NCBI GenBank assembly: GCA_003707115.1 | Contig: PPNB01000001.1 | Coordinates: 124,001 to 188,000 of the forward strand | Origin: Tortispora ganteri | Taxonomy: Eukaryota | DNA: 64,000 nucleotides | Reading direction: 5' to 3' | Shown: positions 1 through 64,000 of the stretch, piece by piece | How the letters are laid out: the number at the start of each line of letters is the position of its first letter | Position numbering within the stretch: the first letter of the stretch is position 1 | Program-made: the position numbers and the translations under genes | The notes under the pieces: generated by a model | Told to the model about the DNA's origin: nothing | The model's input: only the letters and a program-made list of their open reading frames with translations | Database searches by the model: none

Positions 1-603
1 CTAAGTTATCTGCCGCCATAACAATTCCTCCTTTAAACTTAGTGGCTATAACTGAGGTGCCTGTCATTATCGGACTTTGCGTGTTCATTTTGCAACCTCC
101 AGATGCAGAATTATAGGGGCCATAAACATCATCACGGGGTCTTCCCCAATTATGCGGGCCCAATTCCATGATGTATCTTTAGTTCCTAGAGTTCTTGGTT
201 AAGCGCGACTGCAGTCTGTGGAGGGGGAAGTTCGCTCGTCTAAGCCAAGGAGTGTGTCATTTGCCTCACTTCTTTGGGTGTATCCATAGTAACCATGGGT
301 TCAAATTACCAATTTTATGAACGACTTCGATCCTAATTTGACCTGTTCAATGTCGCTAATATTCTTTGACTCAACATACAACCCTTGTATTGATAATGAA
401 AAATCTATTTCTACGCGAAAAGATATGAAGCAAAATAAACAAATATAAGAAAGAGTACACCCACCATTCTAAACTATCAGCACTTGCTGCCAAAGTTCGT
501 TAGAACGCATAAACAGGCCAGCAAATGCTAAAATGACCGAACGCAATTCAACAACGTCACTTAACGCATATTTCGTGGTATCAGGATATAAAAATATTTC
601 TCT

Positions 604-2373
604 TTAACACCAGAAATGATATGTACGAACCAAGAAGTTCTTTCTTGCCAATTCTTCGCGCTCTATACGTAGCTCTTCCTGAAGAGCATCCAAATCCAGC
701 TCCCGCCGACCAGAGGTGAGATCGGCAGTGCTAGGCTTGACAAATTTGGTTCTAAACCATATCTTGTAGCACAAGTAGTAGAATATGACTACCGGTGCGG
801 CAAGATATGACTGGAAGAATACTTCTGCGTCAGGAGCTTCACCTTGAGGCCACACTGATACCCAAAATGTAGCGATTAACACGAGAACATTGAAGATAAA
901 TCCAATGTACGAGCCAATTACACCAGCTTGACTTGTGAAAGGGATCTCATCGAGAGTATGTCCCTGTTTCTTCCAAGCGATCCGGAAAAGAACATGGCAT
1001 AAACAGATAGATCCCCAAGTGAAAATGGACGACAAACCGGACAAAGCAAGTAGCCAGGCAAAAATGTCACCTTCAGCTGGTGATGCAGCAACAAATCCTA
1101 AAAGACCAAAAATCAAAGTGGTGCAAACTGAAACAAGGGGACGGCCGTTGCGATCAATGTAAGAGAAGATTTTAGGAGCCATGTTTTGTTGTGCCAATGC
1201 ACAGAGGGTACGCGAGCAGCCATAAATTGATGAATTGCCGACAGACAACACAGCAATCAAAATGACAGCGTTGATTATGGAGGGGAGGACGTTGATTTGC
1301 GCATTAACAACAGCAATAACAAATGGAGATGCTTTGGCGTCTACAGACGAGTCACCAATGAGTCTTGGGTCAGTGTATGGTACTAGAAGACCAACAATCG
1401 TGAGCGCAACAATATAAAACAAGGTAATACGCCAGAACACTTGCTTGGCAGCCTTTGGCAATGTTTTACGAGGGTTGGCGGTTTCAGCAGCTGCAAGACC
1501 GACTAATTCAGTTCCAGCAAAGGAGAACGCTGCAGTTACGAAAACGCTGCAGAGACCTTTGAATCCATGGTTGAATGCGCCGGGATCTTGCCAGTAAGTT
1601 CCACCTATATATCCACCAACAGGTCCACCTCCGCAAATAATAATGATGCCGAGAATGATAAAACCAACCACTGCAATGACCTTAATTAGGGAGAAAATAA
1701 ATTCGGCTTCACCATAGCCCTTTACGCCAAAGAAATTTATAAACACAATACAGACCCAAAATATCGCGACAAAAGCGGCTGGAGATATCGATGTTGTCCA
1801 ATATTGCACTGTGATTGAGGCTGCAACAAGTTCAAGAGGAAAAACAACAAGCCATTGCATAGCATAATTCCAACCCATGGCGAAACCCCACGCAGGGTCA
1901 ATGAATCGAGTGGAGTATACTGAGAAAGCACCAGACACAGGGAAAAGCACTGCTAACTCACCAAGAGCGTGGACAGTGCAGTACAACATGATACCAATGA
2001 GACCGAAAGCAATCAATAGTGAGGCTGGCCCACCGTTACTCAATGCTTTACCCGATCCTACAAAGAGACCTGTTCCAATAGAGCCACCAATGGCAATCAT
2101 CTGAAGATGCCTGCCTTTCAGACTCCGGTTGAGAGGAGACTTAGCGAGTCTGATCTTGACGGCCTCTTCATCGAAAGTTCTACCACTCTTTCGAGACACG
2201 GCTTCTATTTCTGCTTTTTCTTCTGGACTGAACTCGTATGGTTTAAAGGAATCCGCAAATCTTTTAAACATACCAGAATTCTGATCAGAATGAGTATAGG
2301 TGACATCTCCAATATCAGAATTAGAAGAGTAATCTCCAGTTTCTTCAACTTTTGTGAACTTGTCTTCAGACAT
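604..2373 (-). CDS. GAP1: General amino acid permease (APC/YAT family)
   Basis: 589 aa with RHLQMIAIGGSIGTGLFVGSG and FSFAGTELVG motifs, about 12 TM segments, and C-terminal FWC. The upstream region has several GATAAG sites. Confidence 0.88.
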   Translation of the reverse strand: MSEDKFTKVEETGDYSSNSDIGDVTYTHSDQNSGMFKRFADSFKPYEFSPEEKAEIEAVSRKSGRTFDEEAVKIRLAKSPLNRSLKGRHLQMIAIGGSIGTGLFVGSGKALSNGGPASLLIAFGLIGIMLYCTVHALGELAVLFPVSGAFSVYSTRFIDPAWGFAMGWNYAMQWLVVFPLELVAASITVQYWTTSISPAAFVAIFWVCIVFINFFGVKGYGEAEFIFSLIKVIAVVGFIILGIIIICGGGPVGGYIGGTYWQDPGAFNHGFKGLCSVFVTAAFSFAGTELVGLAAAETANPRKTLPKAAKQVFWRITLFYIVALTIVGLLVPYTDPRLIGDSSVDAKASPFVIAVVNAQINVLPSIINAVILIAVLSVGNSSIYGCSRTLCALAQQNMAPKIFSYIDRNGRPLVSVCTTLIFGLLGFVAASPAEGDIFAWLLALSGLSSIFTWGSICLCHVLFRIAWKKQGHTLDEIPFTSQAGVIGSYIGFIFNVLVLIATFWVSVWPQGEAPDAEVFFQSYLAAPVVIFYYLCYKIWFRTKFVKPSTADLTSGRRELDLDALQEELRIEREELARKNFLVRTYHFWC

Positions 2374-2541
2374 GATGTGAATGGATTTTGATAGGTGAGT
2401 GTAAAAGCAGGGTTGAGTTCGAGGTTTCCTAGTTTTGTACTCGTAAATTGATGATAAAGGGAGTAAGTAAAGCTTACTAAATAACCTCTTTTTTTTTAGT
2501 GCGACGAACTAAAAATAAGCCGAAAGAGGATTGCTGCTATA

Positions 2542-4162
2542 GATAAGAAGCTGAGATGAGATGCAAGACAAGTGAAGCTGAAATATGCAATTCACTTAGA
2601 GTTTTGATTCGAGCAAGAAATTCGCGTCTAAGTAATGCAAAACGTGCGAACCAAAAGACAAAAAATAATGAAGATAGTTGAATGGAGAGGGTTGCAAGAC
2701 GGTTAATATATATAGGCGTCGGACGACAGTATGCTACTTACGTTGTAAGTAGTATTAGTCTTAGCAGCTGTTTTCATTCATTAAGTTCAGTGGCTTTTGG
2801 CTTCGGCAACTCTAAAACAGGGTTCAAATCTAGGATGTCAGCCAATGTTGAATGCGTTATAGTATCTAAAGTTTTTGCGGCGTAACAAATCAGCTAATAA
2901 GCTTCACAGGGCTCTACTTTGACGAATTGGATGCTTTAATTGCCAAACGTACTTATCGGGCAAAGCCGCAAAGTTCCAAGGAATTTCCTCATGGAGGAGT
3001 GATCAGCCTTATTTTACTTATTTAAAGGGTTTGCCTGGTGCTTGGAAAGCTTAAAGATGTTCCTGACGTCTGTGCGTATCTTGCCAGATGGATGCTTGAA
3101 ACGGGCCCATTATTCAACGCTCATTACCTTATGAGATTTAATAAAACTGATAAGGTACAGAAACGCTGTAGTAGCGGAAGAGTTTAATAATGAAGTCACA
3201 TATTTTAAATGATACGCTGCTACAATAACGCCACGACTTGAAAGGTACTCCATTGATGTTAGCACGGCGAACGATGAGACTAGTAAGAAGCGTGCTTATG
3301 GGATGGTGGCTGCAATTGCTTGTGTTGCGGGATTACTGAACACTTATGATTTCAGTATTTAGTGAGTTCACAAATTAGAAGAAAGCCATACCAATGGGGA
3401 TGAATGAACTATGCGGCTCTGTTTGCCAGAGTAAGATAAGAAGCATGGACCTATCATCAGAAATATGCATGATGTAGTCAGTCCTCTCGACAAGGCTCGA
3501 GGCATATAAGGTTTCTCATTTTATCGTAGAACGGATAACGAAAAAAGATTAACGCTTGAAAAGGGAAGAATGATCGAAAAACTATAGCAAGAACCTTGGG
3601 ATAGTTTTTCTTTAGGCTAGCTATATTACAAGCTAGTGATAGGCCGTTAAGTGGGAATTTAGTATAATACGGCACTATTGGTAGGGAAATACACCCTCCT
3701 ATTATCTACATATTTGCGAATATACGATATTTAGCTCCTGAGGCGGGGTGCCACTGAAGCATTGCCGCTGAGTGAGAACTGCCAAACTCCCCGTCATAAA
3801 GTTCATGCGGCCATGAGCCATTCAACTGAAAGCCCTAAAAACTTAACCTTGTTGCCAAATAGGAGAATCATTTGCTAACGAAAAGAATCGTGAGCATTTG
3901 GTACAGATAACGAAAAAGTCCATTTTGTTAAGTAGATAACAAAAATTGGTTGTGTGATTAGACTTATTTCGGCCAAGCAAAACTGATCGATAAAGATATT
4001 AAAGCAACTTTGTGATACTTTCTCTCACACTTTGTCATTATGTCACATTTATTCCTATTCGCGCTAAGCTTTAAAAGTAAACCCTAACTACTACGCCGCC
4101 CGTGTGGTCTTATCCACTCATATCTATGACCCATTAGAGTTATATGCATAGTTAATGATAAG
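2542..4162. promoter_or_regulatory. Cluster of GATA (Gln3/Gat1/AreA-type) sites upstream of GAP1
   Basis: GATAAG/CTTATC at 2542, 2952, 3149, 3435, 4109 and 4157. TATA-like TATATATA near 2707. Confidence 0.5.
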
Positions 4163-4398
4163 CAATGATAGAAGGGGTCAGGTAAAATTGGCATCGCCGA
4201 AACTGTGCTGCTGTCTCAATTTTCGATACTGCGGCTTTCGACGGTGATCTGCTTGAATAGTCAGTCAATTGCGTTCGTGGAGAGCTGGGTGTCGTACGAT
4301 TGGTATTACTAGCGAAACAGCATACATATACAATAGTGGAAAGTACATGATTTTTTTCTTCATACGTAATTATTAAACTGATGCATTGTCTGAATATG

Positions 4399-5115
4399 TT
4401 AAGCCGCACGTGCGCTTAACGTATCGTTGAACAAAGCTATGGCTTTGGCGGATGGCTTCGTCCATGGTTCCGGCTCGATGTATCCAGATAAAATCTGGGC
4501 AACTTTTTGTGCTTGGAATAAAGGGGAGCGTTCGTCATTTCCCGTTAGCTCCTCATAGATATACACGGCCTGTACATATCTTTCACCTCCAATGGCCATA
4601 TCTACCCATGCTTCGGCCAAGTTCAACGCTATATTGTCCTGTGCCCATTTTTTTGCATTCTGAACTGCTGCATCAGCTTCCTGGAGTCTTCCAGTAGCGA
4701 TCAGAATTTGTGCTAATAGTGCCACAGCATCAATGCTATCTTCTGCAGTTCTTGCAGTAGAGATAGCCTCTTCAACGCGACCTCCTCGATAGAGCACCAT
4801 CGCAGCAAGGGGCGCAGTGTAGCTATCGTAAGGAGCCAGTTCAGCTACCATGTCGACTGCCAATTCAGGATCATCATAAGCCTGCGCTAAAGCTACAACG
4901 GCTTGTAACTTAGTACCTCTTACGCCTTGAAGGCCTTCTAATACGCCAACGTGGTCGCCAATAGCTATTCTAGCCTTCGCAACAATCATTAGAGCTAGTT
5001 CTCGAAGCTCGGGTGAAAAGTTTTCTGGACTTGTACTGAGCACTTTATTATAGTCACCTAAATAGAAGTCTCTGTGCAGCTGGTATAATTCCCCTGATGG
5101 ATCTAGAAATTCCAT
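4399..5115 (-). CDS. SEC28: Coatomer epsilon subunit (epsilon-COP), shortened
   Basis: N-terminus DPSGELYQLHRDFYLGDY and AKKWAQDNIALNLAEAWVDMAIGGERYVQAVYIYEEL are typical of epsilon-COP. First plausible ATG is at 5115. Confidence 0.8.
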   Translation of the reverse strand: MEFLDPSGELYQLHRDFYLGDYNKVLSTSPENFSPELRELALMIVAKARIAIGDHVGVLEGLQGVRGTKLQAVVALAQAYDDPELAVDMVAELAPYDSYTAPLAAMVLYRGGRVEEAISTARTAEDSIDAVALLAQILIATGRLQEADAAVQNAKKWAQDNIALNLAEAWVDMAIGGERYVQAVYIYEELTGNDERSPLFQAQKVAQILSGYIEPEPWTKPSAKAIALFNDTLSARAA

Positions 5116-5310
5116 TGTTCTATATGTTTTACGGCAACAAGTAGAGGTATTTTCGTCGCCTTTAGTAGGCACATGTTGTCCCATAGCAACCACCCACTAT
5201 ATTTCGCGTTTGTTCTAATGCACAATAACAAGCACATCATTGAACCCGCACATTTGGCATTTATCATTGTATACATGGGTTCGTATTCGCTGAGACTTGA
5301 ATAAATATAA

Positions 5311-8300
5311 ATGATTCTTACTCCATATCTTACTGTTTCTATCTTGTTAGAAGATCTGGCGTGTGAAGGCCGTCGTGGCTTAAGCTTAGATGAGTTATGG
5401 AACAGAGCTGCTACAGTTATACCAGGGTTCGATCCCCGATTCAAGCCGGTTATATGGAAATGGCTATTATCGCGCACAAAAGACATTCGAGTGCAAATAT
5501 CGAAAATAAAGCCTTCCGAGATTTCAAATAATAAGTTCACAGTTGATAATTATGAATCAATAGAGCAGATCTACAAAGATCATATAAAAATCGCCGCTTC
5601 GAATGAGGTAATTTGGAAGTTCTTGACTGGCAAACACGAAAATGAGAACTATGAAATTACTCCTTTGTTATTTGATATTCTGTCTATAGTTGCGAAAGGC
5701 AGAGGCGCTGGCGCTACTGTCACGGAAATTGCTTCTCAGACTGGTCAGGACCCAAGGTCACTTTTTAGTAGAGTGAGTCGTCTAGTTCGAATGGGTTTGG
5801 TTGTAAAACGACCATTTGTCCAAAATGGTGTTAATACTAATATTGTGACTTTAAGCAAGTTTTTGAAAAGTTTTCATGCAGATTTAAACGAGTCAACTAC
5901 GCATACCCCTTATACCGACCTCTCTTCGCTTTGTCGACGAATCTTGGATTCTTTGAAGTCTGCCAAAAATAATATAAGGCAAACAGATGATCTGCGTCAT
6001 GAGCTTAACTGTTCTGAAACCTCTGAAAAACGTAAACAATTCTTGCGTGCTATAGCCAGGCTTTCTGCCGATGGCTTTCTGCGTAGAGTCAAGGTTCAAT
6101 CGCTGACCGGCTCAGTTCAATCCTTTTCTGATCATTCCATTCTACCAGAAAACGCTAAAAATCAAAATTTAATCAAATGTATTCAATTATTGAGGAGCAC
6201 TGATATGCGCAAACTGGAAAGTTCCCTACCCATCGACAGAAATTTTCCAGAAAATGATGATCAAGAACAACAGCCCGCACCATACGACAATATAGCAAAC
6301 AAGAATGTTACTGTTATTCGTTCTTCTTTCTCCCGTTTTTATCCACTTGAATTACAGGTTTATAACTTGGTGTTATCCTCGAATAGATCTGGTATGACAT
6401 CTATAGATCTGAACGACCACTTCGCTATTGAGAATTCCTTTCAAAGACCATTATCTGGTATTCTGGAGAGGTACTCACTTTCGTTTAACCCGAAAAAGGG
6501 TAAAAGTTTAAAAGGCTACGACTTTGTTAAAGTATCGGATACATCAGGGAAATTGGTTGTATTTCGGTGTTTTATTGCTGTGTTTGCAGAATCCGTTGGT
6601 GTACGACTGTCAGACACTCACTCATTACCTCACTATGACTTAAAGCACCAAGCAAGACAGAAAGGAACTAAAAATGATACAAAATTTTTGGATGCGTCAT
6701 TAAAGATAGATATGCACCCTATAACAGTGTCTAATAACAACGGAGAGGTCATTATTGATTGGAAGCCCTCCATATCACTAGCTTCACATACAGGAGCTGC
6801 CATGAAACAAACTAGACCTCGAGGTAGACCACGAAAATACCCAAAGGAACAAACCGATGAAACAAACTTGAGTACATCTGTGAAGAGAGTTCGGGGGAGA
6901 CCTAGGAAGTATCCTGTCCCACAAGGAAGCATTGACGAATTTAGTTCTATGTCAGAGATTCGAGGAGCAGAGCTAGGATGTCCTTCTGGATTGGAGATAA
7001 AGGAAATTAGGCAATGTCACGATATTGATGATGACCAAGAGTTAACAGGAACACGAAAACAACTTGTGGAAGAGCAAAAGCAACCGGTGGAAGAGCAAGA
7101 GCAACCTGTGGAAGAGCAAGAGCAACCGGTGGAAGAACAAGAGCAACCCGTTATAGTGTTTGCTTCTGACACAGACGATGAGTTAAAACCACTTCCAAAG
7201 AAGGCCAAGATAAAAAGACATTCAGAAAAGACGTATGTCAACGTGGCTGCTGAATTGCGTCAAAAGAATATTATGACCCTATTGAACGAATCCAATAATG
7301 TTATGCTCCTTGGTCAAAATATAGCCTCTAAATTCCAGGAACGCTTCCTCTCGCCAAATGACCCTCGAATTGATAAACGTACTTTGATGAGAGATATATA
7401 CGCTTTGGAAAGCAAAGGACTAGTGAGGAAGTCTTGCGTCATGCAGTCCACTGCTACTGGGAAAAATATGGCCAAGTGGTTCTTGGTCAACACGAGCCTA
7501 GACATCAACTCAGAATATGTGAAAGAAACCCAAGAGAAACTAATCGAGCAGGAAAAAGCGAGGTCAAATATCACAAAGCCTTTAGACGTCATTCAAGAAG
7601 AAGTCTCATATTACTCTATACCTCCTATTACGTTTGCGTGCAACTCACACCTTGACAAGAAGGTGGACAAGGTAATTGACACGATAAATGAATTGTCAGA
7701 AGAGGGTTCCGTCAAAGCCAGCGCAGAAATATCTACTCGTGCTAAGCGTAGTACGAATATAAAGTCTGACAGTGTTATGATTCGCACGTCGCGCAGACAT
7801 AAACTTGCTCGAGCAGCATCAGGCTCTGCGAAATTTCGTGCTCCACTCAGAAGTATACGCACAGAAACCGATGCTCAAAAATCCAAGTCTCCTTCTCCTA
7901 AACCAGATACTGAAGGTGCTATATCTTCAGCTTTGAAACAGAAACCTCCGCGATTTACACGTCAGGACGCTGATACATTGCTAAGAGTAGTTGTGATCGT
8001 TCGCTCCTTGTTTTCTCCTGGTAGTGGCGTGATTGACTGGTCATTGATAGCCCGCTTATTTAATCACGCATACACTATTGACTTTTTGAGGACTCGTTGG
8101 GCAAAGGTTCGTGATTTTTATGGAGGCTCTAAAATGATTGCGTCGTTCAATGAACGATGGGAAGAGCTGTATATAGATGGTTACAGGAAAGGTGTCTTAG
8201 GAAAATTTGACCCGGATAATTTTGATGTGTTTTTTTACGTGGAATTCTGGCGAAATAATGAATCTAAAGCGTCTAAGATCATTGGCGTCGACAGACTGGG

Positions 8301-9375
8301 AACCATTGACGATATTGATTCGTTATTATTACAACATTACGTCCATACGGACCCTTCTATCATTTCTATTGAAACTGAATGGAATGGCGATATAATGCAG
8401 GAATCGTCACACATTCGATTATTATCTGATATTTTACAGGACGCTTCTTCAGATGTTAAAAAAATGCATGCGCTGACGGAAGCTTGTTTCTCATACAGCA
8501 AAGAAAGTAAGAAGAACGGTACAAAATCTACAGACGTAAAGTCTGAAAAAGCATTGCGATTGATTCGTGCAATTATTAACACTCCGGAAGAGACGTACGA
8601 TGCCGCAGCAGCTGATGTTGCATTATCAAGATTAGGAGAGAACACTGTGAAAAACAGTTTAAACATGTTGGAAAGGATTAAGGCGTTAGTACACATTCAA
8701 GGAACTGCCGGAAAACAAATACCAGGAAGAAATTATGTTTTCTCTGAACGTGCACTTTCTCTGCTACACTCTAGATACCACCTTAGCCTTGAGGAACTAC
8801 TTCAAGCTGATATGTATTACATGAAACTGGAGGAGAAGTGCAAAGATGGAGTTAAACTGCCCCGAATTCACGAGAATGCCAACATGCTTGCGCTCGTATC
8901 TCTAATAAGCAGTCAAAATGATGTTCGACTTGAGAGGGATAATATTGCTAAAGGGTCGCTTGTGGATGGCTATTTGTCACGCGCTGTGGATAAAGACAAG
9001 CTGGAATTTGATTTGACGCTACGCGGTACAGTACTGCTCAGCTCCATAGGTAAGAAGCCTAGCCGTTTATTAATAAAAAAGCCACCAATAGACGCAGTAA
9101 ATGGTGAGTTTATGTCATGGCTTGATGTTACATGTACGAGTGTCAATGAAGAGTTTTGGACTGAAATTGTTTGCTACGTTTTGTGGACCATAGAGACATC
9201 GCCGTTTATTAGTCTTACATCGCTTACTTACAGATGTCGGTATTTCTTGACACTTCAGGAGGTAAATTATATTCTTAATTTTCTGCATGACATTGGATGT
9301 GTTGATCAGGATGGTTTGAACGGGATCATTTTAACTACTGACTGGTTTCGACATTGCTTCGTTCGTGGGATGTGA
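5311..9375 (+). CDS. TFC3: TFIIIC largest (B-block binding) subunit tau138/Sfc3
   Basis: N-terminal LLEDLACEGRRG, winged-helix TGQDPRSLFSRV and IPGRNYVFSE motif, plus two AT-hooks (RPRGRPRK, RVRGRPRK). Confidence 0.85.
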   Translation: MILTPYLTVSILLEDLACEGRRGLSLDELWNRAATVIPGFDPRFKPVIWKWLLSRTKDIRVQISKIKPSEISNNKFTVDNYESIEQIYKDHIKIAASNEVIWKFLTGKHENENYEITPLLFDILSIVAKGRGAGATVTEIASQTGQDPRSLFSRVSRLVRMGLVVKRPFVQNGVNTNIVTLSKFLKSFHADLNESTTHTPYTDLSSLCRRILDSLKSAKNNIRQTDDLRHELNCSETSEKRKQFLRAIARLSADGFLRRVKVQSLTGSVQSFSDHSILPENAKNQNLIKCIQLLRSTDMRKLESSLPIDRNFPENDDQEQQPAPYDNIANKNVTVIRSSFSRFYPLELQVYNLVLSSNRSGMTSIDLNDHFAIENSFQRPLSGILERYSLSFNPKKGKSLKGYDFVKVSDTSGKLVVFRCFIAVFAESVGVRLSDTHSLPHYDLKHQARQKGTKNDTKFLDASLKIDMHPITVSNNNGEVIIDWKPSISLASHTGAAMKQTRPRGRPRKYPKEQTDETNLSTSVKRVRGRPRKYPVPQGSIDEFSSMSEIRGAELGCPSGLEIKEIRQCHDIDDDQELTGTRKQLVEEQKQPVEEQEQPVEEQEQPVEEQEQPVIVFASDTDDELKPLPKKAKIKRHSEKTYVNVAAELRQKNIMTLLNESNNVMLLGQNIASKFQERFLSPNDPRIDKRTLMRDIYALESKGLVRKSCVMQSTATGKNMAKWFLVNTSLDINSEYVKETQEKLIEQEKARSNITKPLDVIQEEVSYYSIPPITFACNSHLDKKVDKVIDTINELSEEGSVKASAEISTRAKRSTNIKSDSVMIRTSRRHKLARAASGSAKFRAPLRSIRTETDAQKSKSPSPKPDTEGAISSALKQKPPRFTRQDADTLLRVVVIVRSLFSPGSGVIDWSLIARLFNHAYTIDFLRTRWAKVRDFYGGSKMIASFNERWEELYIDGYRKGVLGKFDPDNFDVFFYVEFWRNNESKASKIIGVDRLGTIDDIDSLLLQHYVHTDPSIISIETEWNGDIMQESSHIRLLSDILQDASSDVKKMHALTEACFSYSKESKKNGTKSTDVKSEKALRLIRAIINTPEETYDAAAADVALSRLGENTVKNSLNMLERIKALVHIQGTAGKQIPGRNYVFSERALSLLHSRYHLSLEELLQADMYYMKLEEKCKDGVKLPRIHENANMLALVSLISSQNDVRLERDNIAKGSLVDGYLSRAVDKDKLEFDLTLRGTVLLSSIGKKPSRLLIKKPPIDAVNGEFMSWLDVTCTSVNEEFWTEIVCYVLWTIETSPFISLTSLTYRCRYFLTLQEVNYILNFLHDIGCVDQDGLNGIILTTDWFRHCFVRGM
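7066..7149 (+). repeat. Coding minisatellite, 4 x 21 bp (VEEQ[K/E]QP) in TFC3
   Basis: gtggaagagcaa(a/g)agcaaccN occurs four times in tandem, with one synonymous change in the last copy. Confidence 0.9.
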
Positions 9376-9578
9376 TTTTGGTCATGTCGCTCTTAAGTGT
9401 AATGGGGCGATCGATAGTCCACAACCACGCTTTTACTTTTGCCTCTTCACTTGCTGTGCTAAATTGCGTCATATTGAGCGCAATCAGGTTCAACACAAAT
9501 ATATATTTATTGAACTAAATTTATGACGGTTTAGGTTTTTATTAAGATTGTGATTCAGTTTAGTTGTATTTTCATGAA

Positions 9579-10802
9579 ATGCGTGTACCTGCAACCATTG
9601 ATTACGTGCGTGATTTGAGCAGCTTAAAGCCAGATGACATTATCTGCTCGCTATTGGCCGATAATAACCAATACATTCATTTAGAATACAGAGATGGACA
9701 ATTGCATATGAATCGTACAGATAGCGCTATAGACACCGTGCCAATAGCACGTATTATTCCAGACTGGCCGAACCTCCATGTCATAGAAAGCGTCACCGCA
9801 GGCAAAGCTGAAGGTACATCATATGATAATGTGATTAAACCGCTACTCGAAATGCTGGAAATAGATCATATATATCATAAAACAGAAGATATAAACACCA
9901 TAACTAAGCTTGCGTCCTCAATAGCAAAGGAAAAGAATGATACGACTGTACTAATGATTTCAGGTGATACAAGTTTGATGGAACTTCTGAACGAACTGTA
10001 TATAGGAGAGGTAGATAACTTGAAACTTTTGATATTTCCTGCAGGTTCTGGTAATGCGTTGGCTACATCTATCGGTATTGATGTCTCAAGGTCTATAGCA
10101 ATACTCGCTGGGTGCGATCATCAAGACCAGTTAATCCCATTGTTCCCTATTCTGTTACCTGCAACTTCCAAACGCGTATATACGTTGGGGGACAATGACG
10201 CTATGCATTCTGGTAGATTTGATATTCCAGGAAAGTACAATGAAGCAAACACAGAGGTCACAGTGTATGCTGTCGTTGTAGCTTCGTGGGCTTTGCATGC
10301 GGCCCTGGTGGCCGATTCCGATTCACCTGAATATCGCAAACTTGGAAACGAAAGGTTTAAGGTAGCCGCCAAGGAGAATTTAGAGAGAGAAGAAGGGTAT
10401 TGCTGCTCAATAGACATTACTTACATGGTTGACCAGAAAGAGGCTAAGGACGCCGAGAAGCAATACTCTTATGTACTTTTCAGCTCTGTTCCGCAGCTGG
10501 AACCTGGTTTTTTAATTGCTCCAAAAGCTGTGCCGCTAAGTGGCAAGCTAACTTCTATACTAATGAATATGCTGCCAAGTGACGATGTCATGAGTCTGCT
10601 TATGAAAGCATATGAGAGCGGATCACATGTCAAAGATCCGCATATTGTTCATGAAGAAGTTGAACGTGCTAGTCTTAAGATTAACGAAGGTGAAGAGCGC
10701 AAAAGAAGAATTTGCATAGACGGTGCCATTTATGTTTTGCCGGAAGGCGCCTTAATAAAGATCCTGCCGGCTGTGTACCCATCGGTGAAACTCGTATATT
10801 GA
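9579..10802 (+). CDS. Diacylglycerol/sphingosine kinase-like (DAGK catalytic domain) protein
   Basis: ISGDT, PAGSGNALA, SWALHAALVADSD and ICIDG motifs. First ATG is at 9579; the ORF track starts at an upstream TTG. Confidence 0.75.
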   Translation: MRVPATIDYVRDLSSLKPDDIICSLLADNNQYIHLEYRDGQLHMNRTDSAIDTVPIARIIPDWPNLHVIESVTAGKAEGTSYDNVIKPLLEMLEIDHIYHKTEDINTITKLASSIAKEKNDTTVLMISGDTSLMELLNELYIGEVDNLKLLIFPAGSGNALATSIGIDVSRSIAILAGCDHQDQLIPLFPILLPATSKRVYTLGDNDAMHSGRFDIPGKYNEANTEVTVYAVVVASWALHAALVADSDSPEYRKLGNERFKVAAKENLEREEGYCCSIDITYMVDQKEAKDAEKQYSYVLFSSVPQLEPGFLIAPKAVPLSGKLTSILMNMLPSDDVMSLLMKAYESGSHVKDPHIVHEEVERASLKINEGEERKRRICIDGAIYVLPEGALIKILPAVYPSVKLVY

Positions 10803-11704
10803 AAGGCACCAATTGCACGGCACAGTGATACAGTCGATTAGTTATTACAGTTGCGATTGCGATTGCAATCGCTGGACTAATCGGCAAAGTTTATTCTCAA
10901 TAGCATTCTGATACCCACGCGAGTTGCATTACACATGTTATAAGGCTTGTTGCAAGATTCTGGCCATCTTGGAAAGAAAGTTAAAGAGTGCAGAACCGCT
11001 CAGCGTCCGAGACAATGACACTGATTTCAACTAGCCGGTTTGTACAGCTTGAACGCGGTGACACAGATTGATGTCTTCTGCTTGTGACTACTGCTTATAA
11101 ACATATGCGACATAAGATACAGCCAAGATAACTTACGATTAACTAGTCTGTTATGTGCAGGCAACTAGTAAATCTGTATCTAGCTCCTCGGCAGTAATAA
11201 GGTTATGTCACGTCACACGTTTCACGCTGAACGCGATACTCAGTATGAGTACAGTTTACTGCGCCGCTTTCTATTACTGAGACAGCTGACTTTTTCTTTT
11301 GGTTTTCGTGGCAGTAGAAATGAAGATGGAATATAAAGAACATAGGCATTATGTGCTATAAGTGGTTTTCTCTCTTAGAACAAATGCTTAGTGCCCAATG
11401 GGCTACCAAACTAATGAATCCATATCGCCGTGCGATTTAAGGTTTTATTATCATTGATACCCCGGATTACGCTACGTGTGGGCGTAAAAGTGTCGCGCAG
11501 TCGGTCACAATTAATATATAAATGAAGAGGCAATTGATCTTTTTATTGTTTATATTTTCTTAATTGAGTATGCTTTGAAAGGACATTTAGTGCGTGCTTA
11601 TACAAGACACACTACATTAGCTTAAGCCCCAATCACTTATCACCAAATAACCTTCACAACGACGTGCAAGCAGAAGGTCGGACAACATAATAGCGACTTA
11701 AATT

Positions 11705-13138
11705 ATGCATACCAAATCTGACAAATTTGATTTTTCTGACGTTGAAAATGAGAAATATGAGCAAGTTAATGAGCCATTAGCACGTAAGAGACGTACGCAC
11801 AAGTTCTACTGGCTATCTGTTATGCTTACACTTCTGGGCACTGCCTTGCTCGCGTCTATTGCCACTATGTGCCATAGCAGCAACACCAAATTAACCAGAC
11901 TGCTAGGCAAACACACAGCTACTGCTAATAATGGTCAATCTTTTAGACAATCGCCTAATTTTACTCAGCTTTCTTCGTTTGGGGCCGATGATGAAGTCGA
12001 TCTTCGAGGTTCTACAACAGGACACAGCTGTCCAATCGATATTCCAATTACGTGTTCTAATGAAACCGTGCAAGAAGATTTGTGCTGTTTTAATTATCCT
12101 GGCGGATTGTTGCTGCAGACGCAATTCTGGGATGCACATCCGCCTATTGGCCCTGACAACCTCTTCACGGCGCACGGCTTATGGCCAGACAAGTGCGACG
12201 GATCATTTGAAGAGTTCTGTGATAAATCTCGCGAGGTGGCTTCAATAAAGCACGAGTTTTTGAGAGCTGGTAGAAGCGACCTAGTGGCTAAAATGTCCGA
12301 GATCTGGAAGTCGAATAACGGACTGGACGACAGGTTCTGGACTCACGAATGGAACAAACATGGCACGTGCATTTCTACGCTCAATAGCGACTGTTATCCT
12401 GCGTCTACACAACCACTGACAGATGCTATTATCGATTATTTTACCAAGGCTATTGCTCTATTTGAATCTCTGGATACTTACCATATCCTTGCTGATTCTG
12501 GAATTGTTCCTTCCCCCACTGCGACATACACTTTTGAGGAGATCATAAATGCCATCCAAGCTAAGACCGGACAGGAGCCTGTTATTAGATGCAGATCAGG
12601 TTACCTCAATGAGGTATGGTACTTTTTCCATGTTATTGGACCTGTACAGTTTGGAAAGTACATTCCGACAGGACCAGACGGCGCGAAATCCAATTGCCCA
12701 AAGACCGGCATCAAGTTTCCTCCGAAATTTGGCAAACCTCCTGGAAATCCTGGTAAGCCCGTTCCTCCTTCGGACCCTAATGATTCATTCTCTGGACCTG
12801 GAAATATCAGAGTTAGAGATGAACCTGGCTGTCTGATATCTGGTGGAAATTGGTACGCATCTGCCGGATCTTGTGCTACATACACTGCCACCAGACAATA
12901 TGAAAATGTCACGTTACGCTCTTCTAAAGGTAACTGCGGCATAGTTGGTGGAGCATTTGCCTGCTCGGCCAGTATAGATACGCCATACACATTTACTGTC
13001 TCAAAAAACGGGATACTGGAACACGACTCCAGCGTCAATTTTTACGGATCCAATGTGCCCAAAGGCATTGAGCAAGTCACTTTGTATACAGAAAAACGAC
13101 ATGCTGATGACATAGCCGTTCAGCTATACTGGGTATAG
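11705..13138 (+). CDS. RNY1: Ribonuclease T2 with fungal C-terminal extension
   Basis: CAS I FTAHGLWPD, CAS II FWTHEWNKHGTC, a Cys-rich C-terminal domain, and an N-terminal hydrophobic segment. Confidence 0.88.
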   Translation: MHTKSDKFDFSDVENEKYEQVNEPLARKRRTHKFYWLSVMLTLLGTALLASIATMCHSSNTKLTRLLGKHTATANNGQSFRQSPNFTQLSSFGADDEVDLRGSTTGHSCPIDIPITCSNETVQEDLCCFNYPGGLLLQTQFWDAHPPIGPDNLFTAHGLWPDKCDGSFEEFCDKSREVASIKHEFLRAGRSDLVAKMSEIWKSNNGLDDRFWTHEWNKHGTCISTLNSDCYPASTQPLTDAIIDYFTKAIALFESLDTYHILADSGIVPSPTATYTFEEIINAIQAKTGQEPVIRCRSGYLNEVWYFFHVIGPVQFGKYIPTGPDGAKSNCPKTGIKFPPKFGKPPGNPGKPVPPSDPNDSFSGPGNIRVRDEPGCLISGGNWYASAGSCATYTATRQYENVTLRSSKGNCGIVGGAFACSASIDTPYTFTVSKNGILEHDSSVNFYGSNVPKGIEQVTLYTEKRHADDIAVQLYWV

Positions 13139-13267
13139 AATATATTAATAATAATTTTTTCTTTAAGTGGATTTCTCTAGTAAACGCATATTGCTGCTGA
13201 CTATAAAGTGCAGCAGTATTATCTCTGTCAGGCCTCCCAACTAGTTATATTTTGACATTTTCGATCA

Positions 13268-14344
13268 ATGACTGATCTAGAGATCCAAGACACTCCTCTT
13301 GGAGATAGCGAGCCTTCGGTTTTAAATAGGATATGTAGCGCGACTAATTTTGTCAAACTTCCGCCCGAAATGATGGTTGCTGGATTTGAACGTGACACCT
13401 CAGAGGATCAAGGTCTAACCGTGCAACAATTAGTTGAGCGCAACCTCTATCAGGCTGCAGCAGATCGCATAAAGTTAGAAATAATATCTGCTGCTAATAT
13501 AGAGGCTGCATTAGACGGTTGGTATAAGCGACTAGTTTACTTGAAGAAAGCAGGTCTTTCGCGAGTCGCCACAACTGAGGCAAGAAACCTTGGCGATCTG
13601 AGCGGGCTTGATTTCCGATCGTCGGACAATAAACCTCTAGTTCCTTGGGATTTGCGAAAGCTTCTACTATTTGAAAGACTGACACAGGCTACAATTGGCG
13701 ATACGATTGCTGCTTATTACGCATTAGCTAAAGATTGCTACACGGAAAGGAACCTGACGGCTACAAAGAGCGCCCAAGACGAATGGACGGATAGACTAAT
13801 AGTACTAGGCATAGACCTAGCAGCTTGGTTGTGCAAAATGCGCTATTATTCTACTGCACAAAATGTTTTAATGTCTATGTACGAAGATCTGCCTGATAAT
13901 CAGTCTGTGGCTATAGCACTAGGGCTAATAGAAACATATTTAGGTGACGCATTTGCCGCTAAGTCGTGGTTCAGCAAAGCTAAATCTCAGAGAAATAGCG
14001 TTCTTTTGCATTCATACATATCTATTGTTGAAGGGAATTGGACTGATGCAGCTGCAATATTAAATGGGTCAATGCAATCCTCCACGGCTGACCACAACGT
14101 CATGCTGAACAATCTCGCAGTATGCAAGATATACGACGGTCAGATAGACGAGGCTATTGAACTACTCAATCAAGTTGTGAACTCGGGCTCTTTGCTCTTT
14201 CAATCTATTAAGAACCTTGCCTGGTTATACTCTCTAAATTCAGCTTCAGCAAAGAAACTCAAAAGCGACTTAATCGACTCTATAAGATTGGCTGGAACAG
14301 CTAACCTCCCTGACATCGCTTCTCTCAAATTAAATGAGAACTAA
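13268..14344 (+). CDS. TPR protein, probable TRAPP III subunit 12 (TRAPPC12-like)
   Basis: EARNLGDLS...VPWDLR motif and C-terminal TPRs (NNLAVCKIYDG, NLAWLY). Confidence 0.6.
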   Translation: MTDLEIQDTPLGDSEPSVLNRICSATNFVKLPPEMMVAGFERDTSEDQGLTVQQLVERNLYQAAADRIKLEIISAANIEAALDGWYKRLVYLKKAGLSRVATTEARNLGDLSGLDFRSSDNKPLVPWDLRKLLLFERLTQATIGDTIAAYYALAKDCYTERNLTATKSAQDEWTDRLIVLGIDLAAWLCKMRYYSTAQNVLMSMYEDLPDNQSVAIALGLIETYLGDAFAAKSWFSKAKSQRNSVLLHSYISIVEGNWTDAAAILNGSMQSSTADHNVMLNNLAVCKIYDGQIDEAIELLNQVVNSGSLLFQSIKNLAWLYSLNSASAKKLKSDLIDSIRLAGTANLPDIASLKLNEN

Positions 14345-14491
14345 GTACAGTCATTTTTACTATTACATTATACATTAATGAGCATATATAATATTGTAAT
14401 TCATATAATACCTACAACGCTGTTTTAATAGAGTCAAAGAACAAAACAAAAACAAACAATTATCTACGCACCACCCTGCATGTCCTCACCC

Positions 14492-16672
14492 TCACAGAGG
14501 TTGAACAAAATTGCTTGGTGCTAATCCAATATCACGGCTACCTTCGCCGGTATATCCGAATACTTCTACTTCCCACCATCCATCTTCTTGCTTGCGAATC
14601 ACGAGAAGCACTTCTCCTCTCTTAAAGCTCACTTCTTCTGCAGGAATCTGAGCTTGGTATTCAAACTTAGCCTTTACATAACTGATGATAGGCCTGCCAT
14701 CGCGAGATGTAGCTGGAAGTTCAACCCTTTGCCTTGAAGCCCGTTTATTGTGATATACATTCTGTGCAGACTGTGATCGTTCCATTGGCTTCTCAGCTGA
14801 AATGTCTCCAAAACCAACGTCCTTTGATAGGTTGCCATTATATGACATGGAGTGAGGAATTCTCTCTGGTGAGCCACTTCGCACCATCGTATTAGAGATG
14901 CCTCCGTTGAGCTTTTTCTCATGTAGCGCAAAATCAGTGGTTAACCCTTCGGAATTGGAGTTTGTGTCATCATTCCTGGACCACTGTTGTGGAGAATGGT
15001 TCCGTCTGACATCTCCAGGGCCTCTAGCTTTGGGAGCATTTGCAAATTGCTGAACTGAAGAGTTTTCAATGTACGATGCAATGCTCTGAGCATTGATCCC
15101 CTGAGAATCAACAGGCGACTGAAATGTGCTTTTGGAGGGAGACGAGTAGACAGAACTGGTGCTACCTGCCGTTCCAGATGTGTCCAGCTTCAAATTTTCC
15201 AATGCCTTCAGCAGTGGATCTTCTCCTGATATCAATGGAGTTGGTACTGTTTTAGATGAAACAGTACCCATAGATGATGACTTTTTCATCTCACTTCTCA
15301 CCGGTGATGCACTCCTAGAACTTGTCGCAGATACAATAAATGCCTCAGAATCTTTTGCTGAGATCTGAGAATCTGAATCCATCAAATCGGCGTGAAGGCT
15401 TTTGCTGGAATTCCTACGCTTGATATGATCCAGAAGAGATTTAGGCGGTTCTTCTTTGGCATGCATAGAAGTAGCTCTGGACCTGCATCGTCTGTCAAAT
15501 GGAGAGTACCACACTTTATTCAAATTGTCGTTTGATTTCGAATCTGAAATGAGATGGTCGGTCAATGTTTCCTCAGATACTGCAGAAGGAGGAGCCGATA
15601 GATCAGCGATTGCAATCCCAAATGAATTAACATTATCGTTAATGGAGGCTGATGTGGCCTGAGAAACTGTTGAGGCTGTACCAGGGCTCGGCGATCTATT
15701 GCTAAGACGTGAGTCAGGTCTGTTATTAAATGGAAGTAAAGTCATTGTATCCAATGGATTTACCGTGGGCTTTGTGAAGCCCAAATTAGAGCCAATTTGC
15801 CTATTGCTCTGATTTGCTTCGTGCTCTCCTTCAAGATAATTGATAAACACTGGAGCAGGAGGTTGCTCTTTACCTGTGGCATTTTCTGTAATAAACTGGC
15901 CAATGTCATCGGATACAATGCACTTCTCCAACTGTTGACGAATGTTCTCACTGGCTTGATCATCTTCAACACATACAGTTGAGCATATATTAGAATAGTT
16001 CCACAAGCTTATTTTCAAGAAATCCAATCTTTCTTCTTCCATGACCTGAAACTTGTCACAAGCAAGCTCCCATTCCACGTTCCAGCGCTCGACAGTTTCG
16101 GAAAGTGTTCTAATTGCCGCCTGATACTCGCGCTGAGAAACAGTGGCATTTATTTGGGCTTTTTCCAGGCGATCATTATTTTTCTGCAAGTCTTTACCTA
16201 GGAGCAGGTTGCTTTGTGCGTTGCATACATTTATCATGTTGCTGTCGCTCTCAAACCGTTCGCGGACCTTCTCTAAAGTGCGAGACTGAGCATTCTTGCT
16301 CTTGCGAAGTTGTTCGATAGTGCCTTCGACAGTCTTGCGGCGGTCTCGAATACTACCTGCAAAAGCACTAAGAGGCTGTAAAAGTTCTAGATAAATTTGT
16401 TCAGCGGCATTAAGATGAGTTTTGGCACTCTGTTCAGTCTCAATCCGCACTTTTTCACAAGCTTTCTTGAAGTTTCCCGATTCACCACCTCCAAGGGTTT
16501 TTCTAGACAAATGCATCATCTTCTTTGCATAATCTTCTTCAATAGCTTTCCTTTCTCTGTAGAATCCGATCATATCATCACATGTTGCTTTCGCAGCATG
16601 CATGCGATTTAGAAGAATATCGACGCCTGCATCATTAGAATCCCAAAAGTTCTTCGAAAACGATAAACTCAT
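14492..16672 (-). CDS. HOF1: F-BAR/SH3 cytokinesis protein (Hof1/Cdc15/Imp2 family)
   Basis: F-BAR start SFSKNFW...ERKAIEEDYAKK, a Ser-rich middle, and a C-terminal SH3 (QEDGWWE, GLAPSNF). ATG at 16672. Confidence 0.82.
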   Translation of the reverse strand: MSLSFSKNFWDSNDAGVDILLNRMHAAKATCDDMIGFYRERKAIEEDYAKKMMHLSRKTLGGGESGNFKKACEKVRIETEQSAKTHLNAAEQIYLELLQPLSAFAGSIRDRRKTVEGTIEQLRKSKNAQSRTLEKVRERFESDSNMINVCNAQSNLLLGKDLQKNNDRLEKAQINATVSQREYQAAIRTLSETVERWNVEWELACDKFQVMEEERLDFLKISLWNYSNICSTVCVEDDQASENIRQQLEKCIVSDDIGQFITENATGKEQPPAPVFINYLEGEHEANQSNRQIGSNLGFTKPTVNPLDTMTLLPFNNRPDSRLSNRSPSPGTASTVSQATSASINDNVNSFGIAIADLSAPPSAVSEETLTDHLISDSKSNDNLNKVWYSPFDRRCRSRATSMHAKEEPPKSLLDHIKRRNSSKSLHADLMDSDSQISAKDSEAFIVSATSSRSASPVRSEMKKSSSMGTVSSKTVPTPLISGEDPLLKALENLKLDTSGTAGSTSSVYSSPSKSTFQSPVDSQGINAQSIASYIENSSVQQFANAPKARGPGDVRRNHSPQQWSRNDDTNSNSEGLTTDFALHEKKLNGGISNTMVRSGSPERIPHSMSYNGNLSKDVGFGDISAEKPMERSQSAQNVYHNKRASRQRVELPATSRDGRPIISYVKAKFEYQAQIPAEEVSFKRGEVLLVIRKQEDGWWEVEVFGYTGEGSRDIGLAPSNFVQPL

Positions 16673-16817
16673 GATGTTTGAACAGTTATTACAATCCAAA
16701 ATGTATCTTCAAAAACTTTTATCGGTTGAACTAAATGAATCAGACAAGAAAGATAACAAAATGGCGAAAGGACAAAGGAGAAATTAAAGAGCTAGTGAGC
16801 CTAAATCGGTTATATTG

Positions 16818-16843
16818 TGTTTATATTTATCCTAATGGGGAAA
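16818..16843 (-). promoter_or_regulatory. Composite Mcm1-forkhead (CLB2-cluster) element upstream of the HOF1-like gene
   Basis: Minus strand TTTCCCCATTAGGATAAATATAAACA versus consensus TTWCCYAAWNNGGWAAWWNRTAAAYA. Confidence 0.6.
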
Positions 16844-17297
16844 CGTCCCTAATTAGTTATAAGGCCGGGTAAATTACCAGCCCTAATCCACTTTAATGCC
16901 TAGATTACTGTTCCTAACATTTTCTTGACAACCATCTACCACGCAGTCAACCACTCATAATAATTTTTGAATATCATACTACAACTATCATCATACTTAA
17001 TCATTCACGGTCCTTATTGACTTTAATTTAGCTGGTGGAGTTTATTTTCATTTTTTGATATTCATTCTGTACATTTACCCGTGCTTCATTGAAAACACAA
17101 CGCCGTTACGAACAGTGCTACCAAAGCTTTTTCCCCACTTGTGATAGAAGGCTTTCAAGTTATAATATATTCCTTCTGATATATTTCGGTTGGTATTTTA
17201 TTTCTTGAAAGTAAATAGCTATTATTGATCTGTGTCTTTTATTTCTAGTGATTTTCTGAATTTCTCCCAGGCATTTATTCAAATTACGAGGATAACC

Positions 17298-20200
17298 CTG
17301 GATTTCTCAAGCAGAGAAGTAATTGCTGCTCAAGTTTGTCTTTTAGTCAATCAGCCCGAGAGATCTCCTTCAGAATCTGTTGACTTTAAGTCTATTTTTG
17401 AACTTTTAGCTACTGTCGATTTAGAAACTTATCAAGTGGTCTTAGATCGTGTTATCTCACGTATAGACTGCAGCGTCCTCCCGGAACAACTTACTCCTGC
17501 AGAAGTCTTCTTAAAAACTGAGCTTTCTAGAGCTAAATTAGACAAACAGATTGCTCTTATCTGGTGCTCTCTGATAGATAATTATTTGTCCTCAACCCCA
17601 CTTTCACTTGGTGTTTATTTACTATTTAAGCGCTGCTTCTTTGAGCATCTCCCTGCTATTTTTGCGCTATCTGGCCGGACATCCCATTACAAGGCATTAG
17701 TTGCATCTCTCGCGTCCCAAGTTTCAGAAGCTCAATTTGACTATATTGATAATAGTCAACTAACTGCTCAAATTCAGACCGATAAAGTTTCTGACGATAG
17801 CAACATGCCTACATCTCGAATTGATAAAATTCGCGAAGCCGGCCCCACGCTACTGAAGAATCATGACTTTTTTATCAAAGAACTAACAGCAGATGGTTCT
17901 CTGACTACAATGGAGCTTGCAACCGTATTGTCATTCACTACATTTGAGCATTCTTGGTCAGGTATGTCTCTTGGGGCTTGTCTTCGTACAGCTTTCCCTA
18001 GAGAAAACTGGCCATTGATTGTTGCTCACCTTGATAAAGTACCCGATTTTGCTGTAAGATCACCTCAAGACCTTGCTAATATGTTTGTCGCTCTTCAAGC
18101 TATTGCTCCTGATAGCACACTTATACATACTTTCCTTACTGTACGATGGTCTAACGCTGTGCTTCGCAACGCTATTTTGCAACAAATTTTTCTCTTATCT
18201 CCTGAAGATTTCAACTTTGCAGATACTAATCTAGTTAAAGTCGTTTCTTCTTATGAATTTCCTGCTAATGACCATCGATTTGATATGGAAATATCGAGGC
18301 TCAGACCTGAAGTTTTAAATATATTGGACGTGATTCGTTTCCTTTTTGATTGTGCAAATGAAAGGGCTCATAACGAAATTGCTGCTACTATATTGGATAG
18401 ATCTGTAAAGATACTTCCAGAACTGATTTTTATTGGTGCATTGAAATGCCCTAAGCCTTGGACTCCATTGCAAGACAGAGCTATCACTAGCCTGTTTGAT
18501 TTGTTTTTCTCAGGACATCCCTCTGAGGTTTTTGTATTCTCAATTCTTTTTAACATTGATGAGTCTTTCTTGTTGAACATGTTCGTTGATTTATTCTCTA
18601 GAACGTCTACTGTTATGCCTAGAATTGTTGAAATTTCGCAAGAAATCGATCGAGTGGAAGAAATAGCGCGCTGCAAGTCTTTAGGCTTTTCCATAGAATT
18701 TGCTTGTGTCGCTGCAGGTAGAAACGCTCTTGCTTTGAATACATTCTTATTGGAGCGCTACGAATTGCTTGGAGAAACATTCGTTAACGCTTTATTGATG
18801 TTCTTAGATGTGCGCTCCTCGCAGGATTATTCTGATCTTCAGAGCAATCGAGATTCTGTGACTATATTATCTCTCCCTGTGGTGTCTTTTTGTTTGGCAT
18901 TTCTTTCTTCCTTATCATTGGGTCCTGAGCAAATTGAAAAGCTGCAAATCATACAAACTCAATGCTTACAAACGTATTCTCGACTTGTGAATTGGGGCCA
19001 AGGGTTTGACGACGTTATTCTCATGAATTCTAAGTCGAATTCGTTTTCTCCGTTTATTGAACGCGAAATGAAAGAATCATACCAAAAACTCTATGAACAA
19101 CAAATGACCATTGGTGACTTCATCATATATCTCCAATCACTGAAAGAATCCCGAGACCCTACAGATCAAGATGTCTTTGCATGTATGATTCACTCTTTGT
19201 TTGATGAATATAGGTTTTTCCCTCAGTACCCTGTCTCAGCTTTAGCTACCACTGCCGTTCTATTTGGTTCATTGATTCAGTATAGACTTATTGATGGAAT
19301 TGCTCTTTCCGTTGCATTTCGATACATTTTGGATGCACTAAAAGAATCTCCAGACTCTAACATGTACAAGTTTTCTCTGCAGGCTTTGCTTCAATTCCAG
19401 ATGAGATTACCTGAATTCCCAGAATTTTGCTCAGTCCTAGCACAAGTACTTACTTTGGATATGCTTCAGCCTCAACTCTATGAAAAGATCCGTGAAATTT
19501 CTCTCAGTTACAACAAAATCGCTGCATCTGACTCCAGCGTCCCAGTCCTGGCTCCGACCTCTATTTTTTCCTGCGTAAATGTCCGTCCTGATACGTCCGG
19601 TATACTTGATGAAGCTGAAGCCATAGATGATAAGGTTTTATTAATCATGAACAATGTCTCTAAGAGTAACATTGACGTTAAGGTAAAGGATCTGGTTGAA
19701 ATATTGGATATTCGTCAGTTTCGTGCATTTTCCAAGTATTTGGTTGAACGCGTTAAGTTTGAACCAAATAATCAAAAACTCTATTCTCAAATTTGCTTTG
19801 CAATTGCTAATCCACTTCTTGATTATAAGATACTACGTGAAACTTATGTTGCCATATTGAATCTTATGTCTTCTGACAACATTACTTCTTCTTCCACTGA
19901 AAGAAATCATCTTAAAAATTTAGCTTCTTGGCTTGGAATGATCACTCTCGCTCAAAACAGACCAATTTTACACAAGAATGTTTCTTTTAAGGATCTTCTG
20001 ATTCAAGGATATAATTCCGATAAGCTTATGGTGGTATTGCCTTTTGCTTGCAAAGCATTGGAGCATACAGCTAGCTCTATTATTTTCAAACCTCCTAACC
20101 CGTGGACTATGGGTATTCTGAAATTATTGGTTGAGTTTCATAGGTATGCCAACTTGAAACTGAATTTGAAGTTCGAAATTGAGGTCCTTTTCAAGGTACT

Positions 20201-23200
20201 TAAATTAGATATTGATGACCTTGATCCGTCTACTTCTCTCCGAGAAACACTAGCTGTACGTGAGCAAGTTGAAGCAACCATTGCAGCTTCTTCCATTACG
20301 AAAGGTATGGACAACCTAAGTTTGCAGCGAATGGATCAGGCCCCTCTTAGCCCTTCTAGTCGGTCTGCGATAGCTGCGGAGCCTTCTTTCAGCTCTCAGG
20401 CACTTTTGGCTGCTCGATTTGAAATCAGTGGAAGTTCGGTTTTTGCAACACAGCCACCCATGAAGAAAGTGTTTATTCTTGCGCTTGAAAAAACAGTTCG
20501 CGAAGTTATTGACCCTGTTATTGAACGTTCTATTTCTGTTGCTTGTGTCACGTCAAGATGTCTTATAGCTAAAGACTACGCTTTAGAGTCTGACGAAAAG
20601 AAACTGATGGATGTGAGTTCAAGGCTAGTTCAGCGACTAGCCAGTAGTCTGTCCATGGTCACTAACCTTGAAGGGTTTCATGCTGCCTTGGAAATAAATA
20701 TTCGAGCAATTTTGCTTTCTAGTGGAGTGCCAGAACCAAGTATACCTGCGGATTCCGTTTCAATGGCTGTTAATGACAATGCTGCTACTATATTAGCAAT
20801 TATAGATGCTGCTGTGAAATCGCGTGCTGCTCAAGAGGTAAATGAAGTAATCATTCCTTTGATATCAGCTAGAGTGCAACATCGTGAAAAGCACCCTGAT
20901 GAACCTTTCATTGACCCTGTGATTTCCAAATTTTCCCTCACATTGCCTGAACCTTTGAGCCTTTCGCTCTCTTCTGGCCCGAGCTTGCAGAGTCGTATTT
21001 ACGAGAATCTTGGTCAACAGCCTGCCGGAACTCAGTCTGTAAGACAAGGCGTTAATACGTTCTCTCCTGGAAACGTTGAGTCAATCATTCAACCCTATAC
21101 TCAATCCCCTAAATCGAATAATTTTGCTGCTTTGCTGGAAGGAGCACATGGCGATCCTAAAATTGCTAATCTTCCTGATGGAGTAAATGATGAATTGGCA
21201 GCAATCGATCAAATCATGGCAACAGTTGATAATGTAGTTAAAGAGGCTGTTGCTCAAGTCTCTACTCATTTGGAACAGCTTTGCGAATTTTGCAAAACGA
21301 GGTTCTCGAAGGACATATCTATTTCCGAACTTCCTGACGAAGGGCCAGTCAAAAATGGTGTTGCTTTAATAATAAACACTATAAATGATTTTGTTTCGCA
21401 TCCAGCTGCAGTCGAGCTTTTTGCGCTGAAGTGCTCTGAAACGATAATCAATATGCTATTCACCTATTATGATGTGAGGATTGATAGGGAAATGGTGGCA
21501 TTTTGTCTTGACAGACTCTGTGATTTGTCTCCTGGCGTCACCAGGGATATAATACGCTGGCTGGTTGAATCAAAGGATGAGAGGAAGTACAATGTGCCGG
21601 CAATTTTGACCTTAATAGAAGGTGGATTTGTCAGCCCACCTGAGTTCGATGTTCTTATTTGTGACCAGATATCAGATGAGAACCCTCTGGCAGTTTCGTT
21701 TATATGCGATCTGATATCTGAATCTGTACTTTCAACTCCCCCTATTGCTTTGCGCACTGACTTCACTGCCTGTTTACAAGCATTGTACGAATACCACATG
21801 ATTCGACCAAATAATGCAAAGGTCTCTGGTCTTTTTGAAGCGCTTTCCAATGCCAAACATACTTTAAATGACGCACCTCCTGGGCTTTCTAAACAGATCA
21901 TTAGAGAAGAAATGGGTGTTGTTTTTGCAGAATGGATCCGACTCACTCAACATCCAGCTCAAACCTCCAAATTACTGAACATATTCATTTATCAAATGAT
22001 TGAAGAAGGTGTGTTTTCTAACTTAGAGAGCTTGAGCTTGTTTTACCGGGTTGGTGTTGAAATGGCGGTCGATGGTTTCATCAAAGTTCAAGACGGCCGT
22101 ACAGGCAGTGATGAGGTATACATTCCTATTGATGCTATGGCTAAATTGATTGTGCGAAGCCTTTGTGTGATTGACTCTTCTGAGAATTCTCTTGGAGTAA
22201 GTGGCTACTTTAAAGTTGTACTTGCCGTGGTCACCGCGGTTTTTGCTCACAGACATGAGAGTATGGGAGCTTCATTCAACGAAAAACCATTTTTCCGTCT
22301 ATTCTCAAGCATGTTTTCAGAATGGAGTGCGTTGGCTTCACCCTCTTTGCCTAATCCTGGCATTGATGACTATGAATTTTATGAACAAATTAGCAATACT
22401 CTCAAAAGCATTCAACCGATTGCATTTCCCGGATTTACTTTCGCGTGGTTAAGCTTGATATCTCACAGGTCGTTCATGCCTATAATATTGTCATTTCCAA
22501 ACTGTTCCGGTTTTCCGTATATGTTTGGACTGATGGAAGCTGCACTGAAATTTTTCAGGCTATATCTAATTCCGGAAACGATGCCGAATTCGGTAAAAGT
22601 GGTGTACAAAGGATTCTTACGCATTGTACTCTTACTTTTACATGACTGTCCTGAGTTTTTGGTTGGGTATCATTATGAGTTATGCGCTCTGGTGCCTTCT
22701 GAATGTACACAGTTGCGAAACATGTTTTTATGTGCGTTTCCCAAAGCCATGACATTACCGAACCCCTTTACACCTGACATTAAGATGGAGAACATTGCAG
22801 GAATCAGTAAATCGCCTTTTATCCTTGGTGATTATGTTTCTATCTTAAGCAAAACGAAAACTAAAAGGTGTGTTGATGATATTATTTTGAACCGAGATGT
22901 CACACCGGGGAAAATATCACCTTTGTTAGAGAGTTTACGGATTCCACAGCACGACGAGCCTGGATTAGGATTCAACAAGATTTCCACAAGTTCTTTGGCG
23001 GTTAATGCTTTGATGGTATACTTGGGAGTGTTAGCAACGTCAGATTTTCGCTCTACATATGCTAATGATGATAGATCGAAGCTTAATGTGCACGGTATTC
23101 AATATCTCATAATTTCTAAGATCATTGAATATAGTGGATGGGAAGAAAGCTATTTCTTACTTAGTGCTATGGTTAATCAACTGAGATATCCGAATAGCCA

Positions 23201-23471
23201 TACGCAATACTTCTCAACTGTTTTGCTCTCGTTATTCAACGGAACCTGGCATGGCCATAAGAAGCAAGAAGTGCAAGAACAAATTACTCGTGTTCTATTA
23301 GAGAGAGTTATTTGCAGTCGTCCTCACCCTTGGGGAGTTCTTGTTACATTCACAGAACTTTTGAAAAATCCTATTTACCAATTTTGGAATCTTGGATTCA
23401 TCAGAAGTTCGACTGAAGTTGAGAAACTATTTGGAACGCTCTACAATCACATTAGCATTCCAGCAGCATGA
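17298..23471 (+). CDS. NOT1: CCR4-NOT scaffold Not1; proposed CUG start at 17298, first AUG at 17805
   Basis: LFDEYRFFPQYP, LKNLASWLG, FKPPNPWT, QLRYPNSHT and RPHPWG motifs. The frame is open from at least 17232, with no ATG until 17805. Confidence 0.93.
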   Translation: MDFSSREVIAAQVCLLVNQPERSPSESVDFKSIFELLATVDLETYQVVLDRVISRIDCSVLPEQLTPAEVFLKTELSRAKLDKQIALIWCSLIDNYLSSTPLSLGVYLLFKRCFFEHLPAIFALSGRTSHYKALVASLASQVSEAQFDYIDNSQLTAQIQTDKVSDDSNMPTSRIDKIREAGPTLLKNHDFFIKELTADGSLTTMELATVLSFTTFEHSWSGMSLGACLRTAFPRENWPLIVAHLDKVPDFAVRSPQDLANMFVALQAIAPDSTLIHTFLTVRWSNAVLRNAILQQIFLLSPEDFNFADTNLVKVVSSYEFPANDHRFDMEISRLRPEVLNILDVIRFLFDCANERAHNEIAATILDRSVKILPELIFIGALKCPKPWTPLQDRAITSLFDLFFSGHPSEVFVFSILFNIDESFLLNMFVDLFSRTSTVMPRIVEISQEIDRVEEIARCKSLGFSIEFACVAAGRNALALNTFLLERYELLGETFVNALLMFLDVRSSQDYSDLQSNRDSVTILSLPVVSFCLAFLSSLSLGPEQIEKLQIIQTQCLQTYSRLVNWGQGFDDVILMNSKSNSFSPFIEREMKESYQKLYEQQMTIGDFIIYLQSLKESRDPTDQDVFACMIHSLFDEYRFFPQYPVSALATTAVLFGSLIQYRLIDGIALSVAFRYILDALKESPDSNMYKFSLQALLQFQMRLPEFPEFCSVLAQVLTLDMLQPQLYEKIREISLSYNKIAASDSSVPVLAPTSIFSCVNVRPDTSGILDEAEAIDDKVLLIMNNVSKSNIDVKVKDLVEILDIRQFRAFSKYLVERVKFEPNNQKLYSQICFAIANPLLDYKILRETYVAILNLMSSDNITSSSTERNHLKNLASWLGMITLAQNRPILHKNVSFKDLLIQGYNSDKLMVVLPFACKALEHTASSIIFKPPNPWTMGILKLLVEFHRYANLKLNLKFEIEVLFKVLKLDIDDLDPSTSLRETLAVREQVEATIAASSITKGMDNLSLQRMDQAPLSPSSRSAIAAEPSFSSQALLAARFEISGSSVFATQPPMKKVFILALEKTVREVIDPVIERSISVACVTSRCLIAKDYALESDEKKLMDVSSRLVQRLASSLSMVTNLEGFHAALEINIRAILLSSGVPEPSIPADSVSMAVNDNAATILAIIDAAVKSRAAQEVNEVIIPLISARVQHREKHPDEPFIDPVISKFSLTLPEPLSLSLSSGPSLQSRIYENLGQQPAGTQSVRQGVNTFSPGNVESIIQPYTQSPKSNNFAALLEGAHGDPKIANLPDGVNDELAAIDQIMATVDNVVKEAVAQVSTHLEQLCEFCKTRFSKDISISELPDEGPVKNGVALIINTINDFVSHPAAVELFALKCSETIINMLFTYYDVRIDREMVAFCLDRLCDLSPGVTRDIIRWLVESKDERKYNVPAILTLIEGGFVSPPEFDVLICDQISDENPLAVSFICDLISESVLSTPPIALRTDFTACLQALYEYHMIRPNNAKVSGLFEALSNAKHTLNDAPPGLSKQIIREEMGVVFAEWIRLTQHPAQTSKLLNIFIYQMIEEGVFSNLESLSLFYRVGVEMAVDGFIKVQDGRTGSDEVYIPIDAMAKLIVRSLCVIDSSENSLGVSGYFKVVLAVVTAVFAHRHESMGASFNEKPFFRLFSSMFSEWSALASPSLPNPGIDDYEFYEQISNTLKSIQPIAFPGFTFAWLSLISHRSFMPIILSFPNCSGFPYMFGLMEAALKFFRLYLIPETMPNSVKVVYKGFLRIVLLLLHDCPEFLVGYHYELCALVPSECTQLRNMFLCAFPKAMTLPNPFTPDIKMENIAGISKSPFILGDYVSILSKTKTKRCVDDIILNRDVTPGKISPLLESLRIPQHDEPGLGFNKISTSSLAVNALMVYLGVLATSDFRSTYANDDRSKLNVHGIQYLIISKIIEYSGWEESYFLLSAMVNQLRYPNSHTQYFSTVLLSLFNGTWHGHKKQEVQEQITRVLLERVICSRPHPWGVLVTFTELLKNPIYQFWNLGFIRSSTEVEKLFGTLYNHISIPAA

Positions 23472-25371
23472 AGAGCGTATGCATGATTTAGTATAAATTG
23501 CATGTGACTTATTACTACCGAAGTGATGTTTTATCTTCAGTAGTGGCATAAGTCTGAATCTATAACTGATTGAATTTTATATAATATGATCTAATATAAC
23601 ATATATCACGTGATAGGGTAGTCTTGAGGTGTCTTTAAAAGTTTCTGTACTTCATCTACGACCTACCTGATTTGGCGATGTGTGCTAATAATGTTGCTGT
23701 GAATTAGCCGATATTGTTTGAGAGTTTAAGCGGTCTCTGCAGGCTTAGAAGTGATACTGAGTAGAGAACAGATCTATGATGCAGTTATATAAGAGCAAAA
23801 ACAGCAGTCGCACTGCGGAGACACCGAAATGTACAGCACCAAAAAGAACGCAACTGGTGCTACTATTGAGTATCAGCGAAACTCTAACGGACGGGTCTAT
23901 GTTAATGCATGCGGAGCGCTTATGTTTTTATGACTGAATGGCTATCACTGGACCAATTGCCAATGATGTGTTTTAGTGGAATATATGCAAGCAATAACTA
24001 AATCTTTAAGCAAAGATACAGCAAATGAAAAATTCAAGGCAGGCTTATCATTAAGCGAGCGGCAAACCCTAATAAGGAAATTTAGCAGGTTTGGAACTAC
24101 TACTACTACCACGGAAACAAAACTATGTTAGCTCGGTTAGATGTTAAACTCAACGAGATCAGTAAATGGTGAAATGGAATTTTTGACATGATGTCCGCAA
24201 ATTCAAGCGAGACACTGGATAAGTTCATCTACTCACTGTCTGCTGTTGTTTCCCGAAACGTTGATCGAAAAGTGTGAAGCTTTGACATATGTTGGCCGGA
24301 TGATGAGGTCCGAGTTGCTAGCCAGCAATAGTAGCGTGAGCTCCTCCTTCAGTGTGCTTGAGATACCGCTGGCGCTCTTCTATACTTTAGCACATGTATT
24401 CAGACAAACATCAATCAGTTAACTAGAAATTTTGAGGGTAAGTGACATAAATCGAATAATGAAATATCAGGCAGAAGTATTCGTGGTCCTTTAGTGAATC
24501 AATAGAGTTCAAAACTTGAGTATCTCATAATTAAAGATCATATACCCGTAGTTAACGGGCAAGCCACTATTGCGATCGAAATACATGCAAGCATGCAGAC
24601 TCACAGTCATAGCTAGTTGTAAAGGCGAAATGAGACAGAATATGTTGTGGCAACTTTTTAAATTAAACTGCTAGATAATTGAGATGCTGAGGAAGTGATG
24701 CGAGCTTGAGGCTTTGACCTAATGGGGTTGGGTCGTAAGCTTTTACGGTGACTTTTAGCAACGTCGGGGTTTGTATCACACTAGTACACGAAGAAAATCT
24801 TTGTTTGGTCGAATTTAATCATTAACTGCAACCGCTGAAAGAACAATGCAAAGATATAGAATTAGTGTGAGCTTCCTTATTGGCGCTGTTATCGCTTCTC
24901 TCACTAGAAGGCGGGAAGCGCTGGGCTACTCTTGCTTTTGACCGGAAACTAATTTAAGGTTTGCGCTTTACAAGAAGAATTGCCAACTGGTTTTGGCGTT
25001 AAAGAGCTTAACAATTTTAATAGGGTTAAAGTTACATTAAACCAATCAGGTTTATCGATTATTTCAATGTCGTTTTACTATTGGCGTGTTTCCGAACAAT
25101 TGATCCCAATAGGTGGGAAAGATACTTCGTGGTTGGCAGTAGTCCCACCCATTCCCCTTACTTTATTATCTTTCTCTCCTTACTTATTCCCTTTCCCAGG
25201 ACATATTCCCACAGAAGTGTCGAAGAGTTACTATTATTAATTCTTCCTTCTTCCCGCCACCTTTCTGTTATTATTTTTTTGTCGGCCTTTTATTTTGATC
25301 GCCGCATAATAAAAATTATTTTCCTTTAAAAAATTTCCTATCTCCTGCACTCCTTTATTCCTATCCAATTG

Positions 25372-26584
25372 GTAAGTATCCTCCCTACTGCATGTCATCA
25401 TTTAGATATCTGGCCCGCCCCCGTTCGCTTCCCGAAATATGTCTTCACCTGCTCAACCACAATACCCGCTGGTCTATAGCTTTTTAATATCCACTCAACG
25501 ATATGTCGTAATACATAAATATGGTTTGTCTATTTCTTATTTCTATCTAGTCTGCAGGACTTTTTCGCACGCACTTCTTAACACCTATTTCCCGTCAGTT
25601 TGACTCTACGTGATTGGCCATACCTCAAATTTATCGAATGTTCGAATCATCAGCACTTATTCAACTAGATGAAAAAGAAACTTGATAAAATTCATAACTG
25701 TCTCATCTCGAGCCCGTTTTACATATTTCTTTCCTTCTTGCATATTCGAGTTCTTATCTTTCACGTTTTCCGAAGTCGTGCCCTAGTGAAACTAACTACG
25801 TTTCCTTATTTACAGTTGTTGAAGCTTTATAAGCCGGCAATATGTGTGAATCAACCTTTTTAGTTAGTTTATCTCTAAACAGCTGAAAGACAGAAATTTA
25901 AGACGGAACTGAAACCGAACTTCGCGATGTGTCGGGCCTCGCATCCTTTCTCAACCCATTTTGCCGCTCGTACAACCGAGAAATTTGAGTTTTCGGACAA
26001 GTCGATAGAAGTCGAATTCGGCGCTAGAGATGAATGAATACTATTTTGCGAAGACAGATTAATTTATATTTTCCGAGATATCCGTCACTTTGCTTTTGAA
26101 CCGGCTAATAAATCATCGCTCCGCACCGGTTCCCTTGAAGAATACTCCAGTATCTGCTCCGTATACTTCATTATTTCAATGCACCACCGGGTTTCTCCAG
26201 ATTATCTTGCTCCTTGGCGCGGCCTTATTGCTCGGATGCTCTTTTATCTTTTTTTCGCTATCGTATAATGTTCATCAACAATGTGGAAGGTTCCGAAGAA
26301 CTGTCCGATTTTTGACCCTTGTGGATCGGATCTCCTTCAGTTTCTACCATTTCTGCTTTCACTGCTAGCCAGCGATTTGATTATATATAAACTCCTATGC
26401 TTTAAGTGTCAACGTCTCTAACCTTGGTTGAAGTATTACTTTGTTTCAGATAGACTTTGGCTATTTCAAGGGTTCGCTATAAGGGTCTCCCCGGACATAA
26501 GAACTGATTCACATACCGTTTGAATCTGCAGTATATCATCCTCTGGTATTATCATTGAAATTCAAACAATACTAACCAATACAG
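25372..26584 (+). other. Probable long 5'UTR intron of SFP1 (1213 nt)
   Basis: GTAAGT donor at 25372, perfect TACTAAC at 26570, and CAG acceptor ending at 26584, 26 nt before the ATG. Confidence 0.5.
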
Positions 26585-26610
26585 AAAATCACAACATCAT
26601 TTTCAGCGAT

Positions 26611-27402
26611 ATGATGCCTGCGCCTATAGATATCGCGCAGCATTCTCGATCTTCCCATCAAAGGTTTCGAAGGGAGTCGATGGCACATTCGCAAGGAATG
26701 GGAGGCGTTTCCTGGGGTGCTATGTCTGTGGGCTCCTGGCTCAGGGATGAAGTTATAATGGCAAACCTGAGCAACCAGGTACCAGATCCCGCAGTATATC
26801 ACGGTCAGATGAGCACATCACCTTCCCTACATTCTTCTTCTTACCTTCCTCGTATGGAAGCTTCCTTCTGCCGCGACTACAGTTGTTGTGGTAAAACGCT
26901 CCCGACCTTGCACGATCTACTTCGCCACTGTGAAGAATCACATATCGCACCATCTCCTCCTGTGGTAGAACCGCCTATGATGCGTGCAATCCCCAACCTG
27001 GAAGCTGTTTCTACCACAGAAGTGTTTCTTTCTCCAGAATCATCGAACCCTAGCACACCTATGGTCGTAGATGAAGACGAAGACATGTGCATTGATGACC
27101 CAGGGCGTCATTTATACGTTATTGAGCAAGGCGAGAATCGACCGTACAAATGCCCTGTTATAGGGTGCGATAAAACCTATAAGAACCAGAACGGACTCAA
27201 GTATCATCGACAGCACGGTCATCAAAATCAGACTCTTAAGGATAACGATGATGGCACATTTTCAGTTATAGACCCAGTTTCCAATGTTCCGTACATAAAT
27301 GGTTCATTTGAGAAAGACAAGCCGTATCGATGTGATATCTGCGGTAAAAGATACAAAAATCTGAATGGGTTAAAGTATCATAGAGCACATTCAACGCATT
27401 AG
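26611..27402 (+). CDS. SFP1: Split C2H2 zinc-finger transcription factor Sfp1 (compact)
   Basis: [17 protein letters not shown]...GSWLRDE motif, FCRDYSCCG finger, and split fingers [19 protein letters not shown] and [17 protein letters not shown]. Confidence 0.92.
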
Positions 27403-28003
27403 CATTCAGATTGATTGTTTGACCACATCTTTTAGTCTTGATTTCGAGATCTGATGCCACCCTCCAATTGAAGGTTTACATAAGGAGAGTGTTTATTGTT
27501 CTGGCTGATTGCTGGTGTTGGTTGTCCTTATTGTTTTTTGGAAAAACTATGTGCGGGTGCATTCTGTAGCTCAACTGCGAACGGAATCAGAAAAGCAGGA
27601 GAAACTAAATAAAAGTCCAGCAAAACAAAACTCGAACCAAGATAAACGTTTCGTTTAACTTAGTTCCTATGCACATTTTACGTTGTGAACAATTTGAGGA
27701 TTTTTGCGGAATCTTTGACTAACTCATTTGATTTTGTATAAAGTGTCGGGTATGTTCTTGGAGTAAGAGATTTGTTTCGCTGTTATTAAAACTGGGATTT
27801 CGGTGATTTATTTAGCACTATAACAGTGTGATTCAATGAATGTTTGTAGACATGGTATGATCTAAAAAGTTGAAATTACTCAGCACAATAAGTAAAGTGA
27901 AATGAATCGAATGATATGTCACATTGTGAAAATTAAAAGCTTATTCTTTTGAACAGCTGTTATGATAATATAGAAAACCTAAGCTAACAAAAGTCTGTGA
28001 ATT

Positions 28004-28098
28004 GTCCCGGTGGCCGAGTGGTTAAGGCGACGCCCTGCTATTTCTAGTAGTCGAGGCGTTGGGTTCTGCCCGCGCAAGTTCGAATCTTGTCCGTGACG
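28004..28098 (+). tRNA. tRNA-Ser(GCT) with 13-nt intron (28041-28053)
   Basis: GTCCCGGTGGCCGAGTGGTTAAGGCGACGCCCT-GCT-A[intron]AGGCGT, long variable arm, GTTCGAATC T-loop, and an oligo-T terminator near 28105. Confidence 0.95.
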
Positions 28099-28423
28099 TA
28101 TTATTTTTTTTGGTGTGTAAGAGCTTGACAATGCTAACGCTGCCAATATCCATCTTTGTCATTTTTTATTATGAGTAATATTATGCTAGATTATTGGTTT
28201 TAATGTACAAGAAGAGATATTCACTTTATTCTGCGTAATTTCAAGCCAATCTACATTAGCTATATCATCGAAATAAAATGTTTTGGGAAAGCATCGATTA
28301 TGCGGAATTTCCGAGTAAGGTTGCGTGTTAAAAGCTAAGACATAATTAAACTAATTTAAATAATGGTAAATTCACTTTCATATCAATTCTTTGCTTACAT
28401 AGATTTTAAAGCACGGAGAAGTT

Positions 28424-29083
28424 ATGAGCTGTCCAGTCGATCATGAAAGACCGTCAACGGCTAATGAATGCCCGGTTGATCATCAAAAACACTCTAAATC
28501 AGAAACTTGCCCGGTAGATCACGGAGCGAGAGAAAAGTGGCTTAAGATGGCGGGCAAAGATCGAAAGCAGAAGTCGTCAGAATTTGTTCTCGATAGCGGG
28601 CGAGAAGTGTCTTCGATACCTAAAGGTGAGAAAGGGCAAGGAAACTGGATATATCCGTCACAAGAACAGTTCTACAATGCATTAGTAAGGAAAAATCGTG
28701 ACGCTAGTCCTGAAGATATGCAAACGATTGTGCCGATTCATAACGCCGTTAATGAGAGAGCCTGGTTTGAGATCATGCGATGGGAAAGAGACTATGATTC
28801 GTCATCTTGCGGTGGACCGAGGCTTATCTCTTTTCAAGGAGATGCATCTAAGCTATCACCTAGAGCTCGATTTAACAAATTATTAGGATACAGTGGCCCG
28901 TTTGATCGACATGACTGGGTAGTTGATCGATGCGGTACTCAAGTTGAGTATGTCATTGATTTCTACGCTGGGCAAGCCAATAATGGCGACTTATCAAAAC
29001 CTTCATTTTATTTAGATGTCCGGCCTAAATTGAACTCAGTCGAAGGAATAAAAATGAGGCTTCGAAGGTTCTTTGGTATGTAA
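28424..29083 (+). CDS. CYT2: Cytochrome c1 heme lyase (holocytochrome synthase)
   Basis: Three CPVDH heme-regulatory motifs, plus WIYPS, IHNAVNERAW, FDRHDWVVDRCG and YLDVRPKLNS. Confidence 0.88.
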   Translation: MSCPVDHERPSTANECPVDHQKHSKSETCPVDHGAREKWLKMAGKDRKQKSSEFVLDSGREVSSIPKGEKGQGNWIYPSQEQFYNALVRKNRDASPEDMQTIVPIHNAVNERAWFEIMRWERDYDSSSCGGPRLISFQGDASKLSPRARFNKLLGYSGPFDRHDWVVDRCGTQVEYVIDFYAGQANNGDLSKPSFYLDVRPKLNSVEGIKMRLRRFFGM

Positions 29084-29174
29084 ATATTTCCCAAGCTACT
29101 TCTGCTTGTTCTGTTTCTTCTACACTTTTTCTCCTTGTTTTTCCGAAGACCCGCCCAACTACACACACATACAC

Positions 29175-29588
29175 ATGAGCAGTACGCGGCAAGTTTCTAG
29201 TATTGAACAACGGACCAATGAAGCTATAAACCAACTATCGACAAAGTTTGTAGATATTATAGAACTGGCCACGTCAGGACGTAAATCGAAAGCCACATCT
29301 GCAGCTGAGTCTTACCAGATTCAATGCGATGTTGAATCTTTGAAACGTGCGAGCAATGAGCTGCTGAATATCACCAAATCTCTAAAAGAGGACTGGATAT
29401 TTAGTAAAATACAACCAGAAATACATTCAGAACAACTAGATGATATTGAAAAAAGGAAAGAACTTATTGATGCCGTATTCGCGAAATACATATCTTCGAA
29501 TCTACCAGCTGAGCTTGGTCTGTTCGCGGGTGTAACTACTTCTTCGACAGAAAATGAGTCAGAAACTAAAAACGATGAAGAAATTTAG
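29175..29588 (+). CDS. SRB6: Mediator subunit Med22/Srb6-like
   Basis: Helical protein with AAESYQI...LKRASNELLNITKSLKEDWIF. ATG at 29175. Confidence 0.65.
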   Translation: MSSTRQVSSIEQRTNEAINQLSTKFVDIIELATSGRKSKATSAAESYQIQCDVESLKRASNELLNITKSLKEDWIFSKIQPEIHSEQLDDIEKRKELIDAVFAKYISSNLPAELGLFAGVTTSSTENESETKNDEEI

Positions 29589-29727
29589 AGAAATACTCAG
29601 CCAAGTTAATGAGAGTATATTAAATTTAGATTAAACTATGACATAACATTATGCAAATATCCGTTTCCTCGGTTTTCATGTCTGCGTTAATACGTTTTTG
29701 CAGTTGAAGCAGCCTAGCGGTATACCT

Positions 29728-31101
29728 TTACCACTGATCCTCTGTCAGGAACTTGACAAATCGGTAAATCAAGCTAAATGTTTCACGGCCAGTAGGTACT
29801 ATTTCAGACTCGGGAAGTAAAAATCCATAATTTCCCATATCCCTTAATTTGATCTGAAATGCAAAGTCAACATGGTGGTGGTACATGTAGTCAATAGCTG
29901 ACCCGCCCATTACGTCTAACGCTCTAAAACCCCCTTGTGAAGCTCCAAATCCTCTTTCTCTGCAAGCGCGATCTACCGCGTAGTATTTGCCTGTGGACAG
30001 ACGAATCGCCTGCGCAAGATTGTACCCCAGCTCCTCTAGGTTTTCCAGGTCGCGCGGGTTCTTGTCGCAAGTGTATGCATAAGGGTACAATATTTCCTCA
30101 GAATACGAATGGAGGTCAAGAAATCCCAATACATCAGCATTTGCGGTAGTGTTCAATAGGAATAAGGTAACTGAACGAGCTTCGTTAGCGCTCATAGGAC
30201 TGCTTCCAGGGTAGAATTCAGAGCATGGAGAGATACCCCACTCAGGTTTGATTTCATACTCTTCAGCAGCATGACCACCCCAATGCCAGTTGAAGTTGCG
30301 GTCTATGTCCACGCCGAAGCAGAAAGGAACAGCAGTAGGCTGGCGGTTTTTTCGCCAGAGTCGGTCAGTATTCCACGAGTACTCGTATCCGTCGACGTTA
30401 ACAACAGGAACAAAGTAGAAGTCAAAGCTTTTGAGCATGTACCGGACATGCCTTGAGGATTCCTGTTTGCGCAGAAGGCGGTCGATAGCAAATAGGCTAG
30501 AAGATACCGATATCCACTCACGACCGTGTTGGCCTGCAGTTATAAAGATTGCCTTGCGTCTTTCTGAAGATGAAAGGTCAAGCGATACTTTCACAGCCCA
30601 TATTTCGCGACCCTCAAAGGATGTACCTATTATTTGGGTGGCCACATTGTTCGGGAATTCTTCTTGGAGTGAGAGCAAATGTGCGTAGACTTTGTTCAAT
30701 GGAAGATAGTGACGAAGAGGTGCATAAGGAGCGACATCTTCTGGGCTAAGTGAAGTCGGGGCAGAAAAATTGATAAGTTCCTGTACATCTGGGATCCAGA
30801 CTTGGAAAGAGTTTGAAAGTTCAGTAGGAAGAAGGGCGAGCATATTCGCCAGAGCAGAATCAGTGACAAGAACGTCGACGTCACTAGATCCTAGTCTCCA
30901 TACATCAATATCCAGAACATCAATGGCCTTCAACAGAGGAGTCCACATCATATGCGAGACATCAAATCTCACGACCTTATACCCGTCATATGATTTATAC
31001 GAGCCGGTAGTGGTTTTGCTGAGGGGGAACTGGAATGGAAGCTGATACGCCGCAGCCAGAGAGAAAATCCAAAAAAATATTAATATTCGTAACTGTGTCA
31101 T
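29728..31101 (-). CDS. ECM14: M14 metallocarboxypeptidase homolog Ecm14 (likely inactive)
   Basis: Signal peptide, HGREWIS, WRKNRQ, GVDIDRNF and DLHSYS. Lys replaces the catalytic Glu (FQIKLRD). ATG at 31101. Confidence 0.88.
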   Translation of the reverse strand: MTQLRILIFFWIFSLAAAYQLPFQFPLSKTTTGSYKSYDGYKVVRFDVSHMMWTPLLKAIDVLDIDVWRLGSSDVDVLVTDSALANMLALLPTELSNSFQVWIPDVQELINFSAPTSLSPEDVAPYAPLRHYLPLNKVYAHLLSLQEEFPNNVATQIIGTSFEGREIWAVKVSLDLSSSERRKAIFITAGQHGREWISVSSSLFAIDRLLRKQESSRHVRYMLKSFDFYFVPVVNVDGYEYSWNTDRLWRKNRQPTAVPFCFGVDIDRNFNWHWGGHAAEEYEIKPEWGISPCSEFYPGSSPMSANEARSVTLFLLNTTANADVLGFLDLHSYSEEILYPYAYTCDKNPRDLENLEELGYNLAQAIRLSTGKYYAVDRACRERGFGASQGGFRALDVMGGSAIDYMYHHHVDFAFQIKLRDMGNYGFLLPESEIVPTGRETFSLIYRFVKFLTEDQW

Positions 31102-31576
31102 TTTCTGAATACGATTATTGAATTTGAAATCTGTTTGCGCATGTATGTTGGCCAATATGAAGTGTAATGTGAGATAATAACATTAACATGTGCGGGTCCA
31201 GCTGGCACTCACCGCCCCCCTTCTTCCCAGCGACGCTTCTTCCCGAGAGCTAAACCTGTCTCAGTCTACAACTATCGTATCATATTAAAAGGACTTCATT
31301 CTGCAACTGTTCCTACTCTTTGAAGGGATTTAGATGCGTATTGATGCTAACAGTTATTAATTTTGATTCTAATTTATAAATTTGAAGGCTGTTAGAAGCT
31401 CTATACCATTATTTTGAGATAATTGATTGGTACAAGACACTGACCTGTCTTGTTGCATGCAACCTTTTGCCATAAGTGACTGTCACAGGACATTAACTCT
31501 ATCTGATAGTATAGTTGATAACGACTCAACAATATCAGCATAGTGTCGTTATCTGCTTGAATTATATCATCTTTTC

Positions 31577-34516
31577 ATGATGCCTAAATTTTATACTCGT
31601 TCCAGTAATAGTTCTGGCATATCGGTTGCCTCTGATATATACCATGACGACGCTGTTAATGCAACTATATCCGACACTTCTGATTCTAACATTAAGCCAT
31701 TATCTCGTACTAGCGGTCATTCGGATTCTGCGACTGATAGGTCTGTCTCGTCTGCAGCAATGCTTCAGCATGAACCTCAGTTTCTCATTCCCAACAGAAA
31801 CAGATCCAACTCGTCCATAGAGTCTAACTCTGCTTCATCTTCTCGTCGCCCAACCTACAACAGATCAAAATCTACTGAGGAAAGCATTCACACCTCATCA
31901 AAACTTCTCTCCTCTTCTAAAAACTCGAAATCTGCCAAATCACTCAAGTCCTTGCTCAAATGGAATCGCAGCGGTTTCGTAGAACGCAACACCGACACCA
32001 GTGAATCAGACCATCCTTCCTATTCGCAGATGCATTCAAACAGCACAGAAGCATCTATTTCCTCCTTGCAGAAAAGCACATTGTATGAAAATGGCACAGA
32101 TCACAATGATTTTACAGATATTACTCCATACAGAGATTCTCTCACTGAAGACTCTTTAAATGCTGCAGAAAACTCCCTCAGACACAAGTCTTATATATTC
32201 CGCTTAAAGCATCGCACAGCTTCGTTTCTACTGGGACAGAAAACGCCGAATTCTAGCTGCAGAAATTCTCGTGTTCAAGACTCTCCCTCTAGTAGTTCCA
32301 CACATTCGCGTGAATTAGAGGACCCGGCGGATGACCCTCTCTCCCTTGCTAGCCTTGGCCGCTCTTACTCATCGCATGACATGAAGCGTATACCAACAGA
32401 AACAAAATTGAACCAAAAGCAAGCTAGTAGGGCTAGAAGCTCTACAGTCTCTTCAGTTGAACATAGAAGCTTTAGGTCATCGTCTTCTCCCTCATCAAAG
32501 CTTCGTGATTCTTCACAATCTGGAAGAACCGCGACCGCCAAAAGCTCCGTCATCAGGTCAAGCTTCTCCTTTGACAAAGTAACGAGTCTAGCGAATCCAT
32601 TCCAGAGATTTTCTTCATCCCCGTTTACTCCTTCAAGTCCTCGAAGGACATTCACTCTGGAAACTCCTGATATTCCTTCTGTAGATCCGCCTTTACCTAA
32701 TGAGTCAGAAGTGGATTTTCTTATTCGACTACAGACTACCTATGGACAATCTATAGTACCAGCGGTACTATCGAGGTCCTCAGATACGTTCTATTTTCAC
32801 TGTTTGCACTTGAGCTTTGCAGCCATTGACCTCTATGACTATCCACTGGATATGGCCTTGAGGAAACTTTTGCTATGCTATCAACTTCCTAACGAAACGC
32901 AGCACATTGATCGATTTCTTTTGGCATTTTCTAATAGGTATCAAGAAGAGAACTCTAAGTTGTTTGAGAACCCAGATCAGGTCCACTTTATGTTATTCTC
33001 TCTTCTTATATTGCACACTGATTTCTTCAACGCAAACAACAAGAACAAGATGTCTAAGTCTGATTTTTTAAAAAATTCTGCTCAACCGTACATTTCGGAT
33101 GACCTTCTGAGATACTTTTACGACAACATCACATTTGCACCATTTATTCGACTTCCTATAGATAAAGAAATGCTCTGTGAACCACTGAGCACAGAACAGC
33201 TATGTGCTGCTATGGAAAAGCTGAAGTTACTTTATTCTGGGGTGCCGAAGATTTCTCGAGAACAAATACAACCGTACATGGCGATACTTTCCGGTGATTT
33301 TGAGTTATACCGACCTAAATTATTCGATCGAGCTGCGCTAAATGAGTGCCCCTATGCGAGTTTGCGAGAATATAATTTCTTGTTGGACGCTAACCAACTA
33401 GACAAGCTTTTTCATGAAGGATATTCACTGCAAGTGATCTCTCCACTTTCCCATGCCGATAAAAGTTGGAAGGATGATCAATATGCTACATCGTCGACTT
33501 TGCAGAGCGGAGTCTTTATAACCATATTGAAAATCGGCATCCTAAAACGGAGAGAAAATCGCCGCATTTCTTCCAATAAAAGCCACATGAAAGATGTTGG
33601 TGTTATTCTCACATCATCGAATCTCTACATTTACAAAGACACGAGCTGGGTTAAAGGACTTATGCAACAGATGGCAGAAGAGCCGAAAGTTAAGGAGACC
33701 ATTCCAGCGACATCAAGTGCGAATTTTACAACGTTACGCGTAGATACGGAAGTCGGTAAGAGGCCAGCTCCGCGAGTTCTTTATCCGCCTATCACTAGAA
33801 TGGGATCCGATGAGAGCACCGATCTGAATAACATGGCTGCATTGATTCCTAAATGTGACAAATTGTCGCACACATTTATTTTTACCGGGAAGAGTGGTGT
33901 GGATGGTGAATTTGAAGTTGCTCACAGTGATGAGTTGAAGCAATGGGTTACTTGCATTAACTATGCTGCTTTTTCAAGAACAATAGGAGCACACATGGAG
34001 ACATTACTGCAAAGAGAGAAAAGCGGAGGTAGACCTCGGAGCACTTCTTTGACAGTTAAAAAATCTCATGAAGATATGCGTGCAAATGAAATTGGAACGC
34101 ACATGGAAACACATATGATTAAAACAGATGCAGGAACATCATCGACGCTTGTCAATTTTGCTGTGGAGGCAAGGGATGTTAATCGAAACAAGAAGATTCT
34201 TGAGGTGAAAATGAAGGAATGTGAACTTCAACTTAAGGAGCAAGAGAAGCTGCGGAAGCATTATGAACGACAAGCCAATCAGTTGCAGACAGCTGCACCG
34301 CTTCAGGGACGGACCAGGTCGGCTCTTGTTGCTGCTAGTGCAAAACTAAAGGCATCGATTGACTGGGCTTGGCTCGACTATGCTAGAAACCGAGTTTATG
34401 TGGAGACCGGTGAGGCTATTAGGAAGTGCGAGATAGAGGAACCGGAAGCATTTGAGCGTGAATTAGATATTCTGACACCTTATAGTGGTAGTCGAATATT
34501 TGCCAGCCTTAACTAG
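31577..34516 (+). CDS. SYT1: Sec7-domain/PH ARF guanine-nucleotide exchange factor
   Basis: PLDMALRKLL..LPNETQHIDR and FSLLILHTDFFNANNKNKM, then a PH domain and a C-terminal coiled coil. Confidence 0.8.
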   Translation: MMPKFYTRSSNSSGISVASDIYHDDAVNATISDTSDSNIKPLSRTSGHSDSATDRSVSSAAMLQHEPQFLIPNRNRSNSSIESNSASSSRRPTYNRSKSTEESIHTSSKLLSSSKNSKSAKSLKSLLKWNRSGFVERNTDTSESDHPSYSQMHSNSTEASISSLQKSTLYENGTDHNDFTDITPYRDSLTEDSLNAAENSLRHKSYIFRLKHRTASFLLGQKTPNSSCRNSRVQDSPSSSSTHSRELEDPADDPLSLASLGRSYSSHDMKRIPTETKLNQKQASRARSSTVSSVEHRSFRSSSSPSSKLRDSSQSGRTATAKSSVIRSSFSFDKVTSLANPFQRFSSSPFTPSSPRRTFTLETPDIPSVDPPLPNESEVDFLIRLQTTYGQSIVPAVLSRSSDTFYFHCLHLSFAAIDLYDYPLDMALRKLLLCYQLPNETQHIDRFLLAFSNRYQEENSKLFENPDQVHFMLFSLLILHTDFFNANNKNKMSKSDFLKNSAQPYISDDLLRYFYDNITFAPFIRLPIDKEMLCEPLSTEQLCAAMEKLKLLYSGVPKISREQIQPYMAILSGDFELYRPKLFDRAALNECPYASLREYNFLLDANQLDKLFHEGYSLQVISPLSHADKSWKDDQYATSSTLQSGVFITILKIGILKRRENRRISSNKSHMKDVGVILTSSNLYIYKDTSWVKGLMQQMAEEPKVKETIPATSSANFTTLRVDTEVGKRPAPRVLYPPITRMGSDESTDLNNMAALIPKCDKLSHTFIFTGKSGVDGEFEVAHSDELKQWVTCINYAAFSRTIGAHMETLLQREKSGGRPRSTSLTVKKSHEDMRANEIGTHMETHMIKTDAGTSSTLVNFAVEARDVNRNKKILEVKMKECELQLKEQEKLRKHYERQANQLQTAAPLQGRTRSALVAASAKLKASIDWAWLDYARNRVYVETGEAIRKCEIEEPEAFERELDILTPYSGSRIFASLN

Positions 34517-34660
34517 ATTTTTGATAGAAATAACAACAAGCAAATAAATATCCATGGAAAAAGGTATGTGAATTTTTATGACTAAGTCAGTATAGTGTTT
34601 TTCAATTACATTTAAAAAGCAAATAAATCAGGCTGTTCAATAGCGGTAGATCAGTTCTCG

Positions 34661-34987
34661 TCACATTGGTTCTCGATGGCTCTGCTGGAAGTGGCGATCA
34701 GTGACATTAGATCCGAGACTGATAACTCTTGGACAACCATCTCGGTCCTTTTCTTGCATGACACATTCGTAGCAATAATATGCATCTGAAGAGCCTGTAC
34801 CTCCACAGAGGATGCATATATCTTTAGCGCGACCAAAAGAACACTCGTCGCAAATTCTAGCCTTAGAAGTTGGATTTACAAAAGCGTCGCAGCTTGGGCA
34901 TCTGCTATCGCATTTTTCACACAGTTTTCCAACTGAAATACCCGGTTGCTTCATGCACACAATGGCATCAGGGCGATGTCGAGACAT
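34661..34987 (-). CDS. RDS3: SF3b subunit Rds3/PHF5A/Ini1
   Basis: MSRH.PD, LCEKCD, DAYYCYEC and EKDRDGCP; Cys-rich, 108 aa. Confidence 0.93.
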   Translation of the reverse strand: MSRHRPDAIVCMKQPGISVGKLCEKCDSRCPSCDAFVNPTSKARICDECSFGRAKDICILCGGTGSSDAYYCYECVMQEKDRDGCPRVISLGSNVTDRHFQQSHREPM

Positions 34988-36909
34988 CTGTTGCTTGTTA
35001 GAGCTAGTCTAATGAAGGAAAGTGGAAGGAAAGGTGCAGGGTAAGAGGTGTTCAGCTCTCCTCCTCCCCATTACTACTCTAGTTGTGAATGTCAGCATCA
35101 CAGTCCCCGCCATAAAAGTAACAGAGACATTTACAGTCTAAAGACCAAATTTCTGCAGATTAAAAACGTTATTTTAGGATCGAAGTAATACATAAAACTA
35201 CTACCTTGAATCATGAAGCAGGGTACTTGGGTAATCTACCAGGTCTCAAATTTGCTTCGGCTAGTAATCACCGCTGTATCGTCTTCTGCTTTTCAAACTC
35301 AAATGAAAATCCTATTCGATATGCAAAGCGCATAATAGGTATATCTATATCTACTATGTCGCTTATTTAGTTAACAGCTCTTGGCAGCGTTAGATCTAAA
35401 ACTAATCTACCAGTGACATTTTACTTTCACTGCAACGTATCGTGCTCTGACATCAACTTAAAGTTTATAATAGCTTGTCGGTTGCATACTACTAACCTAT
35501 TTAGGACTGCACATAGAAAATATTTGATTATTTAGGCTAGTTAAGCGCGATCCGAATTTTATTTTCATCGGTCGCATATATCAGACTTCAAGTACCTGAT
35601 TATAGAGCGAAAAAAGGTTTTTTTCCTTTTGTTAATTAAACCGCAACTATAGAAAAGAAGAGCTAACATTGCTAACATCCTACGTCATTTAGTAAATAAA
35701 ACGCAAGACTGTTATTAATTGCTCCACTGGATGCTGACTCTGCGATGATAAAAACAACAGCGACAAACATTGATGTACTTCGAAATTTCATTAGCTCACT
35801 ATGATATGATAATTGGGCTTGGACATTTCACTTTGTAATATTTAGCTGTAGAGTGGTTTTAACTTTTATAGCTGCATCCTGCAATGACATCAGAGATGGC
35901 TGTGAAAAAGGTACCTTAAAGACTTAGCTGAAGCTAATGGCAGTAGAGTTAAAATTCTGATTTAAAATGCGCCTATTAGAAAGACGCGGAATACATTGAA
36001 ATAACCAGACGACAAGCCAAGGATTGCCAAGGCTTGGAATTTTGAACGTGAAGTTCAAATTGTCTATTTTTCTATGACATAACTTTAATTCTTCTAAAAA
36101 TGTAACATTACGTGAAACTTTATTAATTTTTTTTTGTCGCAAGCCACAAAGCCGCGGGTTTCTTCCTACATTGCGCGTAGTTTGCGTATACTATGTAAAA
36201 AACTAATTAACAAGTGAAAATCAAAATATCATACTTGCAGAGTATTAGATAGATATTTTCAGCTTATGCTTCATATATTTTCTTTACGAGTAGATTACGT
36301 GGACGAGAGACTCATAGAAAAGAAAAGGCTTGGCCTTTTGCTAATTTAGTTTCATAAAACGTTTAAATCGAATGAGAATATATTTACGTTTCAAGCCTAT
36401 TATCCTGAAGAAGTAAAAAAGTCCACGTTTACGGTTGCTTATACTCGGAATCCATCAGTGTTAGCAGTAATTAAAGAGCAAATCTCACTAAAAATTTACC
36501 ATTGCACACTAGCAGACAGGAACAAGGTTTAACTTTAATATATCATTGTATCCGCTTTAAAACTTAGTTTTCAGCGAACGACGCTATCCTGCACCATAAT
36601 CAATGTCTCCTGTATACTGCAATTAAATATAAATATATATAGTTGAGGTATTTAATTAATTCTCATAACTTGATTGTAGTATACTGTATAAATACCGAGC
36701 TGTAAAAGATCGTTCTAGGAACCCATTTAGTTTCTACTTATTCTTAACACTTGCCAGTATAAACTTGGATAAGAAATCTATACGTCTTTTACAGATAGCT
36801 CCATTTGTATAAACACTTACATCAAGTTCACCAAAGTCAACAAGGCTGTATTCATACTAAACTTATATCATCTACAGTATCTTATGCAATAGAGTTTAGT
36901 GCCACATAT

Positions 36910-37905
36910 ATGAACGAGAACAGTATGACAAAGGAAAGGATACGACAACAAGTGACAACTGATCCTCACAGTGGTAGCGATCAGGAGCATACAGCAAGAC
37001 CATACAGAAGCCGCAAACAGCGCCCATGCGATTACTGCCGAGCACGGAAACACCACTGCAAAATACTCATCGCTCCTCCGTGTGAGCTTTGCAAAGCGTG
37101 CAAGCGTCCATGCACATTCGTCGAAGGAAGCACAAAACGTATCAGGCACCCAGAAGGAAAAAACAGAGAGCGAGCGAAAAAAGGGCCAAAGCCACGTCAG
37201 ATATCGCCTAACACTAGCCCATCTTCATCAATGAACCAGTCAAACAGTGAAGACAGCGTGAGGTCAAAATTGCGGGCTGACGTTCGGCAGGCTGCTCTGC
37301 TGCAGTCAAGTGCGCTGTCCACGAACCACAACTTCACTGAAAACCAGCACTACAATTACACTAGCCAGTTCCTTCCACAGTCTACTAGTCCGTACGAGCC
37401 GACGCCATACGTTATGAACGACCTGCAGTACATTTTCTCGGATACGCAGCTCGAAGAATACGAAGACGGTCTAGAACGACAGCACCCGGAGGACTCAGAC
37501 TATTCGCAGATAACGAACTATATGAGTGAAGTAGAACCCTGGAGCAGTCACAACTCGCAGTTTTCTTATAACTATCTGCACGATAGATCTACGCAGTCTC
37601 TGCCCGAGACTTACCAGTCGACTCAATTCGACTACTCCCCTATGCATTCCTTTTCGGGCCATCGCTATTCTACTGGCAACACTAGTCCATATGGTTCATG
37701 TAGCCACTCTATGTCTCATGCAGTAGACACAACCAGTTTCAGATCAGATATTCAGCATCAGTTACCGCATGAATCCCACAATGAGCCAGCATTTCAACAG
37801 CGCGATCCGCATGAACAAAATAATAATCCTCAGCCTCTATTCAGTCCGATATGGCCAGATGGCTACCGAGCATTTTCCCAAAACGACTCTACCGATAATA
37901 TTTAG
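36910..37905 (+). CDS. Zn(II)2Cys6 transcription factor (short, low-complexity C-terminus)
   Basis: RPYRSRKQRPCDYCRARKHHC...CELCKACKRPCTF. First ATG at 36910. Confidence 0.8.
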   Translation: MNENSMTKERIRQQVTTDPHSGSDQEHTARPYRSRKQRPCDYCRARKHHCKILIAPPCELCKACKRPCTFVEGSTKRIRHPEGKNRERAKKGPKPRQISPNTSPSSSMNQSNSEDSVRSKLRADVRQAALLQSSALSTNHNFTENQHYNYTSQFLPQSTSPYEPTPYVMNDLQYIFSDTQLEEYEDGLERQHPEDSDYSQITNYMSEVEPWSSHNSQFSYNYLHDRSTQSLPETYQSTQFDYSPMHSFSGHRYSTGNTSPYGSCSHSMSHAVDTTSFRSDIQHQLPHESHNEPAFQQRDPHEQNNNPQPLFSPIWPDGYRAFSQNDSTDNI

Positions 37906-38052
37906 CATTTTTTCTCTAATATTTTGTGACTCCTAATTATTGGAGACATACTAGGCATACTTTTTAATAATAATCATTCAGATATGTGTATCACTTTTTT
38001 AGTTCTTCGTATCGTACCCCAACCCTGCCCACTTGACTTGCCATCTGTCGCA

Positions 38053-39154
38053 ATGTCTACGCAATCCGGCATCAGCGGTAAGTGCAGTTCCACTATGAGC
38101 GTTAACTAGCTTAAGAACTAACAGGAAAATAGCTTCCGAAGAACTGCTTTCTAAGTTTAAGGATTTTGTCGCCAGTAAGTCTCGTGCTGTTGTAGCGAGA
38201 ATCCATAACGGTAAGTTTTCACCTATATCCTTCTTTCTTGAGCAATCAACGTCTTGTTCCTCCAGCAACTAACAACCAGAATCCGTTATACCGCTGACAG
38301 ACATTAATGCGAAGGAGACACCAGAGTCAGACTTTGCACAGCTCGCAGATATTGTCCAAGACTCTTGTTCATATGTTTTCTACAGGGAACACGATGGACC
38401 CGACGGCCTCGTCTTCATATCGTATGTCCCAGATCACGCCCCTGTCCGCCAGAAGATGCTCTACGCGTCAAGTCAGAATTCGCTCATGAGACAGCTTGGC
38501 TCAGATCGCTTTGGCAGACACTTGTTCGTCACTGAGCTTGCCGAATTCTCTACAGAGGGCTACCTTTCCAGCAAGAAACATGAAGCCCTAGCGGCCCCTC
38601 TGACTCGAGAAGAAGAAAGTCTGCTCTATGTAAAAGAAAAAGAGGCGGATTCCCTCAGAGGCACCAATCAGCGAAAATCACATATTGGCTCTGCAGGCGT
38701 CCAGTTTCCTGTGACTGAGGATACGTTGGAGACTCTTAGATCTTTATCTCCCGCAGATCTCGTGCAGCTGGAAATCGATTTCGAACAAGAAGAGATCAAG
38801 CTAGCCAACAAGACCAATACATCGGTAAATGAGCTCGGAACAACTCTTGAATCAGAAAATCCAAGATTTTCTTTTTACATGACCCCAGAGAACAAACTGG
38901 TATTCATATACACCTGTCCTGGCACCTCGAAGATCAAACATCGAATGGTGTACGCATCTACAAAGAGCGGTGTGATTTCTCAAGCCAAGTCAGCAGGCAT
39001 AGATATTTTTGATACGTTCGAAACCTCCGAACCAGAGCTTGTTGCCGAGCAACTGATGTTCATCATAAATCCTCCTCCAGTCCCTTCAGCAACGAAGTTC
39101 GCCAGACCTCAACGACAAAGACCAGTCAGACCAGCCAGACCATCTGAAACATAG
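38053..39154 (+). CDS. TWF1: Twinfilin; exons 38053-38077, 38133-38210, 38280-39154
   Basis: Spliced product MSTQSGISASEELL...SYVPDHAPVRQKMLYASS, with a second ADF-H domain containing RMVYAS. Both introns read GTAAGT..ACTAAC..AG. Confidence 0.9.
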
Positions 39155-39980
39155 ATAATCTCATAATTTCCTTTGCAAAATCTATATTCCAGCTATAAAA
39201 TATTGCGTTTTAGGCCTGCTGCACGCTTTTGATAACCAGCATCAAACAGTTCGTGCCTGCCCTAGGCCGGCTGGTTCCGATCTCGCGCATCTGCCAAGGC
39301 TTCCCATGCGAATTAGTTATATTGTCCACTTTGTCAGATACTACCGAATCCCAACTCAGACTCGCATTTCACTTATTTAAGCTTGTTTATATATACTAAG
39401 TTCGTTCAGATAACCACTCCAGTACCGTTGATACGCTGTATCGAGACACACCTCAGCGATCCATGTCTGCGCAGGTCATTTTAGCAGTTCCGTACAGTCG
39501 CCGGAATGCCAAATAAGGAAGGGTTCTTGTGACACATCTAGTCTCTGATTGGCGTAAAAACCTGGGGAGAACCGAAAGAGGACGTTGTTATAGAAACCTA
39601 TGAGTTCCTCTGCCCCGGATTTTCTAATTAAGTTTCGAATGCTCCGCGAGATTGGACCGAGGCCCGGTTTCCAAATACTTCTCTTTTCTTTCACTAACAC
39701 TCCGTACTTTACGTGTACTTCCTGTATTTCTCTTCGACTCCGATTAGTTTAATATTCCTGCTTCTCGGCCTGAATATTTGATTTTTGCTACATACTTACG
39801 CACTATTAACACTTGTTTAGACGAACTTATTGTGCCCCTTTTGCCGAGATTGTATAAAGTCAACTGCACACAACTTCTCTGCTTTCGACAACGTATTTCC
39901 TGAACCTATTTGTCATCTATCCTTCTGCACTTTCTCAGCAAGCATCTTAGTTCTCACGGAAAAAGAAAAAAAGTTACACT

Positions 39981-40946
39981 ATGTCCAGCGACAAGAAAGG
40001 TAAACCAACCACTGCTGTACACCTCATTGCCGGAGGCTGCGCGGGTATGCTCGAGGCACTATGCTGCCATCCCCTGGATACTATAAAAGTGCGCATGCAA
40101 CTCTCAAGCAGGAAAGGAGGTTCTGGAGCTAAAAAACCTGGCTTTTTCTCTACAGCTAGCTCTATTGTAAAGAACGAGACACCCCTCGGTTTGTACAAAG
40201 GTCTTGGAGCAGTCATCGCTGGTATTGTTCCAAAAATGGCTATTCGTTTCTCTTCGTTCGAATTTTACAAGACCCTTGTAGCTAACAAGGAAACTGGCAA
40301 GGTGTCTGCAGGTGGAACTTTTATTGCTGGTCTCGGGGCCGGTGTTACCGAAGCTATTCTTATTGTCAACCCCACGGATGTCATTAAAATTCGCTTACAA
40401 GCCCAGAGTCACTCGATGAGCGATCCTTTAGACCAGCCTAAGTATCGCAATGCTGCTCATTGTGCTTATACCGTTATCCGCGAAGAAGGTATCTCCGCTT
40501 TATACCGTGGTGTCATCCTCACTGCTCTGCGCCAGGCCACCAACCAGGCAGTCAACTTCACCGTTTACGGCGAACTAAAAACCTGGGCCAAAAAGGTACA
40601 GCCTCAATTTAGTGAGACTGAACTACCATCATACCAGCATATGGCTTTCGGTTTAATCTCGGGTGCTATGGGTCCTTTGTCTAATGCTCCAATCGATACT
40701 ATTAAAACTCGTATGCAACGGGAAACTGGTCGTTCTACCGAATCTGGATTCGTTCGATTCAATCGCATTGCCAAAACTTTGGTCCAAAATGAAGGTTTCT
40801 TTGCTCTCTATAAGGGAATAACTCCTCGTGTTATGCGCGTTGCACCTGGCCAAGCAGTTACTTTCGCAGCTTACGAATACTTCCGTGGCCTTCTCGAAGG
40901 TCTTCCTATGCTTTCACAAAGCGGTAAACTTGATTATGAGGAGTAA
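39981..40946 (+). CDS. SFC1: Mitochondrial succinate-fumarate carrier
   Basis: Three mitochondrial carrier repeats, with EALCCHPLDTIKVRMQ, PKYRNAAH, RQATNQA and PRVMRVAPGQA. Confidence 0.9.
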   Translation: MSSDKKGKPTTAVHLIAGGCAGMLEALCCHPLDTIKVRMQLSSRKGGSGAKKPGFFSTASSIVKNETPLGLYKGLGAVIAGIVPKMAIRFSSFEFYKTLVANKETGKVSAGGTFIAGLGAGVTEAILIVNPTDVIKIRLQAQSHSMSDPLDQPKYRNAAHCAYTVIREEGISALYRGVILTALRQATNQAVNFTVYGELKTWAKKVQPQFSETELPSYQHMAFGLISGAMGPLSNAPIDTIKTRMQRETGRSTESGFVRFNRIAKTLVQNEGFFALYKGITPRVMRVAPGQAVTFAAYEYFRGLLEGLPMLSQSGKLDYEE

Positions 40947-41153
40947 TAATGCTTTTACTTTTCTCTAAAACCCCGAAAAAGAAAATATCCTTTTTGAAAG
41001 TATAAGAATAAAATCAAACTGCCTCAAAACCACTGGTCATATTTGACCCTGTATAAGAGCAGCCACTTGTATTGCTTGTATTTACTATTTATCGTTCTAC
41101 AACTCTTACTACAATGCGTGTTCTCATTAATCCTTAAATGCTATTGTATGTCA

Positions 41154-42653
41154 TTAAATGTATTTCTGCAAAAGTTCGTCTGCATACTCTTTCCAGTTTG
41201 TTTCTTCAGTCTCAGCACATTCAGAGATATACGCATATACCATCCTAGAAACCGTCTTATTGATTGCAGTGTATTCCCAACTTCGCAGGCGTCTTTGACG
41301 ATGAAGATGTCGTAACTTATCTCGAACAAAGCTCTGCACTTCTTGCTTTTGTTCAAATGATAGACGAGGTGGTGTCATTTGGCTGCTGCTAGAAGCAGAA
41401 GAAGAAGAGTCACCTATCACAACAGTTCTATTATATCGCCTATTCGACAATGACGTCGATGGACTCCTAATTTCTGCCAACATCTGGTTCACTCGTCGAG
41501 TGCCTCTGGTCGGTGTAGATTCTTGAGAAGTATAATTAAGAGGCGCAGAAGAGTTATTAACTCTCGAACTTTCAGGAGTAGTGTTTGACAATGAATCAAT
41601 TCCAGCAGACTCACCAGAATTATGTAATGATCGACGTGGCAGCCGACGTCTCGTGCGGGTAGTAATAGGTGAAGTATTAGAGTTGCTAGTAGAACCAGCG
41701 ACTGTAGTAGGGCTAGATGAAGCATGGGTAGAATCAGAGCCCAAAATGCGCGCTTGCTCAAACATACCCCATGCCTGTTGCTCTTCAGCAGATATTTGTG
41801 AAGTAACTGCCGGCGGAGGTGTTGTTTCGCTTCGGAGCAAGGATGGCGGAGTAGTCAGTGCTGACGTTCGCGTTCTACCATTAGTGGTCCTACTACGCAG
41901 CATATATGGGCTGCGTATAGTTGCTGATGAAGACGAGTGTCGATGTGAAATAACTTCTAGAGCAGCCAGAGCAGCTCTTCGAGGTCCTAAATGACGGCGG
42001 TAACGAAGACCGGCAGATTCTCGTAGAGCAAAAGGAGTGGCATTGTAATCATGGGTATCACGAGTTCTTCGATTTGTGCTTTGCCACTGGGATATGATAT
42101 ACATACAGTCTGGACAATACCAGTCACCTTGAGGGATACTGTCGAATCCCAAACAAGAGGAATGATAGGTAGCCTCACATTCATCACAAATCAGCAGCTC
42201 GGAGTCGTTAGCATTACTATCGCAGACTCGACAAGGAAGCCACGATATGGCAGCAAGTTCATCGTCTGCGGATGCTACGGTATTGTCCACTGAAGCGTAA
42301 TCGTCAGATGGAGCGGACCTGTGCTGAACCAATACACACTTAATTTCATCAGAGTCAGGTCGATCTCGGATTGAGATAGATCGAAACTCTTGACGACATA
42401 AAGGACAGGTGGAGGACCGGTTCGACCAGCACATAATACACTGAAAATGAAAATAATGGTTACATGAAAGTACACCTACTTTTGTAGCGAGTTTTAGGTG
42501 TTCCGCATGCGTTTTGCTTCGAGTTCTTAGCGGCGTCGTTGAGTTGGCGGACGTTATAACAGGCAATGCTGCTTTGTCGATAGTCAGTTCTAAGTGCTCC
42601 TCAGGAGAGACTAAAGACAAGTAGCATATGTTACAAGATTCTTCCTCCGACAT
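41154..42653 (-). CDS. ASR1: RING-PHD finger protein (Asr1/PHRF1-like E3 ligase)
   Basis: Split RING (CNIC...CNHYFHFQC..W...CPLCR), PHD (CRVC...CDEC...H..C...WYCPDC), and a C-terminal helical domain. Confidence 0.65.
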   Translation of the reverse strand: MSEEESCNICYLSLVSPEEHLELTIDKAALPVITSANSTTPLRTRSKTHAEHLKLATKVGVLSCNHYFHFQCIMCWSNRSSTCPLCRQEFRSISIRDRPDSDEIKCVLVQHRSAPSDDYASVDNTVASADDELAAISWLPCRVCDSNANDSELLICDECEATYHSSCLGFDSIPQGDWYCPDCMYIISQWQSTNRRTRDTHDYNATPFALRESAGLRYRRHLGPRRAALAALEVISHRHSSSSATIRSPYMLRSRTTNGRTRTSALTTPPSLLRSETTPPPAVTSQISAEEQQAWGMFEQARILGSDSTHASSSPTTVAGSTSNSNTSPITTRTRRRLPRRSLHNSGESAGIDSLSNTTPESSRVNNSSAPLNYTSQESTPTRGTRRVNQMLAEIRSPSTSLSNRRYNRTVVIGDSSSSASSSSQMTPPRLSFEQKQEVQSFVRDKLRHLHRQRRLRSWEYTAINKTVSRMVYAYISECAETEETNWKEYADELLQKYI

Positions 42654-42977
42654 CTCCTAATAAAGTTGAATTAAAAGCAATAATTCAATGCAGTCAAAGA
42701 CAGAGTATGAAGTAGGGCAAAAATGCGGTATCGATAATAGCTGGGACAATAAACAGAATCAATATAGCAGAAAAGGGAGTGGCATCTAGGGTCAAGGGTT
42801 ATTTTGATGCAACCTGAAAACTACGAACGTGAGAGTTAAAAGAAAAAGTGCAAGGGTTTATGAGAGCAGGTATAATAATACCAGCAGAGGAGCTAAAAAA
42901 AGAGTATTCTACAACGAGAGAAAAAAAAGATCATCGATTGTCGTGGAAATAAAACTATACCTTTTGAATAAAAGGGA

Positions 42978-43327
42978 TTATGCTTCAACAAGTTCACGGA
43001 GACGACGGATGGTAGAGCGAGCAGTAGAAGCGGAAGGAGTAGAGACAGCGTAGGCACCTCCGGCAAGAGTCTTCCTGCAGTGCTTGCAGTTCCAGATACC
43101 GACAGCAGTTCTCTTTACACTGTTCTTTCCGCAGAAAGTGCAAAGATATCTGGCGTGTTGTTGAGTTTCGACTTTCTTAGCAGAACGACGGAGCGATGAA
43201 CCATATCGGACACCGTATTTACCTGTGATTCCAACTTTTTTAGTTCTTTTTGACCTAATTAAATGTTAGGATTACCGACTGGAATAACTATTTCAGCGCA
43301 CATGAGTGCATTAACAAATACTTACAT
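42978..43327 (-). CDS. RPL43: 60S ribosomal protein eL43; exons 43326-43327 (AT) and 42978-43254
   Basis: Spliced product [24 protein letters not shown]...CTFCGK...GIWNCKHC...RRLRELVEA (92 aa). The intron GTAAGT..CCTAAC..TAG splits the ATG. Not in the ORF track. Confidence 0.95.
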
Positions 43328-43403
43328 GTTTGATTTTGTGTAGAAGTAAGGAGTTCAAGAGTGTTCGATCCCAACGTTGTTAGTGCGTGAGACAAAGCCG
43401 CCC

Positions 43404-43442
43404 AACCCTAAAAACACGTTGTGACTGCGTTAGTTAGGGCTA
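43404..43442. promoter_or_regulatory. Ribosomal-protein promoter: inverted Tbf1-type TTAGGG pair flanking a Homol-D box
   Basis: AACCCTAA at 43404, TGTGACTG (CAGTCACA on minus) at 43420, and TTAGGGCTA at 43434. Confidence 0.65.
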
Positions 43443-43582
43443 GTAATTGAACTTTACAGGCCGTGCATGTTATCGTGCGCCAGTATTCGGGAGAGATACC
43501 GCTAAATATTTATATACAATAATCAGGAACCGTTCTGCCTGCTCCAAGGTTTTACGGACGATTACAGACCAGGTAGGCAGAT

Positions 43583-44152
43583 ATGCCAGAACCAGAGTCT
43601 TTAACGACCCCGTTTAGGTTTGGTGAGGTGCAGCCAAACCTGTATAGGGGGTCATACCCGCAGCCAGTGAACCTGAGGTTTATGAAAAGATTGAGATTGA
43701 CAACCATACTCAGTCTTACACCTAATGAACCAGCTGACTATATTCAACAATTTGCGCTAGAAAATGGAATTAATATTATTCACCTGCCTGTACAGGCTGC
43801 AGGCAAATCGAAGAAGAGTGGGGTGTCTATGACACATGATCAAGTCAGGAGAGCAATCGAGATACTATTCGATCAGGACCATGCACCTCTATACCTGCAT
43901 TGCTTGAACGGAAGCGAAATAACGAGCATTGTGGTAGCTTGTTTAAGAAAGATGTCATTCTGGAGCTCTTCATCTACATTTGCAGAGTTTCAGGTTTATT
44001 GTCCTACATCAACAGCGCACCACAGGTTCGTAGAAGACTTTCCGATCGACATAGAAATGCCAAAGCATCCAGTTTCGTGGATGTGGAAGGGCCTGTCAAA
44101 ACAAGGAGTTGTGAATCATGTACTGCATAAAAAACTACGAAATGATAGCTAA
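43583..44152 (+). CDS. OCA6: Siw14/Oca-family tyrosine-phosphatase-like protein
   Basis: TPFRFGEVQPNLYRGSYP and PLYLHCLNG..ITSIVVACLRK; the CX5R Arg is absent, as in Oca6. Confidence 0.75.
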   Translation: MPEPESLTTPFRFGEVQPNLYRGSYPQPVNLRFMKRLRLTTILSLTPNEPADYIQQFALENGINIIHLPVQAAGKSKKSGVSMTHDQVRRAIEILFDQDHAPLYLHCLNGSEITSIVVACLRKMSFWSSSSTFAEFQVYCPTSTAHHRFVEDFPIDIEMPKHPVSWMWKGLSKQGVVNHVLHKKLRNDS

Positions 44153-44304
44153 ATCAGCTGACAATTTATCAGAACAGTCAGATCAGATTGTTGTACAAAT
44201 TATGACTAGCATGCAAGGTTGCGACGTGCCAGTCTACTCCAGTCAAACACTTATACGGGTGGTGGCACTTGGGAGGTTCGCCGAGGAAGACAACTTTTTC
44301 CACA

Positions 44305-45084
44305 ATGAGAGCTATAACAGGAAGATTAATAACTAAGCGATGTATGTCTATAAAGGCAGGAGCTATTTTAAGTCGAATGCCAGTAATAACCAAGGAATTA
44401 GATGAATTTGAGAAATCGTATTATAACTATACCAACGAGTTGGAGAAGCGACTCATGTGGACGTTCCCACAAAAATTCTTCTTCAGGCCGGATTCATTGG
44501 CCGAACGAGATTTTGAAGAACTGCAAATTCGTCCAACTGGTGCGGAAAAATTAGTTTATTATCCTTTCGGCAGGCCGGACGTGGTAGAAGGTCGCGACAG
44601 AAACTCCAAGCAAGATATCCGTTTGCCTACACCGTCATACGATCCCGAAGATAAGTCTTCGATGTCAAGACCCATTGAACCTAACCCCAGAATCACAGAC
44701 GCTGACAAGAATAAAAACTTGAAGTCTCTGGAGAGGGCTTTGGATAGAGCTCTTTACCTGGTAGTCAAAGAGAAAAGCTCAAGTTCATGGGTATTTCCTA
44801 CTTTTAGCATCAGCGAAGACATCGCTTTGCATACTGCCGCCGAGGAAGGACTGTTTGCTACTGGTGGACCTGACATGAACATCTGGACTGTCTCTAACAC
44901 GCCAGCCCTTGTTCAAAAGCTGTCAGAAAAGAGAGTGTATTATATCAAGTCTCATATTCTCGCGGGATCTTTCAATCTGTCGCGTTCTACAGACTATACT
45001 GATTTCATGTGGCTTTCTTCGGCGGAGATACCGGAACATGTGTCCTCAGATTTATGGAACTGTGTAAATAAAGTACTCAATTAA
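44305..45084 (+). CDS. MRPL17: Mitochondrial ribosomal protein mL46
   Basis: Basic presequence, IKAGAILSRMP, RLMWTFP, PRITDADK..LKSLERAL and MNIWTVSNTP. Confidence 0.85.
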   Translation: MRAITGRLITKRCMSIKAGAILSRMPVITKELDEFEKSYYNYTNELEKRLMWTFPQKFFFRPDSLAERDFEELQIRPTGAEKLVYYPFGRPDVVEGRDRNSKQDIRLPTPSYDPEDKSSMSRPIEPNPRITDADKNKNLKSLERALDRALYLVVKEKSSSSWVFPTFSISEDIALHTAAEEGLFATGGPDMNIWTVSNTPALVQKLSEKRVYYIKSHILAGSFNLSRSTDYTDFMWLSSAEIPEHVSSDLWNCVNKVLN

Positions 45085-45281
45085 TGACTTCTAAATATAC
45101 AAATATACTTCTATGTAAATGTAAGCATGCTCAATGAATTATAGCGAATCCTCATTTACAGCTTTAGTCGTTCTACTACCCACCAGCCAATGGGAAACCG
45201 AAGCAGGCTGGTGCCTATAGGTTACGTGTACTACTCTACCCCATCCTTCTTCCGCACTACCATAGACAAACGACAACCTGC

Positions 45282-48200
45282 ATGACTTCGCACAGCAGAA
45301 CGCGTTCTGGTGCTCATTGGACCAATAATGAAGATCCGTTTAGCAGTCCATTTGATGACACTGACAATACGCTAAACCAGTACGATTCGTACCTTGATCC
45401 AATTGGGCAGTCCTCTTTCGATGATTCGTCCATACACGAAAATGTCGCATACTCTACTCATCCTCCTTCTCGATTTTCAAAATTCGTTTCAGCAACTCGT
45501 CATAGACTAGGAATGGCGCCAAAATACGAAGGCGTGGACATACCGTTAGCTATTACTGGCGCTAAACCAGACGACGAAACAAATACGACTGCTGGCGTCA
45601 CGCATGATGTACTCGGACCTGAAGCTATACAAACTCGTCAGGTGCCACTTTCTGAGCAAGAGAGTGAACCAAAACAAGATTTTGATATAATCAGCTGGTG
45701 GCGCCGGATGAGACATAAGGAAGGTCCTGCTCACCACGCTTTAGGTTCAAGGACAGTGCATCTCAATGATCCTGTTGCAAATCGCCTTCTCAGCTACCGC
45801 GCTAACAACATTAGTACTACAAAATACAATATAGGCACTTTCTTGCCTAAATTTTTAATTGAACAGTTCTCAAAATACGCAAATATGTTCTTCCTTATCA
45901 CTGCCATTATACAACAGGTTCCTAACGTCACTCCTTTCAATCGTTACACAACAATTGGAACCCTCATGGTTGTCCTTATAGTCTCTGCCATAAAAGAACT
46001 GACAGAAGACTTCAAAAGAAGAAAATCAGATAGGGAGTTAAATCATTCTAGAGTGTTACGTTTGCAGAACGGAGTATTCGAAGAATGCGCCTGGATCGAC
46101 ATCGCCGTCGGTGACATAATCAAAGTTGAATCTGGCGACCCCTTTCCTGCCGACGTTATATTGCTAGCATCCTCTGAACCCGAAGGTTTATGCTACGTAG
46201 AAACATCGAATCTAGATGGCGAAACTAATCTAAAGATAAAGCAGGCCCATCCTGACACTGGTGATCTGATCAATCCTTCTTCATTGGCAGAACTGAAGGG
46301 ACAACTACTTTCTGAGCATCCGAATAGTAGTCTCTACACCTACGAAGGTACCCTGAAACTTGAAATGGGATCAATAAAGAAAAATATACCACTCACGCCA
46401 AATCAAATGCTTCTTCGTGGGGCTAATTTGCGGAACACGAGGTGGGTCTATGGACTGGTGGTATTCACGGGTCATGAAACAAAGCTCTTACGAAACGCTA
46501 CAGCCTCCCCTATTAAGAGGACAGCCGTAGAGCATATGCTGAATAAGCAAATTATTATTCTTTTTATCTTGCTAATATTATTGGCGCTAATATCGTCTCT
46601 TGGTAACGTTATCACAGAGGTAACGTCCGGAACAAAGCTGACCTACTTATACCTTGCAAATGTCAACTACGCCAGTGTATTCTTTAAGAATATTTTAACA
46701 TATTGGGTCCTATTTTCTGCGATGATCCCTATCTCTCTATTTGTGACTTTGGAACTTGTGCGATACTATCAAGCGTATCTTATCAGTTCAGATCTAGATA
46801 TCTACTACGAGGAACAGGATATTGCTACTGTTTGCCGTACATCGAGTTTGGTAGAGGAACTTGGACAAGTAGGCTTTATATTCTCAGACAAAACTGGTAC
46901 TCTTACATGTAACGTTATGGAGTTCAAAGCCTGTTCCATTGCTGGCATTTGTTACATGTATGATATACCCGAGGACAAACGGCACCATGCAGACGATGAC
47001 ATGTCAACTGGTGCCTTCAAATTTTCTGTCCTGCTTGAAAAACTTAACGCTAACAATGAGGAAAGTAAACTTCTGAACGATTTTTTATTACATCTGGCCT
47101 CATGCCATACCGTTATCCCTGAAGTCGATGAAGAGAATCCGAACAAAATAAAATACCAAGCGGCTTCACCTGATGAGGGAGCTCTTGTGGAAGGTGCAGC
47201 CAAGCTTGGATACAAGTTTATCGGACGCACACCCAAAGCAATCATTATTGAGAATGACGGAATGGAAGCAAGTATAGAGTTGCTCAATGTCTGCGAGTTC
47301 AACTCTACAAGAAAGAGAATGTCTACAATTTTCAGATTTCCTGACGGAACCATTAGACTTTTTTGTAAGGGGGCTGATACGGTCATATTTGAGAGGCTCG
47401 CTGAAAATAGTCCGCATATTACTGCTACTACCAAGCATCTCGAAGAGTTTGCGGTTGAAGGCTTGAGAACGCTGTGTATTGCCTACAGAAATATTCCTGA
47501 AGATGAGTATCAAAGATGGGCAGCTATATACGACGAAGCGGCAACATCAATGACAGATAGACAGGAGAAATTGGAAGCGGCTGCAGAATTGATTGAGAAA
47601 GATCTATGCCTGTTAGGGGCAACTGCCATTGAAGACAAACTGCAAGATGGTGTGCCAGACACAATACACAATTTGCAGCAAGCTGGAATTCGTATATGGG
47701 TACTCACAGGGGATAGACAGGAAACAGCTATTAATATAGGGATGAGTTGTAAACTATTAGCAGAGGATATGAACCTGCTAATTGTCAACGAAGAGACCAG
47801 GGAGGATACAGTCTCTAATATAGAGCAAAAACTAGAAGCTATCAATTCACAAAACATTGGTGAGGCAGATATTGATTCTTTGGCGTTGGTGATTGACGGC
47901 GTTTCTCTTGGCTTTGCTTTAGAAAGGGCTTCTGAGAAGAAATTTTTGGAACTGGCTTGCAAATGCAAGGCAGTTATTTGCTGTCGCGTATCCCCACTAC
48001 AAAAATCACTAGTTGTGCGACTGGTGAAACGACACTTAACGTCCATTCTCTTGGCTATTGGTGATGGTGCTAACGATGTGAGCATGATTCAAGCTGCGCA
48101 TGTCGGTGTTGGAATTAGTGGTATGGAAGGAACCCAAGCTGCGCGAAGTGCAGATATTGCCATCGGTCAATTCAGATATTTGGAGAAATTGCTTCTTGTT

Positions 48201-49178
48201 CATGGCTTGTGGAATTACAATAGAACCAGCAAGGTTATATTGTACTCTTTCTACAAAAATGTTGCAATAAATACGACTCAGTTTTTTTTTGGCTTTATCA
48301 ATGTTTTCTCTGGCCAGACTATGTATGAATCATGGACTCTAACTATGTTCAATGTCGTCTTCACTATTTTGCCGCCATTTGCGCTCGGTGTTTTTGACCA
48401 GTTTGTTAGCGCTAGGCTGCTAGTGAGATACCCGCAACTTTATAGATTAGGCCAGCGAAACGTATTTTTCAATACAAGTGCATTTTCTGGATGGGTTCTC
48501 AATGGGATCTACCATGGAGCGCTGATTTTTGGACTCTCTGTGGCTGCCTACAAGGGAAACCTTGCATTAGGCAGTGGTAAGGCCGCTGACATGTGGGTAT
48601 GGGGAACAGCTGCCTACACGGCGGGCATTTTAACTGTGCTTAGCAAGGCTGCACTTATTACTAGTACATGGACGAAAATTACGGTGGTGGCTATTCCAGG
48701 ATCATTTGCTCTATGGCTGCTAATCTTGCCTTTATACGCTTGGCTTGCACCCCTTACAGGTGTTGCCAAAATCTTTGAAGGTATACTTCCGCAATTATAT
48801 GGCTCTTTGACCTTTTGGGCTCTAATTTTTCTCATTCCTATTATATGCCTGATACGGGATATAGCTTGGAAATACTATCATCGCATGTATTTGCCTTCGA
48901 GCTATCATTTTGTGCAAGAGATACAGAAGTACAACATCGCCGACTATAGGCCACGGATGCAGCAATTCCAGAAGGCGATCAGGAAGGTTCGACAAGTACA
49001 GAGAATGAGGAAGCAGCGGGGATTTGCATTCTCTCAAGTTGAAGAAGGCCAGACACAGATTGTTCGTGCCTATGACACCACTATAGCTAGAGGACTATTA
49101 GGTGAGACAGTTGATCACGATGTCGCGCAAACTGCTAAATCTGTTACGTCAGAATCAGAAAATCCTTATATATTTTGA
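45282..49178 (+). CDS. DRS2: P4-ATPase phospholipid flippase
   Basis: QQ motif, DGET, PISL, DKTGT, GDGAND and the C-terminal GFAFS autoinhibitory motif. Confidence 0.95.
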   Translation: MTSHSRTRSGAHWTNNEDPFSSPFDDTDNTLNQYDSYLDPIGQSSFDDSSIHENVAYSTHPPSRFSKFVSATRHRLGMAPKYEGVDIPLAITGAKPDDETNTTAGVTHDVLGPEAIQTRQVPLSEQESEPKQDFDIISWWRRMRHKEGPAHHALGSRTVHLNDPVANRLLSYRANNISTTKYNIGTFLPKFLIEQFSKYANMFFLITAIIQQVPNVTPFNRYTTIGTLMVVLIVSAIKELTEDFKRRKSDRELNHSRVLRLQNGVFEECAWIDIAVGDIIKVESGDPFPADVILLASSEPEGLCYVETSNLDGETNLKIKQAHPDTGDLINPSSLAELKGQLLSEHPNSSLYTYEGTLKLEMGSIKKNIPLTPNQMLLRGANLRNTRWVYGLVVFTGHETKLLRNATASPIKRTAVEHMLNKQIIILFILLILLALISSLGNVITEVTSGTKLTYLYLANVNYASVFFKNILTYWVLFSAMIPISLFVTLELVRYYQAYLISSDLDIYYEEQDIATVCRTSSLVEELGQVGFIFSDKTGTLTCNVMEFKACSIAGICYMYDIPEDKRHHADDDMSTGAFKFSVLLEKLNANNEESKLLNDFLLHLASCHTVIPEVDEENPNKIKYQAASPDEGALVEGAAKLGYKFIGRTPKAIIIENDGMEASIELLNVCEFNSTRKRMSTIFRFPDGTIRLFCKGADTVIFERLAENSPHITATTKHLEEFAVEGLRTLCIAYRNIPEDEYQRWAAIYDEAATSMTDRQEKLEAAAELIEKDLCLLGATAIEDKLQDGVPDTIHNLQQAGIRIWVLTGDRQETAINIGMSCKLLAEDMNLLIVNEETREDTVSNIEQKLEAINSQNIGEADIDSLALVIDGVSLGFALERASEKKFLELACKCKAVICCRVSPLQKSLVVRLVKRHLTSILLAIGDGANDVSMIQAAHVGVGISGMEGTQAARSADIAIGQFRYLEKLLLVHGLWNYNRTSKVILYSFYKNVAINTTQFFFGFINVFSGQTMYESWTLTMFNVVFTILPPFALGVFDQFVSARLLVRYPQLYRLGQRNVFFNTSAFSGWVLNGIYHGALIFGLSVAAYKGNLALGSGKAADMWVWGTAAYTAGILTVLSKAALITSTWTKITVVAIPGSFALWLLILPLYAWLAPLTGVAKIFEGILPQLYGSLTFWALIFLIPIICLIRDIAWKYYHRMYLPSSYHFVQEIQKYNIADYRPRMQQFQKAIRKVRQVQRMRKQRGFAFSQVEEGQTQIVRAYDTTIARGLLGETVDHDVAQTAKSVTSESENPYIF

Positions 49179-49363
49179 ATATTAAATATATAAATATACG
49201 AGAAAAAAACACCATGGAACCATGACAATTATAGCGATTATTATATAAAGTTGCTTAATAAGATCACAGAGAAAGCTTAAATAGCGAGCAAGCGGGTCTC
49301 GGTTTCCTGTACGTATCTAACCATAGACTAATATTTATTAACAGTTCGAAAGACGAATCGATT

Positions 49364-50677
49364 ATGGCTCCAAAGGAACTTCGTCGTGTAGTTGTTACAG
49401 GGTTAGGAGCGGTGAGCCCTTTAGGTCTTGGAGCCAAGCAGAATTTTGAGCAGGTAATTAAGGGGAAGTCAGCAATTCAAAGCGCGATTAATGTATACAG
49501 AGACTCAGAGTCGTTACCGTGTAAGTCGGTGGGATTGGTGAAAAAAAGTACAGAAAAAGAGTATGGTTCATTTAAAGATTCAGGAGTATTTCATGCCTCT
49601 GAATGGTGTGAACCTTTTACACGTAGAATGAGCAAATCTGCTAGTTACGCGATGTGTGCTGCAACCCAGGCTTTAGAGGACGCACAATGGTTACCATCGA
49701 CAGACAAAGACAAAGAAAACACTGGTATATGCTTTGGTTCTGGATTTGGCGGATTTGAAGAGATTGTCGACACCGCAGCAGCATATGAGCACCGCGGTTA
49801 CCGCGGTGTGCAGCCAGGATTGGTGACAAAAGCGTTTCCAAATATGGCGGCTGGTTATATCACTATCAAATACAGTTTAAGTGGACCTAATCATTGTGCT
49901 TCTACCGCATGCACTGCTGGCACTCATTCTATAGGTGATGCTGCACGTTTTATTCAATATGGTGACGCTGATGTAATGATCGCAGGAGCAGCGGAGGCAC
50001 CTATAAGCTACCTTTCGATCGCAGGTTTCTGTCGGGTCAAAGCGCTATCCACTCTGCCTCCAGAAATTGCTAGCAGACCGTTCCATAAAGACAGGGCCGG
50101 ATTTGTCATGGGTGAAGGAGCAGCTGCCCTAGTTTTGGAAGAGCTGGAGCACGCTAAAGCTAGAGGTGCCCACATATATGCCGAAGTTCTTGGATACGGG
50201 CTATCTGCCGACGGCGTTCACGAGACCAGACCGACGCCAGATGGATCAGGTGCTCAAAAGTGCATGTCACGCGCGATAAAGGATGCCGCAATCGATCCGA
50301 AGGATATCGATTATGTAAATGCACATGCCACATCCACACCAGTTGGTGATCTCGCTGAGGCTAGAGCAATTAAGGCCGTTTTGAGCGGCGGCAACGACCG
50401 CGATTGTGACCTCAGTACATCGGTATCCAGCACGAAAGGGTTTACAGGCCACCTTCTCGGAGCTGCTGGTGCGATTGAAGGGCTGCTGTCGGTTTTGGCG
50501 ATCAGTGAGGGTCGTGTACTGCCGAACTACGCATTAGACAAGATCGATGAGGAGATTCGGCAGACTGGGCTTGATTTCCCCACGGAATCAGCAGCCAAAG
50601 CGATACAGTATACGATATCGAACAGTTTTGGGTTCGGTGGTACTAACGCATCGCTTGTTTTTGGTAAATATGACTGA
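49364..50677 (+). CDS. CEM1: Mitochondrial beta-ketoacyl-ACP synthase
   Basis: RRVVVTGLG, STACTAG, NAHATST, GHLLGAAG and NSFGFGGTN. Confidence 0.9.
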   Translation: MAPKELRRVVVTGLGAVSPLGLGAKQNFEQVIKGKSAIQSAINVYRDSESLPCKSVGLVKKSTEKEYGSFKDSGVFHASEWCEPFTRRMSKSASYAMCAATQALEDAQWLPSTDKDKENTGICFGSGFGGFEEIVDTAAAYEHRGYRGVQPGLVTKAFPNMAAGYITIKYSLSGPNHCASTACTAGTHSIGDAARFIQYGDADVMIAGAAEAPISYLSIAGFCRVKALSTLPPEIASRPFHKDRAGFVMGEGAAALVLEELEHAKARGAHIYAEVLGYGLSADGVHETRPTPDGSGAQKCMSRAIKDAAIDPKDIDYVNAHATSTPVGDLAEARAIKAVLSGGNDRDCDLSTSVSSTKGFTGHLLGAAGAIEGLLSVLAISEGRVLPNYALDKIDEEIRQTGLDFPTESAAKAIQYTISNSFGFGGTNASLVFGKYD

Positions 50678-50873
50678 TAATAGAGAATCCATGTATATAT
50701 ATAATGAAATAATGTATTGTTTGCCTGCTTTTAAGTTTTCACCTCCCCCACAAAAATACTGACATTTCAGCCAATCCGCCGCAACCGCTGGGAATGGACT
50801 ACATCCTTCCGCCGCTCCCCCACCCAAACTTGTATAGAAACATTTTAAGCCATTTCAACCTCGGCTGCCGGTT

Positions 50874-52013
50874 ATGGATATATCAGACTCCGATGCTCCA
50901 AGAACGCCGATAAAAGGCGATATTGAGTACTTACGTGATAACAATGACACTCCAAAGATACCTCTTTCTATGTCCATCTCGTCGGATTTGATCAGTTTGA
51001 CTGGATCAACCGGTGATCTATATCAAGAAGCCACCGCGCTCAAGTATAGAAACGCGGCAAATATGTTTATAAACCACCAAATATCCGACGCTTTTGTGGA
51101 ATCTCTATCACTTTTGGAAGTGCAAAGGCAGGAAATTAGATCACAGACTTGGAATAAGATATGGAGTCTTTATTTTGCCGTTTTGGATGCTATTTGCAAG
51201 ACCAATGGTACTATTGCGGATTCTGAAGACGTATCACCTGAATTGGCTCAAATGCTGACCAGTGCATATGAAAGTGCAAAATCTGGAACTGTATGGATAC
51301 GCGTGACCGATGCAAATGGCGGCGTAGCGCACATACCCCCTGCTATAATGTCTACATTGCTCATGCTGCTGCTCAAGCATATGTCCTCAATCACCTCTCT
51401 GAAGACATGGACAGAGGACTACTTGAATACTTACGTTCCTGCTGATCCCAGAAATGTGTCTGACAGCTACTTGAAGGTCTGTCGCTTGTATGTATTTCAC
51501 ATCCTCGCGGGTCTTGGCGAGTGGAATCTTGCTTCTCAGTTTATAAACGAGTCTCCCGCATTCGAACACGAAGATCGCACAGCTCTTCTCAAAACACTTG
51601 AATCACGGAAGGAAGCTATTCGACTTGAAAGGGTTGAAGAAGCTCGGCGTGCCAGAAAAGCAGTAGAACGATCTGCTAGCCCCCGATCAGTAACAAGTAG
51701 GCGGTCTCGAGGAAGCCCAGATGTCGCTAGACGTGTCATATCAGGACCGGGGAAATCGCCTACAAAGAAGACTCATGAGTCTGAAAAGTCTACTAACTGG
51801 TCTATCAAAGAGTTAATGAAGATTAGGGTATCTGGTATATGGTCGTCTATCATGAATAATTCTCCTTTACTGAGGTTTTTTATATCGCTGTTGCTGTTCA
51901 TCGTTATTTTGAGCAGACCAGCAGTCAGAGCTAGACTCGTTCCTATTTTTCAAACCATTCGAAATAAACTTATGACCACATTTGGAATGGCCGTAAAAGT
52001 TTCTTATATTTAA
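50874..52013 (+). CDS. PEX26: Peroxin Pex26-like tail-anchored protein
   Basis: KIWSLYFAVL, LYVFHIL..GEWNLA and a C-terminal TM followed by GMAVKVSYI, resembling fungal Pex26. Confidence 0.65.
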   Translation: MDISDSDAPRTPIKGDIEYLRDNNDTPKIPLSMSISSDLISLTGSTGDLYQEATALKYRNAANMFINHQISDAFVESLSLLEVQRQEIRSQTWNKIWSLYFAVLDAICKTNGTIADSEDVSPELAQMLTSAYESAKSGTVWIRVTDANGGVAHIPPAIMSTLLMLLLKHMSSITSLKTWTEDYLNTYVPADPRNVSDSYLKVCRLYVFHILAGLGEWNLASQFINESPAFEHEDRTALLKTLESRKEAIRLERVEEARRARKAVERSASPRSVTSRRSRGSPDVARRVISGPGKSPTKKTHESEKSTNWSIKELMKIRVSGIWSSIMNNSPLLRFFISLLLFIVILSRPAVRARLVPIFQTIRNKLMTTFGMAVKVSYI

Positions 52014-52071
52014 CGCATCAGCTCTACGGATTGACGATTCTATAACATGCATGTATAATCAGTAGTGCAAC

Positions 52072-52530
52072 TGTTTGAATACCTAGATTAGTATATTGTA
52101 GCTTATGATTTGAGCACAACGAAAGAAATTACGGGTATGGGTGTGATGTATTATAAAGAGGGAAACCTTGAGCTGTAATGAAGTCTGGGCTGAAACCCTC
52201 TTGATCGTACGTTATTTAAATAACGTAAGATGAGTTGGTGAGATAGATGTCTAGATCTGCTCTGTGCGATTGTGTGATTCTGTTACTTAGACTGACCTGA
52301 TCAGGGACGATTTTGACGTCTATCTATAATGTTAGTAGGTATGTAGGGTTACGCCACTTCACTTTTAATCAGAGAATCCTTTAGATTCTCTACTGTACGT
52401 TATGGAAGAGCTCAGAAGTATGTTGTTATAGATCAGCAGGTTCAACTTTCATTTCAGAAGGTCAGGTAAAATAATACTAGTACTGGATTCACGATTTGCA
52501 ACTTGTGCCCTTGAGAACCGTCTTCCAGCA
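52072..52530 (-). repeat. LTR copy A (3' LTR, 459 bp)
   Basis: TG...CA ends, adjacent PPT, and alignment by eye to 56353-56769 and (inverted) 56777-57282. Confidence 0.85.
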
Positions 52531-52660
52531 CTCCCTCTCTAGATAACACTATTGCTTCTGATAACAACAACAGAATAGTTTATATTGAATGTACTTGAGA
52601 AATGTATAATAACGGATCTCATAATCGTTTATGGGTTATTAGATTCCATTACCACGGGAA

Positions 52661-55600
52661 TCACTTATTTGATCCAGTAAGAAGTTTGCACAAATGATCG
52701 AAGTGTTCATGTCGTGGCAGTGCTTCTGTCAATACGTCGGCGAGTTGGAGCTCTGATTCAATATAGTGCAATTTGACGTCTTTCTGTTGCACGAATTCTC
52801 GAATAGTGTAGACTTTCACATCAATGTGCTTCATCTTCGTACTAGTGAAGTCACCTTTAATTGCTGCAATGCAGGCTTGACTGTCTTCATAGAGTGCAAC
52901 GCCTTCAGGATGATGTATCCCTATTTCTGATAGCTTTCGTTTAAGAGAAACAGCTTCAACGGCGGCAGAACATAAAGCAATGTATTCTGCATGCTCTGTG
53001 GCTAGTGCAGAAACTTTTTGCTTGACTGAGGCCCATGCGACAGGACCGCCAGCTTGAAGTAAGACCCAGCCCGTAGTAGATTTGCAGTTCGTGCGATTTC
53101 GATAACTAGCGTCAGCATATCCATGTATGTGCTCATCGGCTCCATATTTGTAAAGTATGCCTAGGTCTTTAGTATGTTTGAGGTACTGGAAAACTTGTTT
53201 GACGGCGTTCCAGTGTGTTTTGGTTGGACATGTGGAGAAGGATGCAAGAGCATTCACAGAGAATGCTATATCAGGGCGAGTGAAATTTGCAAGAAACGCC
53301 AGCGTCCCTATTGCACTTTTGAATTCATTGAGATCCTCATTTGGTTGAGGTTTTGTGATGATGTCAAGTCCAACATCCATTGGAGTGTACTTTTCAGCAG
53401 CGTCAGTTAATTCGAATCTGGCTAGTGCTCGTTCTATGAAGGAACTTTGAGAGATATGAATACCTTCGTCGGTGTGTTTGACATTCAGGCTCAGGAACGA
53501 GGAGATGGGTTGTTGAATGGATGACGTATACTTGGAGTTCAGTTGCTGATGGAATTCAAGGATTAATTCCTCAGATTCTGCAGTAATTGCAATGTTGTCA
53601 ACATAGATCACAAGCATAATGTTCTTTTTGTAAAAGAAGCAATCATCATAGATGTTCTGGGTAAAGTCCAGACTTTTGATTGTTTCAACCAATGTTTCAT
53701 TCCAGCGTCTTGGTGCCTGTTTGAGACCAGATAGAGTTTTCTTAAGTTTGCAGACTCTATCTGTTCCGTCTTCAAACCCTTGGGGTTGTTTCATATATAC
53801 ATTTTCTTCCAGTTTAACATTGAGAAAGGCTGTCTCGACGTCTATTTGTGCTGTGTACCATTTTCTGGAGGCAGCAATTGCAAGGAGCATACGTACCATA
53901 GAGTATGAAGCCACACTTGCATAAACTTCATCGTAGTTCAGTCCTTTTATCTGCTGAAAACCTTTTGCAACGAGTCTAGCTTTGAATTTGTCAAAGACGC
54001 CTTCGGCTGTTTCTTTGACTCTGAAAACCCACATGTTATCAATTGGTTGGATACCAGGGGGGCATTTAACCAGTTCCCATGTCTCTTTTGCGATCAGGGA
54101 AGTTAATTCGCGGTTGCATGCATCGTTCCATTTTTCTCTAAGTATAGATTTTCGAGCTTGGAAGATGGACTTAGGGGGGTCTGTTACTTCCGGTAATAAA
54201 AGGTATTCATCGACTGCGACCTTGTTAGAAGCTGGATTTGAAGTGATCCCTTTCTGAGAGAAGCAGAGATTTATTAATTCGGTCGAAAATTTTCCAATTT
54301 TAGGCAGTGTGGACGCACGAATCATCAGAACTCCTTCTTCGTTGACTCTCCCTCGCTTTGGTGACGCGGGAGGAGATAAGCTGGTGGAGGATTCAGACAA
54401 CATTCGTTTATGCACCCTCGAACTTGAGATGTCTTTAGTGAACCAAGTTTTAGCAGGTGTAGCTGTATAGAAAATATTTCGGGGGGTAGCACTGGTGAAA
54501 AATTCCATGCCGGGGTAGACAGATTCAGAGAATTTGGCCAAGGTACCATGGAAGGGACGACCATCAGGAGAGATGAACAAGTAACCTTTCATGGTCTTGA
54601 GATAGCCAAGAAAGATACCAGGTACCACATGAAGACCAAACTTCGTTTTGTCCCGATTAGGAGTGGTAACATAGGCAAGGCATCCAAATGGATGGAGGAA
54701 ACCGGGATGTTGTTTCCGACCAAACATTGTTTCCAAAGGGGATTGATCATTAGGAAGATCAGCAAAGCTGAGCATGTTGTAAGTATCGCATACATATTTC
54801 AAGGCATCAGGCCAGAAAGTCTGAGATAAGCCAGAATCAAAGAATACTGTTCGGGTAGCATCAGTCATGGTTTGGATGGCACATTCAGCAAATCCGTCTT
54901 GCTGAGGAGTATAGGAAAATGAATTCTGAATTATACCGCCTTCGATGTTTACAAACTCACGTAGAGTGTGGTTGATGATTTCACTTCCATTGTCGGAACT
55001 AATGATCTGAAGGGGTTGTCCTGAGAGACGAATGCACGATTTTAACCAACCGACTAGCTTTTCAGAAAGATTAGCTTTGGTCGAGGATGGAAATACCTTA
55101 GTAAAGTGTGTATAATCATCTCTAATAAGAAGAAAATACCGTTCACCTTCACGTCCGATTAGTTTGCTTGGACCACAGGTATCAACATGGACAATACCAA
55201 GGGGTCTAGTAGCTCGATTCGGGGACGGAGTGAATGAATGTCGAATGCGTTTGCCTTTTTCGCACGAATCACATTTATGATTGGAAAGACGTGAATCGAT
55301 CTGAAGGTGTTTCAGAGTACGATTAACCAGAGCATCATTAAAGTGACCGTAGCGAGCATGCCAGTCTTTGCTGGACGCATTGGCTATTACCGCATAGGTG
55401 CCCGGACCAATAGAACGGCTAGGATCATTCGATGTCGACAAGGATAGAACGGGAAGACTTGACTCTGGGTCATAGCTCCCTCCAAAGGTAAAGCCACTTG
55501 GATAGGTTACTTTCCAAGATTCTTTGCTAAAAAAAACTCTGGCGCCATCCTGAGTCAGTCTGTTAACTGAGAGAATGTTGATATTTCCTAATTCAGGAAA

Positions 55601-56332
55601 TATGCGTACATCACAGATTTTCAGCGTTCGATTGCCTTGGAGAGCAAGTGCAGTCGAACCAATTAGGTCTGAGAATGTGTTGTGTCCTGCGAAATGCATA
55701 TTTACGACATTTGAACGTTCGACTTTCTCAAAGCATTGTCCACCACTTACGTGAACAGAGCTGCCAGTGTCAAGGATCCAAACATTACCCGATGAGATTA
55801 TTTCGGGTTTGATGGATGCATTGAGTATAATGATTGCAATGTGACAAGATTCGGAATCGACAGCTGAGGGGTTCGATTTTATTGTCGAGTTTTGGTTTGA
55901 TCTATATCGATCTAGGGCGCGACATTCTTGGGCAGAGTGTCCTTGTTTGGAGCAGAATTGGCAAGTGATCGAACTAGCAGCATTGCGGCGAGAACAACCA
56001 CTTTTTGCTCTTTTCTTCTTGGAGATTTCATGCAAGGATACAGCCTGATTTCCATGCAGTACAAGGGCCTTGGATATTGTCGAAGTTCCGTTGTTTTGTT
56101 TGAATTTGGCAAATTGAAAATATCTGTCAGTGATTGCCTGAATTGGAGGTGGAGCCTGATTTCTCCTGATAGCCTCGTCCAGTTCTTCAGACATTTTCGC
56201 AACTATACCTGATTCAGGTCGTGAGGTTTCTGCAGGAGCCTCAGGAGCTTCTAAAATATCAAAGTCATTGTTTGTTTCAGTTGGAACTTCACTTTGAATG
56301 TTGCGATGACCACGTCCTCGAGTTTCTGGCAT
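52661..56332 (-). CDS. Copia gag-pol polyprotein (Zn knuckle, protease, integrase, RT, RNase H)
   Basis: CQFCSKQGHSAQEC, WILDTGSS, WHARYGH..CDSC, HVDTCGP, KARLVAKGF, YVDN and GYADASY. Domain order is PR-IN-RT-RH. Confidence 0.92.
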   Translation of the reverse strand: MPETRGRGHRNIQSEVPTETNNDFDILEAPEAPAETSRPESGIVAKMSEELDEAIRRNQAPPPIQAITDRYFQFAKFKQNNGTSTISKALVLHGNQAVSLHEISKKKRAKSGCSRRNAASSITCQFCSKQGHSAQECRALDRYRSNQNSTIKSNPSAVDSESCHIAIIILNASIKPEIISSGNVWILDTGSSVHVSGGQCFEKVERSNVVNMHFAGHNTFSDLIGSTALALQGNRTLKICDVRIFPELGNINILSVNRLTQDGARVFFSKESWKVTYPSGFTFGGSYDPESSLPVLSLSTSNDPSRSIGPGTYAVIANASSKDWHARYGHFNDALVNRTLKHLQIDSRLSNHKCDSCEKGKRIRHSFTPSPNRATRPLGIVHVDTCGPSKLIGREGERYFLLIRDDYTHFTKVFPSSTKANLSEKLVGWLKSCIRLSGQPLQIISSDNGSEIINHTLREFVNIEGGIIQNSFSYTPQQDGFAECAIQTMTDATRTVFFDSGLSQTFWPDALKYVCDTYNMLSFADLPNDQSPLETMFGRKQHPGFLHPFGCLAYVTTPNRDKTKFGLHVVPGIFLGYLKTMKGYLFISPDGRPFHGTLAKFSESVYPGMEFFTSATPRNIFYTATPAKTWFTKDISSSRVHKRMLSESSTSLSPPASPKRGRVNEEGVLMIRASTLPKIGKFSTELINLCFSQKGITSNPASNKVAVDEYLLLPEVTDPPKSIFQARKSILREKWNDACNRELTSLIAKETWELVKCPPGIQPIDNMWVFRVKETAEGVFDKFKARLVAKGFQQIKGLNYDEVYASVASYSMVRMLLAIAASRKWYTAQIDVETAFLNVKLEENVYMKQPQGFEDGTDRVCKLKKTLSGLKQAPRRWNETLVETIKSLDFTQNIYDDCFFYKKNIMLVIYVDNIAITAESEELILEFHQQLNSKYTSSIQQPISSFLSLNVKHTDEGIHISQSSFIERALARFELTDAAEKYTPMDVGLDIITKPQPNEDLNEFKSAIGTLAFLANFTRPDIAFSVNALASFSTCPTKTHWNAVKQVFQYLKHTKDLGILYKYGADEHIHGYADASYRNRTNCKSTTGWVLLQAGGPVAWASVKQKVSALATEHAEYIALCSAAVEAVSLKRKLSEIGIHHPEGVALYEDSQACIAAIKGDFTSTKMKHIDVKVYTIREFVQQKDVKLHYIESELQLADVLTEALPRHEHFDHLCKLLTGSNK

Positions 56333-56352
56333 TGATGTTTCGGCTTTTAAAC

Positions 56353-56769
56353 TGCTGGAATATCTGGATTAGGGTATTGTAGCTTAGGGTTTTGAGCACT
56401 ATGAAAGAAAATACGTAGGTACGTGAAAGTAGTTGAAAAACGGAAACCTTGACCTGTAGTTGAGTCTGGGCTAAAACCCTTTTGATCGTACGTTATTCAA
56501 ATAGCGTAAGATGAGTTGGTGAGATAAAGGTATAAATCTGCTAAGAATTTACTTTTGAACAACTTGTCTCTCTTGTCTTGATCAGGGACAATTGGACGTC
56601 TATTTATATTCTTTTAGGTTGTGACCTACGTCATTATAAGGTATTCAAAGAACCTTAATAGGTTTCTTTGAATGTGAAGCTGTTTCTTTGAACATGCTGA
56701 TTAAGTACTCAAAGAGACATTATATGTTTCTTTGTATTTGATATGGAAGAGCTCAGAAGTATGCTGTCA
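56353..56769 (-). repeat. LTR copy B (5' LTR, missing its first ~100 nt)
   Basis: Ends ...GATATTCCAGCA on minus next to the PBS. Homology to copies A and C stops near 56769. Confidence 0.8.
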
Positions 56770-56776
56770 GGTTACT

Positions 56777-57282
56777 TGTTGGAAGACGGTTTTCAAGGGC
56801 ACAAGTACCCAAACCGTAAATCTAGTTACTAATATTCGTTTATCCAGCCTTCGTATAAAACAAAGTTGAACCTGCTTCACAGATGAATACGAGAGCATAC
56901 TCCTGAGCTCTTCCATATTAGTAAGTGAACAACCTAAAAGGGTCTATGAGCATCGCATAATGGTGTCATAAACATGCAGTGGCGTGATTTTACAAATCCA
57001 CTAATACTTCAAATAGACGTCTAATTGTCCCTGATCAGGACAAGTGGAGACAAGTTACATAAGAGTGTTTACTCAGACAAGCAAATAAATTCTTAGTAGA
57101 TTTATACCTTTATCTCACTAACTCATCTTACGCTATTTGAATAACGTACGATCAGAAGGTTTTAGCCCGGACTACATTACTAGTCAAGGTTTCCCTCTTT
57201 CAACTACTTCACGTACCTACGTAGTTTCTTTCATAGTGCTCAAAACCCTAAGCTACAATACCCTAATCCAGATATTCCAACA
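56777..57282 (+). mobile_element. LTR copy C, solo LTR in opposite orientation (506 bp)
   Basis: TGTTGGAA...TTCCAACA terminal inverted repeats and reverse-complement similarity to copies A and B. Confidence 0.88.
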
Positions 57283-57449
57283 CTAATCCACAGAGTGACC
57301 AGACCAGGCTAACCCTCAGACACTTCTACGACTTCTTATCTAGATACCTTCATCTAGATTTATCTCATTCTTACTAGAGTTGGTATTATATACTGAAGTT
57401 GGTTAGAGGTACTATAGTTTTGTAGTATATTTGTTGCCACTGAGAAATT

Positions 57450-58636
57450 ATGCTTGAACTGGGTAAGTTGAACCGTCTCTACATTTATCGCTCTGAAATG
57501 GTTGTGCTAACATGATATTCACAGGATCCAAAACAATAACAAATCCTGACATTATTAAACAAGTATTTGATTTCAAAGACTCTTTAAATTTCAGGCAAGC
57601 GATAAAATTATCCCAGGAAGTTTCAGATTTCAAAAACTGGCAGCAATTGGGTGACTCTATTAAGCTCCCTGAAGTGTCCGATATTGATCCATCTCCGCTA
57701 CCGATTGTTCATGACCAGGACCGTTCACACCTATCAACCAAGAATATTCTAAGTAGCAAACTTGATTACGCTATCTGCAAGCACTGCTCGGCGCCAGTTT
57801 TAAAAAGTTGCATAATAAACCATATAAAAAAGTGCTTAGAACGTGTGGCAGCTTCTGTTGCAGACGCATCTGAGGACAAAGCCAATCGCGTCACAGTTAA
57901 ATTAAAGCTGAATACAGATAGGGATAGTCAATTTGCGGATACAACTGGAATGCATCCTAAAGTTCCTGATACATCAACTAAAACTGGTAAGAGGAGGAAG
58001 GCTGAAGATGGTGCGAAAGAGGCAAAGAGAGCGAAGAAAACGGCCAAAGCTGAAAAACCATCTGCCAAAATCAAAGTAGTAGACGTTGAGAGGCAATGTG
58101 GTGTACCATTACCGAATGGAGGATTTTGTGCTCGCTCATTAACCTGTAAAACTCATTCAATGGGTGCAAAACGATCTGTCCCCGGCAGATCTCAACCTTA
58201 TGACGTTCTTCTTGCAAGATACCAGAAACGGAATCATGCGAAGCAGTCTGTACGCCATTCTGCCAATAATAATACGAATGGAGATGCTGAAGATACCGTA
58301 AATGGTCTGGGGCAAATGGATCCGGATGAAGAGGTGGAACTAATATTGGACGCCATATCGCGACATGTTGCTATTCCTCTTGAAACCAAAACTATTATGC
58401 CTGCTAGAATCAGAACAAATTATTTCAGAATGAGAGAAATGTTTGCTAAATCTCTTGTTCCTTCCATTGCCGATAGATCTGGACTTGGAAATATTGCCGG
58501 AAGATCTGCCTTGATTGATCCCACTCAGCCACAAAATTTACATTTGATTAGAGCTATGAACCATCGCGTCGTATTAATGAACAAGCAACAATCCGCACAA
58601 ATAGTTGCACGCCAGCAGGCACAAGCACAGGCACAA

Positions 58637-58677
<41 letters not shown>

Positions 58678-58819
58678 AGCACAAGCACAAGCACAAGCAC
58701 AGGAACAGGCACAGGTTAGGGTCAAACTCTCTGGGGCTTCCGCTATTGCTGTAGCTGCAGCAAAGAGATCTCAGTCTCCTGCAGTTGCTACACCGCCATC
58801 GGCGAGTGATATGCGGTAA
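57450..58819 (+). CDS. SGF73: SAGA DUB-module subunit Sgf73 (ataxin-7 homolog); exons 57450-57462 and 57525-58819
   Basis: Zn finger CKHC...HIKKC and SCA7 domain VDVERQCGVPLPNGGFCARSLTCKTHSMGAKRSVPGRS. The intron GTAAGT..GCTAAC..CAG keeps the frame. Confidence 0.9.
58613..58714 (+). repeat. Hexanucleotide coding repeat CARGCA encoding a (QA)n tract
   Basis: Tandem caggca/caagca units translating to QQAQAQ...QAQEQAQ. Confidence 0.92.
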
Positions 58820-61104
58820 GGTTTTTTTTTAAATTGAAGTCGATGTCTGCAAACGTGACCGTGCGCTAACTCGAATAGCTGGAACTGATATACTGGATTA
58901 ATTTTTCTGAAGTTTTCAGCTAAAGTCCGCTGACTTCTATTGCCTGTATGTGTTATGCAGAAGCCTGAAACCTATAACAGGAAAAGAACTGAGTTGATAT
59001 GAATGTTTCAGCAAATAAATACGAACACAATGTCAGAGTTGATTGTCAAGCAGTATGGAAAGTATAACTACAATGGAATAAGAGATAGTGGTAAGGTATT
59101 CGATATGGAGTATTACATTGGAAACTACGTTTCTATGCTACTAGCGATATATCTCTCATGTATTTTTTTTGCTAATTGATATCTCCAAATTTATTATATA
59201 CATGTGGCAATATCAACATATCTATTATTGATGTGACTTTTCTACCACAATGCATACCTACATGGGAACTGCCGCAGCTTGAAGATACCGCCCGTTCATC
59301 ATGCGTGAGTCTTTTGCGTTAATATATGCATTAACGTTATTCAAAATAAAGTCATGTTCGGAAAAGGTATCTGAGTTACAGCTGATGCGTCTGATATTCG
59401 TGTGGTATGACTGGTTGCAAACCTATACCTCAAAAGATACACAAAATGCTTCAATGTGTATGCATTTTCGAGCGCTTTGGATTCTTATGAATAATATGGA
59501 AAGTACTATAGGCGCTTAAATCCCGAGAGTGTACCGCGAAGCTGATTGTTCCATCTTCAGGGCTGTATCCTTTGTTGTGTGATTATACAGCGTTGCATTA
59601 CAGTGTGACAAATATATCAGTTTTTTGTTTACGAGAAATAACTTTCAAGATATTTGTTTTATACCTGGTATAAAGGAGATTAGCTAGGTAAAGCATCAAC
59701 AGAAAAGTGGTCTCATGCTGTTTAGTCCAATATTGATTGATGACTAGTGTTCGAGAACCACACCTGGAAAACTAAAAACTGAGTTTTGGCCATTGAAGAT
59801 TGGATAAATAGTAAATAAGTTGAAGGTGATCTGACCTGTTTTGCGAGTTTAAGGATCGCTACAGAGGACATCCAGGAACTACTTTACTGGAAGGATGTGC
59901 GATAGCAAAAGACTTCATTTATATAACTGAAGCAGTTAAATACGATTACCACATGGCTGAGATATTTCCTGTACAACAACACACACACGCAAAACACACC
60001 AAAATACTAACAACAGTATTCGTTAATTATATGCGAAATATTAAACTGAAATTCACTCTAAAGATTAAGGAATTGCTATTGGAGTACGAGATAGACTATG
60101 TCGGTATACATCTAATGAGAAGCTCATGGGTTGAGAATAATTTTCAGAGCAGATCAGAGGCGCGCGCCTGTAGAAGAAAGCAAGCAATGTACAAGGCCAG
60201 GAAGTATATGGGTGCATTGATAAGTTATCCTACGCCAATGTTGAGATGACCCCAGCAAAGACTTAAAGAGTTATAAGGATGCTTGCGCACTAATGTACTG
60301 GACAAACTATGTGCGATATAGCCGAAAATATTGTAGCCAGAAATGCATAAACGGAAGGTTCAATGTCTGCTTTGGAGGTGATATCTGATTCTTCAGGTCA
60401 CTATTCTTAAACTGCTGATCGTGGATCTAACGCATCAAGAAGGGAAATTATGCAAAGGAATAAACAACGAGACTCTGTTTTTTTACCCGTGGCCAGAGTG
60501 CCAAAAATCTAAGGAAAGATGAGTATGCAGTATATACATTCTTTATCAGCTATCGATATGTTGAAATTTGATTGAATACAATCGAAAATGGAAAACATGC
60601 TGTATATGTCCATACTAGTACTTCTGCTTTAAATTATCAGTGCTTCAGGCTGAGATACCAACTGAGCCTATAACTACAATTCCCATTATCAAAATGAATA
60701 GATACAATACTGTAAAAGCGGTAGGAGTTATTTAATACCTACTATATTTGAGATTCGGCAGCTTAGTGATCAGGAAGATAGATATATCTCCGACAGTAAC
60801 GAAGGCAAGTCCAAGACCAGCAGGTACGTGAAAAAACTTCTTTCAGTTAGTTAAATTCATTAAATCAAAATTCAAAGAGATAAAAAGATAAATCTTTATT
60901 GGAGAAAATCCGGGATAAACTGCGTAAAGTAAAAACGATGGCTTATATACGGACCAGTCGCGCGGAGGAAGTCCCGATGACTATTTACCTTTTTTGGGAT
61001 ATTTGTAAACATACATTCTGTATCAACACCATCAAAGACCTATCAGATTGGTAACGAATACCTCTTTTTATACACATTCGCATATATAAAATAGTTCTCA
61101 AGAA

Positions 61105-62304
61105 ATGTTGAGCTCTGTGGAAAAACAGATTTCTAAAATGGAGATCTCTGAGAACAGAAACCCTGTTGAAAAACACAGCTATCATAATACAAAGTGGTAC
61201 AGTCATTCGAATGGTCTGCTTAATAATAAACAAGATCGAACTGCACACCCACGATTACATTTGCCTAAACAGACGTTTCAGTCAGCTTTGGAAAGTGATA
61301 AAAATGATTCCGTTTTAAGTTCAGATTCTAGCGCGAGCAATAGTAGTATCCAGTGGAAGCCTGCTTCGCAAGTATTCGAAGAATTAACAGATGATGATCA
61401 TGCTGGCGCATCTGTAAACAAACCATATCCACTGCAGGAACTTGAAAAGCAACGCAAGGCTCAAGGATGTAGAGAATTTAGTTTAGATAGTTTTGAAATT
61501 GGACGGAAACTTGGAAGAGGCAAATTTGGCAGAGTTTACTGCGCCCGTGATAAACTAACTGGTTACGTATGTGCTCTCAAGGCAATGGAAAAAAGCGAAC
61601 TGATGACCTATAAGGTCGAAAAGCAGTTTCGACGAGAAATCGAAATTCAGTCAAATTTACGACACCCTAATATTCTTCGGCTGTATGGGTTTTTTCATGA
61701 CTCTACGCGAGTTTTTTTGATATTGGAGTATGCTGGTCAAGGTGAATTATTTAGAATCTTGAGAAAGAAAGGTAGATTCGACGATGCCACTGCAGCTAAT
61801 TACATATACCAAATGTCTCAAGCATTACTATATTTGCATAAGAAACATGTCATTCATCGTGATATTAAACCGGAAAACATCTTGCTGGGCCTTGACGGAG
61901 ATCTCAAAATCTCTGATTTTGGATGGAGTGTACATGCTGTCAACTCCAGGCGACATACTATGTGCGGTACCCTCGACTATCTGCCACCTGAAATGGTAGA
62001 GTGTACTGCGTACGATGAAGCGATTGATATTTGGTCATTAGGCGTGCTGACATATGAGTTTCTTGTCGGCTGTCCACCGTTTGAGGAAAGTACAAAAAAC
62101 GCCACATGCAAGCGAATTGCTAAAGCAGATTACAGGATCCCTAGTTTTGTTTCTCATGATGCTGCAAATTTTATAGGGAAGCTTTTGCAAAAAGATCCTA
62201 CGAAACGCCTGTCTTTGGAAGGCATTCAGAATCACCCTTGGATAGTGAAAAATAAGCCAAACTGGAGAAAAAATAGCCCGGATCGTCTGCATGAAGAGGA
62301 GTAA
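61105..62304 (+). CDS. IPL1: Aurora kinase
   Basis: FEIGRKLGRGKFGRVY, QFRREIEIQSNLRHPNILRLYG, DFGWSVH and TMCGTLDYLPPEM. Confidence 0.95.
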   Translation: MLSSVEKQISKMEISENRNPVEKHSYHNTKWYSHSNGLLNNKQDRTAHPRLHLPKQTFQSALESDKNDSVLSSDSSASNSSIQWKPASQVFEELTDDDHAGASVNKPYPLQELEKQRKAQGCREFSLDSFEIGRKLGRGKFGRVYCARDKLTGYVCALKAMEKSELMTYKVEKQFRREIEIQSNLRHPNILRLYGFFHDSTRVFLILEYAGQGELFRILRKKGRFDDATAANYIYQMSQALLYLHKKHVIHRDIKPENILLGLDGDLKISDFGWSVHAVNSRRHTMCGTLDYLPPEMVECTAYDEAIDIWSLGVLTYEFLVGCPPFEESTKNATCKRIAKADYRIPSFVSHDAANFIGKLLQKDPTKRLSLEGIQNHPWIVKNKPNWRKNSPDRLHEEE

Positions 62305-62388
62305 AGCCTTAGATAGTGACATCAGAAAACAGTAATGAGCATGGTTGGTTCATATTTGTCATTTAGAAATGCTCAACGCTCAATATAT

Positions 62389-63063
62389 CTATCTGTAAAG
62401 TTCATCAAAAGGTCTTGTGTCTCTGAAGCACGAATTCCACACTTGATCGAGCACGCGTTCAGCCATTTCTTCAGACTTACAACTTGGATGAGACTTTATA
62501 GATATCAGAGCTCTCCTTTTGACACACTCTTGCTGTTGTTTTACAAATTTTAATTGAGTTATTAAGCGATTCTTTATCAACTCGTTCATCATTCTGCATT
62601 CTCCGGATAGATTACTCGCTCTTATTTCAGAGCACGCAACGTGCTTTAGATTCATCCAGTCTATGTTAAATTTGCAGAAGTCATAAGCGTGAACGAGTTC
62701 ATGAGATAATACGTCCTCCAAATGACCTTTGTCAGCAATATAGTTTTCACACAGAACGATGCCAAGTTCTGGACTGAACCCGCCACCCCTTCTTTCAGTA
62801 CAATGAGCACACAATATGTTATCTTCGTGTAGATTCCCTCCGAGCTTATGAATGTTATCAAGCATAAACCTCACAGTAGGCGAATAAGAAAGCATATACT
62901 TTTTATACTTCTCGCACCGTTGACATTCATTTTCCGATTTTTTGAACTGGAATTCAAGCTCTTCTTCAGGAGTGAGCTGACCTCCGAAGGCAACCTTAAA
63001 GAATCGGTACAGGTATTGCGTTTGCCCAATATTTTTAACCTCATCTGAGCCTTTTTCTGACAT
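62389..63063 (-). CDS. ATP23: Mitochondrial inner-membrane metalloprotease Atp23
   Basis: YSPTVRFM, GGFSP, HELVHAYD and ACSEIRASNLSGEC. Best-context ATG is at 63063, with an alternative at 63078. Confidence 0.92.
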   Translation of the reverse strand: MSEKGSDEVKNIGQTQYLYRFFKVAFGGQLTPEEELEFQFKKSENECQRCEKYKKYMLSYSPTVRFMLDNIHKLGGNLHEDNILCAHCTERRGGGFSPELGIVLCENYIADKGHLEDVLSHELVHAYDFCKFNIDWMNLKHVACSEIRASNLSGECRMMNELIKNRLITQLKFVKQQQECVKRRALISIKSHPSCKSEEMAERVLDQVWNSCFRDTRPFDELYR

Positions 63064-63242
63064 TTTGTTGGTAGGCATGCAGAATTCAAGGGTTAATGCT
63101 TTTGTCTCAGTACGACTGCCGCAAGCTCCTTCGAGTGCGTAAAAAGGCCCAAAGTTAAATAGCCGTGCGTTGATCAATTTCTTTGGCAAATGCAAAACTC
63201 TTTCTCCTCCATATTTTTTATTTGCGTCTTTTTTTAAAGAAA

Positions 63243-64000
63243 ATGTTAGGGAAAAAGCTCACTATTGTCATAAAACTCGGTTCCTCTTCTATATGCGATG
63301 AAGAAACTCATGAATTGAGACTTACTAATATGTGTTTGATTGTTCAGACAGCCGTGGAACTACGCAGTAAGGGCCACAAAGTGGTTTTTGTCTCTTCTGG
63401 AGCAGTGGCTGTTGGCATGCGCCGTATGGGTCTTCATAAAAAACCAAAAACGATGCCTGCGCGACAGGCATTGGCGTCAATTGGTCAATCGAGACTAATG
63501 GCTTACTGGGATAACTTCTTTAGGCTGCTGGATCAACCAATTGGTCAAGTACTCGTAAGCAGAACCGATATTTCAGACAGACACCAATACCTTAACGCTT
63601 CGAACACACTGAACGAGCTGCTTTCTATGGGAGTTATTCCTATTGTGAACGAGAACGATACGCTTAGTGTTAAAGAGATCAAATTTGGCGATAACGATAC
63701 TCTGTCAGCGATCACTGCAGGTATGGTAAACGCAGACTACCTGTTTTTGCTCACCGATGTAGACTGCCTCTATACAGCTAATCCAAGACTTGACCCTGAT
63801 GCCAAACCTGTTAAGGTGGTTGAAGACCTTTCTAAACTCAAAGTAAATGTGGATTCTCCAGGAAGCTCATTTGGAACCGGTGGTATGGTTACTAAACTCA
63901 TCGCTGCTGAAATAGCATGCTCGGCTGGTGTTACTACTGTCATTACCCGCAGCTCTGTCCCTGGAAATATCCATTCCATTCTCAATTACATCGAAAGATC
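63243..64000 (+). CDS. PRO1: Glutamate 5-kinase (5' part; runs off the window)
   Basis: [44 protein letters not shown] and GTGGMVTKL. Not in the ORF track. Confidence 0.93.

What the first reader, a model, noticed from the sequence alone, without database searches (positions are those of the whole stretch)
16899..17807. NOT1 probably starts at a non-AUG (CUG) codon, behind a 906-nt AUG desert, giving long and short isoforms
Seen in sequence: there is no ATG in any + frame between the ATG at 16896 and the in-frame ATG at 17805, where roughly 14 would be expected at 1 per 64 nt. The Not1 frame is open for about 190 codons upstream of that ATG. It encodes VIAAQVCLLV, which resembles the 'AQVFLLL' N-terminal motif I recall from fungal Not1. 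Just before it is an in-frame CTG at 17298 in strong context (ATAACC-CTG-G), and an in-frame ACG lies at 17286. Recalled: budding-yeast Not1 is made as long and short forms from two start codons about 160 codons apart; here the spacing is 169 codons. Inference: near-cognate initiation makes Not1-long and leaky scanning makes Not1-short. That would tie CCR4-NOT scaffold isoform balance to start-codon stringency, and automated annotation would truncate the gene.
Basis: partly seen in the sequence, partly recalled or inferred. Interest (0 to 1): 0.8.

Follow-up and report, generated by a model that had tools for sequence, protein, structure and literature searches.

The report
NOT1 long form lacks AUG start
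In this Tortispora yeast the first folded domain of the NOT1 scaffold protein is encoded upstream of the gene's first ATG, most likely starting at a CTG codon, a natural variation on the two-start arrangement already shown for baker's yeast NOT1.

Summary
There is a 909-nt ATG-free stretch (16896 to 17805), the longest in the window (next 476; 0 of 300 simulated windows reach it). The NOT1 frame is open for 192 codons upstream of the first ATG, against at most 61 for 24 other ORFs.

The 169 codons from CTG 17298 have the same codon usage as the rest of NOT1. They align at the N-terminal motif of NOT1 orthologues. With an orthologue alignment they fold as a helical domain matching human CNOT1 from its residue 2, followed by a disordered linker that ends at the ATG.

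A related species' contig has a 1-nt indel 5 nt upstream of the CTG and only one in-frame 3-nt indel, in the linker.

The ATG-free two-start architecture is published for S. cerevisiae NOT1 (leaky scanning, M1/M163; Pillet 2022). The new element is that start 1 is not AUG.

Translation from the CUG is inferred, not shown. There are no RNA data, and I could not see the relative's codon at 17298. The ATG desert is equally expected if the long form has been lost. In S. cerevisiae an ATG-to-CTG change at this start behaves as a loss-of-function allele.

CUG-started long form: about 0.6. Long form lost: about 0.2. New variant of a known kind; moderate interest.

The parts
16899..17297 (+). ATG-free leader, presumed 5' UTR of NOT1, non-coding in all three frames
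   Evidence: No ATG; no ATG in 9 of 5000 local-composition simulations. Codon-usage score is negative in all frames: -0.47, -0.35, -0.53. The relative X3 has non-triplet indels at 16901, 16906, 16909 and 16916. The transcription start is unknown.
17226..17228 (+). Last in-frame stop (TGA) upstream of the NOT1 frame
17293..17293 (+). Site of a 1-nt deletion in the related organism's contig (X3). It puts everything upstream, including ACG 17286, out of frame there.
   Evidence: table 4
17298..17300 (+). CTG, the proposed near-cognate start of the long isoform. A at -3 and G at +4. It aligns with Met1 of a fish CNOT1 (P0146), and the conserved Gln is residue 12 in both.
   Evidence: The structural alignment starts at model residue 1 against human CNOT1 residue 2. 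Its use as a start is inferred.
17298..17738 (+). Coding region for NOT1 N-terminal helical domain 1 (model residues 1-147), MIF4G-like
   Evidence: Codon-usage score is 0.219 in frame against -0.53 and -0.77 off frame; the rest of NOT1 scores 0.217 +/- 0.065. AlphaFold2 with a 45-sequence alignment gives pLDDT of about 80-93, with a dip to 62 in the block for residues 21-30. VIA-align to 8bfi_A gives Z 22.9, model 1..542 against chain 2..661. hhalign gives P 0.006, and 0 of 200 shuffles reach that score.
17739..17804 (+). Coding region for a disordered linker (model residues 148-169) between domain 1 and domain 2. It holds the relative's only indel in the extension, an in-frame 3-nt deletion at 17780.
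   Evidence: pLDDT about 43 for residues 148-168; table 4
17805..17807 (+). First ATG, in frame, A at -3. Start of the short isoform and of the annotated T. caseinolytica model.
   Evidence: The same or a neighbouring alignment column holds a Met in 7 of 35 orthologues.
17805..23471 (+). NOT1 CDS as an annotator would call it (1888 codons): HEAT, TTP-binding, CAF1-binding, DUF3819, ARM/connector and Not1 C-terminal domains
   Evidence: Pfam; 94% identity to P0003 over 1888 residues with no gaps

Best explanation
This is the NOT1/CDC39 gene of a Tortispora yeast. It has the same two-start design that was shown experimentally for S. cerevisiae NOT1. An upstream start gives a full-length scaffold carrying N-terminal domain 1. 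Ribosomes that scan past it start at the next ATG, which sits at the end of the domain 1/domain 2 linker, and make a shorter scaffold. No ATG in any frame lies between the two starts, so scanning ribosomes are not diverted.

In this species the upstream start is not AUG. The position that matches Met1 of other NOT1 proteins is CTG 17298, with A at -3 and G at +4. A minority of scanning ribosomes would start there (decoded as Met) to make Not1-long, 2057 residues. Most would continue to ATG 17805 and make Not1-short, 1888 residues.

Shown here: the ATG-free interval, the open frame, its coding-like composition, its NOT1-domain-1-like fold, and the position of the indels in a relative. Inferred: that the mRNA includes 17298, that the CUG is used, and that two proteins exist.
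For: 1. The ATG-free stretch is real and non-random, both in the leader and in the extension.
2. The frame is open 192 codons before the first ATG; 24 other ORFs in the window reach at most 61.
3. Codon usage of 17298-17804 is 0.219 per codon in frame. The rest of NOT1 gives 0.217 +/- 0.065 (35 windows), and the off frames give -0.53 and -0.77.
4. MAFFT places EVIAAQVCLLV on the N-terminal motif IVxAQVxFLLSTL of the orthologues, and places the CTG residue at Met1 of fish CNOT1 P0146. hhalign against a 16-sequence N-terminal alignment is co-linear (7-88 against 7-93), P 0.006, and 0 of 200 shuffles reach the score.
5. AlphaFold2 with 45 sequences gives residues 1-147 as helical at pLDDT of about 80-93 (one 10-residue block, 21-30, at 62), a linker 148-168 at 43, and the Met at 170. 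The best structural match is human CNOT1 in 8bfi_A: Z 22.9, 462 aligned, rmsd 18.6, model 1..542 against chain 2..661. Yeast Not1 4b8b_B, whose alignment begins at chain residue 192, covers only model 196..600. The paper on 8bfi describes domain 1 as residues 1-230, a linker, and domain 2 as 250-660 (PMC9902336, passages).
6. The relative X3 shows all 11 of its gap letters in 3000 nt: six indels in 16754-16916, a 1-nt deletion at 17293 (5 nt before the CTG), one 3-nt in-frame deletion at 17780 in the predicted linker, and none in 17805-19400.
7. The T. caseinolytica model P0003 starts at the equivalent Met. No database protein contains the extension. This suggests by inference that the missing ATG is shared within the genus.
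8. Precedent: S. cerevisiae Not1 is made as M1 and M163 isoforms by leaky scanning, with no ATG in any frame between the two starts. This was tested with M163L/A and inserted out-of-frame ATGs (PMC8970588, passages).
9. No canonical intron signals lie in 16600-17330. GTAAGT...ACTAAC...YAG sets do occur elsewhere in the window.
Against: - There is no RNA or ribosome evidence; no RNA run holds the stretch.
- The relative's letters at 17298 were not seen. Only 40 of 251 mismatch rows were printed, ending at 16776. Conservation of the CTG and a dN/dS estimate for the extension are therefore unknown.
- The ATG desert in the extension is also required if 17298-17804 is now just 5' UTR of the short form, so it does not favour CUG use.
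- In S. cerevisiae, ATG-to-CTG at NOT1 codon 1 (M1L) was isolated together with early frameshifts and a stop as a suppressor. That implies too little long form from a CUG there (PMC8970588). [quoted passage not shown]
- Sequence-only tests of homology of the extension are weak or negative. An hmmsearch with a 13-sequence profile gives E 7.6. The best phmmer hit among 187 N-termini has E 0.22. A PDB sequence search matches only residues 217-531.
- The single-sequence fold of the extension is poor, mean pLDDT 50.9. The confident model therefore leans on the alignment.
- No unusual RNA structure lies after the CTG: z 0.51 and 0.11 for the two stretches downstream of the CTG, and -1.43 for a stretch spanning it.
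Confidence: 0.6

Rival explanations
1. The long isoform has been lost. An ancestral ATG1 mutated to CTG, only Not1-short is made from ATG 17805, and 17298-17804 is a still-intact relic that now serves as ATG-free 5' UTR.
For: [quoted passage not shown] An ATG-free path to 17805 is needed in this reading as well, so the desert is explained. No purifying selection could be measured because the mismatch list was cut. No protein database entry carries the extension.
Against: The frame is intact over 169 codons, and its codon usage cannot be told from the rest of NOT1. The relative has only one indel in the extension, in frame and in the disordered linker, while the stretch 16754-16916 has six non-triplet indels. 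If the T. caseinolytica annotation means the ATG was already missing before these species split, then neutral decay at the intergenic rate seen in 16673-16776 (24 mismatches in 104 nt) should have produced stops and frameshifts (inference). The domain still models as a packed helical repeat.
Confidence: 0.2
2. The extension is translated, but from another or several near-cognate codons rather than specifically from CTG 17298. Candidates are ACG 17286, ATA 17292 and ATT 17322.
For: In-frame near-cognates with A at -3 exist at 17286 (ACG), 17289 (AGG) and 17292 (ATA), and ATT lies at 17322. The frame is open from 17229 in this organism.
Against: The relative's 1-nt deletion at 17293 puts every codon upstream of it out of frame. 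ATT 17322 lies inside the first predicted helix and the conserved motif. In S. cerevisiae, removing 28 residues, but not 20, impairs growth at 37 C (PMC8970588).
Confidence: 0.08
3. There are separate transcripts. Most or all NOT1 mRNA starts downstream of 17298, for example from the TATA-like run near 17161, so the extension is promoter or rare-transcript sequence and the ATG-free leader is chance.
For: TATAATATAT lies at about 17161-17170. No RNA data are available. The transcription start is unknown.
Against: Both the leader and the extension are ATG-free beyond chance (9 and 12 of 5000), which has no purpose if they are not scanned. S. cerevisiae shows a single NOT1 mRNA species, as cited in PMC8970588. 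The coding-like properties of the extension remain unexplained.
Confidence: 0.07
4. An upstream ATG-containing exon is spliced onto the frame. An example is ATG 16735 to donor GTGAGC 16795, joined to the CAG acceptor at 17270, which is in phase in this organism.
For: The join 16794|17271 is in frame and the 20-codon exon is open (sequence). GTGAGC at 16795 is the only GTRNGH donor-like site in 16600-17330.
Against: In relative X3 the ATG at 16735 is destroyed (16736 T>A). Over 16736-16776 the relative shows 12 mismatches and a 1-nt deletion (16754), and a further 1-nt deletion at 17293 breaks 'exon 2'. There is no ACTAAC-type branch site before 17270. The only CTAAC, at 16914, precedes a CAG at 16944 whose downstream sequence runs into stops. 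The donor is unlike the GTAAGT sites of candidate introns elsewhere in the window.
Confidence: 0.03

Closest known systems
S. cerevisiae NOT1/CDC39 translational isoforms (M1 full-length, M163 major form) made by leaky scanning (Pillet et al. 2022, eLife, PMC8970588; passages read)
   Same: It is the same gene. An upstream start gives a form with the N-terminal domain. A second in-frame ATG lies about 160-170 codons downstream (162 in S. cerevisiae, 169 here). No ATG in any frame lies between the two starts. The second start lies just before the part solved as the yeast Not1 N-terminal domain: the alignment to 4b8b covers model 196..600.
   Different: S. cerevisiae uses ATG for start 1, whereas here the homologous position is CTG and no in-frame ATG exists upstream. 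In S. cerevisiae ATG-to-CTG is a loss-of-function suppressor allele. The isoforms were shown by Western blot there and nothing has been shown here. The partner of the N-terminal domain (Caf130 in S. cerevisiae) could not be looked for, because no genome is held for this window.
Human CNOT1 long and short isoforms and CNOT1 N-terminal domain 1 (review PMC12746107, passages; structure paper PMC9902336, passages; PDB 8bfi, 8fy3)
   Same: The layout is domain 1, then a linker, then domain 2. The model aligns from its residue 1 to CNOT1 residue 2. The review states that the long human form has at least 235 extra N-terminal residues and that the origin of the two forms is unknown. Fish CNOT1 P0146 has no Met between residues 1 and 236, and that Met falls in the linker zone of the alignment.
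   Different: Sequence similarity in domain 1 is not detectable by phmmer. Domain 1 here is shorter, about 147 residues against 230. Whether Tortispora has CNOT10/CNOT11 is unknown. The vertebrate start 1 is ATG.
Near-cognate-initiated N-terminal extensions with leaky scanning to the first AUG. My recalled examples are yeast ALA1 and GRS1 and mammalian MYC and EIF4G2. General reviews PMC5666671 and PMC9082881 were seen only as search listings and abstracts.
   Same: There is an in-frame open extension upstream of the first AUG. A near-cognate codon in good context sits at its 5' edge. No AUG lies between the two starts.
   Different: Here the extension is an ancestral, conserved domain that has an AUG start in other lineages. 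It is not an added targeting peptide. Use of the CUG is untested.

Membership tests
NOT1/CNOT1 scaffold of CCR4-NOT | Pfam domains CNOT1_HEAT, CNOT1_TTP_bind, CNOT1_CAF1_bind, DUF3819 and the Not1 C-terminal domain, in order | tested here: met
   E values from 1.2e-24 to 1.9e-118, all above the curated cut-offs. 94% identity to T. caseinolytica CANCADRAFT_717.
NOT1/CNOT1 scaffold of CCR4-NOT | N-terminal helical domain 1 (MIF4G-like) preceding the linker and domain 2, encoded here by 17298-17738 | tested here: met
   Met by structure. The AlphaFold2 model has pLDDT of about 80-93 over residues 1-147, with one block (21-30) at 62. VIA-align to 8bfi_A spans model 1..542 against chain 2..661, Z 22.9, rmsd 18.6, 462 aligned. 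Sequence tests are weak: hhalign P 0.006 with 0 of 200 shuffles reaching the score, but hmmsearch E 7.6, phmmer E 0.22 and no PDB sequence match. The single-sequence fold is poor.
Leaky-scanning two-isoform NOT1 (S. cerevisiae type) | No ATG in any frame between start 1 and the in-frame start 2 | tested here: met
   0 ATGs in 17301-17804; 12 of 5000 simulations and 3 of 5000 codon-order shuffles are ATG-free.
Leaky-scanning two-isoform NOT1 (S. cerevisiae type) | Start 1 is an AUG | tested here: not met
   No in-frame ATG lies between the stop at 17226 and 17805. The homologous position is CTG.
Leaky-scanning two-isoform NOT1 (S. cerevisiae type) | Two protein isoforms made from one mRNA | not testable with these tools
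   No RNA run is listed, and there are no proteomics data.
Non-AUG-initiated N-terminal extension | Open in-frame extension upstream of the first AUG with coding properties | tested here: met
   192 open codons against at most 61 for 24 other ORFs; codon-usage score 0.219 in frame.
Non-AUG-initiated N-terminal extension | Purifying selection on the extension and a conserved near-cognate codon at its 5' border in related species | tested here: inconclusive
   The indel pattern fits: a 1-nt deletion at 17293, and only an in-frame 3-nt deletion at 17780 within the extension. The substitutions and the relative's codon at 17298 were not printed, because the list was cut at 16776.
Non-AUG-initiated N-terminal extension | Initiating ribosomes or N-terminal peptides at the near-cognate codon | not testable with these tools

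The most novel reading that the evidence does not exclude
Start-codon choice on NOT1 is an ancient, conserved rheostat. In 16 of 35 orthologues, from fish to budding yeasts, domain 1 contains no Met and the first internal Met sits in the domain 1/domain 2 linker. Tortispora has pushed this rheostat to its extreme by replacing AUG1 with a CUG. The amount of the scaffold that can dock the N-terminal module would then depend directly on start-codon stringency (eIF1/eIF5 levels, stress). The same leaky-scanning logic would explain the human CNOT1 long and short forms, whose origin a 2025 review calls unknown.
Probability: 0.35. Interest if true: 0.65.

Novelty: new variant of a known kind. Interest (0 to 1): 0.45.

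Why it matters
NOT1 is the scaffold of the main eukaryotic deadenylase. Its N-terminal domain recruits an optional module: Caf130/Cal4/Btt1 in S. cerevisiae and CNOT10/CNOT11 in animals. That module defines a functionally distinct sub-population of complexes.

If the long form here starts at a CUG, the share of complexes carrying that module would be set by near-cognate initiation efficiency. The same ATG-to-CTG change that is a laboratory suppressor allele in S. cerevisiae would then be a natural state.

Practically, gene models for this genus (the T. caseinolytica entry of 1888 residues) would lack a conserved domain of about 170 residues.

The wider Met-free pattern in domain 1 suggests a simple, testable origin for the two human CNOT1 isoforms.

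Tried and rejected
- Whole genome of the window: none is held. Partners of the N-terminal domain (Caf130, CNOT10, CNOT11) could therefore not be sought.
- RNA evidence: no RNA holder is listed for 15000-24999.
A mismatch 'budget' gives only a loose bound. There are 211 unseen mismatches in 16777-19400. The neighbour's coding sequence diverges at 16 in 272 nt, and the intergenic stretch 16673-16776 at 24 in 104 nt.
- Extension alone against 5.8 billion proteins: none of 66 candidates at similar length and none of 1337 at longer length scored E <= 0.01.
- The first search, on region 1-420, found only P0003.
- Profile of 13 distant N-termini against a six-frame translation of the window: the extension scores E 7.6, not significant.
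- phmmer of the extension against 187 N-termini: best E 0.22.
- PDB sequence search: only residues 217-531 match.
- ESM Atlas: best score 0.88, bacterial hypothetical proteins, recognition 1249; uninformative.
- Single-sequence AlphaFold2 of the extension: mean pLDDT 50.9, not searched further.
- Alignment A2 (182-residue fragment against full-length proteins) scattered the fragment over the whole length and was discarded.
- RNA hairpin after the CTG: z 0.51 and 0.11 for the two stretches downstream of the CTG and -1.43 for a stretch spanning it; not unusual.
- The promoter/terminator scan uses bacterial-type patterns and is not informative here.
- No tRNA genes in 14000-27000.
- Spliced ATG exon: rejected.
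- Earlier scan notes: none.
- Literature searches for a non-AUG NOT1 start: 'Not1' + 'non-AUG' gave 19 papers, 15 listed, none on this by title or abstract. 'CDC39' + 'near-cognate' gave 0 papers. A search for 'Tortispora' with non-AUG terms listed no paper holding 'Tortispora' among the 10 shown.
Full report
**What the window is.** The stop-to-stop frame 17229..23471 (+) encodes a 2080-residue protein with the full NOT1 domain series: CNOT1_HEAT, TTP-binding, CAF1-binding, DUF3819, ARM/connector and the Not1 C-terminal domain (E 1.2e-24 to 1.9e-118). Its nearest database relative is Tortispora caseinolytica CANCADRAFT_717 (P0003, 1888 residues). P0003 is 94% identical without gaps, and its Met1 aligns with the window's first ATG at 17805. 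The window therefore comes from a Tortispora species other than T. caseinolytica. The divergent upstream neighbour (14492..16672, minus strand) is an F-BAR/SH3 protein.

- On the + strand, ATGs lie at 16896 and 17805 with none between. This 909-nt gap is the longest in the window; the next longest is 476.
- 0 of 300 Markov-simulated windows reach 909.
- With local composition, 12.1 ATGs are expected in the 906 nt, and 0 of 5000 simulations have none.
- The leader (16899-17297) is ATG-free in 9 of 5000 simulations and the extension (17298-17804) in 12 of 5000.
- Only 3 of 5000 codon-order shuffles of the extension avoid out-of-frame ATGs.
- No 507-nt window in the rest of NOT1 is ATG-free (0 of 5160).
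- The frame is open 192 codons upstream of the ATG, against at most 61 for 24 other ORFs.
- Contigs from two runs of the same organism agree with the window throughout 17229-17805.

**Is the extension coding?**
- *Codon usage.* The extension 17298-17804 scores 0.219 per codon in frame. The rest of NOT1 gives 0.217 +/- 0.065 over 35 windows. The two off frames give -0.53 and -0.77, like off frames of real CDS. The leader 16899-17228 is negative in all frames.
- *Sequence homology is weak.* A profile of 13 distant N-termini does not find the extension (E 7.6). phmmer against 187 N-termini gives at best E 0.22. The PDB sequence search matches only residues 217-531. Searching the extension alone finds nothing in the large protein collection.
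- *The weak alignments are co-linear and sit at the very N-terminus.* MAFFT puts EVIAAQVCLLV on the IVxAQVxFLLSTL motif and ETYQVVLDRVISR on the EVYxxFxRRLI block. hhalign against 16 N-termini gives score 22.1, P 0.006, residues 7-88 against 7-93, and 0 of 200 shuffles reach that score (maximum 20.0).
- *Structure.* With a 45-sequence alignment, AlphaFold2 models residues 1-147 (counted from the CTG) as helical repeats at pLDDT of about 80-93 (one 10-residue block, 21-30, at 62). Residues 148-168 form a linker at about 43, and the Met is residue 170 at the start of the next domain.
- *Structural matches.* The best match is human CNOT1 in the CNOT1-CNOT10-CNOT11 module: 8bfi_A, Foldseek E 2.1e-09, and VIA-align Z 22.9, rmsd 18.6, 462 aligned, model 1..542 against chain 2..661. 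Yeast Not1 4b8b_B aligns only from model 196. The paper on 8bfi describes domain 1 as residues 1-230, an extended linker, and domain 2 as 250-660, with domain 1 necessary and sufficient for CNOT10-CNOT11 binding (PMC9902336, passages).
- *Caveat.* The single-sequence fold of the extension is poor (mean pLDDT 50.9). The confident model therefore depends on the alignment.

**Where would translation start?** A contig of a related organism (X3; 254 mismatches and 11 gap letters in 3000 nt) covers the whole stretch in one piece. All its indels were listed:
- six non-triplet indels in 16754-16916;
- a 1-nt deletion at 17293;
- a 3-nt deletion at 17780;
- none in 17805-19400.

The 17293 deletion lies 5 nt upstream of the CTG. 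It puts ACG 17286 and every other upstream near-cognate out of frame in that species. The 17780 deletion is in frame and falls in the predicted disordered linker.

CTG 17298 is then the only near-cognate codon before the first conserved helix; the next is ATT 17322, inside that helix. Counted from the CTG, the conserved Gln is residue 12, as it is in fish CNOT1 P0146. I could not see the relative's letters at 17298 because the mismatch table was cut at 16776 (40 of 251 rows).

**Splicing.** In 16600-17330 the only GTRNGH donor-like site is GTGAGC at 16795, and the only CTAAC is at 16914. GTAAGT...ACTAAC...YAG sets occur elsewhere in the window. One join is in frame in this organism: ATG 16735, donor 16795 and acceptor CAG 17270. 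In the relative that ATG is destroyed, the 'exon' region up to 16776 carries 12 mismatches and a frameshift, and 17293 breaks 'exon 2'. I reject this model.

**What is already known.** Pillet et al. 2022 (PMC8970588, passages) showed the following for S. cerevisiae:
- Not1 is made as a minor full-length form and a major form starting at M163, by leaky scanning.
- They noted that no out-of-frame ATG lies between the two starts.
- They tested the mechanism with M163L/A and inserted out-of-frame ATGs.
- Residues 21-153 bind Caf130.
- One of their suppressor alleles is M1L (ATG to cTG), grouped with early frameshifts and a stop.

A 2025 review (PMC12746107, passages) states that human CNOT1 also has two isoforms of unknown origin. 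The long one carries at least 235 extra N-terminal residues. The review suggests this may be common in eukaryotes. The ATG-free two-start design is therefore known. What is new here is the absence of an AUG at start 1. My searches found no paper on a non-AUG NOT1 start.

**Weighing the readings.** The desert inside the extension is needed both if the CUG is used and if the extension has become 5' UTR of the short form. It therefore does not decide between these two readings.
- *For continued translation:* the intact 169-codon frame, coding-grade codon usage, the indel pattern, and the inference from the T. caseinolytica annotation that the ATG was already missing before these species split.
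- *Against:* the S. cerevisiae M1L result, the dispensability of the domain, and the lack of any RNA, ribosome or substitution-rate data.

My estimates are:
- CUG-started long form: 0.6
- long form lost: 0.2
- another near-cognate start: 0.08
- a downstream transcription start: 0.07
- splicing: 0.03

**In passing.**
- Across 35 orthologues that carry the N-terminal motif, the region before the linker holds 78 Met where 199.5 are expected from the rest of each protein.
- The first internal Met falls in domain 1 in 16 of 35 orthologues, in the linker/Met170 zone in 16, and beyond it in 3.
- The linker group includes a fish CNOT1, Neolecta, Basidiobolus, a rust, Cyberlindnera, Pachysolen and Candidozyma.
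- This rests on protein sequences only; out-of-frame ATGs were not checked.

Noticed in passing
proteins P0005-P0158; window column of Met at 17805: NOT1 domain 1 is Met-poor across eukaryotes: 78 Met observed against 199.5 expected in 35 orthologues. In 16 of 35 the first internal Met lies in the domain 1/domain 2 linker zone. That group includes fish CNOT1 (P0146, Met 1 then 236), Neolecta, Basidiobolus, a rust and several budding yeasts. This hints that leaky-scanning isoforms are widespread and could explain the human CNOT1 short form.
   Followed up: partly
window 16550, 16680, 17044: Contigs of both runs of the same organism (X1, X2) differ from the window at two bases, and by one base in the T-rich stretch at 17044. 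These are either small assembly errors in the window or strain differences. None touches the NOT1 frame.
   Followed up: no
window 16896-16928: The last ATG before the desert opens a 10-codon ORF (ATG...TGA). The relative has four indels inside it (16901, 16906, 16909, 16916), so it is not conserved. The transcription start probably lies downstream of it.
   Followed up: partly
window 38078-38279 (+), upstream of ORF 38456..39154: There are several GTAAGT...AACTAAC...YAG sets, and the ORF has 61 open codons upstream of its ATG. This is probably an intron-containing gene whose first exon lies upstream. These sets show what canonical introns look like in this genome.
   Followed up: no
proteins P0066/P0191/P0192 (Cyberlindnera fabianii), P0007/P0158, P0004 (Dipodascopsis tothii, 'partial'): Public NOT1 models of the same or near-identical genes differ by about 120-230 N-terminal residues (1919 against 2150 and 2153; 2005 against 2124). 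Start-site choice for NOT1 is therefore inconsistent in annotations more widely.
   Followed up: no
window 23472-26610: There is a stretch of about 3.1 kb downstream of NOT1 with no ATG ORF of 120 codons or more and no tRNA. Its content was not examined.
   Followed up: no
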